DNA of 64,000 bases, taken from contig NC_092352.1 in assembly GCF_963676685.1 (NCBI RefSeq), positions 79,236,001 through 79,300,000 on the forward strand. Direction: 5' to 3'. Position numbers and translations under genes: made by a program. The stretch comes from Mytilus edulis (lineage: Eukaryota). The notes under the pieces were generated by a model. The model saw only the letters and a program-made list of their open reading frames with translations. It was not told where the DNA came from and did not search any database. Of this stretch, positions 1 to 64,000 are shown one piece after another (positions within the stretch are counted from its first letter, which is position 1; the number at the start of each line of letters is the position of its first letter).

Positions 1-210
1 AAAACGTTCTCAGATTGTGTAAAAACACGGTATACACTACATTACCATTAGTTTAGTATAAAACTATAAATTGATAAAACGTTTACCTAGCTACATCCAT
101 TCTTTCTCCAAAATCATTTTTAGCTGCAATATGTTAGGTTAAATATGCGTTATCTCTCTTTAATCAAAGATAAGTTTTATTCAAACTGTTATTTTTTTTT
201 TAGATAACTG

Positions 211-949
211 CTAGAACACACCCGTGATATCGCGGGTCCGTGACTCAATTAAAGTATATAACTATGCGCAAGCCTTATCTTAGTATTAGTACTGTCATCT
301 GATAAAGTCATGCCGATTATAAGATACACAATTTTCTCTGCTTTCAAATCTTTCTGTTTGAACCCGTCGAACTGGAACTTATCAATTATTGGTAATATTA
401 AATATTTGGAAAACAAAAGGTCCTGAAATGGAGTATTTTTTAATCAACAGCATTGTCCTATATTAGTTATAAATAAAGTTGAATTCTTTGATTCGCTGTT
501 TTACGTCATGCCCGCTAACAAATTGAAACTTATTTTTAGTCCAGATTTTTAGTATTCGTATTGTTATCTTAGAAAGTCTTACGGATTAAAATACTACAAT
601 AGGTAACAATTTGACAATTTAGTAGTGTCAACCCTGTGATTATGACCGGTTTATATAGCATATTAATCCTGAATACATCGTTTGGTGGTGCGCCTGTCAG
701 ATGCGGAACGTACAGATAAGGTCATAGGTAACAGGTGATTATACTATTGGTATCGATATCGGACTCGACCCGGAACTTCCTAATTATTGGCGATATTAAT
801 TACGTGGAAAACAAAAGGGCCTGGAGTGGTGTAATTTTTAATCTCCACCTTTGTACTATATTAGTTGTATATAAAGTTGAATTCTTTGATTCGTCGTTTT
901 TACGTGATGACGGCTGACAAAATGGACCTCGTAATTTTAGTATTATAGA
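211..949 (-). mobile_element. Non-autonomous Helitron-like element
   Basis: The minus strand starts TCTATAATAC (949) and ends with a GC-rich hairpin (CCCGCGATATCACGGG, 221-236) followed by CTAG (211-214), the Helitron 5'-TC/3'-hairpin-CTAG signature. Internal duplication at ~360-530 vs ~770-925. A diverged copy lies at ~54875-55570. Confidence 0.7.
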
Positions 950-1016
950 ATTAATCAAATCTATATGACGGAGATACAAAAATGTGTCTATAGTCTGTCA
1001 TAACAAAAGACGATTA

Positions 1017-1216
1017 CTGTAAACCAACTTATTTTCGCGGATACTTTATTTCACGGTTTACCCTTTCTAGACCACTTCGCGAAAACTTAATCTCGCGATT
1101 TTCTGAATAACTTGATGCAGTTTGAAAAGAAATATCCAAGTTTTACATATTCGCGACGATTTATATTCGTGTTATTTCTATACTCGCGAAATTTGCGAAA
1201 ATAAGCTGGTTTACAG
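1017..1216. mobile_element. MITE with terminal inverted repeats and TA flanks
   Basis: TA|CTGTAAACCAACTTATTTTCGC ... GCGAAAATAAGCTGGTTTACAG|TA. Confidence 0.75.
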
Positions 1217-1409
1217 TACCTTTTAAAACAACCTAGTCTCGCTATTTTACCTGGTCTGTACTAGCATGAGAAACACGCACGACGGGCTGGATCAGCTTAC
1301 TTTCCCGGTGCACTTGAGCTCACTCCCAGTTTTTGGTTGGTTTCGTGTTGCTTAGTCTTTTTTACTTTTCTGTGTTGTGTTTTGTTGTTTGTCTGTTTGT
1401 CTTTTTTTA

Positions 1410-3535
1410 AGCCATGGCGTTGTCATTTTGTACCTCTCGTCCTTCTTTTGTAGTTCTTGTGTTGCAAAATACAAAAATTGGAGAAGGTCATGCTTTGGTA
1501 TAGTTTCTGACTATTTTGTAATAATAGAATATCGTTCTTACAATAACATATAACTCAAGAACGAAACCTAACTGGTAGTAAGAAGACCTAGTGAGACTTT
1601 TTAGGAAGAAAATGGTATTTGTCCTTTGCTTTGGAAACTGATTGATATTGAACAAGTGTATTACCCTGAATATCAAGAGAAGAATTGTCAAACATTAAAA
1701 AGGCGCGAATCACTTTGATTGTAGTACGATTAGGGCATTTGTCTAGTCCTTTAAAGTACAAAAATAATAATTTCTTTCAAACCTTTAAAAACTATGGTTA
1801 ATTTTATCATTAAATACACAAGTGGATTTATTCTAGACATTGTGTGCAGAAATGTCTCTTGTGATGAGCTCAGTCGTCATGATTATTGCATACGTTTTCG
1901 TCAAAAAATTATATGAGCAACACTTTTATCCAATAAGGAATATATAACACATTAACATCTTCATAAAACACATATCGTATACAAATATCTTATCGGGTTA
2001 AGCTGCTAATTAATATGTTTAACACGATATCAAATTGAGGTTTTTAAGTAGCAATGGCGTTGTCAGTGTCTTTTTTTGATTTATTAGTTTGAATGTCCCT
2101 TTAGTATCTGTCGTCTCTCTTTTGTAGTTCTTGTGGTGCAAAATACAAGATTGGAGAAAGCCATACTTTTGTTCAGTTTAAACTGTTTTGCATAAATAAA
2201 ATATTGTTTCTACCGACAACAATCAAGCAATTCTCCTAATTTTACGAAAGCTAGCTGGTAGAGAGAAGAACTAGTGATACTTTTTAGTTCTACAGGAAAT
2301 AAATAGTATTTGTTCTGTACTTTGGATACTTATCGATATTTAGGTGGGTTTCAACACGTTATAGAGAGGAATTATCAATTGTCCACCATTAAAAAGGAAA
2401 CCTACTTAACGTGACATCACTTTGATTGTAGCAAAACAAACAGGGGGAGGGGCACAAATATACGACGATATATATAATTGCCTAGCCCTTAAAAGTACAA
2501 AAACTATATTTTTTTCAAACCTTTAACAACTATGCTAATTGTATTATTAAACACACAGGTTGCTTTATTCGAGAAATTGTGTGCAGAAATGTCTCTTGGG
2601 ATGTCGCCTCGACTTCATAAACGTGTAAAAATTAACGTATTTAACGATAATATTTGACCTAAAATTACTATTCATCGCATAACGTTTTGTTACAAATTAT
2701 CTGAACAACACCTTTAACCAATAAGAAATTTAAAACACATTTACATCTTGTTTTTGTACGTGTGACATTTTGTGTTTCTTGGGTACTTATGACGTGGCTC
2801 TGTAATTTTAAATATCCCGCCGTTATGTTATTTTTTTATTATAATGTCATTATGTTATCATGGTTATTGGTCTATTATAATTTTAAAAACACTTTGAACG
2901 ACACAACTATTCTATATATATTCCTGTGTGACGTTTTCATTCTAATGTCAAACACGCAACATTACACAGGAGTTGATGTGAACCTTGCAATTTGATCACT
3001 TGACGTCAAACATTTATCCTTTATGGGTTGATTTGAAATACATATATAAGTAAGCAATGAATGTGGTTGTTAAATTTAATGGATACTTTTTTGTGCTACT
3101 TTTTTAATATTTGTTTGTTCTTGTTCTAATTGAAATTGTGACACGGTAGTAACTGTTGTACCCCTATTTTGACAATTTTACTTATTATGTCTGGTTTGTT
3201 CACACATCGTTGTAAAGGTAATGGAATTTGATGCGACTGTCATACAAGTGAGAGGTTTGGCGCTATAAAACCAGGTCAATCAACCATTTTCTACATTTGG
3301 AAATGCCTGTACCAATTGCGGAACATGACAATCGTTGTCCATTTGTTTGATGTATTTTATCATTTGATGTAGTCATTTAATTAGGGACTTTCCGTTTAAA
3401 ATTTTCCTCGGAGTTCAGTATTTTTGTGATTTTACTTTTTTTTAAACACATATTGTAGCAAAATATCTTTTTAGGTAAAGCTGTTAATCATTCATCAATA
3501 TAGTTAACACGATATCAACGTGAGGTTTTCTAGTA
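1410..3535. repeat. Diverged local tandem duplication (~640-bp unit; second copy interrupted by other repeats)
   Basis: 1413-2045 is colinear with 2053-2750 plus 3444-3532. Shared strings include TTTTGTAGTTCTTGTG, ATTGTGTGCAGAAATGTCTCTTG and TTAACACGATATCAA. Confidence 0.7.
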
Positions 3536-4635
3536 ATGTTTGCTAATTGGAACATGAAGTTTGAAGCCCTTACGCCAATGCACAAGAAAAATGATGTTCA
3601 ACAAAATTATCTTTAATAAACATCAAAAGGATGTAATTTGGTACAGTTATAATACCTTTTTGTTTTTGAATTCAATCTGCCAACAATGTGACCTTATCCT
3701 ACCTGTTCCTTTGCTTTCAAGAAAATACATGTCTAAACAAGAATCTTTGCTCTCTTTCTCTATTCAGTAAACTGTGGAATTTAGGTCAAAACCCAAACAT
3801 TATACACATAAAAGTTCAAATCATAATGAACATGTGTACTAATTTTGAAGTTTTAGTGAATACATTTCTAATTATACTGTCTTATCCAAAAACTTCGGCA
3901 TTAAACATGTTAAATATAAATATTCATATTTTCACAGTCCAATTTAAAAAAAATTTATGAAGCCAAACAAACAAGTACAAAGTTGTACCACACGGCTAAG
4001 GTAATCTATGCCTTTGTTAGTCTTGTATTATTTGTTTTCTAATTTTCGTTCATTCATATGTTTTGGAGTTAAGTGTGCCGTCCATTTTCACTGAACAAGT
4101 ACATAAGTACACAATCTTATATATGCTTCGAATTCCTGAGAATAAGTTGTTTCTGTGGTCATTTGAAGTCTTTTTCTTTCGGTTTCGGCATCTCACGCTA
4201 TGGTCTCTCTTCTATTGACTGATGTTATTTATATCTTTTTATTTATCTTGTCGATCCCTAGGTAAGATTCAAAGATTCTACTGGCCATAGTTACTTTTAT
4301 TGATTTCAACGTTTTTACTATTACCTTGTAGTTGGTTAATTTGTGTAACTCCGTCATTAAACCGCAAAACATTGACTTGAATATGCAACCATTTTATATG
4401 AACATTATTTTAATTAACACATACATGCATACTGATATATCAATTATTGAATCAAATTTTAATGATTAAAGGTATACGAACATAATTGTCACGATGACAA
4501 ATACAAAGGAATAAATAAATAATTAATGCCACAACAAAGTCATTTGGTCTTTTCTGGAGAGTTGTCTCATCGGCAATCCTAGCATATCTTCCTTTTAATA
4601 CAGACAAAGAACAACTTATATAAGTATTGTTTTAT

Positions 4636-4910
4636 TCATTTCGTGCCCTCCCCCCCCCCCCCCCCCCCCCCCCCATTTTCAGAGTTCTTTTTCTTTGAGT
4701 CGTCTCTTTTTGCAAAATGAAATACAAATATGTAAATAACGAAAACTATCAGTCCTACTCCAACTTCTACCGAGTTCAATGTGTATCGCATAGCTTCAAT
4801 GTCATACAATGTGCATGCTCCTTTTGTTCCACAGGAAGTACTCCATTCTTTACATACACATGATACACTGTCAAACAAATAACCAAACACTTTCGGTGCA
4901 GGAATGAAAA
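4636..4910 (-). CDS. Terminal coding exon of an SLCO/OATP (solute carrier organic anion transporter) family gene
   Basis: Acceptor ...tatacttttAG at 4912-4911. Translation FIPAPKVFGYLFDSVSCVCKEWSTSCGTKGACTLYDIEAMRY followed by a TM segment matches the OATP signature (PxPxxFGxxxD..C..W...CG..GAC..YD) and TM12. No upstream exons were recognised in the window. Confidence 0.85.
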
Positions 4911-5044
4911 CTAAAAGTATACAATAAGAAATGTTTAGGATTAATTTATGACGGTTGTATTTGGCAAAACTTGGGAGAAATTTTTGGTTCTCAATGCTCT
5001 TTAAATTCGTACTTTATATGGCCTTATAATATGTTTTGATTCAA

Positions 5045-5086
5045 GCGTCACTGATGAGTCTTTTGTAGAAGAAATGCGCGTCTGGC
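5045..5086 (+). ncRNA. Degenerate minimal type-I hammerhead ribozyme motif in a dispersed repeat
   Basis: GCGTCA-CTGATGA-GTCTTTTGTAGAA-GAAA-TGCGCG-TC-TGGC, with mismatches in stems II and III. Confidence 0.55.
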
Positions 5087-5137
5087 TCAAATTTGAAATA
5101 TCAATCCTGGTATCTATGATGAGTTTATTCTACTTAA

Positions 5138-5692
5138 GGAGGCTCGAGGGTATAAAAATTTCAGAAAAAAAATTAACATTTGTTTTTCATTTCAAATTTT
5201 ATTTGTTACCTTTTGTAGTTGCTGATTATCATATGGTACAAAAATAATTCCAAACAAAAGATTCGTGTTGGCCCCAGATGACTTTTAAAATGTATACATC
5301 ATTAAAAAAAGTTCCAAATTATCTCCCTTTGGTGGAAAAATGCCATTTTTTGGCTTTAAAATTGAAATATCTTTTTTAACTCATCGGTGACCTATATTTT
5401 TTAATTTAATTTCCATATAAGATGTACTTAAACTAAATAATTGTAAAAATTGAGCGATTTCTGTAATAAATTTCTTTCTTTTTTTTCGATATGACCTTTA
5501 TTTCTCCTATTACTTCAACAGAAAAAAAAACACCTTTACAAAAATGTATGCTTCTTTCGAAGGCAGGTTGTGAGCGCAAATGAACGGTGACCCCACTTTT
5601 TTATTTTATTTTTCTATTAACTATAAGATAAATTTCATTTATAAAAAAATATAGAGAAATCCTATATAAATGATTTAGACCCGCGAACCCCC
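5138..5692. mobile_element. Non-autonomous TIR DNA transposon with TTAA target duplication (Kolobok-like)
   Basis: TTAA|GGAGGCTCGAGGGTATAAA ... TTTAGACCCGCGAACCCCC|TTAA. Confidence 0.75.
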
Positions 5693-8204
5693 TTAAGTAA
5701 CTAACCACGTGATAAAGACAATGTTGTTTACGATAATCTTCCGGAACAGCATACAGTCGTATAGTTTTTTCACTGTTTATGTAATTTTTAGATTGTCTGT
5801 TTTGTTTTCGATAACATCACTGAATATGATATTCATAGTTAATTTATGATCTGCACAATATATTCAATCGACTACGTTTACTGAATCCTAAATTCAAGTA
5901 TTACAGATACCATAATTATTCAACTTGAATTTGTAATTTTAATAAAGTATATCATGTAAAATTGAGAATGGAAATGGGGAATGTGTCAAAGAGACAACAA
6001 CCCGACCAAATAAAAAACAACAGCAGAGGGTCACCAACAGGTCTTCAATGTAGCGAGAAATTCCCGCACCCGGAGGCGTCCTTCAGCTGGCCCCTAAACA
6101 AATATATACTAGTCCAGTGATAATGAACGCCATACTAATTTCCAAATTGTACACAAGAAACTAAAATTAAAATAATACAAGACTAACAAAGGCCAGAGGC
6201 TCCTGACTTGGGACAGGCGCAAAAATGCGTCGGGGTTAAACATGTTTGTGAGATCTCAACCCTCCGCCTATACCTCTAACCAATGTAGAAAAGTAAACGC
6301 ATAACAATACGCACATTAAAATTCAGTTCAAGAGAAGTCCGAGTCTGATGTCAGAAGATGTAACCAAAGAAAAAAAACAAAATGACAATAATACATAAAT
6401 AACAACAGACTACTAGCAGTTAACTGACATGCCAGCTCCAGACTTCAATTTAACTGACTGAAAGATTATGATTTCATCATATGAACATCAGGCAAAATCC
6501 TTCCCGTTAGGGGTTTAGTATCATACCATCATAACATATATGATGTTAGTGAATTATATAATAAAGGAGCAAAGATTGGCGTCCAGAATATGAACCAGCA
6601 TACAATAATTTAAGTTATATAAAATGGATAAATTTGTTCGGCTAAAAATGTCAAACGCTATCAGTATTAATTACCCGAAAAAGATAGGGTATATCAGGGT
6701 AGGACTGATGGCTGACTAAATAGTAGAATGGGGCTGAATATTGAAATACTACTATTTGATAAATATTCCTAAAGTAATGAACTAGAGCAGTTCTCGCTCG
6801 GACACACACTCCATAATCTAGTATAGTATAAGAGCATATGTGTATATATTATACTTTGTAATAAAACAGTTTACTGTATAAGTGCCTATAAGACAAGGTG
6901 AAACTTAATTTACAATGGGGTATGTTGAGGTTGTTTTGAAGCATAAATTAGTTTGTATACTTTGTGTTACAGCTGACAATAAAATGATTAAAATGTGTCC
7001 TCAAAAGTTTTTTTTCTTAAAAACATAGTGACATTTATTTATTTGATAGACATCAATGATAACATGTATCGATGCTTTGTTAAATTTGGCAAAACTTCAT
7101 TATGCTCGTGATGTTGAAATGTAAATTTCTTCCCATTTATAAATTAACTCCGTGAAATTGCTTACCATTGATAGATTTGATATTTCAAAACAAAAAACCA
7201 ATACAAGTGGTATGGCAAGTTTGGGTAAACCATGCTAGTAAAGGTTGAATGTTATTCGAGAAGATTATTTTTCAAAATGAATGAAATAGAAAACGGCATC
7301 GTTTATGAAACATATTTCTATTTTTGTACAAAAGGATAGCTGTACTAAAACATGAGTTGTAAATTTTCTGCTTCATCATTTACACAATCATTTTCATTGA
7401 TTATTTTCAGCAATGTGGATGAGACATATAAAGTTAATCGTACTAAGGCATTTCATTCTGTTATTTTATTTTTCGTAAAGGCTTCCTTATAGTAATAGGC
7501 TATTAGCCAATTCCAGTAATTGACCCTGTAATTAGAGATCCCTGTCCTACTTATGTACAGTAGTTGTCGTTTGTTTATGTAATTTATACGTGTTTCTCGT
7601 TTCTCGTTTTTTTTATATAGATTAGACCGTTGGTTTTCCCGTTTGAATGGTTTTACACTAGTAATTTTGGGGCCCTTTATAGCTTGTTGTTCGGTGTGAG
7701 CCAAGGCTACGTGTTGAAGGCCGTACATTGACCTATAATGGTTACGTTTTTTTAAATTGTTATTTGGATGGAGAGTTGTCTCATTGCAATCACACCACAT
7801 ATTCCTATATCCCTGTTTTGATGTCTCCCTTTATGAGGGACATTAATTTTTATTTACAATGGAGAGCTAGCATAAAGAGCAAATTTACCTGTGCGTAATG
7901 TGAGTAATCTATCTGGTTTTCTAATCTTTCAATTACATTAATTTGTTGTTTAGTTAAATACTTTTGACATCAGAAATTATTTTTCATGAAACATTAGTTA
8001 GACCGCCGATACATCACAGTCAATTCATCATGCTTTGCGTTGGTTAAAGCCAGTTTTGTCCTGTATGGAACCAGTCTACGATTGACAAAGGGAAGTGATT
8101 TGTTTAAAAAGTGCGTAATAACAGAATCAAATCGGTATTTCGCAAATGTACTATTGCTCCATAAATTCATATAATAGATTTTTGATTTTATATCCATAAA
8201 CATC

Positions 8205-8293
8205 TTTGATTTTGACTGTGACTTTGACTTTAACTTTGACTTTGACTTTGACTTTGACTTTAACTTTGACTTTGACTTTGACTTTGACTTTGA
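8205..8293. repeat. (TTTGAC)n microsatellite
   Basis: About 14 imperfect hexamer units, read directly. Confidence 0.95.
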
Positions 8294-8711
8294 ATTTTAG
8301 AACATATATAATTATATACTAGATTCATTCCTTTATATAGTTTAAGTACCATATTTTGGTGAGTAATTATATAAACTGTGATTTACAGAGTTGATTGTAC
8401 TGATGAAGCAAGGACCCATAGTACAATATATTACAAATTAACAACTATGATTTCAAATTTCTTACGACATAATTAGCAGTAGAGAAAATAGGAGAATTTA
8501 ATACAAAGAAAATATTAACAACAACGAAAAAACTCAGGTAAAATCATAAAACCTCACATATATAAATCTGTGACCAACAGAGTTGATTGTACTGAATCTG
8601 GAAAAGTCTTGTCCATAGTACAATACAGCTCAAATTTAAAACAATGGTGATATAAATTTCTTACTAGACATTTAGCAGTACTGCAGAAAAATAGGAAATA
8701 CAAAAAATATT

Positions 8712-8867
8712 TAAGGAATGACTGTAATATGTTTTCTGTCTATGAAGAAATAACATAAAAAATTTGGTGCACACTGAATAACGCGCGTAGTGGGTTATGT
8801 AACAGTGTGCACCACATTTTTTATGTCATTTTGAATAGACAGAAAAAAATATTACAGTCATTTCTTA
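8712..8867. repeat. Long hairpin/foldback end of a ~300-bp insertion (to ~9017)
   Basis: TAAGGAATGACTGTAATAT..TTCTGTCTAT..GGTGCACACTG / CAGTGTGCACC..ATAGACAGAA..ATATTACAGTCATTTCTTA. It interrupts a degenerate ~190-bp tandem repeat (copies near 8386, 8578, 9084). Confidence 0.85.
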
Positions 8868-9902
8868 TAATTTAATTCTAGATTCCATTTTAAACCGTGG
8901 GAAAACCATGAAAAAACGTTGGCGACGTCACGGTCAAATGACGTAATTATGTCTATGGGCTGATAACAAAATAACGTCAGCCAATCAAAAGACATGTAAC
9001 ATCCAAAATTAAATTATAAACAAATACACTGAGCTCCATTGAGGTAAATCATAAAACACAACATATTTTAATCTGTGACGAACAGAGTTGACACATACTT
9101 AATCAGATGAAGTATTATCTTTATTTGACAATGATAATTATACAAATTTCTTACAAGATCTTTAGCAGTAGAGGCAATAGGAAACTCAATAAAGTTCAAA
9201 TCAAAAAGTGAAGAAGACTATAACATCTGACAAGATCAAACGTTTGATTACTGGTAGTTGGTAACTTGATTTCTTTTTTATTGAATATTTTGCAGCTAAA
9301 CTATCTCACACAATATAGAATAATTGCATATCTAAAACATTGGATGTTTGGTTAGGTTGATATGAATGAATGAATGAATGTTATAGCAGAAAAAAACATT
9401 GCGAAATCGGCGAACGTATTTAAGTTTTTTTAGCATTACACATTTATGCTGTAAATTATTTTCCGTATCATTAGTCACAATTGTAGCGGTTAAAATGGTT
9501 GACACTAGATTGGCTAACAAACTCCGAAACAGTGGTCACGTTCTCCTTTCTACGCTACGCTGACTTTTAACGTAAACTGGACCCCTGTTGTGTTCACCTA
9601 TTGCTGTACTAACTTTTGGTGCGGAGATTTAGATGAAATAGCGTACCAGTTCAACTTTTAGCGATTGCCAACAAACTCCGAAACAATGGTAATGTTCTCC
9701 TTTCTACGCTACGCTGACTTTTAGCGATTGCCCAACAAACTCGCTAGTACACTGTAAAACTGCAATTGCGACCGTCAAATCGCCAATTGACGGTGGCAAC
9801 TCTTCAACTACAGTACTATTATTCCAACCTATAATATATTAACAAGTCTTCTTATTTTTGATAGACAATCGCACATGTAATTATATTTTTTATAACATTA
9901 TA

Positions 9903-10189
9903 AATAAGAATGCGTCCCCAGTACACGGATGCCCCATCCCCACTATCATTTTCTATGTTCAGTGGACCGTGAAAATAGGGGAAATCTCTAATTTGGCTTT
10001 ACAATTAGAAAGATCATATCATAGCTATATAGGGAACATGTGTACTAAGTTTCAAGTTGATTGGACTTCAACTTCATCAAAAACTACCTCGACCAAAAAC
10101 TTTAACCAAAACTTAAACCTGAAGCGGGACGCACGAACGAACGGATGCACAGACCAGAAAACATATTGCCCATAAATGGGGCATAAAAA
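9903..10189 (-). mobile_element. DINE-1/HINE-like (Helentron-associated) short element; second copy at ~47600-47882 (+)
   Basis: Minus strand: TTTTTATGCCCCATTTATGGGCA, then a CGTT/CGTC microsatellite, a core, the inverted GGGGCAT and a short 3' stem-loop. Confidence 0.6.
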
Positions 10190-11376
10190 TAGTTGGAATC
10201 AGACAGGCGACTTTTATGTACGAATGACAGACCGTATACCTTAAAAGTATACGATAGAAATAAGCAGGTGGGGTAAGAGTGGCAATAAGACAACTCTTCA
10301 TTCAAGTCACAATTTGTAAAAGAAATCTATCGTAGGTCAAAGTACGGCCTTCAACACGGAGCTTGGCTCACACCAAACGGTAAGCTATAAAGGGCCCCCA
10401 AAAATGACTAGAAAAAAAACATTCAAACGGGAAAACTAACGGTCTAATCTATTTAAAAAACAGAAACAAGAAACAGTTATGAACCACATCAACAAACGAC
10501 AACTACTGAACATCAGGTTCCTTTTTATTCAGTTTAAAGTCCAACTTGTGACCATTCAATAATTGAAACAAACGCTCTCACATTTGTAATTTTTACTGAC
10601 AGAAGCAAGGTAATTTTGCTGTGTTTAATAGAAAAGGAAAGGATATGAGGTATCCATACAAGACACAAAATCAGTACAAGCACAGAAATATACAGAAACG
10701 AAAAAAAAAAAAGTCACAGCATTTGCATTGCTTTTTTTATTGTTTTTCTTTTGTCTTAGGACTGTGGTCTAGTTTCTTTTGAAATGAACATTAAACTGAT
10801 CTTCAAATCATTTTTCGGTGTTGTTGGTTTTTTTTTAAATCTAATTTTAAAAGATTCTAATTTTGTTTATACGATTTCTTTGTTTTCCATTTTATAAAGG
10901 AAGTCGCAGATTCAGTACAGTGAATTGTAAACTATATATCAAATCTTTACAAAAAAAAATGCACAAGATGCCATATGTTATGATTTTATGTAAAACAATG
11001 ATAGTCTTTCTTACATTAAGTAACCGCAGATCTGATCAGTTTATTTTCTGATGATAAAATCTCACAAAATCAATTGGGAAGATTTAAATTTGATAAAAAA
11101 TACTGAAGGAATTGCACGAACTGATAAATCGTAAATGATCTGCCTTTCCCTCGCAACATAACAGTTAAACATATAAAAATACATTATTCCCAGATCTAGT
11201 TTCCGATTTATACATTTATTTAGTATGACTACTCAATGTTCGTGTTATATAAATATAAGTTACTGCCATTCAACTTTATATAATATGTAGGTCTTTAATT
11301 TTTTCGATGGAAAGATCTCATGTTTGTGTTCTGATTAGAACCCTTGCCGTTTAATGTTAACTATAAAAAAAAACAC

Positions 11377-12695
11377 CTAGAGGCTCTAGAGAGCCTTTGT
11401 CGCTCATTTTTATGAAAATTGTTAAAAATTGACTATAAAGGGCAATTACTCCTGAAGAAGTCAATTGACCATTTTGATTATGTTGACTTATTTGCAGTTT
11501 CTACTTTGCTGTACATTATTTCTTATTACAGTTTATCTCTATCTATATTCAAGATACTAACCAAAAGCCGCAATTTTTTCTTAAAATTACCAATTCAGGG
11601 GCAGCAACCCAATAACAGGTTGCCTGATTTGTCTGAAAATATCAGGGCAGACAGACCTTGACATACAGAACAAATGTATCCTGTCAGATGTGTTCTAAAT
11701 ACTTTGGTTTCTGAGATTTTGAGCCAAAACTGCATTTTACCCTATGTACTATTTTTAGCCATGTCGGCCATCTTGGTTCGCAAGCCAGGTCATCGGACAC
11801 AATTTTTAAATTTGATACCATAATGATGATTGTGGACAAGTTTGGTTATATTTGTCTCAGTAGTTTCAGAGGAGAAGATTTTTGTAAAAGATTACAAAAA
11901 TTGACGAAAAATTGACTATAAAGGGCAATAACTCGTCAAGTTGTCAACTGACCATTTTGATTATGTTGACTTTTTTGTAGATCTTAATTTGCTGAACATT
12001 ATTGCTGTTTACAGTTTAACTCTATCTGTATTAATATTCGAGTTTATAACTCAAAATGGCAAAATTCAGGGGCAGCAACCAAACAACGGGTTGTCCTATT
12101 CATCTGCAAATTTCATGGCAAATAAATCTTGACCTGATAAACAATTTTACAGCATGTCAGATTTGCAGAGATATAAAAGAACTTAATAATTTTGGAAAGT
12201 ATTTATGTATTGCCGAAAAAATTCGTAATCGTTGATAGTTATCAAAAGTACCAATATTATAATTTAGTACGCCAGACGCACGTTTCGTCTACATAAGACT
12301 CATCAGTGACGCTCATATCAAAATTTTTATAAAGCCAAACAAGTAATGTGTACATCATACTTTAACTAAGATTGTTAAATAATGCTAATTAATATCATGC
12401 TCCTACATTTGTTTTTAATTGTATTAATTGCATATTAATGAATTACCTTATTGTAATATTTGTTACTTATTATATTAAATGTAATATTTATTGTACTTGA
12501 TACCTATAATCAGTATTGCTTTTGGAATAAAGAATATATATATAAGCCAAAATCTACATTTTAACCCTATGTTCGATTTTTAGCAATGGCGGCCATCTTG
12601 GTTCGTTGGCCGGGTCACCGGACATATTTTTAAACTAGAAACCCCAATGATGATTGTGGCCAAGTATGGTTAAATTTGGCCCAGTAGTTTCAGAT
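11377..12695. repeat. Repeat element with ~490-bp internal tandem units, interrupted by a hammerhead-bearing repeat
   Basis: 11410-11900 is repeated at 11905-12175 and 12540-12695 (AAATTGACTATAAAGGGCAA, GGGGCAGCAACC, GGCCATCTTGGTTCG). Terminal hairpin AGGCTCTAGAGAGCCT. Confidence 0.6.
12269..12312 (-). ncRNA. Minimal type-I hammerhead ribozyme motif (Penelope-type), intact core
   Basis: Minus strand GCGTCA-CTGATGA-GTCT(TATGT)AGAC-GAAA-C(GTGC)G-TC^TGGCGT. It has the full CUGANGA/GAAA core, stems I-III and a GUC cleavage triplet. Confidence 0.8.
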
Positions 12696-13188
12696 GTACA
12701 TTTTTCCAGATAAAATGTCTATTTGTTTAGGGGCCATCTGAACGAATTGTTTTCTTTAGTTTCTATGTTGAACATTTTTTTTTATTTTTCGTATGATTGC
12801 AATATCTTTATTTGTATGTGATGACTTACATGTTTTTGGTTAGTTTTTATTATTATTTCTTACAACGTTAAAAATTTTCTAATTTTATAAATTGACTTAG
12901 ATGGATATAAAGACTTTATCATTATGTGTTAATATGATACTTTAAAACCGTTTTGTAAATGAAAATGAAGATTGCAATGAATGTGTGAATAAATAGGTTA
13001 CTTAAAGTATGTTCTTTATGAAATAATATGTAAATCACACTAAAACTGATAAGAAATAGTTAATACAAATAAATCCAGTCACCCCTGAAATGAAAGTACG
13101 TTCCCCTGAGCAACTACAACGACTACAAGTGTTGTTAAGAAGTTTATTCATTTCCTTGTTCAACGATATTAAAATCACGGGAGTTATA

Positions 13189-16100
13189 ATGGATTTCGAT
13201 GAAATACAAGGACCAGTGGTATGTACCCTGTCGTAACAATGATCTCCATAGAAATGTAACAGTTAAACGTTAAAACTTTCTTTAGGATGTAATTCTCAAG
13301 AAACACAAGGTAAGATCAAAGAATTACCGAGAAAACAAAATTACAATAGTATTTCAATGAATAATAAAAAGGGGATCAACGACTAATGTTAAACATGATA
13401 ACAGTTTTGCAAGGGGCCTTCCCTTAAACTTCTATTTTGTATCAGTGTTATTTGTTTGTTGTCTCTCTGATCTTTATCCCAAATGTCGTGTTATCTTAAC
13501 AAATTTGTTAAATAAAGACATACAATATGCAGAATATAGAATCCCCAAAACAAAGAGTTCCAAAAATTAACAAACATATATATCTGGTCCTCTTGGTCAT
13601 AATAAATATTTTCAAAACGCAAGCTCCAGACTGTCAACCAATCAAGGGTTGGTGCACCTGTTAACCACGTTAAGGGGAAATATGTAACACACCCTCCCGA
13701 AAAAGTCAAAAATTATACGATTATTTTCCATTCGTTTTGTTGGATTTTGTCATCGTCTGATTGGTTTTCTCAGTTTGTAAGGAGATATTTTATTTATTAT
13801 TGATCTTTGACTTTCGGTACTCTTTATGAAAGATATGTAAGCAATTACATCAACAAATTCAAGATATAAATTAAAATTGTTTTTCACAGTGTTCTTAATT
13901 TAGTAAACTATAATAAAAAAACTCGTCGAAAAAAATCGGTAAGCTTTAGTCATCATAATGATATTGATACCCTTTTTTTTTGATATTCACAGAATGTAGG
14001 TTTTCTTTTGTGAATGCATAAAATACATGTAAAAAAAACCTATTCAATATATTTAAGATGAAATTTATTCGAATTATATAAGTTGAGTGTTATACTGTAT
14101 AGTTATTTGTGTTTGACAAGGTGCTCGAGACGAACACATACAAAAGAAAGGGTGAATCGATAAACATTTCGAAATAATCCTTTTAAAAACATACAAATGT
14201 TATCTCATAATATTTATTATTTACATAGTACTTATTATCCTTCACCGCTGTACATGATGGAAAATATATACAATACAAAAATATACATGATATAAGATAA
14301 TACAATTTTTGATTGATCAATGTATTTTCATAAATGATATATTTAGAAAAAAAGTAAAATAACAAAATTACCGAACTCCGAGGAAAATTAGAATTCAAAG
14401 CGGAAAATCCTTTATCAAAAGGAAAAATCAAAAGTTCAAATACATGAAACGAATGTATAATTTTTGATTTGCTACAGGCATTTTCTTAGGTAGAATATGG
14501 TGTATTATACCTGGTTCTATGGCTAGCTTAACAGTAAATTTAAAGTATTATGCATAAAATCAAACAAAGTAATAGTATAACAATTTTTATACAAAAGAAA
14601 TGCCATCGAGAAAATAAACTCATGTTAGATTCAAGGATTAAAACATTGTAAAATGATAAAATGATTTGTGTACGAAATATTCATCAGTGACTATCAAAAT
14701 ATTCATATAGCCAAATAAAGTACGAAATTGAAAAGCATTGAGGACAAAAGTTTTCAATGTTTTTTTGGCAATATACATGTACATCTAAAATGGTTTATTC
14801 TAGAAACTTAGAAAGTGAACTTAAAATAGCGAAATGTCCCCTTGGAACGGAGATATTATGAAACATGTGAAAATTAACCTCTGAAATATGATATAAAACG
14901 ACGGACATTCAAATTCATTAATCGAAAATAAATAGACAACGTCGCTGCTAAAAATGAGAAAGACTAGTAGAAAACAATAGTAAACAAAACACAACATAGA
15001 AAACTAAAGACTAAGCAGCTCGAACGATACCAAAATATAGGAGTTATATCATATACATATATATAAACGGGGAGATATGTAATCCATATACAAGCGCTGC
15101 TGAAATGTTGCTACTTCGAAACGGAAAATTCACAATTCGGAAGATGAAATCATCATATTTAAAGCATAATTGCATTTTCGTGGATCTTGTTTATATTCTA
15201 GCCAGCGCCATATCGGGATTCACCAGAACACTCGAATACAGAACTAGATGGGCTTGACACTGATGAATGTATAGAAGAAGACAAAAACCAAAAGCGTGTG
15301 TCTGCATTCGCTGAGCATGATTTGGTAATTAAAATAGCAAACACAAAACTACACGTCAATAAGGATCAGCTAATTACAGAGTCACCAGTATTTGAAAAAA
15401 TGCTGAAATCAGAATTAAAAGAAAAGGACGTAGAATTGGAAGGAAAGGACATCAAAACTTTTGTGGACTTTTTAAGGTGTACTTTGCCAGGATTTGACGA
15501 GGAAGTTACAGGTAATACATCTCTTCTGTCTTTATTTTATATTGTAATTATTTTATTTGACATTTACTGGTGAGTCTTTTGTTGATGACGGGAATTTGGC
15601 CACCAAATTATAAGCCTTGTATTTTTGAAAATTTTTACTAAATTTTCTCTCCAATGCGATGACTAAGCTAAGAAGTTTAGTTGTATCAGTATTAACATTG
15701 TTGTTTTAAAATGGTATATAATTTCTTAATGCCTATGTCAATGATAAACACAGAGCTTGTAAATCTAAAATGATCGATGGAAACATATAAATCTGTTGAT
15801 ATTCAACATTATTGGAATATTCTGTTATTGGTTCAAATATTGATTTAGAATTCTAATTATTTCAATCATGTTTTATTGTTCAGAAACAAAACCAAAACAG
15901 ACGAGACACAATTTTTACAACGTAGTAATGTCTTTTCCTTACAACTCTCATTGTCCCACAGTCTGTCAATATTTTTTGCATTGCACAAACTTAAGCCGTT
16001 AGTTATAAAATTGAGAGTGTAAATATTGATTTACCTCTATGATATAAGTAATGAATTAACTTTAAACGAATGCGAGTCCTCACTCAATAATCTTCAACCC

Positions 16101-17631
16101 GGCCTTCTGTTATGTGCTATTCACTTGTTTTAATTGGTTGCTGTCTGCCATATTATATATATTGTATATAAGTTAAGAAAAATGTGGCCTTTGTTTTCTC
16201 ATTTTAATAGTTTCGCTGTTCGTCATCGTACTATAAAGTGAAAGCCGTACTGTAATATGTACTATTTACGTAAATGTTTTTTGTAAACATAAAGATTCAT
16301 TATCTAAATTCACTGTCGATAAAATTAGTGGTTCCTCATCTTCTTCATAAAGGGCTATTTTATCTTATTATATTTGAGCGTCACTGATGAGTCTCTGATA
16401 GGCAAAACGAGTGTTAAAACATAATTGTAGTTTTGTTATCTATAATGAGTTTACTTCTAGACAATTGAAATTAATTGAAGGGTATGGTTATACAAATGAA
16501 CATCATCCTATTATTGGAAAATTTGAGCAAAAATCATGAATGTAATACTTGGCTGGGACATGGATAGAATCTAATAGGTTTTACCTGTAGTGTAGTGTGG
16601 TAGTGGAGCTCTCAAAGATGGTCCTTTGGACAGTGAACTGCATTCTATTGTATTTTACAAAACAACCAATTATAGGAATTACATTTCGTTTGTAAAGAGT
16701 TATTTCCTACATCACTAGACAATAGTTCGCACGAGATCAATTGATAACAACTTGAGTGTTTTGTGTGTTTATAAGTTGTTGTAAAAACAAATATTGGCCG
16801 TAAACCTGAATGACTTAGATTATAATAACCGTCAAAAGATATCTCGACCTCCATTTTGTCATGCAAAATAACATATTGAAATCAAAATGGAAAATGCAGA
16901 AAAAGAAGAAACCGTTCAAATTGAATTTGACCTAGTTTTAGCAACAGATTAACGTGTGAAAAATATTGGATACTATATTGTTTTTGGCGTTATTGCACGA
17001 CAAAAGCTCATTTCACCAGCCTATTATTTTTCTCACTCGTCCAACTCCATATCATCTTACCCAAAATCTATTATCGGATATACGTTTATAGAATTGTCCG
17101 ATATTCAAAACAGTTGTATCTATTGTAGTTTTATTATCTATTGGTGCCTTTACTGCAATTGTTTTCTTTATAGACAAAACAGTGCATTTAGTTGTTCAAT
17201 TGGCCGATGAATATCAGACAGCTAAAACGTTACAAAAGGCAGACAAGTTTCTTGCAGAGAAGAGCCGACTCATGGGAAATGCCATAAGTTCAACGCAAAT
17301 TATTACAAATATCCTCCAGGCCGAATTATACCACCTGACACTTTATTTAGAGGAATCCATAGGAATTGCATCTAGGAAATGGTTCAAAAAGTTAGTGACA
17401 AATCCAAAGTTTAATGAAATCAGTTCTGATTCTAGAATGAAAATAGCTTACAAACGTTGGAGTGAAGTTGATCAAGTTTTCGAATCAAGAGGATGTCTTG
17501 AGAAAAACACAAACAGTGCTGACTTTTATCAGCCTTTTTTCCCACATGTTGGTTATGACGAAGAATTTCGTGTACCTCCAAATCATCTTGATTTAAAAAC
17601 AAAACTTGAGCCATTCATGCAAACAAACTGA
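13189..17631 (+). CDS. BTB/POZ domain protein (BTB-BACK-like); exons 13189-13218 (tentative), 15202-15511, 17174-17631
   Basis: The spliced frame is continuous: MDFDEIQGPV|PAPYRD...DLVIKIANTKLHVNKDQLITESPVFEKML...FVDFLRC...EVT|DKTVHLVVQLADEYQ... All sites are GT/AG with matching phases (0, then 1). BTB hallmarks: D-L-V-I, LHVxKxxL, SPVFxKML, LADEY. Exon 1 is inferred only from ATG, donor and phase. Confidence 0.8.
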
Positions 17632-20600
17632 CCTCAAACTTTTGGAGGAGTTTTCTCTTAACTAGAATTGCTGACATTCAGAAATGTACCCTACTACATT
17701 CAAACTGTTGACACCGAAATACGTCCTGCATGCATTTAATTTTGATATTGGAAAGTCAATTAAAAGGAGTTGACAAACGTGACGGTCACCGTTTTTACAT
17801 CGCAAAAATTACAGACATACATTTGTACCCGAGTATCTAGATTTAAAGCATCACAGGAGCTGCAAAATTTAAATTTAAATGAATTTTATATTTCAGAAAA
17901 TCATTGACCTTTTACGATATTTGAGATTCGTTTTTCTGATCCTTTATAGCTGGACAATCGATGTCTGTGCTATAATGAGTGGGCTCTATCTAATGAAATT
18001 CCAGTGTCTGTTCATTTTGGCATTCCTGTGGAATATTAAAAAAAAACCGGCATCTTCTAATTAAAACAAATAGTTTTAAATTGTAGGAAACAAAAACTGT
18101 TGATACAGAGATATGTCTCACATTTTGTAATTTTCAAAGTAGGATGCAAATACAATTGGCAATATTGAAACCTGCAAAACAATGAACCATAACTGAAGTA
18201 TCACGATTACGTTTTTTTATCATGCTGAATTCAGCGTGATTTAAATGGTGTAGGTATTGCCATATCTGTTAATTCCTTCTGATTGACTTTTATGCAAATA
18301 TTGAAATTAAACAAGTGAAAGGTGATGTAATTAATGCAAATTTTAAATTCTTTTGACCATAACTAAGGACGTCAGGCCCTTTGAATCTCGAAGGAAATAA
18401 GCAAAATCCTTACTTATACCAGCTTGTTAAAGGACCCGGAATTACAAATAAAATAACATGAAAACTAATGAACTGATTTATGAATGAAAAATAATAAAAT
18501 TATTATTATTGATATAGCAAACAATAACCACTAAATTAACATCTCGACTAGGGACATACACAAAAACAATGTTCATTTTGACCTTCCATTCTTCTAAATA
18601 TAAACTCTGTCCCAGAGGTCTTATGGTGGAGTTTTAATCTAGTCTTTAATAGATACGAAGATTTGCTCTGCAAGTTTGGCTCTACCTTACTAACTGCAAA
18701 CGTCATATATTCCCTTTAATTGTACGATGATGTTGTAAACTAAGCAAAAATATTCAGATACGACCTGGGTAAACTCGGCGATCTTTGAAATAAACTTATT
18801 CTAAAATGTTACCTATTCAACACAGGAATTAAATCTATATATTATTGTATTAACTGGTCTGAATGACGATTTCGTTGTTAATAAATTAAAACCATACTAA
18901 ATATTACACATATTTACTTTCACTGTACTACAATCTGTCAATTGCTCAATGTCATGTTTTTCTCTGACTGTTATAATTTACACTTAGTCCATACGATTTT
19001 GGATGTGAACTAATTGATATTCAAGTTTTAGATTCATGATTTTTTTTTAATTAATTGTTACATGTGTTATTGGATTAAAACCTGGCTGTTAATAATTTTG
19101 AGTTCTATAGATCTGTACTTCGTGTCTTATTTTGTGTGTTTTTGGGATGAACAAGTACCTCTCCATGTCCATTTTATGTATTTGTGAGATGTTATTTTTT
19201 CTATTTGTATCCATCTAATGAATTAAGCCTTTACACTTTTACAGTTTTTTCCTATGTTGTAATGCTACACCCTTGTCACAGGATAGGAAAGGGTTACGCG
19301 TTCACAGACATATCTAAACACACCAAATTCTGTATGTACTTGTCCACAATCAAAAGCTTGTTTTTTTTTTGTCGTTTGTTCATGCTGGTCATATTTGTTT
19401 TCCAAAAACTGTTTTGTTATAATTTCGGCCATTAGTTTTCGCAATTGAATTAATTTATATGTATTATGGGGGATCCATTTATATTCGACATCAATGTATG
19501 GGTTATCATGGCTGAAGGCCGCACTGTTGCCCTTCATGGCTTAAAACCGGATCATTTGAACGGTCGTGGATAGTTCTCTAATTGACAATCATACCACATC
19601 TGCTTATTTATATATATAGTGTAGGAAACTTGTCTATTTGTTCCTTTTCCGCTAAGCATATAACGTTGATGAGTTCGAGCAAAGATGGGTCGGGTCGTCT
19701 GGGATTCATTAATTTGTGTCCTGGTAAAAAATAAACATCTATTCCAAGAAACACCTAAGAAACTACAATGTTACACATCTAAAATATAGCTCAGCATATC
19801 AGCTTGACATTCTGTCTATCTTCATTAACACATTTTCTCAGAAGAAGTCTTTGAAATTCTGTTTTGATTTGCTTGAAATACAGAATATAAAAAGTGCATT
19901 CATTACATGATTTCCAGAATATTATCATCATTGCACTCGCTATGTTAAGCCAATAAAAAAAATCATAATCACTGTAAAAGAAGTGTTATAAAACACGGTT
20001 TAATCCACCATTTTCTACATTTGAAAATGCCTGTACCAAGTCAGGAATATGACTGTTGTTGTCCATTCGTTTTTTTATGTGTTTTGTTATTTAATTTTGC
20101 CATGTGATTATGTACTTTCCGATTAGATTTTCCTCTGAGTTCAGTATTTTTGTGATTTTACTTTTTAAATTCATTGTGAAGTGCATTAAACTTCAGTTTT
20201 GTTTAGGATATATTATGGCAATTTGAGTAGTTCTTTTTTATAGTGCATTTGATCCAATGTTTAAAACAGATAAACGTGTCAATTCGCAACCATTTATAAG
20301 TGGTTTTCTCTCATTATTATCGTTGAGAAACGATTAATCGTGTGTTTCTAGTTTTTAATTATCTTCATAGATACAAGGATTGAAATTTTGTATTTGCGCC
20401 AGACGCTTGTCTCGTCCTAAAAAGACTCAGCAGTGACCCCAGAATAAAAATAAATTGAATAAAGGTAAATAAAATACAAAATGGGGATGTCTTTTGTCTC
20501 GACAGATTTAAATTTGAACAACATAAGCGGGAATGAAATATATAGTATATCACAGTAGCTTGAGTAGACACGATGACTGTGATACCTTATAATTAGATCA

Positions 20601-20789
20601 TATGTAGAGACAACAGCATCAATACTACACACAATCTTTAGCAGGGAGGACGAAGTTATTCTCAAAGACTGGGAAGAAGGACCACTTCATTCAATTATAA
20701 AAAAAGTTGATATGAAAAATTGCAAAAATTAAAAACTATATATCTTTAATATCTGGACCTTTGAGTTATTGCAAAGAGAATAATAAATG

Positions 20790-21760
20790 TGTTACATGAC
20801 ACTCTTTTAGAGCCAATTAAAGATGTTTTACTAATCCAAATAGCATGGGTTGTTACCTTACCTTGCCTTAATCCTCCTCGTGCGTCCTTGCATATGAAGG
20901 GACTAGCAACTCCTTCCACTGTTGCCTGTCTTGTGGCTTTCTTTTTGTCTCTAATCATGTCAGTCCAATAATTATGAGTTCACTTTCTATTGTGCATCGG
21001 TATGTTTCTTTTGGTCGCCCTCTCGTTCTGTCCCCTCTGCATATGTCAATCGAAAAGGTATCTTTGTAATGTCATGGTTTGTTGTCATAGAACATGGCCA
21101 ATCCATTTCTACATGTATGTCTATTGTTTTTAATTTCTACTCTGATGTCTCTTTGTAAGGTTTAAATGTATAAGTCTTTATTACTTTTTGTTTTTGGTCT
21201 GAAGAACTTGAAAATTTTACGAAGGCACATTTTGTGGAATGATGATAGTTTGTTGAAGTCAGATTTTACAACCCTCCATGACTATGCATCATACATTATT
21301 TCCCATGGCAATTATAGATTTGTATTTCTGTTGACCAGGATATTGATGTTGTATGCAAAATTGTTCGTAGTCTGCAGGACGAAGTGCAGACTTAGTAGAT
21401 CCTTGCCGTTACATCTTGATTAGTTCCGTTGTCCAGATTGTTAATAGTACCAAGAGAGGTAAAATGTTCAATTCTTGAATGTACATGTAATCTCCTAGCA
21501 GTGTTATTAGAAGTTTGTCTAATTTTGGAATTTCTGCTTTTTATCTTTGTCTTTTGTGTATTCACCTTTAAATCTACAATTAGAACAGTCTCCTGTAGTC
21601 TTTTTGTTTTGTTCTCCATGTTTGTTCGAAAGATCCGATTGTTGATAATAGGTATGTTGCCTGTACAACTAGGTCTTCTAAGATGGTGTTGATCGACCAT
21701 TTTCTTCCAATTGTTCTATTTCCAAGTGTTCTTCTCGTGCATTAGCTAATTACATTTTTT
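20790..21760 (-). mobile_element. Decayed RTE-clade LINE (3' part of RT ORF)
   Basis: Frameshifted minus-strand peptides MENKTKRLQET..LKVNTQKTKI, FTSLGT..DNGTNQDVTARI and GRPKET resemble the RTE RT C-terminal region. Confidence 0.7.
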
Positions 21761-22859
21761 TTTACATTGAACTATGTGGATTAGGTTCTATTGTGGAGGA
21801 CACAGCATCTTTAGTTGTTAAATAATTTCATTATGTTTATAAATTTATCAGGTATGCCGTATAATCTCATTATTTCCAACATAATGGTTCTTCCAAGCTA
21901 TCAAGAACGTTTTCGAAATCCAAAAATTTATGCCGATATTAATGACTACATTTTTAAACTAAGATTCATCTACATCATTGAGAAGTGCATAGAATGGCAA
22001 CACAACGTTAATATCCTCAATGCTCTAGATTTTCAACTTTGTACTTGTTTGGCTTTATAACTATTTTGATATGAACGTCACTGATAAGTCTTATGTAGAC
22101 GAATTGAGGATCCAAAATTCCAAAAAAAATGTGCCAAAATACGGCTAATAACCCTGGCTCTTAAAATTGAAATCACCTATGTGGGTGTTGGATTTGATCT
22201 TCGTTGAAATGTATCGCCTTCTTTACCAACCTTTGATATCATGTTGCTAGTGCTAAATATAAAACTTTACTACAAGTATCACCTAAACTTAACATGATCC
22301 AAGAAAATGATGTCTAGGTCAGAGAAACCATGTCAGACAGACATGTACACAATGAAATCAATCTATGGATTATTATATGCGATTTTATAAGGAATAAAAG
22401 GTAAACATTGCAGTGTTAAGAATTGTCATTTCAAAGCATTTTTGTTTAGATACAAAAGATCATCTTCATTGTTGTTTTACCGTTGGTGCTCTTTTTGTAG
22501 TTCATGCTTTTTTACTCACGTTGATGACTCTTTCTTGAATCGATTTACCCAATTTTAAATTATGTAAACGCATGCCGCTTTTATTCACATTTAAAAAGGG
22601 AAAACTTATTTATTTATTAATTTAACTATAAAACAGTTAATCCGAATTCTGAATATGCGATTCAAGCGATTAATACGTGTTTTTCCTTTTAAAAAATACT
22701 TCTACGTTTACGTCACATGATGTTTTCTTCCTAAATATACCACTAGAACTCGACTATAAAGATCCATTTGGATTTTTTACTGATACATGTCTATAAAACT
22801 TACTTTGAACGTATTACTATTTTAACTCGTAATCGTAAAATCCATCGCTCGATGATTCA

Positions 22860-22970
22860 AGCAAGTGAAATTCCAAGAAAAAGTTACTTTAGTTCGTAAC
22901 CGGAATGTATATCTAACTACTACTTATTCAACTTCCTGCAAAGTTTCATCAAACAACTTCAAGGAAGTAT
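22860..22970 (+). promoter_or_regulatory. Candidate promoter motif cluster (STAT/GAS, ETS, IRF-like) upstream of the receptor ATG
   Basis: AAGTGAAA 22863, TTCCAAGAA 22871, CCGGAA 22900, ACTTCCTG 22931, TTCAAGGAAGT 22958. These are motif matches only. Confidence 0.3.
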
Positions 22971-23010
22971 ATTTCGTATACTGAATGTTGACGACATAAA
23001 ATATCTGAAC

Positions 23011-26000
23011 ATGATGAATGTTTTCTACTGTTTTATTCTAAATATTATGGGCGTACGGTACGGAATCGGGGGTAAGTCTACATACTTTACAATTGTAAGT
23101 GTAATTACATTTTGTCTGGCTTTTGATACAAATTGAATCGATCGATATACTAGTATGCTAACAACATTCTACATGTTTAAGTGGATTGAATGCAAATTAG
23201 CTGGAGTCCAGACCTCAATTTCTTATTTTTTTTAACAACGTTGCCATCTGTTATTCATCCGATAGCGAATTTGTGCAATGCCGATACTGATCTTTTGATT
23301 AAGTATCTATTTGAATTCCGGTTGATTTTTTGAATAAGCAGGCAAATCGAATGATATAATTGATGCACCAGAGATTGAATACATTTTTTAGATTAAAAAA
23401 TCAGTAAATTACTGCTGCTAAAAGAGAGAAAGATACCAAAGGGACAGTCAAACTCATAAATCGAAAATAAACTTTTCCATGGCGAAAAATGAAAATGACA
23501 AACAGACAAACAATAGTACACATGACACAACATAGAACACTAAAGAATAAACAACACGAACCCCACCACAAACTAGGGGTGATCTCGTGTCCAGTTACCT
23601 CAGGTTTGTAATGTGGCCTTATTTTCATTTCATTTGCTTGATAGATAAGAATAATAATCATGAATATACGGTTTTTTGTTCGAATTGAATATATAGTATA
23701 TCATCGTTTCGTGTGTATTTTAAAGTAGACGCCATATAATAAAGTATAAAGATTACCTCTTAAGACTGCCGATAGTCATATAAGCAATATACAATAGGGA
23801 TGCCCTCGAATCCAAAAATGTTTTAAACAAGTTTAAAAAAAAAACAAAAAAAACAAAAGCCAAATCAAGTACGGAGTTGAACATGTTGAAGCGCACTGAC
23901 GACAATACAAAACGTACAAATGCAAATACAGCTAAGGTAATCTATTCCTGAGGTAAATGGACATTGTGCATGCAATCAATTCACAGATCTAACACATTTT
24001 TTTGGAAAATACAAATTTAAAAGGTTGTTACATAAAAATAGAGAATATGTATCTTAACAAATGCTATAAACAGATTGCCATTTTGCTTTGTATTAGGGTT
24101 AGTTTTATCTGATTTTCAATGAATATAATAGCATGTATACATTATATTACAAAGTTGATTTAATTTATAAATTTTAACTTAGAGACATCTGTTATTGGCC
24201 GAGCTTTGAATCTGGACAATTAATTTCAATATGTAAACCAAGTGTAAACAATTAAAAGTGGCAGACTATGTGTCAAAATGTCACTGCAGGGAATAAGCTA
24301 CAATTGGTAAATTTACCTATCAACAAATCTTTGTTATATTTATGATGTTTCTTTTAGAGCAGCAGAATCTCGTGGTAAATGAGCATTTCTCGATATGGAA
24401 AGATGCATTCCCTTTTTGTAAAAATAGAACATACTGGCAACAACTATTACGTGACTGTCAGCCTGAATCATGCAATGTCAATAGTATCGCAGACAGTATT
24501 GTTGACATGCCAAAGCTCTGGGAGCAACAGTATTGGATATATGGATACGTATTAAGATCACCTGTCATTGTCAATATAGGTAACAAGAAATGAAAAAAAT
24601 GTGGTATGAGTGTGAATAAGACAAAACTTTAGTTTTATCATATTTTTGAAATAAGGGACTGCAAAATATTACGTTATAGATTTTCCTGATAATTCCTTGT
24701 AAAACAAGGATTATCTCAGTATGTTGTAAGCTGATAAGTGAACGCATCAAACGAAGCAATTTTCTTTTTTTCATGAGCACAAGACTTGTTTCGGATAACC
24801 AAAACAAACAAACAGAATTGTATGTGCAGCTAAAAGGACGAAGAAAGAATATAAAGTATCCATACAGTACACACAATCAGAACATGTACTGCGAAAACAC
24901 GCAAAAAGGAAGCAATAATATATCAGCACGGGAAACAAGCGCGTGTAATTAAATGTCTTATGATGAGATTGGTCCGGTTGATACACCAATAAATTCTTTC
25001 AAAAAGGCGTTTAATCATTTATTTATTTTTAAGTCTGTTTACTGGAAAAGTAGTTTATATTCATGAAATAATCATTTGTATTATTTTACATGGTTTTAGG
25101 ATGTGTCAGTTTAATTGCCAACTTCAGGAATACCTTTCATCAAAGCAACTTCTCATTTTTACCCAATTCAGCTTATGAATGCTCTAGGGCGTGCGAAAAT
25201 AACAGCGTGAAGTACATGTTCCTAAAGGTATATTTTTCCCATTGTTCAACACCTAATGCATTATATTTAACCACCGTTGAGGCATAGATCTGTTTATTAC
25301 TTCACAAAATGTATTTATCTAATTCGTTCTATTTATTCATTTATTTTTGTTTTGATTTAAGATGCGAGTTTTTATACAGAATATTTTTCGAGAAATAACT
25401 GTGTACACCAGATTCAAATTATCCTAGTATATAGACAATGATAAAACAAAATGTATAGACCCTTCTGAAACTTCCTTACGTTTGATGTATTGCAAGTGAA
25501 ATATTCAGTGAAAAATGTTGTTTATATTGAAAAAAATGTGCGTTTCACAAACTGTACATTTTAATAGGCGTATATGATATTTTAGGGTAGTGAATGTCTT
25601 TGTATTACTGGTCACAGATTCTCCGAAGAGATGACGAATAGTTATACAACAGTAAATATTGATGCTTGTAACATTAGCTGTATTGGAAACCATGGAGATA
25701 TATGCGGTGGTGATTCGTCTACTAATGGAAAAGTGTTATACAGTGTATACAAAATTATAAACAGTATGTATTTACAATCCACTACAAATGTATCATTCAA
25801 GAACAAGAAGAAAAAAAACAATACATGCATACATGTACAACATTTACATTTATACATGTTATAGACAGTGATCAATAAGTTTTTTTGTTTTAAATTCACT
25901 ATCCAAAAATAATCATTATTGATCATCTTGTAGTAGTAGTAGTAGTATTATAATCCTTTTATTTTTATTATAATTATTATTATTAGAAGTAGAGTATTTA

Positions 26001-29000
26001 TTTAAGAAATAATTGATGCCAGCTATACTTTATTGTAGTTTTAACATGGGTAGGCATTATATTCGTGATTATTTTTGCCAGAGCGATAGCGAGGGCTAAA
26101 ATAACACGAATATAATGCCTACCCATGTTAAAACTAAAATAAAGTATAGCTGGCATCAATTATTTCGATTCTGATTAGGACAATTACGGTAATTTCTATG
26201 TTCGCTGTGTATAAGTGTACGATCTTCGTGTAGGCTCTTCCATCAACCTCGCTGTCGATTTTTATCCAACTAGTTCAAACCAGTTTAATTTCGCAAAGTT
26301 GTAGGTTTCTAAAATTCAAAATTGAAACAGAAATTAACAAATTAATTTATCAGCCTAACTAAAACAATATTTGAGTCACAATATAACAGAAAATTTATAT
26401 TACAACAGTCTTTTCCTTTGAGGTCAATTTCTGACACGCACATTTTCAAGTCAGTTGTCAATGGCGGTGGACGCACAAGGAGAATCGGGTAGGTCTTTAT
26501 TTTACTAAATTAATCGTAAATATTTCGCCGGTTAATAGTGTAGCATTGGTAAATATGTTTATATTTGATAGAGGATTCCTTGATAAAGTTGTGCTGACAT
26601 TTGAGACTTGGAAGGAGGGGCCCTTTGACAGAGATCCATTTATACTTGCGGTGGCTACACCTTGTAAAGTTGATCAAAGGGCACGCCTTTGTGCATCTGA
26701 CGATTTCAAATGCTGTATTACATGATGATTAAAATTAATACTGGGTGACAATCTTGTTGCATTTGTAAAATGGATTGGAAACCTTGGTGGTATATTGGTA
26801 ATTACGCCTATTTTTTTTTATAGGAGAATGGGGTTCGATTCCCTGATAGGGTCAATCCATTTTATCAGAAATATATGAAACAATTTTGTCATTTCAGTAC
26901 AACAGTAATAATAACCTATACTTGATTTTATATTTTATCATCGGAACATATATTTCAATGAAATTATTCTATACAATGACATGCCTTTTTAAAAGGAGAG
27001 ATGAAACGTGTTTTTCAGAGGGAGGGGTTTTGAAGTTAGAACAGCCAACATGAACGATGCGGTATCTAGGTCAAATATGTCAATTACGAATTGTAACACA
27101 TTGTTGTCATTGTAAAAGTATAAGGAACAAAATGTGTATCATTTTAGTGTTTGAAAGTGGTTTAATTTAAGGAAATACATTAAATGCATATCAATTTGAC
27201 GAAATTCATTTTTCTGCCGTAGTCAATATACGCATGTGCAAACTAATTTTATTGGATAATAAAGTATGGTTTCTTTACAAAGCTTAAGAAGCACGTCATA
27301 TTAGAATTCTTTTTATTATTATTATTTTCATTCTAATTATCATTATTATTATTATTATAATTCCTATTATTATTAGGACTATATATTCAGCATAAAATAT
27401 TACTTGAAAAACAAAAGCATAATACATTCCATAAATTAGTTGAAAACAGGTTTGTTATCATTAAATAGTAATATGTAGTGATTTGTTTTATTTCAGGAAC
27501 CGAGTCTGACGGAATGCAGTTTGGGAGTACTTGTTCAGCAATTCAGTTTGATGAATCAATGAAAAAAAGTCAAAGCAAATACACAAAATGCAGTTCAACT
27601 TTGAACTATATCTGTGAAGGCTATAACAAGACAAGTACGTTTCAAAATGCCTTGTCACAAATCTCAAAATGTGGCTACTTATATTTAGTGTTTTATTCTA
27701 TTTTAAAAAAACAAGATATCAATTTTGCATGATGGTTATATGAGGAGATTATATACAAAAGGAAATAATTAGATAATAGTGACGATGAAATGAATATGCA
27801 AACTGAAATAGGTACGTCATTCTGGTTGATAAACAATGATTGTTTTGGAAATAAGTGCAACCAGAACGTATGTTGCAATTCCAACCTTTTAAAAAATGAA
27901 TAATCCGTCACTCAATTTCCGCGAAATGTCCAACAATATCATAAAGACATAAGAGCTACATGTCCGCAGATGAGTAGCAATTTACATGTTTAACGTGTTA
28001 TCAAATGCCTCATGAAAGAATCTGGCAATGTTTATATCATACTGAATAAAATGTGTTGCTCTAGACGTACTACAGTGTTAGTAATTAAATGCAAACCACA
28101 TTCCTATTGTGTGAGATACAAAAAGACAGTTCGATAAAATATAACACACGTATGATTTGTTATTTGGATTGCAATTCTTTTATGGCTGTTTTTACTTCAA
28201 AACATATTTGAATCCTAAATCGATTTTCTTTTCTTCTTCTTCCTTATTTAAGTGACATAGATTTGATAGTCAGGGCTGTATATGGACATTGTAGAGTATG
28301 AATGAGACATTAATGTATTCGATAAGTATAAGTTAAACGCAATATTTAAAGTGTAAAAAGAACTAAATATGCATGTTGTGACATACTTGTTGGTAGCTAT
28401 ATAAACCTCACCGTTGTTTTTATTGCATGGCTAATCATAAAATATGAATGGACTGTCAGCGAAAGTTCAGTTTGAAGAACATGAACCAGTTTGACTTTTC
28501 TTCTTTCGCCCTTTTGATGTGTCCTAAAAATTGGTATTTGTCTGGACTGAAACCTTTTTTATTCTGGAGTGAAATAAGTAACGTTGTATAATCTTTTATA
28601 TAATAATAGATAAAGAATTATTTGTTTTGCTTTTTTGTGACGATTAATTAACTGATACGTTATAAGTAGGTTAAGACACTTATATATCAATATGCTTCTA
28701 TATATTTTAGATGGAATATACCCCAAAGAGTGTAATACGGATAGAGTTTCTTGGTATACCGCTCAGCAAAACTGTAAAGAAAAGGGTATGCAACTGACTA
28801 GTTATTTACCTGATACTAAATGTCTGCGAAAAAGAGATTTGTTTTGGGTTGGAAATCATGCTGATGAAAACATACAATGGGGAGAAAATAGTAAGTGCCT
28901 ACCTATGTGTCATTCACCAGTAAAAACAAACGTATGATTTACAAATTTTAACCAATATTTACATAATAGTTATTGAAAAACTGGTCGTTATCGTGATATA

Positions 29001-32000
29001 TGGACTGCCCACAGGACAGTGGTATTGACTGAGACAGCGATAATGACTGAGCCAAAGGCCACCGTCCTACGGGCTGTCCATATATCACGATAATGACCAG
29101 TTTTCAATAACTATTATCTTTAAGCTTGTCTACTGACAACAGTCGTCTTCAATTCGGTTAAAGACATACTTTTTTAGCGTTTTTGTTCAGGAATGACTTA
29201 TGAACCGTTGAACCAATACTATTCGATATAATATGTTGTTACTGATGTTATAATGGAAGTCAAAGATTTACTACCGGTCAGTTGTCATGATCCTTTATAC
29301 ATTTGTATACGACATAGATACTTTATGTCATTTCCATTCACTAACGCTTGACGCAGTCAACCAATGCTTATTCAACTTTTGATATACATTTATTGGTTCT
29401 GAAGAAAAAAAGAATATTGTGTACGACATTGACAATGTTCACTTTTGCCGTTCAGAACATTGATAAATTGGATAATAAGTACAGAACGCGGAAGGTCAAA
29501 CAAATTTGAAAGCGCTATATATACATGTAACATTATATCAATTTTTTTGCTAGATGCACTTCTAAGTGATTACCTTTAAGATATAGAAAAAAATAGATGC
29601 TGTTACTTGACAGCTCATTGCATGTTAAAAATACTTTTTCTTTGTCTGTACCAATCTGAATACTTAATGCTCCTCTACTATGTTTTTTATTCACTCTATC
29701 AAAACGAATCTACGGAATCAATATTTTCAATAAAAACAAAATAAACAATCACAGAGACTGATTACTAAAAAAGAAACGTAAGCATAAATGTTACTCTCTA
29801 TCCTTTTTAATATATCATAGATATTTCAAAACTTTAAGAATTTAGTGATTGATTATTTTTCTGTTTGTATATCTGTGTATTTCTTTTCTAATCATTACAC
29901 ATATATTTTTTCTTATATGTCTCAAATCTCGTTTTCACATTATCATTCAGGACATTTACCAGATGATGCGCTTTGTCTCAAGATAGTAATTAAAGGATCT
30001 GAAATTCGATTAGAAACAGAGAAGTGCAGGAGTCGACTAGGTTCTCTTTGTTGTGAGTTCATAATTTATTTCATTTGATCACTGTATGTATTCATTTTAT
30101 CAAATTTTATCAAATTGGCTTACTTAAAAGTTACCATAAAGATTTGAAGATATTGATTACAAATTACATTCCAAAAAGACAAATAGGCCTCGATAAGGTG
30201 TTCCCAATTTTAAGGATATACATTGTAAAAACCTAGGCAATCTAGCATGTTGCAGTTAATAACTAATGTTTGTTTTTATTGAATTACTTAAACTGTTGGG
30301 ATTGATAAATAATATATCTTTTTCAGCTTAACGTTTGAAAGGGTAATTTCAATCATGATAAAACAAGTGTTCAAGAACTCAAGTCAATATTAAATCATTT
30401 AGTTCTTGGTCAGCTTAACATTCAAAAACCTTAAATGTACCAAAAACAGTCCTGGCATGTAATGTTGTCATTTAAGTATTATATTTTACATGGCCATAAA
30501 GGCGGAAGGTTTGACTAGCCATAAACTATATTTAACCAACCATTTTTGTTTTCTTAAAATGTCCTGTACCAAGTCAGGAAAATGACAATTGTTATCTTAT
30601 AATTCGTTTCTGTGTATGTTGCATAGTCGTATGGTTTTTTGTTGCACTTTTAGTGTTTCTGTTGTTTTCCCTTTTATATTTGATATGTTTGCCTCATTTT
30701 TAGTGTGTAACCCTAATTTGTTTTCTCTCAATGGATATTTTGACATTCGAACTGCAGTAACTACTATTGCCTTTTATATAGCATATGTATTCCCGATATT
30801 GAAATACTTATTTCTGGTGCTAGTTTTTGACCGCATTATATTCATTTGGTTGTTTAACATTAATATCGAGCTTTATGCCCGTCAGTTTTTTGAATTAAAT
30901 TGATGTTTTGTTTAATTTGTTTCTATTTTTTCATTTATCAAAATAAGACTGCTGCATCAGTGTTTCATTGAGACTGCAACAAACGATTAATATCAAATTA
31001 TACCTGATCCTCATTTTTTGTCAATATACCTTTTGGACCTTTTAGATTATAGCTCTTCACTTTTTATATAAACTTTGGATTTCAAATATTTTGGCCACGA
31101 GCATCACTGAAGAGACATGTATTGTCGAAATGAGCATCTGGTGCAGAAAAATTTGTACCGTTAATGTTATTACTATCGATAAAACACAATTGTGTGGCAT
31201 ATTGGTAAACAAGTGTGTAGTCACGTCTACGTACAAACATATACATTCTTAATCCAATGTCATCCAAAATAGGTTTTACGGGAATAAATGTATTTATTGC
31301 TATGTTTTCCCTTTTTATATAAGTCATCTGTTAAGGTTATTTTGTCATACCCTGTAGTTCTCTTTATTCTTTTTTTGTTGTTATAGAATTAAAATGTGTC
31401 TTTACATCTATACAAGAAGACGCAAATTCTAACGTATTGTTTTCATTGTTTAATAGCCCATATTTCCGATTGATAAATGGATTGGAAGGATATTTTTTAT
31501 GGAATTGAATGTTGGTAATAGACATTCATATGATAACAAAACTCTGTTTGATTTCATATAGTTTTTCCCTTTGCTTTAACATGTTTAATGATTTATATCA
31601 TGTATATTTTGTCGCAGATACTTTCAACATCTCATCTGGCGACAAGGGAACTACGAACCCATACAGTTCAACCATTTCAGCGGTAGAAAATAGTTCTACA
31701 GGTGAGTGCTGTATATAAAAAAAAATGTAATTTAAAGTTATTTTCCATTTGTATTTTTTGTAATACCACCAAATCATAGTACATCACATACGGTTGTATA
31801 CGAAAATAGTCCGAAAAAAAAAACTTTGAGATACGGTGGTATTGTCACTAAATAGAAGCTCCTTCATAACATTGGATGTTACTAAAGGAGTAGGTCCGGC
31901 AAGGCCGATTTTGGCCTCAAATTTCAGGTTCATCTTACAAAAGATTTTAGAAATTTTTTTAACACTTAAGTGTCTATTCCAATCGATTCAATTAGTTTAG

Positions 32001-35000
32001 GTGAAAGATTTTAACTGATTTAGTCATGAAAAACGCTCCGATTTAAGCTTAAATATGACAAATCTATCAAATATGCCAAAAAACGTCAATTTTTAGATGG
32101 TTTTTGTCAAAATTGAAAGTGGCCACATCCGTGTTAATCCTTAACCTTTATATATGTTATGCAATATCATCAAATACAACTTACATTTCAATATTATGCA
32201 TGAACACAAATGCGGCAACTTTCATTTCAGACTGAAAAAATTGAACTAAAATGCTAAAATTGTGAAGATTTCGGTAATTTAGCATGAATAAATGATTCTA
32301 GTTCCCGGTATATGTGCATTGTATTGTCAAAAACAGCCCATATTTATGTAGCAGAAGCATTCTACTTTTCAGTTAATAGCTAGAAGATTACATTTTCACA
32401 ATTTTGTAAAACTGCTATATTTTGGGGCCAGAAAGGGGTATTGCTGAACCTACTCCTTTGTTTCTTGCAAAAAAAATGGTATAGAATAGTTGTTCCAACA
32501 TGACAGATGATATGGCATTGTAGATGAAAACGTGTGCAAATGTAAGACTGAACTCTTATATCCTGACAGTGTTATGATCGAACAAAGTAGTTAACGTATG
32601 CTTTCTTTCAAGTTTTTGTCGATGCTACGAGCTGGCCATAATTAGTCGAAAACTGTGTGCGTTTAGGTACATCAAGATTCAACAGCATTCGTTCATTTAT
32701 AGAACCGATGTATCAAGATCGATCTATTCCTCAAAATATCATGATTTTTTAATTGTACTTGTTTACACAAAAAAAAGAATCTAGACTTCAAACATAAAAA
32801 CTTTGTTCAATAATATATTAAAACATGATTTACGTTTATATACTAATAAAATTCAAAAAGGTGCATTCAATGCTTCAATGTCTAATTAAACTATAAGATA
32901 ATAAGAAAAATAAAATGTAAAAGTAATCTTACAGAAGGCTATATTTCTTGAATATTGCTCACCAAGAATGATCTACACCAATCTTTTGGAAGTAGAAAAA
33001 ATAACAAAGAAGCTACCAAAAAGGAATACAAAATATAATTAAAGGTATTATGTTGTTGAAAACCATCTATTGAAACTTGATATGTTTTAATTCCAAGATG
33101 ACCATTTTGATGTTTACGTAATGTTGTCGTATGAATATCTCGACCAGACTCTAAATGATACAGCAAGACAAACAACCCTTTTTTTATCATTCTTTATGTC
33201 GTACCGCTAATTCTTGTATAATTCAATTAATACTAAGCGTGGAGTAAATACGCATTTTTTTTTTTTTTTAAATAATGTAAACCAGAGTCAGCCATTTCAT
33301 TTTTTTAGCAAAGTGTTTATAGCAGAAAATTTTAATAAGATAATTATGATTGTTAAATTAAACTTTATCTTTACCATGAAATTTCATAAGAAATCTTTAT
33401 ATTTTTGTTTTAGTTCCAATTGTAGCTGGGAGTGTAGGGGGAATTCTAGGAATTGTGATCATCCTAGTGATTTTGATAGTTATCAAAAGAAGGTATACAT
33501 TCCCAATATGTTAGTTTGGTAAATTATATCATCGATAGGGGAGTTATATTATTTGACTGCTTTTATTGGTCGTGTAGAAGTTTGTATTTCAGTCTCAATT
33601 TACCTTTCTTGTATTTAAAAGAATTCAAAATTAAGAATAAATACATTCATCTAATAAGTTAAACACAAACCTACATTACAGCACTTTAGTCTAAATTGAA
33701 TGTTCTGTGGTTTGACTGACTTACAGTTAACTATGATACATTTAGTATAACAATGTTTTAAAGATAAATGTACTGAATAAAATGCCATTGAGACACTGAA
33801 CATTGTATAATTCTTATATCATTTGCATATCTATAAATACTTAAATTGGATTGGTCAATTCGAATTTTTCTCTTGGTTTACACTTCGATAACAGATGTTT
33901 CCTAAACTACTTTCGTAATCTATTTATGCGCGATACACATTCTTGCAGGGATACTGGGATTTTCAGCAAATTGCGATTACAAAACAATTGCATAATAGTT
34001 GTTTCTATTCTAATGCATATATAACCAAAACAAAATAGAAATAAAACAAATGCACTAAAGCTTCGAAAATGTATAAAAATAAGATTTAAATAAAATTCAG
34101 CGAAATTTTACGAAGGATTTGCCGAGTTTACTTTTTGGCATAACACGACGTCATACGGGTGAAAATTTTCAAGGGAAAGATTATTTCGTTACGTGTGCGC
34201 TTCAAATTTGGATAGTTATATTGAATAAACGTTAAATTCTCCCTCGCCATGCTCGTCCGAATTTAAAACATTTCTTTACTAAATCCTTGGTATAATAAAT
34301 AAAACAAAACTCTAGATATAGGTTTAGTTGCTCGCAGTAACTTCGTTTTTCTTTTCTAGTAAGCAATGTTTAATAACATTATAAACCAACATATTATAAA
34401 TACAAACACATTTGTCCAATACATTTAAATGGCCTATAATTAAACAATTCATAATCATATATATGTACACATTCTTATGACATAATAAACTGCAAAAACT
34501 GTCGTAGTTACTGTGAGCGAGCACTTTCGATAAATGACACCCGCAAATTTTCTTTATATAATATAACGGGACCCCACTTTTTAAACCGCCAAAGTATTTC
34601 ACGAGCATATTTTACCCATCTATATTTATAACCAAAACAAGAACTTGTTATACAACTACTCTCACTAACCAACCTTGAACTTATAAATAGTATCACAGGG
34701 GAAAAACCCCAAGTCTCAACGAAAAGAAATTTAATTAAATTCTCCCTCGCCATGCTCGTCCGAATTTAAAACATTTCTTTACTAAATCCTTGGTATAATA
34801 AATAAAACAAAACTCTAGATATAGGTTTAGTTGCTCGCAGTAACTTCGACATATCAAAGGAATAAATGAAATATGAATTAAATGCCAAGATTCAAAGAAA
34901 CTGCCATTTGTGATTGAATATTATCTTTTATGTAACCATCTTTAGATCTATCGGATGACCAACGACCGTGAGCTTTCAGTAATCTCTCTGAAATACCAAA

Positions 35001-38000
35001 ATTAGCTGCAGTAGAAGCCCCACCACTTCTTAAACTATGCAAACCAAATTTGCTCTTATCTAATCCTATAGATTCCAATGCCACAAGCAAAATCTCTCGT
35101 GCCCTAGTGTAAGAAAGTGGAGAATTCTTACTGCACAACTTATGAATGCCTCGAGTTTTTAAAAAACACAATGCGCGGAAAATATACTGATCAGAATCTA
35201 ACTCAATATTAGCTAACTGCATATATCTTAATAACCACTTAACGGGACAAAGATTTCCTCCGGTTTTAGAAATAATAACTGTACTACCTCGCCTATAAAT
35301 ATCGGTTTTACTCTTTTCTAAAAGAATAGACATATAACTAACAAAAAAGGTAATATGTTTTGCCTTTATAGCAGCTAATTCACTGTATCTTAGGAAACCT
35401 GAAAAACCTAATAAACATAACACGCATATTCTCAAACTAGACAAATCATTCTCTATACCATATTTAGAAATAATCATCTGTAAAATTTCTGGTGTGACTG
35501 GTTCTTTTTTATTTATGGGCTTACTTAAAATTCTTTTACCACCCTCGACAATCAAGGAAAGAAATTCATCTGAACAAGGATTGTCCTTAAAGTTCTTATC
35601 ATGATGCCATTTAATAGAATAATAATTAGCCTCCAAAACTGACACACTAATTCCTTGCTGAATGAGTCCACCAATATAAAGCGAAATAGTAGTAGATGTA
35701 GCTGGTGAATACTGTAGTCCGAACAAAACACACCATTTCCGAAATTTTTCAAAATAAATACGATATTTATTATTAGTAGACTTGGCTTTAGATGATTCTA
35801 TAATAGACGGTAACACTTCAATCACACTGGCTAATCTTGGATTATTGGCATAATCTTCAAACTGTTTCCATTGAGACTATAAATAGAAAAAAGAATAAAT
35901 GAAAATCAAAATTTTTGAATGATATCTGTATACATAAATTTAACTATACAACATTCCATGGTGCACTTTGCAACCAATCACATCGCTCCCAGCGACCTAA
36001 TAAATAATGTTCATACATTATAATAAATAATGTTCATACATTACAACATTCCATGGTGCAACTTTGCAACCAATCACGTCGCTCCCAGCGACCTAATAAA
36101 TAATGTTCATACATTACAACCTTCCATGGTGCAACTTTGCAACCAATCACGTCGCTCCCAGCGACCTAATAAATAATGTTCATACATAAAATTTCACACT
36201 CATTTGTAATTCATACATTTCATAAAATTAAACATTAGCTAAAATCAACTAACAGTACCAACACGTGACTGTTAAATGGCTGTTTTGCAAAAATACTGTT
36301 GTCATGTGATCCAGCCACAAAAAAGTTTTTTGGATTTTTATGTTCTCTAAAATCCTTTACAAATTTTTGATAAATGTCAGTAAAACGATCTACAATTCTA
36401 GGCCAAAAAATGGCAGACTTCCATTTCGGTACTACTAAAACACCTTTGGCTTTGCACATCTGCATATGATTGATTGCCCGAGTAATTAAATTAACAGGAG
36501 GAACTACCCAATTATTAAATTTTGACCAATCATATGCAAATGCATCTACACCTGATGTACCTGGAGTAAAAAAATTTGAAAAGAATACAGCTAATTTCTT
36601 ATTTCTGTCGTCTGCAAAAGTATCACAAGTAAATGGACCCCATAAAGAATTAAAAAAATTGAAAATATTTCGTTCCTAGGTATCCATTCTACTTCTAATA
36701 CTATATTGTTATTTAAACATATGTGAAAAATATCTAATGCTATAACTTGTAAGTCTAATTTCATGCTACCTTTCTGTACAATTTTAACAACATTCTGATT
36801 GTCTGTATAAAGTTTAATAAGTTTTCCGCATAACATTAATTGTAATGATTCTAATATATTTTTGACAGCTTTTAATTCTCTCCAAGTAGAACTCTTAATT
36901 CTGTCTTCCTTATCCCACATAAAATGTACAATATGGTTATCACCTACAGTAAAACCTGCGCCAGCATATTCACAAGCGTCTGAATATATAATTCGTTCAG
37001 GTAATCTAAACATCGGAGTTATACATTTAAAATATAATTTTTCGCACTGAAAATACCAAAATCTGAGTTCTTGTAAAATGTCGTCATTTAAATGTATAAA
37101 AGAATCCCAATATATCCTAGTGTTAATCATCATATGCAAATGTCTAGTCATAATTTGACAAATAGAACCCAATGCTGGTTTCATGGATATAATTTTACCA
37201 CAAACTTTAGCTAAATTTCTACAAGTTGGTCTAATCGTACCTTCTAATAATGCAGAAATGCACAATTTCAAACCCTGAAATTTTTTATTTGGTATTTCTA
37301 ATGTACTATTATATAAATTCCAAATAAATCCCAACCATTCAATACTCTGTTGTGGTGTCCACACGTTTTTAATTTCATTAGCAACAAAACCAGATTTTTT
37401 CAAATCAGCACGAATCTGATTAGCCATTTTTGTACATGTATCAAAATCAATAGCTAAACCAAAACCATCGTCTAAATAAACTATGATGGGATAACCCATA
37501 GATCTCCAATGTTTAACTAAAACTCTAACTGTCTTAGTGAAAATATGACCAGCTGATGATAAGCCGAATGGTAAAACAGAAAAAGTATAATATCTGATTT
37601 TGTTGCCAAATTTCCATGAAAAGCCTAAATATTTTTGGTGATCATCATGTATATCAATATGGTGATATCCCGACCGAAAATCAAATTTATACCCATATTC
37701 AGCGTTAACTGCATAATTTAACGCTTCATTAACACCCTCAAATTTCACCTTTTGTTTGTCAACATATTTATTAACATGACGTAAATCAAGTACTAATCTC
37801 ATTTTACCTGAACTTTGTACAGATACCGTTAAAGGGTTCACAACAAAAGGTGGACATGTGACTTCTTTAATACAATGTGAGTCAAGTAATTCGAATATGG
37901 ATTTTTCGACAATATCTGAATATTTAATAGCAGACATATTATTTCGTAAAAATGCCATATTCGGTTCACTAACAAAAGGTATTCTATATCCTAAATTTAT

Positions 38001-40562
38001 TGTATTAATAATAAAATCATTTGCGCATAAAACATTTTTCCAGAACTCAACATTTCTTCTTAAATTGCCTTTGACATTAATAAGTGTTTTTCCCGATTCT
38101 GTCTCATAATTGTTAATAATATCAAAACTATACTCAACTTCATTAATAACTGATGACTGTGTAGAATTCACCTCATGTTGATTTTGGCAACTGTTCTTTT
38201 GGTGAGCTGACTGTTGCAGATGGGGCTCCTTTGAATGGACAGGCTCTTGCGAAGTGACCAGGTTGGTTGCAGTAATAGCACACTGCTGATTGGAAATTGC
38301 TGTTTGGTTTACCACGGTTCCCGTCATTGGCGTTGAATTGGCTAAAGCCACGAAAAAATTCTTTGGTGTTGAATTTTGTACCGTTGTTGTCTGCACGGCT
38401 ATAACCATTTGTTGATTTTTCCACCGGACGATCATATGGTTTGTAATTCCTTCTCCTTGAATTAGCTCTGGTGATCGCGGATCGTAAGTTGGCGGCATCG
38501 TCCTTATCATCAGCCAAAGGACTATCCAAATACTCATTAACAGTATCCCACCCATGCTTATCGGCAATTTTAAGAATTTTGTTGCGTTTTCTTAATGTCT
38601 CTTTCTCTTCTGAAATAAGGCGTGATGCGGCGTCCAAAGAATTAAACTTAACAAAACTGTCAATTTTGGACAATTTTTCCGAACGTTCAATATTAAAAAT
38701 GTGTTGAATGCGGTTACCTTCCTTCTTGAATTTAAAATCTGTTGCATCTACTCCAGTAGCTTTCTCCGACTTCTCGTTCGCAAAACGGCTCTCAAAATGT
38801 TGAATAATGTTGTTCTTTTGTTGTTCTAACGCATTACTCAATACGGTAGAGAAGAGTGACACAGCACCGTCTGTCGACAAATCAGTATTAACACCACTGG
38901 ATTCTGTAGGATCTCTCACATCTAGATCTGGATCGGAGTTTGACATAACGTAGTCAGGAAAAAACTGCAAAAACTGTCGTAGTTACTGTGAGCGAGCACT
39001 TTCGATAAATGACACCCGCAAATTTTCTTTATATAATATAACGGGACCCCACTTTTTAAACCGCCAAAGTATTTCACGAGCATATTTTACCCATCTATAT
39101 TTATAACCAAAACAAGAACTTGTTATACAACTACTCTCACTAACCAACCTTGAACTTATAAATAGTATCACAGGGGAAAAACCCCTAGTCTCAACGAAAA
39201 GAAATTTAATTTTTGAGGTAGGAGCTATTTCATTTTAGATTCTGATGCATTTATCAGACATTTATTGTTTTTAGAAAGTTAAGATGGCGGCGTTCTCCTT
39301 AGTTACTCTCTTACTCACAAACTTAGCATAAAAGTCCTTATTAATCCTATAATAAGTATATTTGTGCTTTTGAAAACATTCTAAACATATATTGTTGTGG
39401 ATGATAAACAAAGTGCGAGCTCAATAAACAAACAGGTAACACATTATTGAAGAAGCTGTTTGATTATTCTAAAACGCATTAGAAACATGTGCAAAATACA
39501 TTACAATTAAAATAATTTAATAAACAACTTGGAATAGACAGTAAAATTAGAAACCATACTTATAACACTACAAAATTCATCTTTTTGACTTAACTTCTTT
39601 TTGATATGTTCGTGTTGCATAGTATTATTATTCTATGTTGTGTCAGTTGTACTATTAATTATCTGTTGTTTTTATTTTCTTTATTAAGCCATGGCATTGT
39701 CAGTTTATTTCCGATCTATGCGTTTGACTGTCCCTCCGGTATATTTTACTGATGTCCTTGTCATTTTCTATTTGACAATAGGATACATATTTTGAAATGA
39801 ACATACATACAACAATGCTTGGCAAATGTAATATAAATTGAATTTTTCAGCCATCCGATATTCCAAAGAACTTATTGTACAATCCCACTGGTCCACCATT
39901 GTGAGGCATAATTCATGCATACCTTTTCAGAACCGATCATGACGTTCCGATAGACTGTGGATTATCATGGTGTGTAATGCAACCATATATATATGGAGAG
40001 GTTTATACTTTCCATGGACCCAAATTCTTTCCTTTTTGAAACTATCCGATTCCTCTGTGTCGTTTCTTACCTTCAAGTTTATCTTTTTTTTTTTTAGATT
40101 TATCATTTTTATGTATTTTTCGTGTGAGATTATTTTAGTTTGTTTTTGTAGTGATTTTCAAATAATAATAAACTGAATAGTTTTCATTGTTTTTTAAACA
40201 GAAAAAATCAAAACCACAAACCTATGAATACAACTGTTGATCAGAGACAGCCTCATTCTTACTCGGAGCCTATCAAGAATACCATTCAAGAGGACAGTCG
40301 GAAATTAGTCAATGTTACAGAAGAAGGAATCTATAATCATTTGGGAGACTCAGAAAAAATGATTGAGATGAAACCACAAGATTCGTCAATATATGATGTA
40401 ACAGGAGATGATGAATACCACGTGTTTACTGGGAGTGGAAAACAGACCATAAAACACGATGATGACATGTACGATCATGGTGCCGCAAGTGAGGTTTACA
40501 ACACATTGAATGACACTGTGACGACAAATAGACCTGAATCAGACACATACAATGTAAAATGA
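23011..40562 (+). CDS. Type-I transmembrane C-type-lectin-like/WSC-domain receptor with tyrosine-rich cytoplasmic tail (paralogue 1; 10 exons, 510 aa)
   Basis: Exons 23011-23071, 24358-24579, 25100-25227, 25586-25763, 27497-27634, 28711-28890, 29951-30052, 31618-31701, 33414-33492, 40202-40562. All introns are GT-AG and the phases (1,1,0,1,1,1,1,1,2) give a 1533-nt open frame. It encodes a signal peptide, an 8-Cys WSC domain, CTLD motifs, TM PIVAGSVGGILGIVIILVILIVI followed by KRRK, and a tail with YSEP/YNHL/YDVT/YHVF/YDHG/YNTL/YNV. Confidence 0.85.
24358..24579 (+). CDS. Receptor 1 exon 2: N-terminal half of a C-type-lectin-like domain
   Basis: WKDAFPFC ... YWIYG. Same length (222 nt) as, and homologous to, 53159-53380. 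Confidence 0.85.
25100..25763 (+). CDS. Receptor 1 exons 3-4 (25100-25227, 25586-25763): WSC domain
   Basis: GCV..ECSRAC..YMFLK|GSECLC..CNISCIGN..DICGG..SVY, with eight cysteines in WSC spacing. Confidence 0.85.
26006..26166. repeat. Long near-perfect hairpin at the end of an intronic insertion (probably to ~27308) in (TAT)n-rich DNA
   Basis: GAAATAATTGATGCCAGCTATACTTTATT..ACATGGGTAGGCATTATATTCGTG / CACGAATATAATGCCTACCCATGT..AATAAAGTATAGCTGGCATCAATTATTTC. Confidence 0.9.
27497..27634 (+). CDS. Receptor 1 exon 5: C-terminal half of the first C-type-lectin-like domain
   Basis: TCSAIQF ... TKCSSTLNYICE; phase 1-1. Confidence 0.8.
28711..30052 (+). CDS. Receptor 1 exons 6-7 (28711-28890, 29951-30052): second C-type-lectin-like domain
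   Basis: SWYTAQQNCKEKGMQLTS..FWVGN | ..LCLKI..EKCRSRLGSLC; no EPN/QPD or WND motif. Confidence 0.8.
28963..29117. repeat. Long hairpin/foldback (intronic)
   Basis: ATAATAGTTATTGAAAAACTGGTCGTTATCGTGATATATGGAC / GTCCATATATCACGATAATGACCAGTTTTCAATAACTATTAT. Confidence 0.9.
31101..31144 (+). ncRNA. Minimal type-I hammerhead ribozyme motif, second subfamily
   Basis: GCATCA-CTGAAGA-GACA(TGTAT)TGTC-GAAA-T(GAGC)A-TC^TGGTGC. All three stems covary relative to the 12269 copy. Confidence 0.8.
31884..32459. mobile_element. Non-autonomous TIR DNA transposon (Kolobok-like MITE)
   Basis: AAAGGAGTAGGT ... ACCTACTCCTTT termini. Confidence 0.65.
33414..33492 (+). CDS. Receptor 1 exon 9: transmembrane helix
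   Basis: tttag|..PIVAGSVGGILGIVIILVILIVIKR|gtatac. Its reading frame differs from the overlapping ORF-track entry. Confidence 0.85.
34878..35876 (-). CDS. Tyrosine recombinase (phage-integrase family) of the PAT-like element
   Basis: GFLRYSEL, SKTD, HSLRSGGA, HGRW and DGY catalytic motifs. The frame is open from a splice-acceptor-like site at 35877 and has no N-terminal ATG. Confidence 0.92.
   Translation of the reverse strand, partial: SQWKQFEDYANNPRLASVIEVLPSIIESSKAKSTNNKYRIYFEKFRKWCVLFGLQYSPATSTTISLYIGGLIQQGISVSVLEANYYSIKWHHDKNFKDNPCSDEFLSLIVEGGKRILSKPINKKEPVTPEILQMIISKYGIENDLSSLRICVLCLLGFSGFLRYSELAAIKAKHITFFVSYMSILLEKSKTDIYRRGSTVIISKTGGNLCPVKWLLRYMQLANIELDSDQYIFRALCFLKTRGIHKLCSKNSPLSYTRAREILLVALESIGLDKSKFGLHSLRSGGASTAANFGISERLLKAHGRWSSDRSKDGYIKDNIQSQMAVSLNLGI
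35948..36187. repeat. Three ~73-bp tandem repeats between pol and YR
   Basis: Units start at ~35948, 36043 and 36116. Each has a GTCGCT-CCC-AGCGAC hairpin (one mismatch in unit 1) and CCAATCA. Confidence 0.9.
36235..38567 (-). pseudogene. RT - RNase H - methyltransferase-like pol of the PAT-like element, frameshifted near 36670
   Basis: RT: LVLDLRHVN, FDFRSGYHHI, LPFGL, YLDD. RNase H: YSDA, WRELKAV, YTDN, WIPR. A second frame then reads WGPFTCDTFA..GVDAFAYDWS..NWVVPP..LVVPKWKSAIFWP (MT-like domain). Confidence 0.9.
38173..38946 (-). CDS. Gag-like protein of the PAT-like element
   Basis: ATG at 38946 (MSNSDPDL); RNKILKIADKHGW; CCHC knuckle CYYCNQPGHFARAC; overlaps the pol frame. Confidence 0.88.
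   Translation of the reverse strand: MSNSDPDLDVRDPTESSGVNTDLSTDGAVSLFSTVLSNALEQQKNNIIQHFESRFANEKSEKATGVDATDFKFKKEGNRIQHIFNIERSEKLSKIDSFVKFNSLDAASRLISEEKETLRKRNKILKIADKHGWDTVNEYLDSPLADDKDDAANLRSAITRANSRRRNYKPYDRPVEKSTNGYSRADNNGTKFNTKEFFRGFSQFNANDGNRGKPNSNFQSAVCYYCNQPGHFARACPFKGAPSATVSSPKEQLPKST
40202..40562 (+). CDS. Receptor 1 exon 10: acidic tyrosine-motif cytoplasmic tail
   Basis: Acceptor ..ttttaaacAG; phase 2 matches the TM exon; seven Tyr in acidic contexts. Confidence 0.85.
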
Positions 40563-43073
40563 ACTGAGCTGAGACGGCATCTTCAATTTTTAATTGTTTG
40601 ATTGTTATGATATATAGGGTACAGAGATGATTATTCAATTGTACAGACATATGATATATCAATTTGCTTTTTTAAACCTTCATTTGTATAAAATTTTAAA
40701 AAGGGTTAAATTATTTCATTATGGTTTAACTGTATGTAAATATTTGTAAATAATTGCCTGGTGGGGTCAGATAAGAACTTTTCAATTCCATGTTTTTTAT
40801 GATGATTTTTGACATTGTCGTTTTATGTTGTACTGTTACAACACTTTCCCAGGAAAGGGAAAGGCTTTGAGATCTCCCTATCAGTTTTAAACCCGCCACA
40901 TTATGTATATATGTACCTGTTCAAATTAAGGAGCTTGTAGTTCAGTGGTTGTCGATGTTTATTTTTCGTTAATTTTTTGTACATCCATAAGGCTGATAGT
41001 TTTCTCGTTTGAATTGTTTTACATTCGTCATTTCAGGGCTTTTTATAGCTGACTATGTCATATTTGCCGCGCTCATTGTAGAAGGCCGTACGGTAACCTA
41101 AAATTGTTAGTACATGTATCTGTATTATTTGGTCGCTTGTGAAAAGTTGTGATTGGTAATAACCACAACTTCATTTGTCTTATATTGAAGGAATAGTGTG
41201 TATCATGAGAATGCTTATATCTTTAGTTAACAAAACTTCTGAAGGTATTACTTTGAAAATAAGGTTACATTCTAAGTAAAGTAGATTAGAAGTTTTTTAC
41301 TACTATTTAAGAGCGTCTAAATTATTGGAATGTAACTTAATGTTCCCTTACTAAATGTACTACAAGTTATATATATATGTACATCCCATTGTGCATATAA
41401 CTTACAATGTAACTAGATCCATATTTCAGTCTTTCTAACAAAAACTTTGATATAAGCTGAAGAACATAATGTGTCCTTCAACAATGAGCAAACCCATACC
41501 GTATAGCAAGCTTCAAATGCCAGATATGAAAACCAAAGATTTGATTTACGCTCACAGAATACACTTAAAACAAACCCGACAGACAGCAAGCAAACAAACA
41601 AGTATTTCTACAAAAAGGAAATTTATGTAACATCAGAGTATAGAAACAAATCTAAAAGTCACCTGGACAAGTCTAAACAACTCCGATCCTCACGAACTAC
41701 AAGCATAAATAACATAAGGACAATAGTCCCAAAATACCGATTTAACACATCCATTGAAGATTAGCTGAAAATGTAGTGTTTTTGTCAATATATTTTGTGT
41801 TTTATGTAAATCTGATGGTCAAACCATTTTCAATGTGTAGTTCCTATAATGCCCGGTTTTCATTGTCTTGAGTGAGAATATAGTTCAGTCTTCAACATGT
41901 TGGCTGTTCCTATCTCAAGTCAACAGCCTGTAATGTAATGGTTTTCATTGGTATCTGTCTAGCATATTTGTGTAACGTTGTTTACATACGTCAGACAATT
42001 AGTTTTCTAGTATGAACTACATGTATATAAAAAATAAACATGTATGACCCTTGCACAGCTTAACGTATTGTTAGGGTTTTGCACATTGTTGTTATCGTGC
42101 ATATTGTTGTCACTTGATCTCTTGATGCTTGTTGTCTCTTACCAAATTTCTTAATATCATTTTCAAACTGCTGTAAATTGAAGCATTTCTCTGTTTTATA
42201 CATTCTTTACGGAAGTACATCAAATTAAATGTGCTTAATCCATTCTAGTTCAGTATTTAAAACTTAATTATGATCGATACGTTATACGTGTTACAAATAT
42301 TTTAACCATGACATGACGAACCCATATTAAAAAAAATCTGTGAAGAAAATTAAGTCCTTTTCGAGGAAACGGTACCAAAATTTAAAAGCAAACATTTCCT
42401 CACTCTATACTTTATAAAAAAAATGTGTGCAATATGAACTTTTAGAATTGTATACAGCGTGTTAAAATGTTTTGTTGCTTATAAAAATTTGTTTTCTGTT
42501 TAAATATTTTTGAATCTTTAGCGCATATTATTCATTTGATATTTCAATAGAATTACAGAATATTAGAAAACAGCTAACTTGTATTTCGCTTTTATTCTGG
42601 TCCCTTTTGTTGATACTTTTCGAAAATCTTCTTTTCTCGGAAAAAAATCATTAAATATTGATATTTATCGTACCTCCTATAGATTTATAGGGGTATGATT
42701 GGTTAAATGACTACACGTGGTGACTTTGATATTTTTTTTAAGGGTGTCCTAAAAAAATGTAGGGTTAGTTACCATACATGGGTAGTTACCAAGTGGGTTT
42801 ATTAAGAAGTAATTTCCCTTTCAAATCAAAAAAGATGCTACAACCCTTCATAAAAACAACACGGTGTTGAGGAAAAATCTGAGAGGATTCAACAGACGGA
42901 GAAACTGATTATAAAAGGTAGAAATAAGTTCATAAAACATAATTAAAGTAACAAGTTGTAATTGTTGGCATAACGGAGTTACTTCCCTTTCAAAACAAAA
43001 AAGAAATCTGAAAGAATTCAACAGAAGAAGAAATTGATACATGTAATGAACGACTGAAATAAATTCATAAAAC

Positions 43074-44181
43074 AAAGGACAAGGTACGATAAGCTATTAC
43101 ATCTGGCCCCCCCATTTTCGTTGAAATTAGAATGCAAAATATCCAAGAAACATGGCTATTTCTAAAGAGAATAATGTCTCATCTAACAAAAAATCAATAT
43201 AACTTTTCTTTTTCCGAGTGAAAAAAATATTAAATACCTCTCTCTTTCTCATGAAAAACGTAAATTTTATGAAAATCTGAAGTTTTTCCGTCCGTTTGAG
43301 CAATTTTAAACTATGAGCGGACGCGAGTACCACGAAGATATTTCAATGTTTTGTTTGTTGTAAGGAAACAATTCACTGTTTTAAATATATTCGTGGTACT
43401 CGCGTCCGCTCATGTTCAAAATTCAATAATTCTACACTGAAAATTCCTTGTTTTTACGGAAACGTCGATAATATGTGATCCTAGGACCGGAACGAACTTG
43501 CATTTCCGAATCTGCTCGAGTATCTTATTTTAATTCAGGCGATCTTGATTGAGTTACAACACTTCGATGCCGGGATGGAAAAAAAAGCTTTTTCGTTCTT
43601 TATCATGTTTACGGTTTTTTTTTAAAGTTGGGCAAAGAAAAGGAACATGTGATTTTGCATCATTTTTTAAAAATGTCAGTGGCAGTGTTGTCAAAGAACA
43701 ACCAGCAAACTGTACATTCAACAACACTAAATGAATAAAGACCCTACCAAATTATAACCCTTTTTATCCGTGTACATAGTACGTAAATGGCAACTGGAAA
43801 TTTAAATCGATTTCACCTGGAAACAAAATTAGAACCAAGATTACCTCCCCTGTCAATGGATAATACAGGAAATTATTTGAATTATTTGTTTAAAAATAAT
43901 TTTAAAGAAACAAAAATCTTAACTCATTAAATTTATTATAAATATTTTAAATATATAACATGTATTAAAAAGAAATACTGCAAGGTTTAGATATAATTTT
44001 GAAACTTTAATTAAGTGTATGCAAATATTGTAAACCTTTCAAAAAATACAAAACCAAATAATCACATAAACACGAAATGTTCAACATTTTTTTTAAGTCA
44101 CTATGCATAGACTAGTGATGGATTGAATATGAAGTCATTTGAAGAGGGGGCCAAAATGCCCCTTATCATACCTTGTCCTTT
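43074..44181. mobile_element. Non-autonomous TIR DNA transposon
   Basis: AAAGGACAAGGTACGATAAG ... CTTATCATACCTTGTCCTTT, plus an internal inverted repeat at 43314-43334/43392-43413. Confidence 0.7.
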
Positions 44182-44332
44182 AAAGCTTAAATGTTGTTAT
44201 TGTTGATTTGTTTTCTGTATAGACAAATGGAAGTAGGATCTTAATACCAAGTATTGAAAACTTGATCACTTTGATAGGCTGCTAGTCAAAATACCACATG
44301 TGAAGATAGTATGAGAGACAAATTCGTTACAC

Positions 44333-44458
44333 GGTGTGTTAGTGACCTAATACGATATATATGGGGTCAGTAAATTCCATATGGGGATTCAAGCTTTGCG
44401 ATCAACCCATAAGGAATTTACTGACCCCATACATATCATATTAGGTCACTAACACACC
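44333..44458. repeat. Long hairpin/foldback
   Basis: GGTGTGTTAGTGACCTAATA..ATGGGGTCAGTAAATTCC / GGAATTTACTGACCCCAT..TATTAGGTCACTAACACACC. Confidence 0.9.
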
Positions 44459-46147
44459 ATTTTACTAATAATATATAACGCGCAGTCATATTAGTGCCTA
44501 GTTCAATATAATAAAAGCATATATTTCTCCTTCATAAAATGATTAAGCCGACAAACACGTAGTTGTAAATGATTTGGATAAAGTGAAAGACAAAATATCA
44601 ATCGGTTATTTCGTAAATTCCGATTCACCGTGACATCATTTTGACGCGATAACTGCAAATGATTTAGAACTTTTACTAATACCAATTGCAAACATGCTTC
44701 TGAAACTTCTGCTTAGGTAAATCACCTATACTAAATTGACCGTATGAATATAAAGAAGAAAACACGAAAAAAGAGAACTCCAAGGAAAACTCAAAACGGA
44801 AAATCCCTAATCAAATGGCAAAATCAAAAGCTCAATCACAATAAATGGATGGAAAATAACTGCAATATTCCTAACATGGTACGGGCACTTTCTAATAAAG
44901 AAAATGTGAGAGTTAATCTGGTTTTATAGCTAGCCAAACCTCTCACTTGTATGAAAATCGTATGAAATTCCTATATATTGACAACAACGTGTGATCAAAA
45001 CAAACCTTGTGTTATAATCTTAATCCGTATAAAATAAACAATCATGCCATCAAAGAGAAACATAGAAGCAAACACATCAGCAAAAAATGAGGGTCAAAAA
45101 TACAAAAAAAATTCCTTACAAACTATTTTTAGCTTTTTTTTCCAATGTTTTTGTATAATTTTAGAAAGGTGTACAATCGGGTCATACTGAAGACCAATGT
45201 ATTTATTAACTTGTGTTAATAGAAACTTAAACGGTTTGTTTTACGAACATGTATATAGTCTATTATTTGTTAGACAATGCTTCGAACTATTAATTTCTAT
45301 CTGGATCTGTAATTGGTCATTCAACTGTACAACTATTCAGAGAACTATATCACAATATTTTATTTGCTTACCTGAACTGATTTTGTTATATTTCTAAAGC
45401 TTTTAATCGTGTTTGGCAAAAGGGACACGTCAAACAATTGAATGTATATTTAAGATAAGTCGAATGGTATTAAAGCAAAAGTTTCAGAAAATATGAAAGC
45501 TGGTGATTTTTAAAAATCAATGAAATTTATTATTAATGATACTTGTAGTCACCAGATTCTTTGCAGATAAAACAAATCCAAAATTACAACAACCAACAAA
45601 AGAAGCTCCGAAATAGTATAAACTGCCAAATTGGGCAAATAAGCAGCGAATGCATAGAACTTCCGTCGCATTTAATAAAAAAAAATCATGCAAAAGCCAA
45701 ACTCTAACTTTTGTTTTATGTAAATTTAAAAAAGAGGGACGTCCATAAAAACTGCCAAACTCAAACACTATCAATTAACGGAACAAGTTCAAAACAATCG
45801 CAATATTCCTGACTAGGTATAGGCATAACCAAGACTTTCAGTGTATCCATTAAAAGTCTTGGTGTGACATTTTGTGTGACTTTCAGCAAACCTTTAGTAT
45901 CGAATTTCCGTATTAAAAATATTGTTAACATCAGATTCAGTCAACCACAAATATCTGAATATTACGTAACCTCAATTTTACCTCCGAAGACAGAACCTGA
46001 AATACGTCAAGTTAAAAGTATGAATTATTCGATATACTGAAGATTTTGTAATCCCAGGCATAGATTACCTTAGCCCTATTTTGCACTTTTTTATAATTTT
46101 GATCTTCAACTTTCTGCACGTTTGGCTTTCTAACTATTTTGATCTAA

Positions 46148-46191
46148 GCGTCGATGATGAGTCTTATGTAGACGAAACGCGCGTCTGGGGT
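46148..46191 (+). ncRNA. Hammerhead motif with mutated core, within a ~175-bp dispersed repeat (46050-46225)
   Basis: GCGTCG-ATGATGA-GTCTTATGTAGAC-GAAA-CGCGCG-TC-TGGGGT; C3 is changed to A. Confidence 0.6.
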
Positions 46192-48261
46192 ACTAAATTA
46201 TAAGCTTAGTACATTCGATAACAGTTAAATAAACATTCTCTCTTTTTATGACACCATTACCCGGTTGTTCATCTCTTAGTTTATTTTTAAACAAATGTTG
46301 AATAGCATAACCCTTGGTTAGAATTTGACTCTATGTTTCTCGCTGTTTGTGATGTGGTTGAATTTAACCTTTTTTGTTTAATCTGAGTATCAATGGTCCA
46401 GATTTTAATTCCTGCGTTGGACCTCGGTTGAAATTTTTTTAAATGTGTAGTTTAAAAGTACGATTTCCTGTTATAACTAGATCGAAATGGTCAAAAATGT
46501 TTGATTCAAAGTAGTTTTCGTTTTCAACAACCATTAGTAGAGAAACACTGATTTTTAAGATTAAAGTATCTACAAAACAGACATTTTTAAATCAAAATCG
46601 TTTTTACCCTGTCATCTCCGTTGTCAATAAATCAATGCATGTAGCTCTATAAAACCAGGTTCAATCCATCAATTTCTACATTTGAAAATGTCTGTACATA
46701 GTCGGGAATTTGACAGTTGTTGTCCATTTGTTTGATGTGTTTTATCATTTGGTTTTGTCATTGATTCTTGACTTTCCGTTTTGAATTTTACTCAGAGTTT
46801 AAGATTTTTTTGTGATTTTTAACGATTCTACGAGCAACATCCCTTGTTTAAACAAAAGATGTTCTCTGTCACGTTCACGTTGTTGGTGTACTATTTAATG
46901 AACTCATACGTGGAAAATCTTATTGCTTTAGTAAGATTCCTATTTTTAACAAATAATTTGTCTAGGTCCGGAAAAAATTCTGATAAAAATGAAAATGCAT
47001 ATACTGGAAGTTTAACAACAAGTTTCGTAACCAATTTGTCAAAAGAAGTTTAACAACATAATTTGATCCCTTGGTTATATAATCCTCATTTAAAAGATTC
47101 AACCAAGGGTTATGTCTTTTCTGAAGATGAACATCCGGGTCGAGAAATCAGCGTAAAACAAGAAAGTTTGTAAAAAATACATACTAAAATAAATATATTT
47201 CGTTTAATTCATCCAGTAATATTAGATAAATAAAATTATATATAGCAAAATCTAATTTAATTAGGAAATATTATTTAATAAAAAAAAATCAACAATGATG
47301 AAAACGGTGACCATTTCACACATGCTAGTTTTCTGCTACTCCTATAAAAAACAAGTATTACCTCTTTTACATTTCATGAAATATCATAAGTTAAAAAAGC
47401 ACACATGCAGGTCAAGTATATGTAATATTTAGGGAGTGGGCGTGTTTTGTATCAAAACACTGTTAGTTGTGATGTAACGTTACTTTATAAAATTGTAAAA
47501 CAATACACTGTAAGCAGTAGAATAAAGTTTCTTATTAAAAAAACGGTGTTGTCCTCAAAGTAACATGCATTTTTGAGTGACATAATTAGATGAGCTTTTT
47601 AAGCTCCATTTATGGGCATTACATGTATGTTTTCTGATCTGTGCGACCGTTCGTCTGTGTGTTCGTCTGTCTGTCCAGCTCAAGGTGGAAGTTTTTGGTC
47701 GAGGAAGTTTCTGATGAAGTTGAAATAAATCAACATCAAACTTAGTACACATATTCCCTGTAATATGATCTTTCTAATTTCAATGCCAAATTAGAGTTTG
47801 TAACCCATTTTCACGGTCCACTGAACATCAAAAAATTATAGTGCGGATAGGGAATCCGTGTACTATGGACACAATATTGGTTTGATGTAAAATTGTGATA
47901 TCAAGTTGAACAATTGCGTATAAATTCTCCTAATGATATAGTCGGTAATATAAATTCGTTTAACAATGTTTTAGTGACATAAGTAGTTCCTTACTATAAA
48001 AAAAAACATATTTAATTTATAAGTACTTGGAAGTATTATTATTTGATAAAACACTCAGTTTCATTAAGGAAGCTCAAAATGGACCGGAATATGCATCTCA
48101 CAGCTTTACACTGAACATTTCACATCCTCTATAATTTCATGTTAAACCGGAGAAACTATTTTCCCTCGGTTTAGTTTGTAACACTGATTTGTTTTCTCTC
48201 AATTGATTTATGACTTTTGAAAAGTGGTGTGCTCATCAGTGGATGTGGACCTGAACAATAA

Positions 48262-51200
48262 ATGACAATGATTGCTGCCTATTGTTTAATTCTAAATACC
48301 TTTGTAATGAGATATGCAATAGGAGGTAAGTCTTTGGAATTCATTATATATATTAAAAGGTAAAACACTTCTGTGTCGACATGAATTATTATTGATGTGA
48401 TCATAACTATAAATAAGCTGTTAAAAAAACTATTAATAGTAGGAGAAAATATTTCCTACTTTAGCATGTATAGGGATTTATTTCCTTAACTGTATTAGGC
48501 AAAAACTTTCAGATTGTTTTCCCTCTATGCTCCTCAACTTCGCTGTTTATATGCCCTTTTCACTTTTTTGGCGTGTCACTGAAGACCAGTTTGTAGATGC
48601 GATACGCATAGACCCAGTTGTTCATATATGGTTATATTTCAATCAAACATATCTGCTCAATTTGATTACTTATTGAAACAATACACTTTAAATCTAAGTC
48701 TTATTTTTTTCTAAACGCGGATGTGACAGAGAAAACCTTTTATTTTGATTGAAAAGAAGCGATGATCGTAGAATTATATTTGATTATAGATAAATACATA
48801 TTTTAACTCAAATATTTTGTTGTATCAATTTGTTTGTTGTAATAGAAGATGACAAAGTGAAAAAATGATGATTTCAGAATGTTTGTTCGATAGACACAAT
48901 GAACGGAAATCACGATGGAAAAAGAGGGAATGACTATCAAACAGTTTGTGTCCTTCCCATTCTAGTTATCAACAGGAAATCTTACTTTAAGCCAAAACTA
49001 TTCCTTGGTTTGACTTTGAACGTAGGTCCGAAGCAGGGTTAACTATTTATAATTTAACCGATAATTACACAAAGGGATAAATTAAACTACAGGATAGATA
49101 TATATATATATATATGAAAGAAAAAAAGACTAGGGTTAAAATTTACTAAGTGATGAACAGCCGGGCTTAGTGTATTAAATCATATTTATGTGTGTCTTTT
49201 GTGATTATTTTATATTTGGTGTATTTACAGAGTTAAAACAATTACAAAATATTTATATTTTTTACCATTGTCATGCAGCTGGGGCTAGCCATTAAACCAG
49301 GTTCAACCTGCCGTTTTATCTTAAAATGTTCTGTACCAAGTCATGACTGTTTTTGGATGTGACATGTGTTACTGTATTTTGCTGTATCTTTGGAGATTAT
49401 TGCTATATATATCAGAAGATGTGGTATGAGTGCCAATCAACAAACGGTTACATGTCCTTTGATCAACAAACACTTATTAATACATCAGCTACAAGAACAA
49501 CAACATTTTGGCAATATAGTTTATCAATAAGTTGTATGTATTTCAAACGGTGCCGATTGGTTATCCATTTATAACAGCAGAATTGTTCCTTTGTAGCTAT
49601 TACAGATTTTCAAGTATAAATCATTACTATTACAATGAATAAATATTTGTAAAGAGAATGTCTATAAGTGTCAGATAAGGAAATAGTCGAGTGTGGGTGT
49701 GCGTTGATCAAGTATCAGGAAGTACTAATACTTCTGGAGTGGTAGGGTTTACTATTGACGGTTTTTTTTCAAACTATTTTAATCTGAGCGTAACTAAATT
49801 GTCTTATAAAGACGAAACGTGCGTCTGGCGTATTAGATTATAAGCTTGGTACCTTTGATAACCCTTTGATGCTCTCGCTATGTATAAATATACAATCTAA
49901 CCTTTTAAATTATCAAAACACACTTCCATTCGGGATAAAGAATAACATGACAAACTATATTACAAAAATAAGAAAAATATTTAAACAGTATTCTACCCGA
50001 TCCCCAAAGTGCAATCGGTTGGGAACATACCACCAAAGATGAAAAGCTAAAACTTCGGGCATTGTACGACGCGTATATTTTGTAAATAATTTCTTCAATC
50101 AACCAATTTGTTAACGTGACCGTGAGTAGAGAATTCTGTTATTCTACTTGAAAACTTATAAATTAAATATGGATACAAACCCTTTTACTTTTATATTCAC
50201 ACCACACATAAAAATTTATAAGTTTTAATAACTTAAAATTGTGTGGAGTAGATTTCGGGGAATCAGAAATAAACAGCATAGTCAAACATTTCCGCAAACT
50301 TTTACAATATAAGGATACTAATCATACACATGTGTGTACATTTCATCTTTTAATCTCCTTAACATAGAAACTACAGTTAAGGCAACCATGTCATTTGATT
50401 CGACAGCAATGAAGCACATATAAATCTTCCGTGATGTACGGAACTACATGTATGCAAATCTTCCGTATGGTAGGAAATGACATTGTGTACATGTGAATCT
50501 TCCATGAGTTACGAAAAGGTAAACATACAGACCTTCTATTATAGGTACGAAAAAGTCTGCCATCAAATACGAAATGGTATACTTGTTAATATTCCATGAG
50601 TACGACATGGTCAAGACTCAAAAGGGTCAGGGTACAAAATGACTTTTTCAAGAATCAGAGAACGAAATGAATATAATTCGACATGACCACAATCTTGGTT
50701 TTTTTTTGCCTTAATGGTTTATTAATACATTCATATTTGTTAGGTGTGAATAGACAATTATTATTGACATGCTAACCAACTTTGTCCCTATGCTTGTCGA
50801 CTTGATCGTATATTGTTATGAGGCAAATTTCATACATAAGCTTCGAAACGATGAAAAAATCTGGCAATTCCCCCAAATTCACTTATCTTTTGTTGTCATG
50901 TTGTAAGTCTAAATTAAAACTTACATATAGTATCGTCCTTTTCTATATTCGTTCTCTTTATAACTCTTGATTATGCCATGTCTAATTGTATTTGAATTTA
51001 ATCTTTATCTGAGGGGAACATATACTTTAAACAATATCATCAGAAATCGCCAAAAAATATTGCACAGTAAAATGCCCGTCTCTCTAAAAAAAATCAAAAA
51101 AATCAACAATAAAAGAGAGGCGCATGAGGACATTCAAATTCATAGAAAGAAAATAAAATTACAAAATTGCTAAAATAAGAAAATGATCAACAGACAACCA

Positions 51201-54200
51201 ACATAGGAATGTAAAAACTGAGGGAAGCAAACAGCAGGGATTGATCTAAAGTTCTCCGGATGGGTAAATATATCTTGCTCCAATTTATTACTTTTTTATT
51301 TGAGCGTCACTGGTGTGTCTTATGTTGACGAAACTCACGTTTGGTATTTATTTGTACTGTAGTCCTGCCATGTAATGTTGTTATTTAGTGTTATATTTAA
51401 CATTGCCATAAAAGCACAAGGTTTGGCTAGCCACAAAACCAGGTTCAACCCACATTTTTTTTCTTAAAATGTCCTGTACCAAGTCAGGAAAATGGCAATT
51501 GTTATCTTATAGTTCGTTTTGTTTTTTTTTTTGTTGCACTTAAGTGTTTCTGTTGTTTCGTTGTTTTCCTCTTATAGTTGATGTGTTTACCTCAGTTTTA
51601 GTTTGTAACCCGGATTTGATTTCTCTCAATCGATTTATGACTTTCGAACAGCGGTATACTACTGTTGTCTTTATTTACGACAAAAGATATAAGCTATCAC
51701 GTGTGATATCTCCGGGAAACCGATTTTTTTTTTAAAATACGTCCTTCAAATTAACAAATATGTCCTCCATCAAGAAATCAAGCTTCTCACTAATGTCAGT
51801 ATCAGAGACAAGATACTTGGAATATCCGTTTCACATATAATATCGTATATTTTCCTTATCTCGAAGCAACAATACCCTTCCCTTTTCCCACATTTGACCG
51901 GGTTCGTAATGACATGAGCTTCACGACGGATGTCAAATTTGGAGCAAGCTCTCATTACCCCTCCGGAGCACCCGAAGTCATTCCCCATTTTTTTGGTAAG
52001 GTTCGTGTTGCTTACTCCTTAGTTTTCTGTGTTGTGTCTTGTGTACTATTGTTTGTCTTTTTCTATGTTAGCCATATCGTTGTGTGTTTATTTTGGATCT
52101 ATGAGTTTGACTGTCCCTCTAGTATCTTTCGTCCCTCTTTTGTGTTTACAGTGACCATTCGTTTTTGTTAAACAAAACATGACCAACTAATCGAATGTGC
52201 ATATCTTAGCTTTGAAGCACGGCTTAGATTGCTGATAACATTGATGTTAATAATAGCGCTAGAGGTTTCATGGAACATTTGGTAAATCCAGCAATATAAC
52301 GTTGTTTGCCAGGACACTATTGTAGTTTAGGTAGTCAGTAATGGAAGATCCAGTTCTTCATCTTTGGTTGACTTCTTAAAGGAACATAAAGCAGAGCTAT
52401 GACTTCCTCCTTGGTATGTTATTGTGGGTATAAGTTGAGTTTCAAAGCGAATTGTCGATACCCAATGTATGTGTCAATGTTTTTTAAACACAGATACGAT
52501 GTTTATCTGCAGAGACTGGTCAAAATAGCATGACTTTGTAGATAGAAAACGTATTACAGATTAATCAAAACCATGTACACAAAAAAGAATCCATTTGCCT
52601 TTCTAAATTCGGAGTTCAGTATTTTTGTGATTAAACTTTTCCCATAAGCCATGAAGTTACATGTAAAGATATGGAAACATTAAAAATTGTAAAACACTTT
52701 ATATTTTGACCTTCATTATACATTCTTTACCTAATGACATTTCAAGCAATTGTAACAAAAGTATAACAAGGCTAGGCATCTGTAAGTCATCAGCTTCTTG
52801 TTGTCAAATATATGGTCATAAATTCATAGATAAAGAGAAACTATACAGTGACTTTCTTCATCACCAAACTGAACAAATAGCGGTATACTTCGGGGTTTAA
52901 CGAAGAGTATTCATGAAAAAGTCAAACATTTTGAAAGGATACAAATAAAGACACTATGTCAACATTGATACATAAAAGTGTAGTGGAGTTTATTACATCA
53001 TGAGAAAAGATTTTTCGAAAAGAAAACAGTTTTATTTAGATTTGTTGGTATTCTATATTTATGATATTGTATATTACCAAATTTCACATGATATCAATTG
53101 TTATTAAAAACTGAATTTTCAATACACATTTACCTAACAATACATTTTTTATTTGCAGATCAACTGAGTCTTGAATTGAGTGCTGGTCAATCAAAATGGA
53201 AAGAAGCTTTTGATTCCTGTAACGATCCAACCTACTGGCATCAGCTGTCTAATCACTGTCAGCCTGATTCATGCAATGCTTCTTATTTCACAGATACAAT
53301 CATAAATAAGCCGAAGTTCGAGAGGCAAGAGTATTGGATCTATGGATACGTACTACAGTCACCTGTCATTGGAAACATAGGTATTGATTTAGTTGTACTT
53401 TGTTGGTTGCACCAATACTGCCGTAGCTTCACAAAAGGATAATAAGTCGAATATAAGTACTAGTATACCGGTAAAATAAGGATATGAGTTATGATTCCTA
53501 AGTCTTATGAATATCCACGAAGGTGCTAATAACGTCAAAATAAGCATTCGTTTTCTATTCTCAGTTATAGGTTAATATTTTTTTGCCTTATTCTTCATGG
53601 TTACTTTCCCACATGGTAGTTAATGAAGGCAACAGTAGAATACCACATAACAATCTTTGAATATTGTTTTATTGGTAGAAGTATTAATTTTGTTGTCAGT
53701 CAATTACAACTATAATAAATATTACGCATATGTACTTTCAAGTATTTTTTTTATTATTTAAGTCCTAGATACATGATTATTTTTAAGGAGTTATTAACTT
53801 TGAAAACAATGTCAGTAACTGCAAGTACTGTCAGATCTGTATAATGGTCATTTTGTGAAAGATCTTTGTGAGCTGTATGTGTATTTATATTCATTGTATC
53901 CAAATCACACAAAAATTATTAAATATAGATAACCATTCGGCCTTCAGCAATGCACAAATCCAGTATCGCATAGTCAGCTGTACAAGAACCAAAAACGACA
54001 AAATAATGTAAAACAATACAAACTAGAAAACCAACGGATTAATTTATGTACAAAAAAATGTCTGTCTTATTTGTTTTCCGTAAATCGTTTTCTTATAAAT
54101 TAGTTAGTTTTCTCATTTGAATTTTCTCATATTGTTCATGTCGGGGCGTATTATAGGCGACCATAAATAATTGATTTTCTCATTGTGGAAGGCCGTACGG

Positions 54201-57200
54201 TTGCCTTTTATTACTAACACACACTCTATTCCAACTTTCGTTGATAGTTGTCTCACATTGGCAATTATACCACAGTTTTTTGGCTCGAGTATTTTTCCTC
54301 AGTAAAAGAAAACAATATTCAGTGCATATGTATTTGAATGTACTAAAACTTTAGATTTTCCCTCGCCTGATCGTCTGATTTAAAGTATTTCTTTACTAAA
54401 TGCCTTCGTATAAATAAGACAAAACTATGAGATAGGTTTGGTTACTCGCAGTAACTTTGTTTTTTCTTCTTTCAAACCATGTTTGATATATAGCTTGATG
54501 ATCTTATATAAATTAATTACAATATTTAGATTGAAGTTTCGTGTATGATTGTATTTTTAGGTTATAGTGGTACAAATTAAATCAAAGTTTTAAAGAGCAA
54601 TATCTTAAATAATTGATTGAGGCATAAAAAGTTATATAGGAATCGAATGCACGTATACAACATGGTATATGAAGAGTAATTCTTTGTTCGGTTGTTTATT
54701 AAATGGACACTCACACAAATCAGATAAATGAATCAACGGTGCAGGTGGTTTAAAACGACATTGACTGCGCCTGACGATCTTGTAACGGTCGTCTTAAATA
54801 AAACATCTCTATTTCTGGAGAAAGAAATTTACACTTCAAACAATTTTAATTTAGCAATTTATCTATATTATACCATACCCGTGACATCGCGGGTCTGTGA
54901 CTGAATTAAAAAAGCTACGCCTTATTTTTAGCCTGGACTTTTAGAATTGTATTGTCATTTGATAATTTCACGCTGATTATAAGGTACACCCGTATTACCT
55001 GTTTAATGACGAAGTTCAGGTGCTATTAATACCCGTGTTTATAGCATATCCTGAATACACCGTTTGGTCGTGCGCCTGACAGAAGCGGAACGTACAACTT
55101 AGATACAACAGAGATAAGGTAATTTTGAGACATATACTATTGGAACCGTTTCAGATTCGACGCGGAACTTGTCACTAATTGGTTATATAGTACACTGTGT
55201 ATTCATTTATATTCGTTGGTACCAATTTTCGTTGTAAATATTTAAATTCGTTATTTAGGCAAAGTCTGCTTACACTCTTTAAGAAAGTTTTTTATTCGTT
55301 GAATATTTAAATTCGTGGTTCCCTTGTACCAACGACAGCCACGAAAATGGGTATTTAACGAATATCAATGAATCAACAATATGTATTAAAAAAAAGAGGA
55401 CCTGCGAGGGCCTGCGACTCTTTTACTCAAAAAAATCTTATGATTTAAATTTATCGTAAGTTATACTGAAATGTGCACCACTTTTATGTGAAAAGAACCG
55501 TTGAAATGGTGTCAATTCTAATCTACACCATTGTTCTATATATGTCATATATATTAAGTTAAATTCGAGGTATATAAATAAATCTATATTCCATTCCGTG
55601 CGCTTCAAAAAGAGTCACAAGGTAAACAAATATATCATAACCACATCACTACTTAAGGCCTCTTCTGAATATTTGAAGGTCTCTACTATGTATTGGTTAC
55701 CCAAGCTACACAAAAAAAACCAGTTAAATATCGTTTCATCTTGACCTCTAATAAGTGTTTTACAGCTAATATTTCGGTGATTTTATTTTTTTTTTATTTA
55801 TTTTTTTTTTCTTATTTTTATTTCGGTGCTTTTAACTAGTTATTTATCTACTGCCAAAGAACTTACCATAAAATTTTGTAATAAAATATATGAAAAAAAT
55901 TGAATCGACTATTTGTAGAGTGAAACAAAATGTTTGGATGCTTCAAATAAATAACGTGCTTTCGATTGTCCATTTGATTTTGTTGACAGTTTTGACGTTT
56001 CAACTCTTTACACTACACTTCAACATAATCTTATCAAACAAAAGTTTTCCTTTTTTAAAATGGTCGTTTGGTAAATCTGAATGCACTGATGAGTGTGTCG
56101 ACAAATTAAATAAACTTTTGATTATAATTTGTTAACAGTATCTTACAGTTGATTCAAAAACAGTAAACACATCGACCTTTGTGTTGACAATAATATAGCT
56201 AGTCCCAAAACGCCAGTATTTAAAATTAAAAACCATGGATTACAGAGAACTGTAAAACACAAACATGGAAATATTTTTGAATCGGTTTTCTCGAAATAAC
56301 CCGATGAATTTTTTTCCGGAAATTTAAAGGACACGGAACAATAATGTGAATTCTATAACACTGGAACAATTTCAAATGCATTTTCAAAATTTAGTGTCGG
56401 GAAATAAGCATAACGAAAACCAAAACCAAAAAGAGTCCATACAAAATGTGTTCAAAGAATTAGACACTGAGAATGAACTTAGTTTCTGGAATACAAACAT
56501 TAAACGAGATAAAACTCCTGGATTTTAAAAAACATACTAAATGAATACCTTATTATTGGTAAAGCTGCATTGACACAAGTCATGTGTAAACTATTTAATA
56601 ACATTTTAAATACTGCAAATTTCCAGCAGATGTGGGTTGAAAGCATTATGGTTCCTGTGTTTAAGAAGGGTAATGTGGATGATCCTAAAATCTATCGTGG
56701 TATTTCGTTAGTTTCACACATTTGGAAGCTGTTTATTTCCTTCATTAATATTCGACTGTTGGAATGGTGTGAGAGAAACAACGTACTTACAGAAGCGCAA
56801 TACGGTTTCCGTCCTGGCCTTGGAACTACAGATGTCATCTTTGCTCTTCATTCAATCATAACAAATAGTTTAAGAAAAGGGAAACGTTTGTATTGTTGCT
56901 TTATAAATTATAGTCGAGCTTTCGACAGTGTAACACATTTTAAATTGTGGCTTAAATTAATAAGATATGGTATTACAGGGAAGTTTTAATACTAGTATAT
57001 TGTAACTAAATTAATGTATATGAATTTGAAATCATGTGTTCAGATGAATGGTAAATTATCTGATATGTTTTTATGCACTGTTGGCCTTATGCATGGGGAC
57101 CCTTTATCTCCTTTTTTGTATTCTTTATATGTAAATGACATAGAAATGGATTTGATAAACCAAAATTGTAAACCTTATAAGCTAAAAATGATAAATTTAT

Positions 57201-60200
57201 ATCGTCTGATGTATGCAGATGGAATGGTTTTATTCAGTGGAAATACACAAGATTTACAGCATATGATTAATAGTGTCAACACTTACTCAAATAAAACAAT
57301 TTATATATTATTTTTACAAAAACAAAGATTGTATTTTTCAGAAATAGGGATAAGCCTAAACAGGACGAAAAGTGGTTTTTAAATGGTGATACCATTGATA
57401 TTTGCAATGAGTTTATTTATTTAGGCTTACTTTTTTATACGCCCGTCAAAATTTTGACGAGACGTATTATGGTATACAAATGTCCGGTGTCCGTCCGTCT
57501 GTCTGTCCGTCCGTCTGTCCGTCCGTCTGTCCGTTTGTCTGTCTGTCCTGCGTAAACATGTCGCACCGTAACTTGAGAACGACTTATCTAAATTTCATTA
57601 AACTTGATATAGTTGTTTTTTATGATGGTCAAATGATTTGTATACTTTTTGGTGAAAATAAGATTTAAACTTTTTGAGTTACGGCACTTTGTAACTAAAA
57701 CAGGGGTGTTTTTTTTCACATGTCGCACCGTATCTCAAAAACTATTCTTGATTATTGCTTAAAACTTTACACACTTCTTAGTTATATTAATCTTAATATC
57801 TGTATACTTTTTGGTGATGATTCAAAATTTCATTTTTGAGTTATTGAGTATTTTGTAAAAAAGGGGGAGGGTTTTTTACATGTCGCACCGTATCTCAAAA
57901 ACGATTGATGATTATTGCTTAAAACTTTACACACTTCTTCGTTTTATTAATCTAAAGATCTGTATACTTTTTGGTGATGATTCAAAATTTCATTTTTGAG
58001 TTATTGAGTATTTTGTAAAAAAGGGGGAGGGGGTTTTTACATGTCGTGTCGTATCTCAAAAACGATTTATGATTATTGCTTAAAACTTTACAAACTTCTT
58101 TGTTATATTAATCTAAAGATCTGTATACTTTTTGGTGATGACTCAAAATTTTATTTTTAAGTTATTGAGTATTTTGTAAAAAAGGGGAGGTTTTGTTTTA
58201 CATGTCGCGCCGTATCTCAAAAACAATTTATGATTATTGCTTGAAACTGTACACACTTCTTTGTTATATTAATGTAAAGATCTGTATACTTTTTGGTTTG
58301 ATTCAAAATTTTATTTTAGTGATATTTGTAAAAAAAAAACAGGATGGGGGGGTTTCACATGTCCCACCGTGTCTCAAAAGTAATAAATAATAATTGCTTA
58401 AAACTTTCTCAGAAACTATTTATGATTATTGCATAAAACTTCTACACAAGACGTCGGGCGTATCATGCGCTCATGGCGCAGCGGTTTATTATTACACGTC
58501 TGGTAATTTTGTTAACACACAAAAGAGAATGTCAGAACAAGTAAAAACAGCAGTATATAGTATGTTTAATAAGATACAGGATTACTATTATAACCATGAA
58601 ACATTATTGACTTTATTTGAAACTTATGTTGCAAGTATTTTGAACTACAAAATGTATGACTGTGACCTTGTGTGTATCATAAGGCACATATTGAAAAGGT
58701 TCATATGTATTTGTTGAAAAGTATACTGAAAGTAAAAAAGAGTACTGTTAATAACATGGTACATTTGTATTATGTGAACTGGCTAGAATACCTATGTGAA
58801 TATAGAAAGAATACAGAATGGTAAAATGTTGGAGAAAATTATTATGTACTGATAATTGCATATTGAAAAATTGTTATGATGAAATGTTTAGTAGCTGTAA
58901 TAAAAAACCAAATGATAACCAGACCTGGTGCTGTAAAATTATAGACATTTTGGGTACATATGGCTTTAACTTTATTCGGTTAAGTTAAAATGTAGATAAT
59001 GTAGATTTTTTTCTGAGACAATTAAAATAGAGAATGGTTGATACATTTATATGTGAGGCAAATGATTTCTCTGAAGTCTCAAACAAAGGTCAACTATATA
59101 CATATATCTTTTGTACACATATTTTACAATTTTACTTAGACAAACAAGTGAACTATATGTATAAACCTTATATTTGTAAATACCGTATTTTTGCATATAA
59201 TTTGAATATAGAGACAGGACGATAATATTATATTGACAGGACAGATAGATTACATGTATGTATTATTGTATATAAAGTTCCATTGAAGACGAATTTCATT
59301 TTTCATTGTAATGTAATAAATATGCTGACATAAGAAAAAAATATATAAAACAATATTATAAGAGAAACCCCTCTACTTATAAATTGATACAATTGTTATC
59401 TGTACAGAATATTAAAGTACTGAACGATCTTGGTAAATACTTAAATTTAGCGGATAAACTACGCTGCTAACTTTTAATAATTTTATGAATTTCATACTCT
59501 GCGTTATACTTGAAATTGTATTGTATAAGAGTGATTTAATGTTTAAATGTAGTGAACATTTTATTATTATATATCTGTTTATGTAATATGGTGCATGCAT
59601 AATTAATTTGTCAGAATTTGAATATATATCCTATAAGCTGTAGATATAGGAAGATTTGGTATGAGACAATTGTACTTGTTTTTGGAATAAAGTATTTTAT
59701 TTGCTGAAACTCATTTCAAGCCTTTATCTCTAATAAGAAACGTATACATGCTAGATACATTTCTGAGGATTGAAGCTGTTTATTCCTCCTTGATGATATT
59801 TATGTACGTTTTGGCAACACGGTTTATCGACATATTATAGGTTTTCATATGTCCACGCATTTGGGCCCTTTCATAGTCGTCTTATTTGTGTACTGTTATG
59901 AATCAAAGTGTTTGACCAAACTCAGTAAGGACCCGTCTAAAATGCATTTAATTGATATTATGATCATTATTTTTTTCTTATAGGATGCTTCAGTTTGAAT
60001 ACTAGTTTGAATAGTACTTTTTTTAGTGGTATCTTCTCATTTGGAAACAATTCTGCCACTCAATGCTCAAGAACATGTCCGGATACAACACAGTATATGT
60101 TTATTGGGGTAAGATATATACTCACGATACAATTGAATCTAAAAGTTTGGAATGAATGTATTTCATTATAATGTAACGTTAAGAAATTTTCCGATCGGTC

Positions 60201-60734
60201 CAACATTATATTTAATTGCGTGATGCTGCATGTCATGAATTTAATGAATACAAATGTTGGTATAAATTATCCTGTCGCGTTTCGGACGCACGAAATTTGG
60301 ACGTGTTATTTTCTTTTTTGCTCTAACTGTTTGAAATTCGATCCATAACATGATATAGTCCTACGTTTGATTTTGTCAGGTTTTGTGGTTTCTGTTTTTT
60401 TTTATTTACCTTTAAGTTCAGGATATGTTTTTTCATCATTTTTTTTAGATTTTCATATCTATAAAAAACAAAGCAACGTTCGTTTGTTTTTGTTTTTTGA
60501 GAGAGTGAACTTTTTCTGAACTGTTATAACTTTATAACTTATATGCAAACGTTTCGATATAGGATACAGAATGTCTTTGTATTACTGAGTTCAAATTTTA
60601 CCAGCAAGACAGATATAGTGAAGAAAATACAGGTGCTTGCAAGGATACTTGCAATGGAAATAGTAAAGACTTGTGTGGCAGTGCTACATCTTCTGAAGGA
60701 AAGAAGCTATACAGCGTTTATGAAATAGTTAGCA
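48262..60734 (+). CDS. Tandem paralogue 2 of the CTLD/WSC receptor, exons 1-4 (3' exons beyond window)
   Basis: Exons 48262-48325 (MTMIAAYCLILNTFVMRYAIG), 53159-53380 (WKEAFDSC..YWIYGYVLQSPVIGNIG), 59984-60108 (GCFS..QCSRTC..YMFIG) and 60563-60734 (TECLC..CKDTCNGN..LCG..YSVY). Same phases and cysteines as paralogue 1. Confidence 0.85.
54351..54485 (-). mobile_element. Diverged solo terminus (B repeat) of a related PAT-like element
   Basis: Colinear with 34232-34360 (TCCCTCGCC, ATTTCTTTACTAAAT, ATAGGTTT, CTCGCAGTAACTT). Confidence 0.7.
55880..59450 (+). mobile_element. Decayed non-LTR retrotransposon (RTEX/RTE-like LINE) in intron 2 of paralogue 2
   Basis: Broken ORF2 with VPVFKKG..YRGISL, QYGFR, RAFDSV, GDPLSP, MYAD and a C-terminal LNIETGR..IEDEFHF. 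Many stops and frameshifts. Confidence 0.85.
57433..58487 (+). mobile_element. DINE-1/HINE-like element with internal ~160-bp tandem array, nested in the LINE
   Basis: 5' TTTATACGCCCGTCAAAATTTTGACG, then (GTCC/GTCT)n. Units start at 57557, 57719, 57879, 58040, 58201 and 58358. The 3' end has the inverted GGGCGTAT and hairpin TGCGC-TCATG-GCGCA. The LINE peptide reads FIYLGLL before and YYTSGNF after. Confidence 0.85.
59760..59960 (+). mobile_element. Penelope-like RT remnant (motif B region)
   Basis: FLLDDIYVRFGNTVYRHIIGFHMSTHLGPFIVVLFVYCYES resembles PLE FLxDNIxVxFG..YRQ..GIPMGT..AP..ADLFLY.YE. Confidence 0.7.
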
Positions 60735-60869
60735 GTATGTATAGCATTTACAATACTAGCAGTTACTGACAGATAATGTAAAGCCAAGAACAACTAATAC
60801 AAAAATCATGCAACTTAGACTTATATATCAATCAGAACATACCCAATATCCAATAGATTTCGTTTAAAA

Positions 60870-61590
60870 ACGTTTTAAATAGTCTCAGTATAATGTGTAA
60901 TGCCAAAATTCATGAATCGACATATTGTAGAGCCTATTTATATGACAATAGTATTTAGTTTGATTTTAATGAACTGATACCAAAATCAATATTAATACCC
61001 AAAAAAAAATATATTCACAGATCTAAATACTGCATTTAATTGGTAACGTTTTAGAATAAGTTTATTCCAAGGATCGACAAGTTTACCCGGATCGCGTCTT
61101 AATTTTCGGACTCGGTAAAATACTTATCCGTAAAAAAAAAAAGGATGAAGTATCCCGTTTGAAATATGTTTGCTACAGGTCCAACCAAACATCAAAACTA
61201 TATCTTTATATCTATGGAAGAATTTAGTAAAGAATTTAAGTAATTTGTGGTAACGAGATCCCTGACCTAATGTCTTACTACTGATACAAATATTACGTTC
61301 ATCAACATTCACAACATCACAAAAACACAGGCAATGCGAACGAGTTGTGATAAATAAATAGCGTACGTTGTATGGTGTCAAAGGTACATCACCATCCAAG
61401 AAAGGAAATTAACAATAGGAAACGAAATATCGTCCCTTTATCTTAAATTTTAGTGTAGACTTCTCCGTGAAAAATTTAGATTTCTAAATCAAGGTAAGGA
61501 CAGTTATAACCGTTTATATTTGATTTATTTAAAGTAAGTTCCATTGGATACATTTCGACAGTATATCTAGCAATATTTGTTTAACGAAAA
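60870..61590 (-). mobile_element. Penelope-like RT/thumb remnant
   Basis: YPMELTLNKSN..CPYLDLEI..DKRDDISFPIVNF..LDGDVP..QGSRYHKLLKFFTKF, with stops and frameshifts. Confidence 0.75.
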
Positions 61591-61593
61591 AAC

Positions 61594-61730
61594 ATATATA
61601 TATATATATATATATATGTAGGACTCTAAAGTGAGATGGGGATGCTAAAGTACGATGGTCACGCTAAAGTGCGATGGTCTACGCTAAAGTACGATGCCTA
61701 CATACGCTAAAGTGTGATGTTCCGCGAAAG
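61594..61730 (+). repeat. (TA)n followed by ~5 tandem ~19-bp units (ACGCTAAAGTRCGATGG); probable subterminal array of a DNA transposon
   Basis: Read directly; the other end was not identified. Confidence 0.6.
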
Positions 61731-62833
61731 TATAGACGTAATAAACGTACTATGGATTATGACGTGAACAGTCTTTTATACAAACAAAACATGAGCATGC
61801 CGAAAGATAAATGTATATTAACAACTTTAAGCAAATGTCCATGACTTATTCAATTTAAACTTGATAACCGTGTTTTGTCGGCTGAAGCAAATGTGGGTTT
61901 TTTTCTGTGCTAGAAGGACTTTTGTCCTGCAGTCGACCATCTTACTATACAGATACAAAAGTATCCTTTAACCTGTTTCTATTTGAAGCTAACGGATATT
62001 TTGAAATCATTGTTTATGTTGCAGTTTACTTTGCCGTCCCTGTTCAAATATTGTCGATTTTAATGAAAAGTAAAGTCGGTAAAATAAAGGTTCGTCATGT
62101 TTCCATGCGTAAATCATAAATTGTCTGCTAAAAAATTAGAACGAATTTTGTATTTGTAATTTTCAACGACGACTTTGAGAGGAGATGTTCACATTAGTGA
62201 TAGACTGTGTGAACGGCAAGCTACACCAATTATCCAAATATGTGATACCGGCCTGAATTAAAAAAACATATACAGGATATATAGATTTTTAATTAAAGAA
62301 TCAAGTTTAAGGCAAAGCATAACAAACAAGCAATTTATGTGGAATTAACGGCCACAGTTCACTTTGAATGACGAGGTCTGACAAGATAACAGAATGCCGA
62401 CATGATTGATTTAACTGACAAATCTGTGCACCATTGGTAGCAATGGATGCTCAAGTTCCTCCAGGTTAAATCCTAAAGAGAACGAGGGCCATGATCCCCA
62501 AATATGTCGGGTCTTATTCGCATCACCCCCTGGTTTCAGGGGAGTAAAGATTAACAATTTAACAATTTCTAGATCATAAAACAGTTAAGCTCGAACTGGT
62601 ACCAATTCAGAACCGGCCACTCAGGGTAGACATGAGATGGTCTCAACAGAACTTCCTGCGGTAACGCAGGAAAGTAAAAAACTAATATGATCCGACGTAC
62701 AATACAGGAACGGATCATGACCCCTTAATCTTGCCACTTGAGTGAGTCTATACACACTCATTAAATACCCCCCCCCCCCTTTTTTTTTTCTTTTTCTTAA
62801 TCCCTTGAAAACCATGAGAAATTCTATTCCAAA

Positions 62834-63431
62834 TTATACTTCCGGGAAACGCCGAATTTTTTTAGATGATAGGAAAGTTTCAATACCCCCTTGTATGTTG
62901 TTCAAGTATATATCATAACCAATATCGGATAAGTGAGTTCCGTCATATCTATACAAGTTCATCTCTCGAGCTCGGATATTAGGATGCTGAATAACACAGT
63001 GCCCATCATTCAAGGCATAATTGTTAATAGCCGAGTTTACTCGTTTTCGAGATCTTTCGATAGCTTTTCCATCTGTAGCACCGTGCCAATACCTTCGCAT
63101 TAGCATTTCGCTCCATACGATGCGAGTGTTAGGTACAAGTAAATGCAGACGCAGAATATCCCTTTCAATATTTTGGATGAGTTCCAAAGTTTTAACTTTT
63201 ACCAGATCATTGGAACCAAGCTGAATGATTATCATGGCGGGAGTAGAAATTTGTCAACTGCATGGGATACCTTGGCATTAAAATCATTCCACAACATACC
63301 CCTTTTTCCAAACCAGCGTATGTACACCCCTCTGCTTTGAAGACCAATGTTTGGGCCCCCGTATCTCGTTTTTGCATTTGTCTGTGCCCAATATACAATT
63401 GAAGATCCGACGAACCAAATAGCTTTTGAAC
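62834..63431 (-). pseudogene. SGNH/GDSL hydrolase-like ORF (one frameshift near 63245)
   Basis: Block I IWFVGSSIV, block II WFGKRG, block III QLGSNDL, block V YDGTHLS. Confidence 0.85.
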
Positions 63432-63504
63432 CTAAAAGGAGGTAATATGTATTATAATATTAAAAACACTTCGTTTGAGCTGTAATGAAAGTTAAATTTA
63501 AGAT

Positions 63505-64000
63505 TCAGATACGAATATAGCGTAAATATGCAACGAAAGACCATCGGCCGCACTGCTTGATAATATCGTCTTTAACACCATTTTTTGCCATATCAGTAGC
63601 TCGTCCTATCCGAAAAGAATGAGAACGAATGTGGAACGGTAGTTCACAGAAACCCAAACATTTTTGAAGCAGGGAACAAAATTGATATTTTGTTAAGGCC
63701 AAACCATTAAAATGTGTATATAATTTATTTGATCCATGTACGCCGGAGTAGCGAACCTGCAAGTAAGATTGTAATAGCGTAATTGGACAGATATTCGAAT
63801 ACGATGGCTTTGTATGATCAGGGTTATGGAAGTATGCTTTTGATCGGTTTTTGAGCTGCATATTTTTACATGTAATTCGGTTTGACCCTTACTCTTTTCA
63901 AAAGTGATATCTTCACATTTCAATGCATGTCCACTTTCGTCAGTACGACTGTTTATAGCCAACTCACTTACCCGTAGCATGGCGAAATACGCAAGAGAAA
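63505..64000 (-). pseudogene. Tyrosine recombinase C-terminal part (frameshift near 63820)
   Basis: AMLRVSEL and SKTDQ in one frame; CPI..HSFRIGRAT..GRW..AYLRY in another. Confidence 0.88.

Follow-up and report, generated by a model that had tools for sequence, protein, structure and literature searches.

A spliced Mytilus membrane receptor gene with a WSC domain placed within a candidate C-type lectin domain

The 64,000-nucleotide window of Mytilus edulis DNA analysed here contains gene A, a genuine mussel gene that is spliced and conserved and encodes a single-pass membrane receptor. Gene A consists of 10 exons (E1 to E10; 23011-40562, + strand; Table 1) with a total of 1533 nt, corresponding to 510 codons and a stop. 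In the explanation that, taken as a whole, we consider rather probable, its product is a 510-residue type I membrane protein belonging to a tandemly duplicated family restricted to Mytilus. The identification of a WSC domain, a type of module that binds sugars, in E3-E4 and of a second C-type lectin domain (CTLD2) in E6-E7 is solid, and the WSC domain is flanked by two exons, E2 and E5, that may represent the separated parts of a first domain of the same kind (CTLD1).

Exon structure and splicing of gene A

The original prediction that 10 exons splice into one 510-aa frame is borne out, as the introns are GT..AG throughout with compatible phases and no internal stop occurs in any of the 10 exons or at the split codons. 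Five joints from E2 to E7, as predicted, are exact in spliced contigs of public runs (24579/25100, 25227/25586, 25763/27497, 27634/28711 and 28890/29951), with E4-E5-E6 all present within one contig. These contigs derive mostly from run X1 and are supported by X8 and X10, runs from different studies. Read support from gene A itself thus covers the E2-E7 joints, with E1-E2 and E7-E10 resting on homologues. The E1-E2 join, at which the split codon GAG codes for E, fits the G-[DE]-Q-L consensus of full-length homologues, and the E1 leader is also kept in homologues P0013, P0014 and P0016. The M. galloprovincialis orthologue P0024 shows matching joins from E6 to E10; it links E7-E8-E9 as in gene A and is 91-100% identical to it per exon over E6-E10 (E7, 91%; E8, 93%; E9, 100%). 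The sequence motifs named beforehand in E2, E5 and E6/E7, the transmembrane segment in E9 and the tyrosine-rich character of E10 are all present. A search of public collections found no full-length gene A protein and recovered only the partial orthologues P0022 and P0024; exons of gene A were searched singly, and natural full-length homologues stood in for the joined protein.

Table 1. Positions in the window of the exons of gene A and of the related parts of paralogue B
Feature	Position	Strand	Description
Exon 1	23011-23071	+	Start codon and hydrophobic signal-peptide-like leader; 20 codons + 1 nt; ends phase 1
Exon 2	24358-24579	+	Candidate CTLD1 N-half; phase 1-1
Exon 3	25100-25227	+	WSC first half, 3 Cys; starts phase 1, ends phase 0
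Exon 4	25586-25763	+	WSC second half, 5 Cys; starts phase 0, ends phase 1
Exon 5	27497-27634	+	Apparent CTLD1 C-terminal third, beta3-beta5; 3 conserved Cys; phase 1-1
Exon 6	28711-28890	+	CTLD2 N-half (C..SW..A...C, FWVG); phase 1-1
Exon 7	29951-30052	+	CTLD2 C-half: C2, C3, C4 cysteines; phase 1-1
Exon 8	31618-31701	+	Ser/Thr-rich stalk; phase 1-1
Exon 9	33414-33492	+	Transmembrane segment, then basic stop-transfer KRR; ends phase 2
Exon 10	40202-40562	+	Cytoplasmic tail; split codon + 119 full codons, then stop; 7 tyrosines
Paralogue B	48280-60733	+	Same part order as gene A; tblastn of gene A exon peptides
Paralogue B exons	48280-48324 (E1-like); 53161-53379 (E2-like); 59986-60105 and 60566-60733 (WSC)	+	
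Paralogue B E5-, E6- and E7-like exons	L006 4303-4410, 5333-5494, 7083-7178		Past window end

No WSC-skipping isoform, with a canonical E2-E5 joint, was detected among the spliced contigs. The only skipping joint observed, from 24479 to 27617, was rejected as an artefact: it is non-canonical (AA..TG) and occurs in a single contig, one side of which covers 21 nt. An origin of the joints from a processed retrocopy was ruled out by genome search, in which E5, E6 and E10 match intron-bearing loci only.

That the gene model might join exons of neighbouring tandem copies by mistake, or describe a decaying pseudogene, is very improbable. The exactness of five GT..AG joints, seen in contigs from as many as three runs of separate studies, the single contig covering E4-E5-E6, a frame open across 510 codons, orthologues in M. 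galloprovincialis and M. californianus, purifying selection and a genome without a retrocopy all argue against it. These observations outweigh several features of the locus that would suit such an explanation: the cluster includes a broken copy, whose E2-like exon carries an in-frame TAG at C9:79181259, a transmembrane or tail exon of paralogue B was looked for and not found, and public models of the family frequently stop short or lack the small E5. In addition, the recorded kind of run is a guess only ("RNA?"). In this family, domain databases recognise the WSC at most.

The WSC domain and the two lectin-like domains

The prediction of a complete eight-cysteine WSC domain in E3-E4 was confirmed, the eight Cys columns being kept in 11/11, 12/12 or 11/12 family members. 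In Pfam searches of single gene A exons, E4 alone matches WSC (PF01822) with 16.2 bits over profile positions 48-82 of 82, a score that belongs to E4 alone and not to E3 and E4 joined, relative to a gathering cut-off of 27.8 bits. The WSC profile matches 10 of the 13 family members (best E 2.1e-7; 26.5 bits for P0013), and PF01822 is present as precomputed annotation on 8 homologues. The fold was tested on a model of paralogue P0013 (residues 83-200), not on the gene A product, and corresponds to WSC structures 9n3u (Z 9.5), 5fws (9.0), 9vfr (8.9) and 7pz2 (8.9), with the next matches at Z 5.3 or lower. Foldseek on a P0013 model returned Wsc1 (7pz2) as the top match (E 2.5e-3, TM 0.64).

CTLD2 aligns with canonical M. 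edulis CTLDs over 91 columns (hhalign; probability 93.8%, E 1.7e-7), a result reached by 0/40 shuffles, with all four core Cys at aligned positions, and in a profile search of the PDB its best sequence match is CD94/KLRD1 (E 0.0014). Recognition of these domains by the Pfam Lectin_C profile failed across the family, none of the 13 members reaching the gathering cut-off of 22.6 bits; the best score is 17.1 bits (P0013, CTLD2 N-part) and 2/13 members match at E<=1. The predicted absence of calcium- and sugar-binding motifs held, a motif scan detecting no EPN, QPD or WND in E2, E5, E6 or E7. CTLD2 had also been described as uninterrupted, which is correct in that no domain lies inside it, but it has an intron at the point that is homologous to the site of WSC insertion. 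Its long loop region comprises only ~21 residues.

The proposal that E2 and E5 form one split CTLD fared differently for its two parts. E5, with the motif C...C...YICE, aligns over beta3-beta5 with 17 bona fide single-exon M. edulis CTLDs (hhalign; E 7e-5 to 1.7e-4), a score reached by 0/60 column shuffles, and its equivalent in homologue P0002 weakly matches Lectin_C positions 74-107 (15.4 bits). Judged by these alignments, E5 is a genuine CTLD C-terminal third. E2 contains W-x-x-A-F-x-x-C, a CQPxxC loop and YWIYG(YV), together with three conserved Cys, and its hallmark N-part motifs occur at canonical spacing (W-x6-C, ~38 residues, then YWI.G), W..F..C and YWI.G being invariant even in the distant paralogue. 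When E2 was compared with the CTLD2 N-half by hhalign, its score was reached by 0/100 and 0/80 shuffles, and in comparison with canonical CTLD N-parts (E 0.03-0.06) by 7/100 and 2/80; the two comparisons place helix 1 of E2 in different registers. The E2 profile gave zero matches to PDB sequences at E<=10 and no usable match in the ESM Atlas, and Pfam Lectin_C matched none of the single gene A exons. Similarity of E2 to a CTLD N-half therefore stays marginal at the level of sequence.

With the WSC columns removed, E2 and E5 align collinearly to CTLD2 over 87 columns. The conserved Cys number 3 in E2, 8 in the WSC, 3 in E5 and 6 in CTLD2; full pairing, with the bonds of the WSC kept within that domain, would require one or more disulfides between E2 and E5. 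The CTLD1 core Cys are all conserved: E5 supplies C2, C3 and C4, and E2 a candidate C1. When paralogue P0013 was modelled twice with AlphaFold2, from 13-row and 29-row alignments, mean pLDDT values were 49.6 and 53.3, and the models are adequate for the WSC only. In the better model, residues 1-78 are below pLDDT 50 and E5 is at 70-86, and no CTLD structural match was obtained over E2 or E5. CTLD matches to the first model, headed by LLT1 and Ly49 (Z 7.9-8.4), span 8..347 and are not assignable to CTLD1, and no structural match spanning both E2 and E5 was found for the P0013 models by Foldseek or fold comparison. Co-folding of the E2-equivalent (21-94) and E5-equivalent (198-243) of P0013 scored 0.01, which is no answer and counts neither way. 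Closure of E2 and E5 into one CTLD is not visible in these models.

These modelling results, with no spanning structural match and low AlphaFold2 values on E2 while E5 is modelled at higher confidence without it, would also be expected if the domains were not nested, as would the lack of a significant E2 match to canonical CTLDs, Pfam, the PDB or the ESM Atlas. E2 would then be an unrelated small disulfide-bonded N-terminal module and E5 a vestigial CTLD C-terminal fragment, the relic of an old rearrangement, now either packed against the WSC or CTLD2 or serving as a linker, giving a protein composed of N-module, WSC, relic and compact CTLD. We consider this unlikely. A beta3-beta5 piece alone cannot make a CTLD fold, and E2 has the length to complete it (74 + 44 = 118 residues). 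Invariance of the canonically spaced E2 motifs across deep paralogues, the score of E2 above all shuffles in comparison with the CTLD2 N-half, and the odd number of conserved Cys in each of E2 and E5, which calls for a bridge between them, also speak against separate modules, as does the coincidence of the insertion point with the intron position of CTLD2.

Origin of the insertion and the Mytilus family

In the nested arrangement, a standard two-exon WSC cassette of phase 1-0-1 would have been inserted by exon shuffling into CTLD1, the target being a phase-1 intron that splits family CTLDs ~12 residues past the WIG strand. Nesting by this route receives support from the 3+8+3 Cys count and from the correspondence of the insertion site with the CTLD2 phase-1 intron, and the gene structure shows an exon-shuffling origin of the cassette. 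The prediction had the WSC replacing the long loop of the lectin domain. Its position at that site is upheld, but the WSC entered the equivalent short loop at the shared phase-1 intron; it replaces no long loop, and the loop of the uninterrupted CTLD is already this short. Gene A illustrates cleanly how exon shuffling can insert a domain in nature, because CTLD2, the adjacent and uninterrupted domain, retains the counterpart of the phase-1 intron.

The cassette may plausibly have come from multi-WSC repeat genes of this genome, such as those at C3:34.16-34.40 Mb and C6:31.29-31.36 Mb. Like gene A they contain a two-exon WSC unit, and units on contig C3 share both the 1-0-1 phases and the internal intron position of E3-E4. 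In contrast, the units of these genes are arranged head to tail and score 40-56 bits, whereas gene A has a single divergent WSC that scores 16 bits on E4.

Gene A belongs to a tandem cluster whose members are paralogues that share its exon order; a distant paralogue lies 9 Mb away. Paralogues B and C have the order E2, WSC, E5, CTLD2, as do full-length proteins from M. coruscus, M. californianus, M. trossulus and M. edulis. The distant paralogue, E, contains E2-like, WSC, CTLD2, transmembrane and tail exons in gene A order, and a C-x12-C-x7-C exon at the E5 position. No family members were found outside Mytilus at the sensitivity of these searches, and family proteins bear the public names "uncharacterized" or "WSC domain-containing". 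Ectodomain dN/dS is 0.17-0.34 with dS 0.9-2.2, indicating purifying selection; for A and B the pooled ectodomain value is 0.17, with dS saturated.

The transmembrane assignment of E9 is based on transmembrane-type Pfam matches, transmembrane similarity in the PDB profile search and a helix in the paralogue models. The tail is the best-conserved part of the protein, with a mean pairwise family identity of 0.81 compared with 0.46-0.65 for parts of the ectodomain, and its seven Tyr columns are conserved in the family. Motifs around these residues include EEGIYNHL, SSIYDVT, DEYHVF, D.YDHG,.VYNTL and DTYNV, several of which the distant paralogue (C9:70.44 Mb) retains, and T-E-E-G-I-Y-N-H-L is kept in 11/12 members. 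The combination of a diverging ectodomain and a constant tail fits a diversifying recognition receptor that would feed one signalling route.

Comparison with known receptors and proposed function

The hemITAM is a single YxxL located just downstream of a triacidic stretch in a cytoplasmic tail (PMC3576117). Receptors of the Dectin-1 cluster that carry it (Dectin-1, CLEC-2 and CLEC9A) resemble gene A in being single-pass proteins with a CTLD lacking Ca2+/sugar motifs, and EEGIYNHL is a candidate gene A counterpart of their cytoplasmic YxxL after acidic residues (PMC3576117). Compared with DEDGYxxL, however, EEGIYNHL has two acidic residues only and one extra residue before the Tyr. The Dectin-1 cluster consists of type II receptors, each with a single CTLD and its tail at the N-terminus; gene A encodes a type I protein whose tail is C-terminal, and it has two CTLDs, an inserted WSC and six other Tyr that are conserved. 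No sequence relationship is detectable past the CTLD fold. The analogy to Dectin-1 that had been drawn is thus a loose one, sustained by the missing Ca2+/sugar motifs and weakened by the membrane topology and position of the tail. Compact CTLDs of the NK-receptor type (CD94/KLRD1, Ly49, LLT1) are similar to CTLD2 of gene A in their short loop and lack of a Ca site; they belong, however, to vertebrate type II dimers without an inserted domain, and their match scores to gene A are weak.

Polycystin-1 (PKD1) and sea-urchin REJ proteins contain WSC and C-type lectin domains in one ectodomain (PMC9672506, PMC1934368), side by side, whereas the WSC of gene A would lie inside a CTLD. These proteins are very large, and gene A lacks their PKD, REJ, GPS and 11-TM channel-like parts; Pfam detected no REJ, GPS or PLAT module in 13 gene A family members, which have a single transmembrane segment. 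Yeast Wsc1 and vertebrate Kremen1 are, like gene A, type I proteins with a WSC of matching fold (7pz2 and 5fws, respectively), and Wsc1 additionally shares the succession of WSC head, Ser/Thr-rich stalk, one transmembrane segment and cytoplasmic signalling tail. Both differ from gene A in having no CTLD, a free-standing WSC and unrelated tails.

We propose that E2 and E5 remain packed together as one compact CTLD, which would be stabilised by a disulfide linking the Cys of helix 1 in E2 to the final Cys of E5. The WSC would protrude on the side that CTLDs normally use for ligand binding and, with CTLD1, could form a composite, Ca-independent surface for a ligand that is probably a carbohydrate. 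Ligand-driven clustering may then cause the conserved tyrosines of the tail to be phosphorylated, EEGIYNHL with its acidic context first, and the phosphorylated tail would recruit SH2 proteins. On this basis we infer, and only infer, that the receptor may sense glycans and serve in immunity.

The same architecture could serve another purpose, such as adhesion, matrix or mucus sensing, recognition of gametes or at larval settlement, or sensing of surface stress in the manner of yeast Wsc1 through the elements shared with that protein. We regard a role other than immune pattern recognition as somewhat unlikely. The best structural relatives of the WSC are the mechanosensor Wsc1, the Wnt co-receptor Kremen1 and glyoxal oxidase, with no immune receptor among them, and the polycystin-1 and REJ proteins that likewise combine WSC and CTLD are not immune receptors. 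No test conducted here showed positive selection, overall dN/dS being <1, which also agrees with a non-immune function. Circumstantial evidence points the other way, in that a lineage-restricted tandem expansion and an ectodomain that diverges fast while joined to a constant tail with tyrosine motifs are typical of recognition and immune receptor families, and the Ca-site-less CTLDs resemble those of NK receptors, with CD94 as the best PDB sequence match.

An immune reading in its most specific form is in our view quite doubtful. In it, a WSC carried on the ligand face of a CTLD without a Ca site would form a composite binding site, a "lectin within a lectin", and gene A would code for a pattern-recognition receptor invented by molluscs, whose signals would pass to a Syk- or Src-type pathway by way of a hemITAM-like acidic YxxL and other phosphotyrosine motifs. 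If true, it would represent Dectin-1-style signalling that arose independently outside vertebrates in one exon-shuffling step. To our knowledge, very little is known of tyrosine-based receptor signalling in molluscs. The gene A family comprises uncharacterised, Mytilus-restricted receptors in which the recognition part diverges and the tyrosine-motif tail is nearly invariant, and it thus offers a concrete handle on this form of signalling in molluscs.

Structure and expression of gene A

Gene A consists of ten open segments on the plus strand of AT-rich DNA (GC ~31%), bounded by AG and GT and compatible in phase, whose sum of 1533 nt gives 510 codons and a stop. The 510-aa frame originally predicted is therefore confirmed, as no stop is present within the exons or among the eight split codons and all introns are GT..AG. 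All but two of the nine introns are phase 1, the exceptions being that within the WSC domain (phase 0) and that preceding the tail exon (phase 2).

Splicing was investigated by mapping contigs from four public runs, whose RNA label is presumed, to positions 24300-30100. Contigs of run X1 contain the joints 24579|25100, 25227|25586 and 25763|27497, 27634|28711 was found in X8 and X10 too, and 28890|29951 in X8 too. The transcript-read check proposed for the junctions thus returned all five joints between E2 and E7, each GT..AG and identical to prediction, with a single 383-nt contig covering E4-E5-E6. No canonical joint bypassing the WSC exons was observed among the four runs in this interval. 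In the genome, E5 matches its own locus only and E6 and E10 match only paralogous, intron-bearing loci; an intronless copy is absent and is therefore not a source of the spliced joints. The E7-E10 junctions are supported indirectly, because the M. galloprovincialis protein P0024 shares 91-100% identity with E6-E10 and has the same joins, split-codon residues Y, V and R included, as is the E1-E2 junction, because it recovers the G-[DE]-Q-L consensus of full-length homologues. The original observation on gene A holds; the gene is both expressed and conserved.

One X1 contig (depth 8.7) connects the E3 end with mid-E4 (25228 to 25674) at a non-canonical TA..CA site with three added letters, and may represent an assembly artefact or a deletion allele. 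Part of intron 4 is covered very deeply in each of the four runs (up to ~900), with many variants and internal joints, and is a dispersed transcribed repeat, not part of gene A. Intron 9 contains a DIRS-like retrotransposon, in which Pfam recognises gag (with a zinc knuckle), reverse transcriptase and tyrosine recombinase, and whose insertion looks recent as its flanking 253-nt direct repeats are 99% identical.

Coordinates of gene A, its copies and neighbouring elements (window positions, the window being C9:79236001-79300000, unless a contig, C9, or a neighbouring stretch, L006, L010 or L011, is named)
Feature	Position	Strand	Remark
E1	23011-23071	+
E2	24358-24579	+	candidate CTLD1 N-half
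E3	25100-25227	+	WSC
E4	25586-25763	+	WSC
E5	27497-27634	+	CTLD1 C-terminal third
E6	28711-28890	+	CTLD2
E7	29951-30052	+	CTLD2
E8	31618-31701	+
E9	33414-33492	+
E10	40202-40562	+	tail; 40203-40559 compared with copy C
Copy A (gene A)	23011-40562	+	complete, 10 exons
Copy B	48280-60733, continuing past window end		exon order as gene A through E7; occupies 48280-64000 and L006 (C9:79300001-79310000)
Copy B E5-like exon	L006 4303-4410
Copy C	C9:79370195-79392953		complete; encodes P0013
Copy C tail exon	L010 2561-2953
Copy E	C9:70.44-70.47 Mb	-	distant paralogue
Broken E2-like exon	C9:79181259-79181465 (L011 5262-5468)		in-frame TAG; 55 kb upstream
Intron 4 repeat	25852-27403
DIRS-like element	34484-39211
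DIRS-like ORFs	34878-35825, 36591-38567, 38173-38970	-
DIRS-like direct repeats	34484-34736, 38959-39211
LINE-like fragment, copy B intron 2	56513-57379	+
LINE-like fragment, copy B intron 2	57712-58407
ORFs, probable mobile element	62837-63235, 63508-63861	-

A WSC domain between two probable parts of a C-type lectin domain

Two of the domains are clear. E3 and E4 contain, as predicted, a complete WSC domain with eight Cys conserved family-wide. Pfam WSC matches 10 of 13 family members (best E 2.1e-7), scoring 26.5 bits on P0013, slightly below the 27.8 cut-off, and 16.2 bits on E4 of gene A alone. In a P0013 AlphaFold2 model, residues 83-200 resemble glyoxal oxidase 9n3u (Z 9.5), Kremen1 5fws (Z 9.0) and 9vfr (Z 8.9) and Wsc1 7pz2 (Z 8.9), four structures with a WSC domain that are well separated from the next matches, PAN/apple domains at Z <=5.3, and the top Foldseek match is Wsc1. 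The second, uninterrupted CTLD (CTLD2) was likewise recovered: against a profile drawn from the M. edulis genome (17 bona fide CTLDs, each within a single exon), E6+E7 align by hhalign over 91 columns (probability 93.8%, E 1.7e-7) with the four core Cys in register, the top PDB sequence match being CD94/KLRD1 (E 0.0014). Only ~21 residues separate its WIG strand from beta3, making this CTLD a compact one that lacks the Ca2+/sugar loop, and, as had been claimed, EPN, QPD and WND are absent from both CTLDs.

The assignment of E2 and E5 as halves of one CTLD (CTLD1) holds more firmly for E5. This exon aligns with the beta3-beta5 third of the CTLD profile (hhalign E 7e-5 to 1.7e-4) with a score of 26.3 versus 8.2 +/- 1.9 in column shuffles, none of 60 attaining it, and its equivalent in P0002 has a weak Pfam Lectin_C match at profile positions 74-107; E5 is a CTLD fragment unable to fold alone. 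E2 is the weak link. W-x2-[AS]-F-x2-C, a CQPxxC loop and YWI.G.V are invariant in it, distant paralogue included, and the ~38 residues from the first motif's Cys to YWI.G lie within the range of aligned canonical M. edulis CTLDs. Its score against the CTLD2 N-half is attained by 0/100 and 0/80 shuffles, but against canonical CTLD N-parts by 7/100 and 2/80 (hhalign E 0.03-0.06). The register of helix 1 differs between these comparisons; the deep conservation of the E2 motifs favours the originally proposed W..AF..C.

Whether the WSC domain is truly nested within one CTLD is answered by indirect evidence, and we consider that it probably is. E2+E5 add up to 118 residues, matching a compact CTLD in size, and, with the WSC columns removed, are collinear with CTLD2 over 87 columns (E 0.022). 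The E2|E5 boundary coincides with the E6|E7 intron, ~12 residues past the WIG strand in both. Conserved Cys number three in E2, eight in WSC and three in E5. Provided that the WSC domain pairs its eight Cys internally, as established for the fold, and that every Cys is bonded, the unpaired Cys of E2 has to bond to that of E5, which is the C1-C4 bridge of canonical CTLDs. As judged from strand ranges, the WSC segment of the P0013 models is flanked by its own first and last strands (residues 90-99 and 187-197), as an inserted domain requires. On the other side, the two models fail to show one CTLD1 and are weak (mean pLDDT 49.6 and 53.3). CTLD matches in the first span 8..347, ambiguous as to which CTLD, and in the second cover 238-297 only, which is CTLD2, residues 1-78 having a pLDDT <50 and E5 70-86. 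Gene structure gives good support to nesting by exon shuffling; structure prediction does not yet do so.

A Mytilus gene family and the origin of the insertion

Protein searches used single gene A exons as queries, natural full-length homologues standing for the whole protein. E2 detected ten proteins by phmmer among 1.8 billion representatives, the real ones being exon-sized fragments and one full-length protein, P0002 of M. coruscus (551 residues). Further searches gave ~15 clusters, Mytilus throughout (coruscus, californianus, edulis, trossulus, galloprovincialis), so that the family appears confined to one genus as far as the searches reach. Its members are named "uncharacterized" or "WSC domain-containing", and P0024 "C-type lectin domain-containing". 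The public models P0012, P0016 and P0023 (M. coruscus, M. edulis) omit the small E5 exon, leaving an odd number of ectodomain Cys; these look like annotation misses, not true isoforms, and the copy B genome sequence does contain an E5-like exon.

No TM or tail exon for copy B was found anywhere in the 1.37-Gb assembly, and this copy may be decaying, may encode a secreted or decoy protein, or may be spliced to exons far away. A 161-bp tandem repeat (3.8 copies, 92% matching) comes after the LINE-like reverse-transcriptase fragments in its intron 2, and two ORFs near the window end weakly match a GDSL-like lipase (29.5 bits, below cut-off) and a tyrosine recombinase (19 bits). As no other family exon lies within 25 kb of the broken E2-like exon, this exon is a pseudogenic fragment belonging to the cluster. 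Copy E includes both WSC exons, an E2-like exon with 29-44% identity, an exon resembling CTLD2 and a TM exon, and its tail is recognisable; the E5 position is taken by a C-x12-C-x7-C exon, on which the family E5 HMM score is not significant. This exon order shows that the E2, WSC, E5, CTLD2 arrangement is old within the lineage. Between copies A, B and C, ectodomain dN/dS of 0.17-0.34 at dS 0.9-2.2 indicates that every part, E2 and E5 included, has been under long-standing purifying selection.

Two exons, covering profile positions 1-47 and 41-82, typically make up a WSC unit in the M. edulis genome. The units of a multi-WSC gene on contig C3 all begin and end in phase 1 and have a phase 0 internal intron between "AGVE" and "G.EC.C", precisely as E3+E4 do. 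The reading frame survives when a symmetric 1-1 cassette enters a phase-1 intron, and exon shuffling into the intron in the middle of the CTLD is therefore the simplest history. The original suggestion that WSC replaces the long loop did not hold: the loop is equally short in CTLD2, which carries no insert, and WSC was thus added to an already compact CTLD.

The tyrosine-rich tail and possible roles

The predicted Tyr-rich tail is the best-conserved part of the protein, with a mean pairwise identity of 0.81 versus 0.46-0.65 in ectodomain parts, and has seven conserved Tyr columns (ETYSEP, EEGIYNHL, SSIYDVT, DEYHVF, DLYDHG, DVYNTL and DTYNV), copy E retaining EEG[IV]YNHL, YDV, LYD, VY[ND]T[LI] and DTYN. 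Between the tail exons of A and C, dN is 0.076 and dS 0.42, lower than the ectodomain dS of 1.34, so that gene conversion may add to constraint, a hint that it homogenises the tail among tandem copies.

The proposed analogy to Dectin-1 is a loose one. A hemITAM is YxxL after acidic residues (PMC3576117), which EEGIYNHL resembles, but imperfectly and in a type I protein. Judging from CTLD and WSC family properties, the diversifying ectodomain would bind a ligand, probably carbohydrate, without calcium, and binding would lead, as in the YxxL motif family, to signalling via tyrosine phosphorylation. An immune glycan-sensor role is plausible; the protein may instead function outside immunity, in adhesion, in gamete recognition, or in the sensing of matrix or, like Wsc1, of stress.

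No description of a WSC domain inside a CTLD was found in the literature searched. Thus, the gene A architecture, currently mis-annotated or under-annotated, is an undescribed combination of known kinds, CTLD receptors and WSC proteins, and the best reading of its product is that of a putative recognition receptor.
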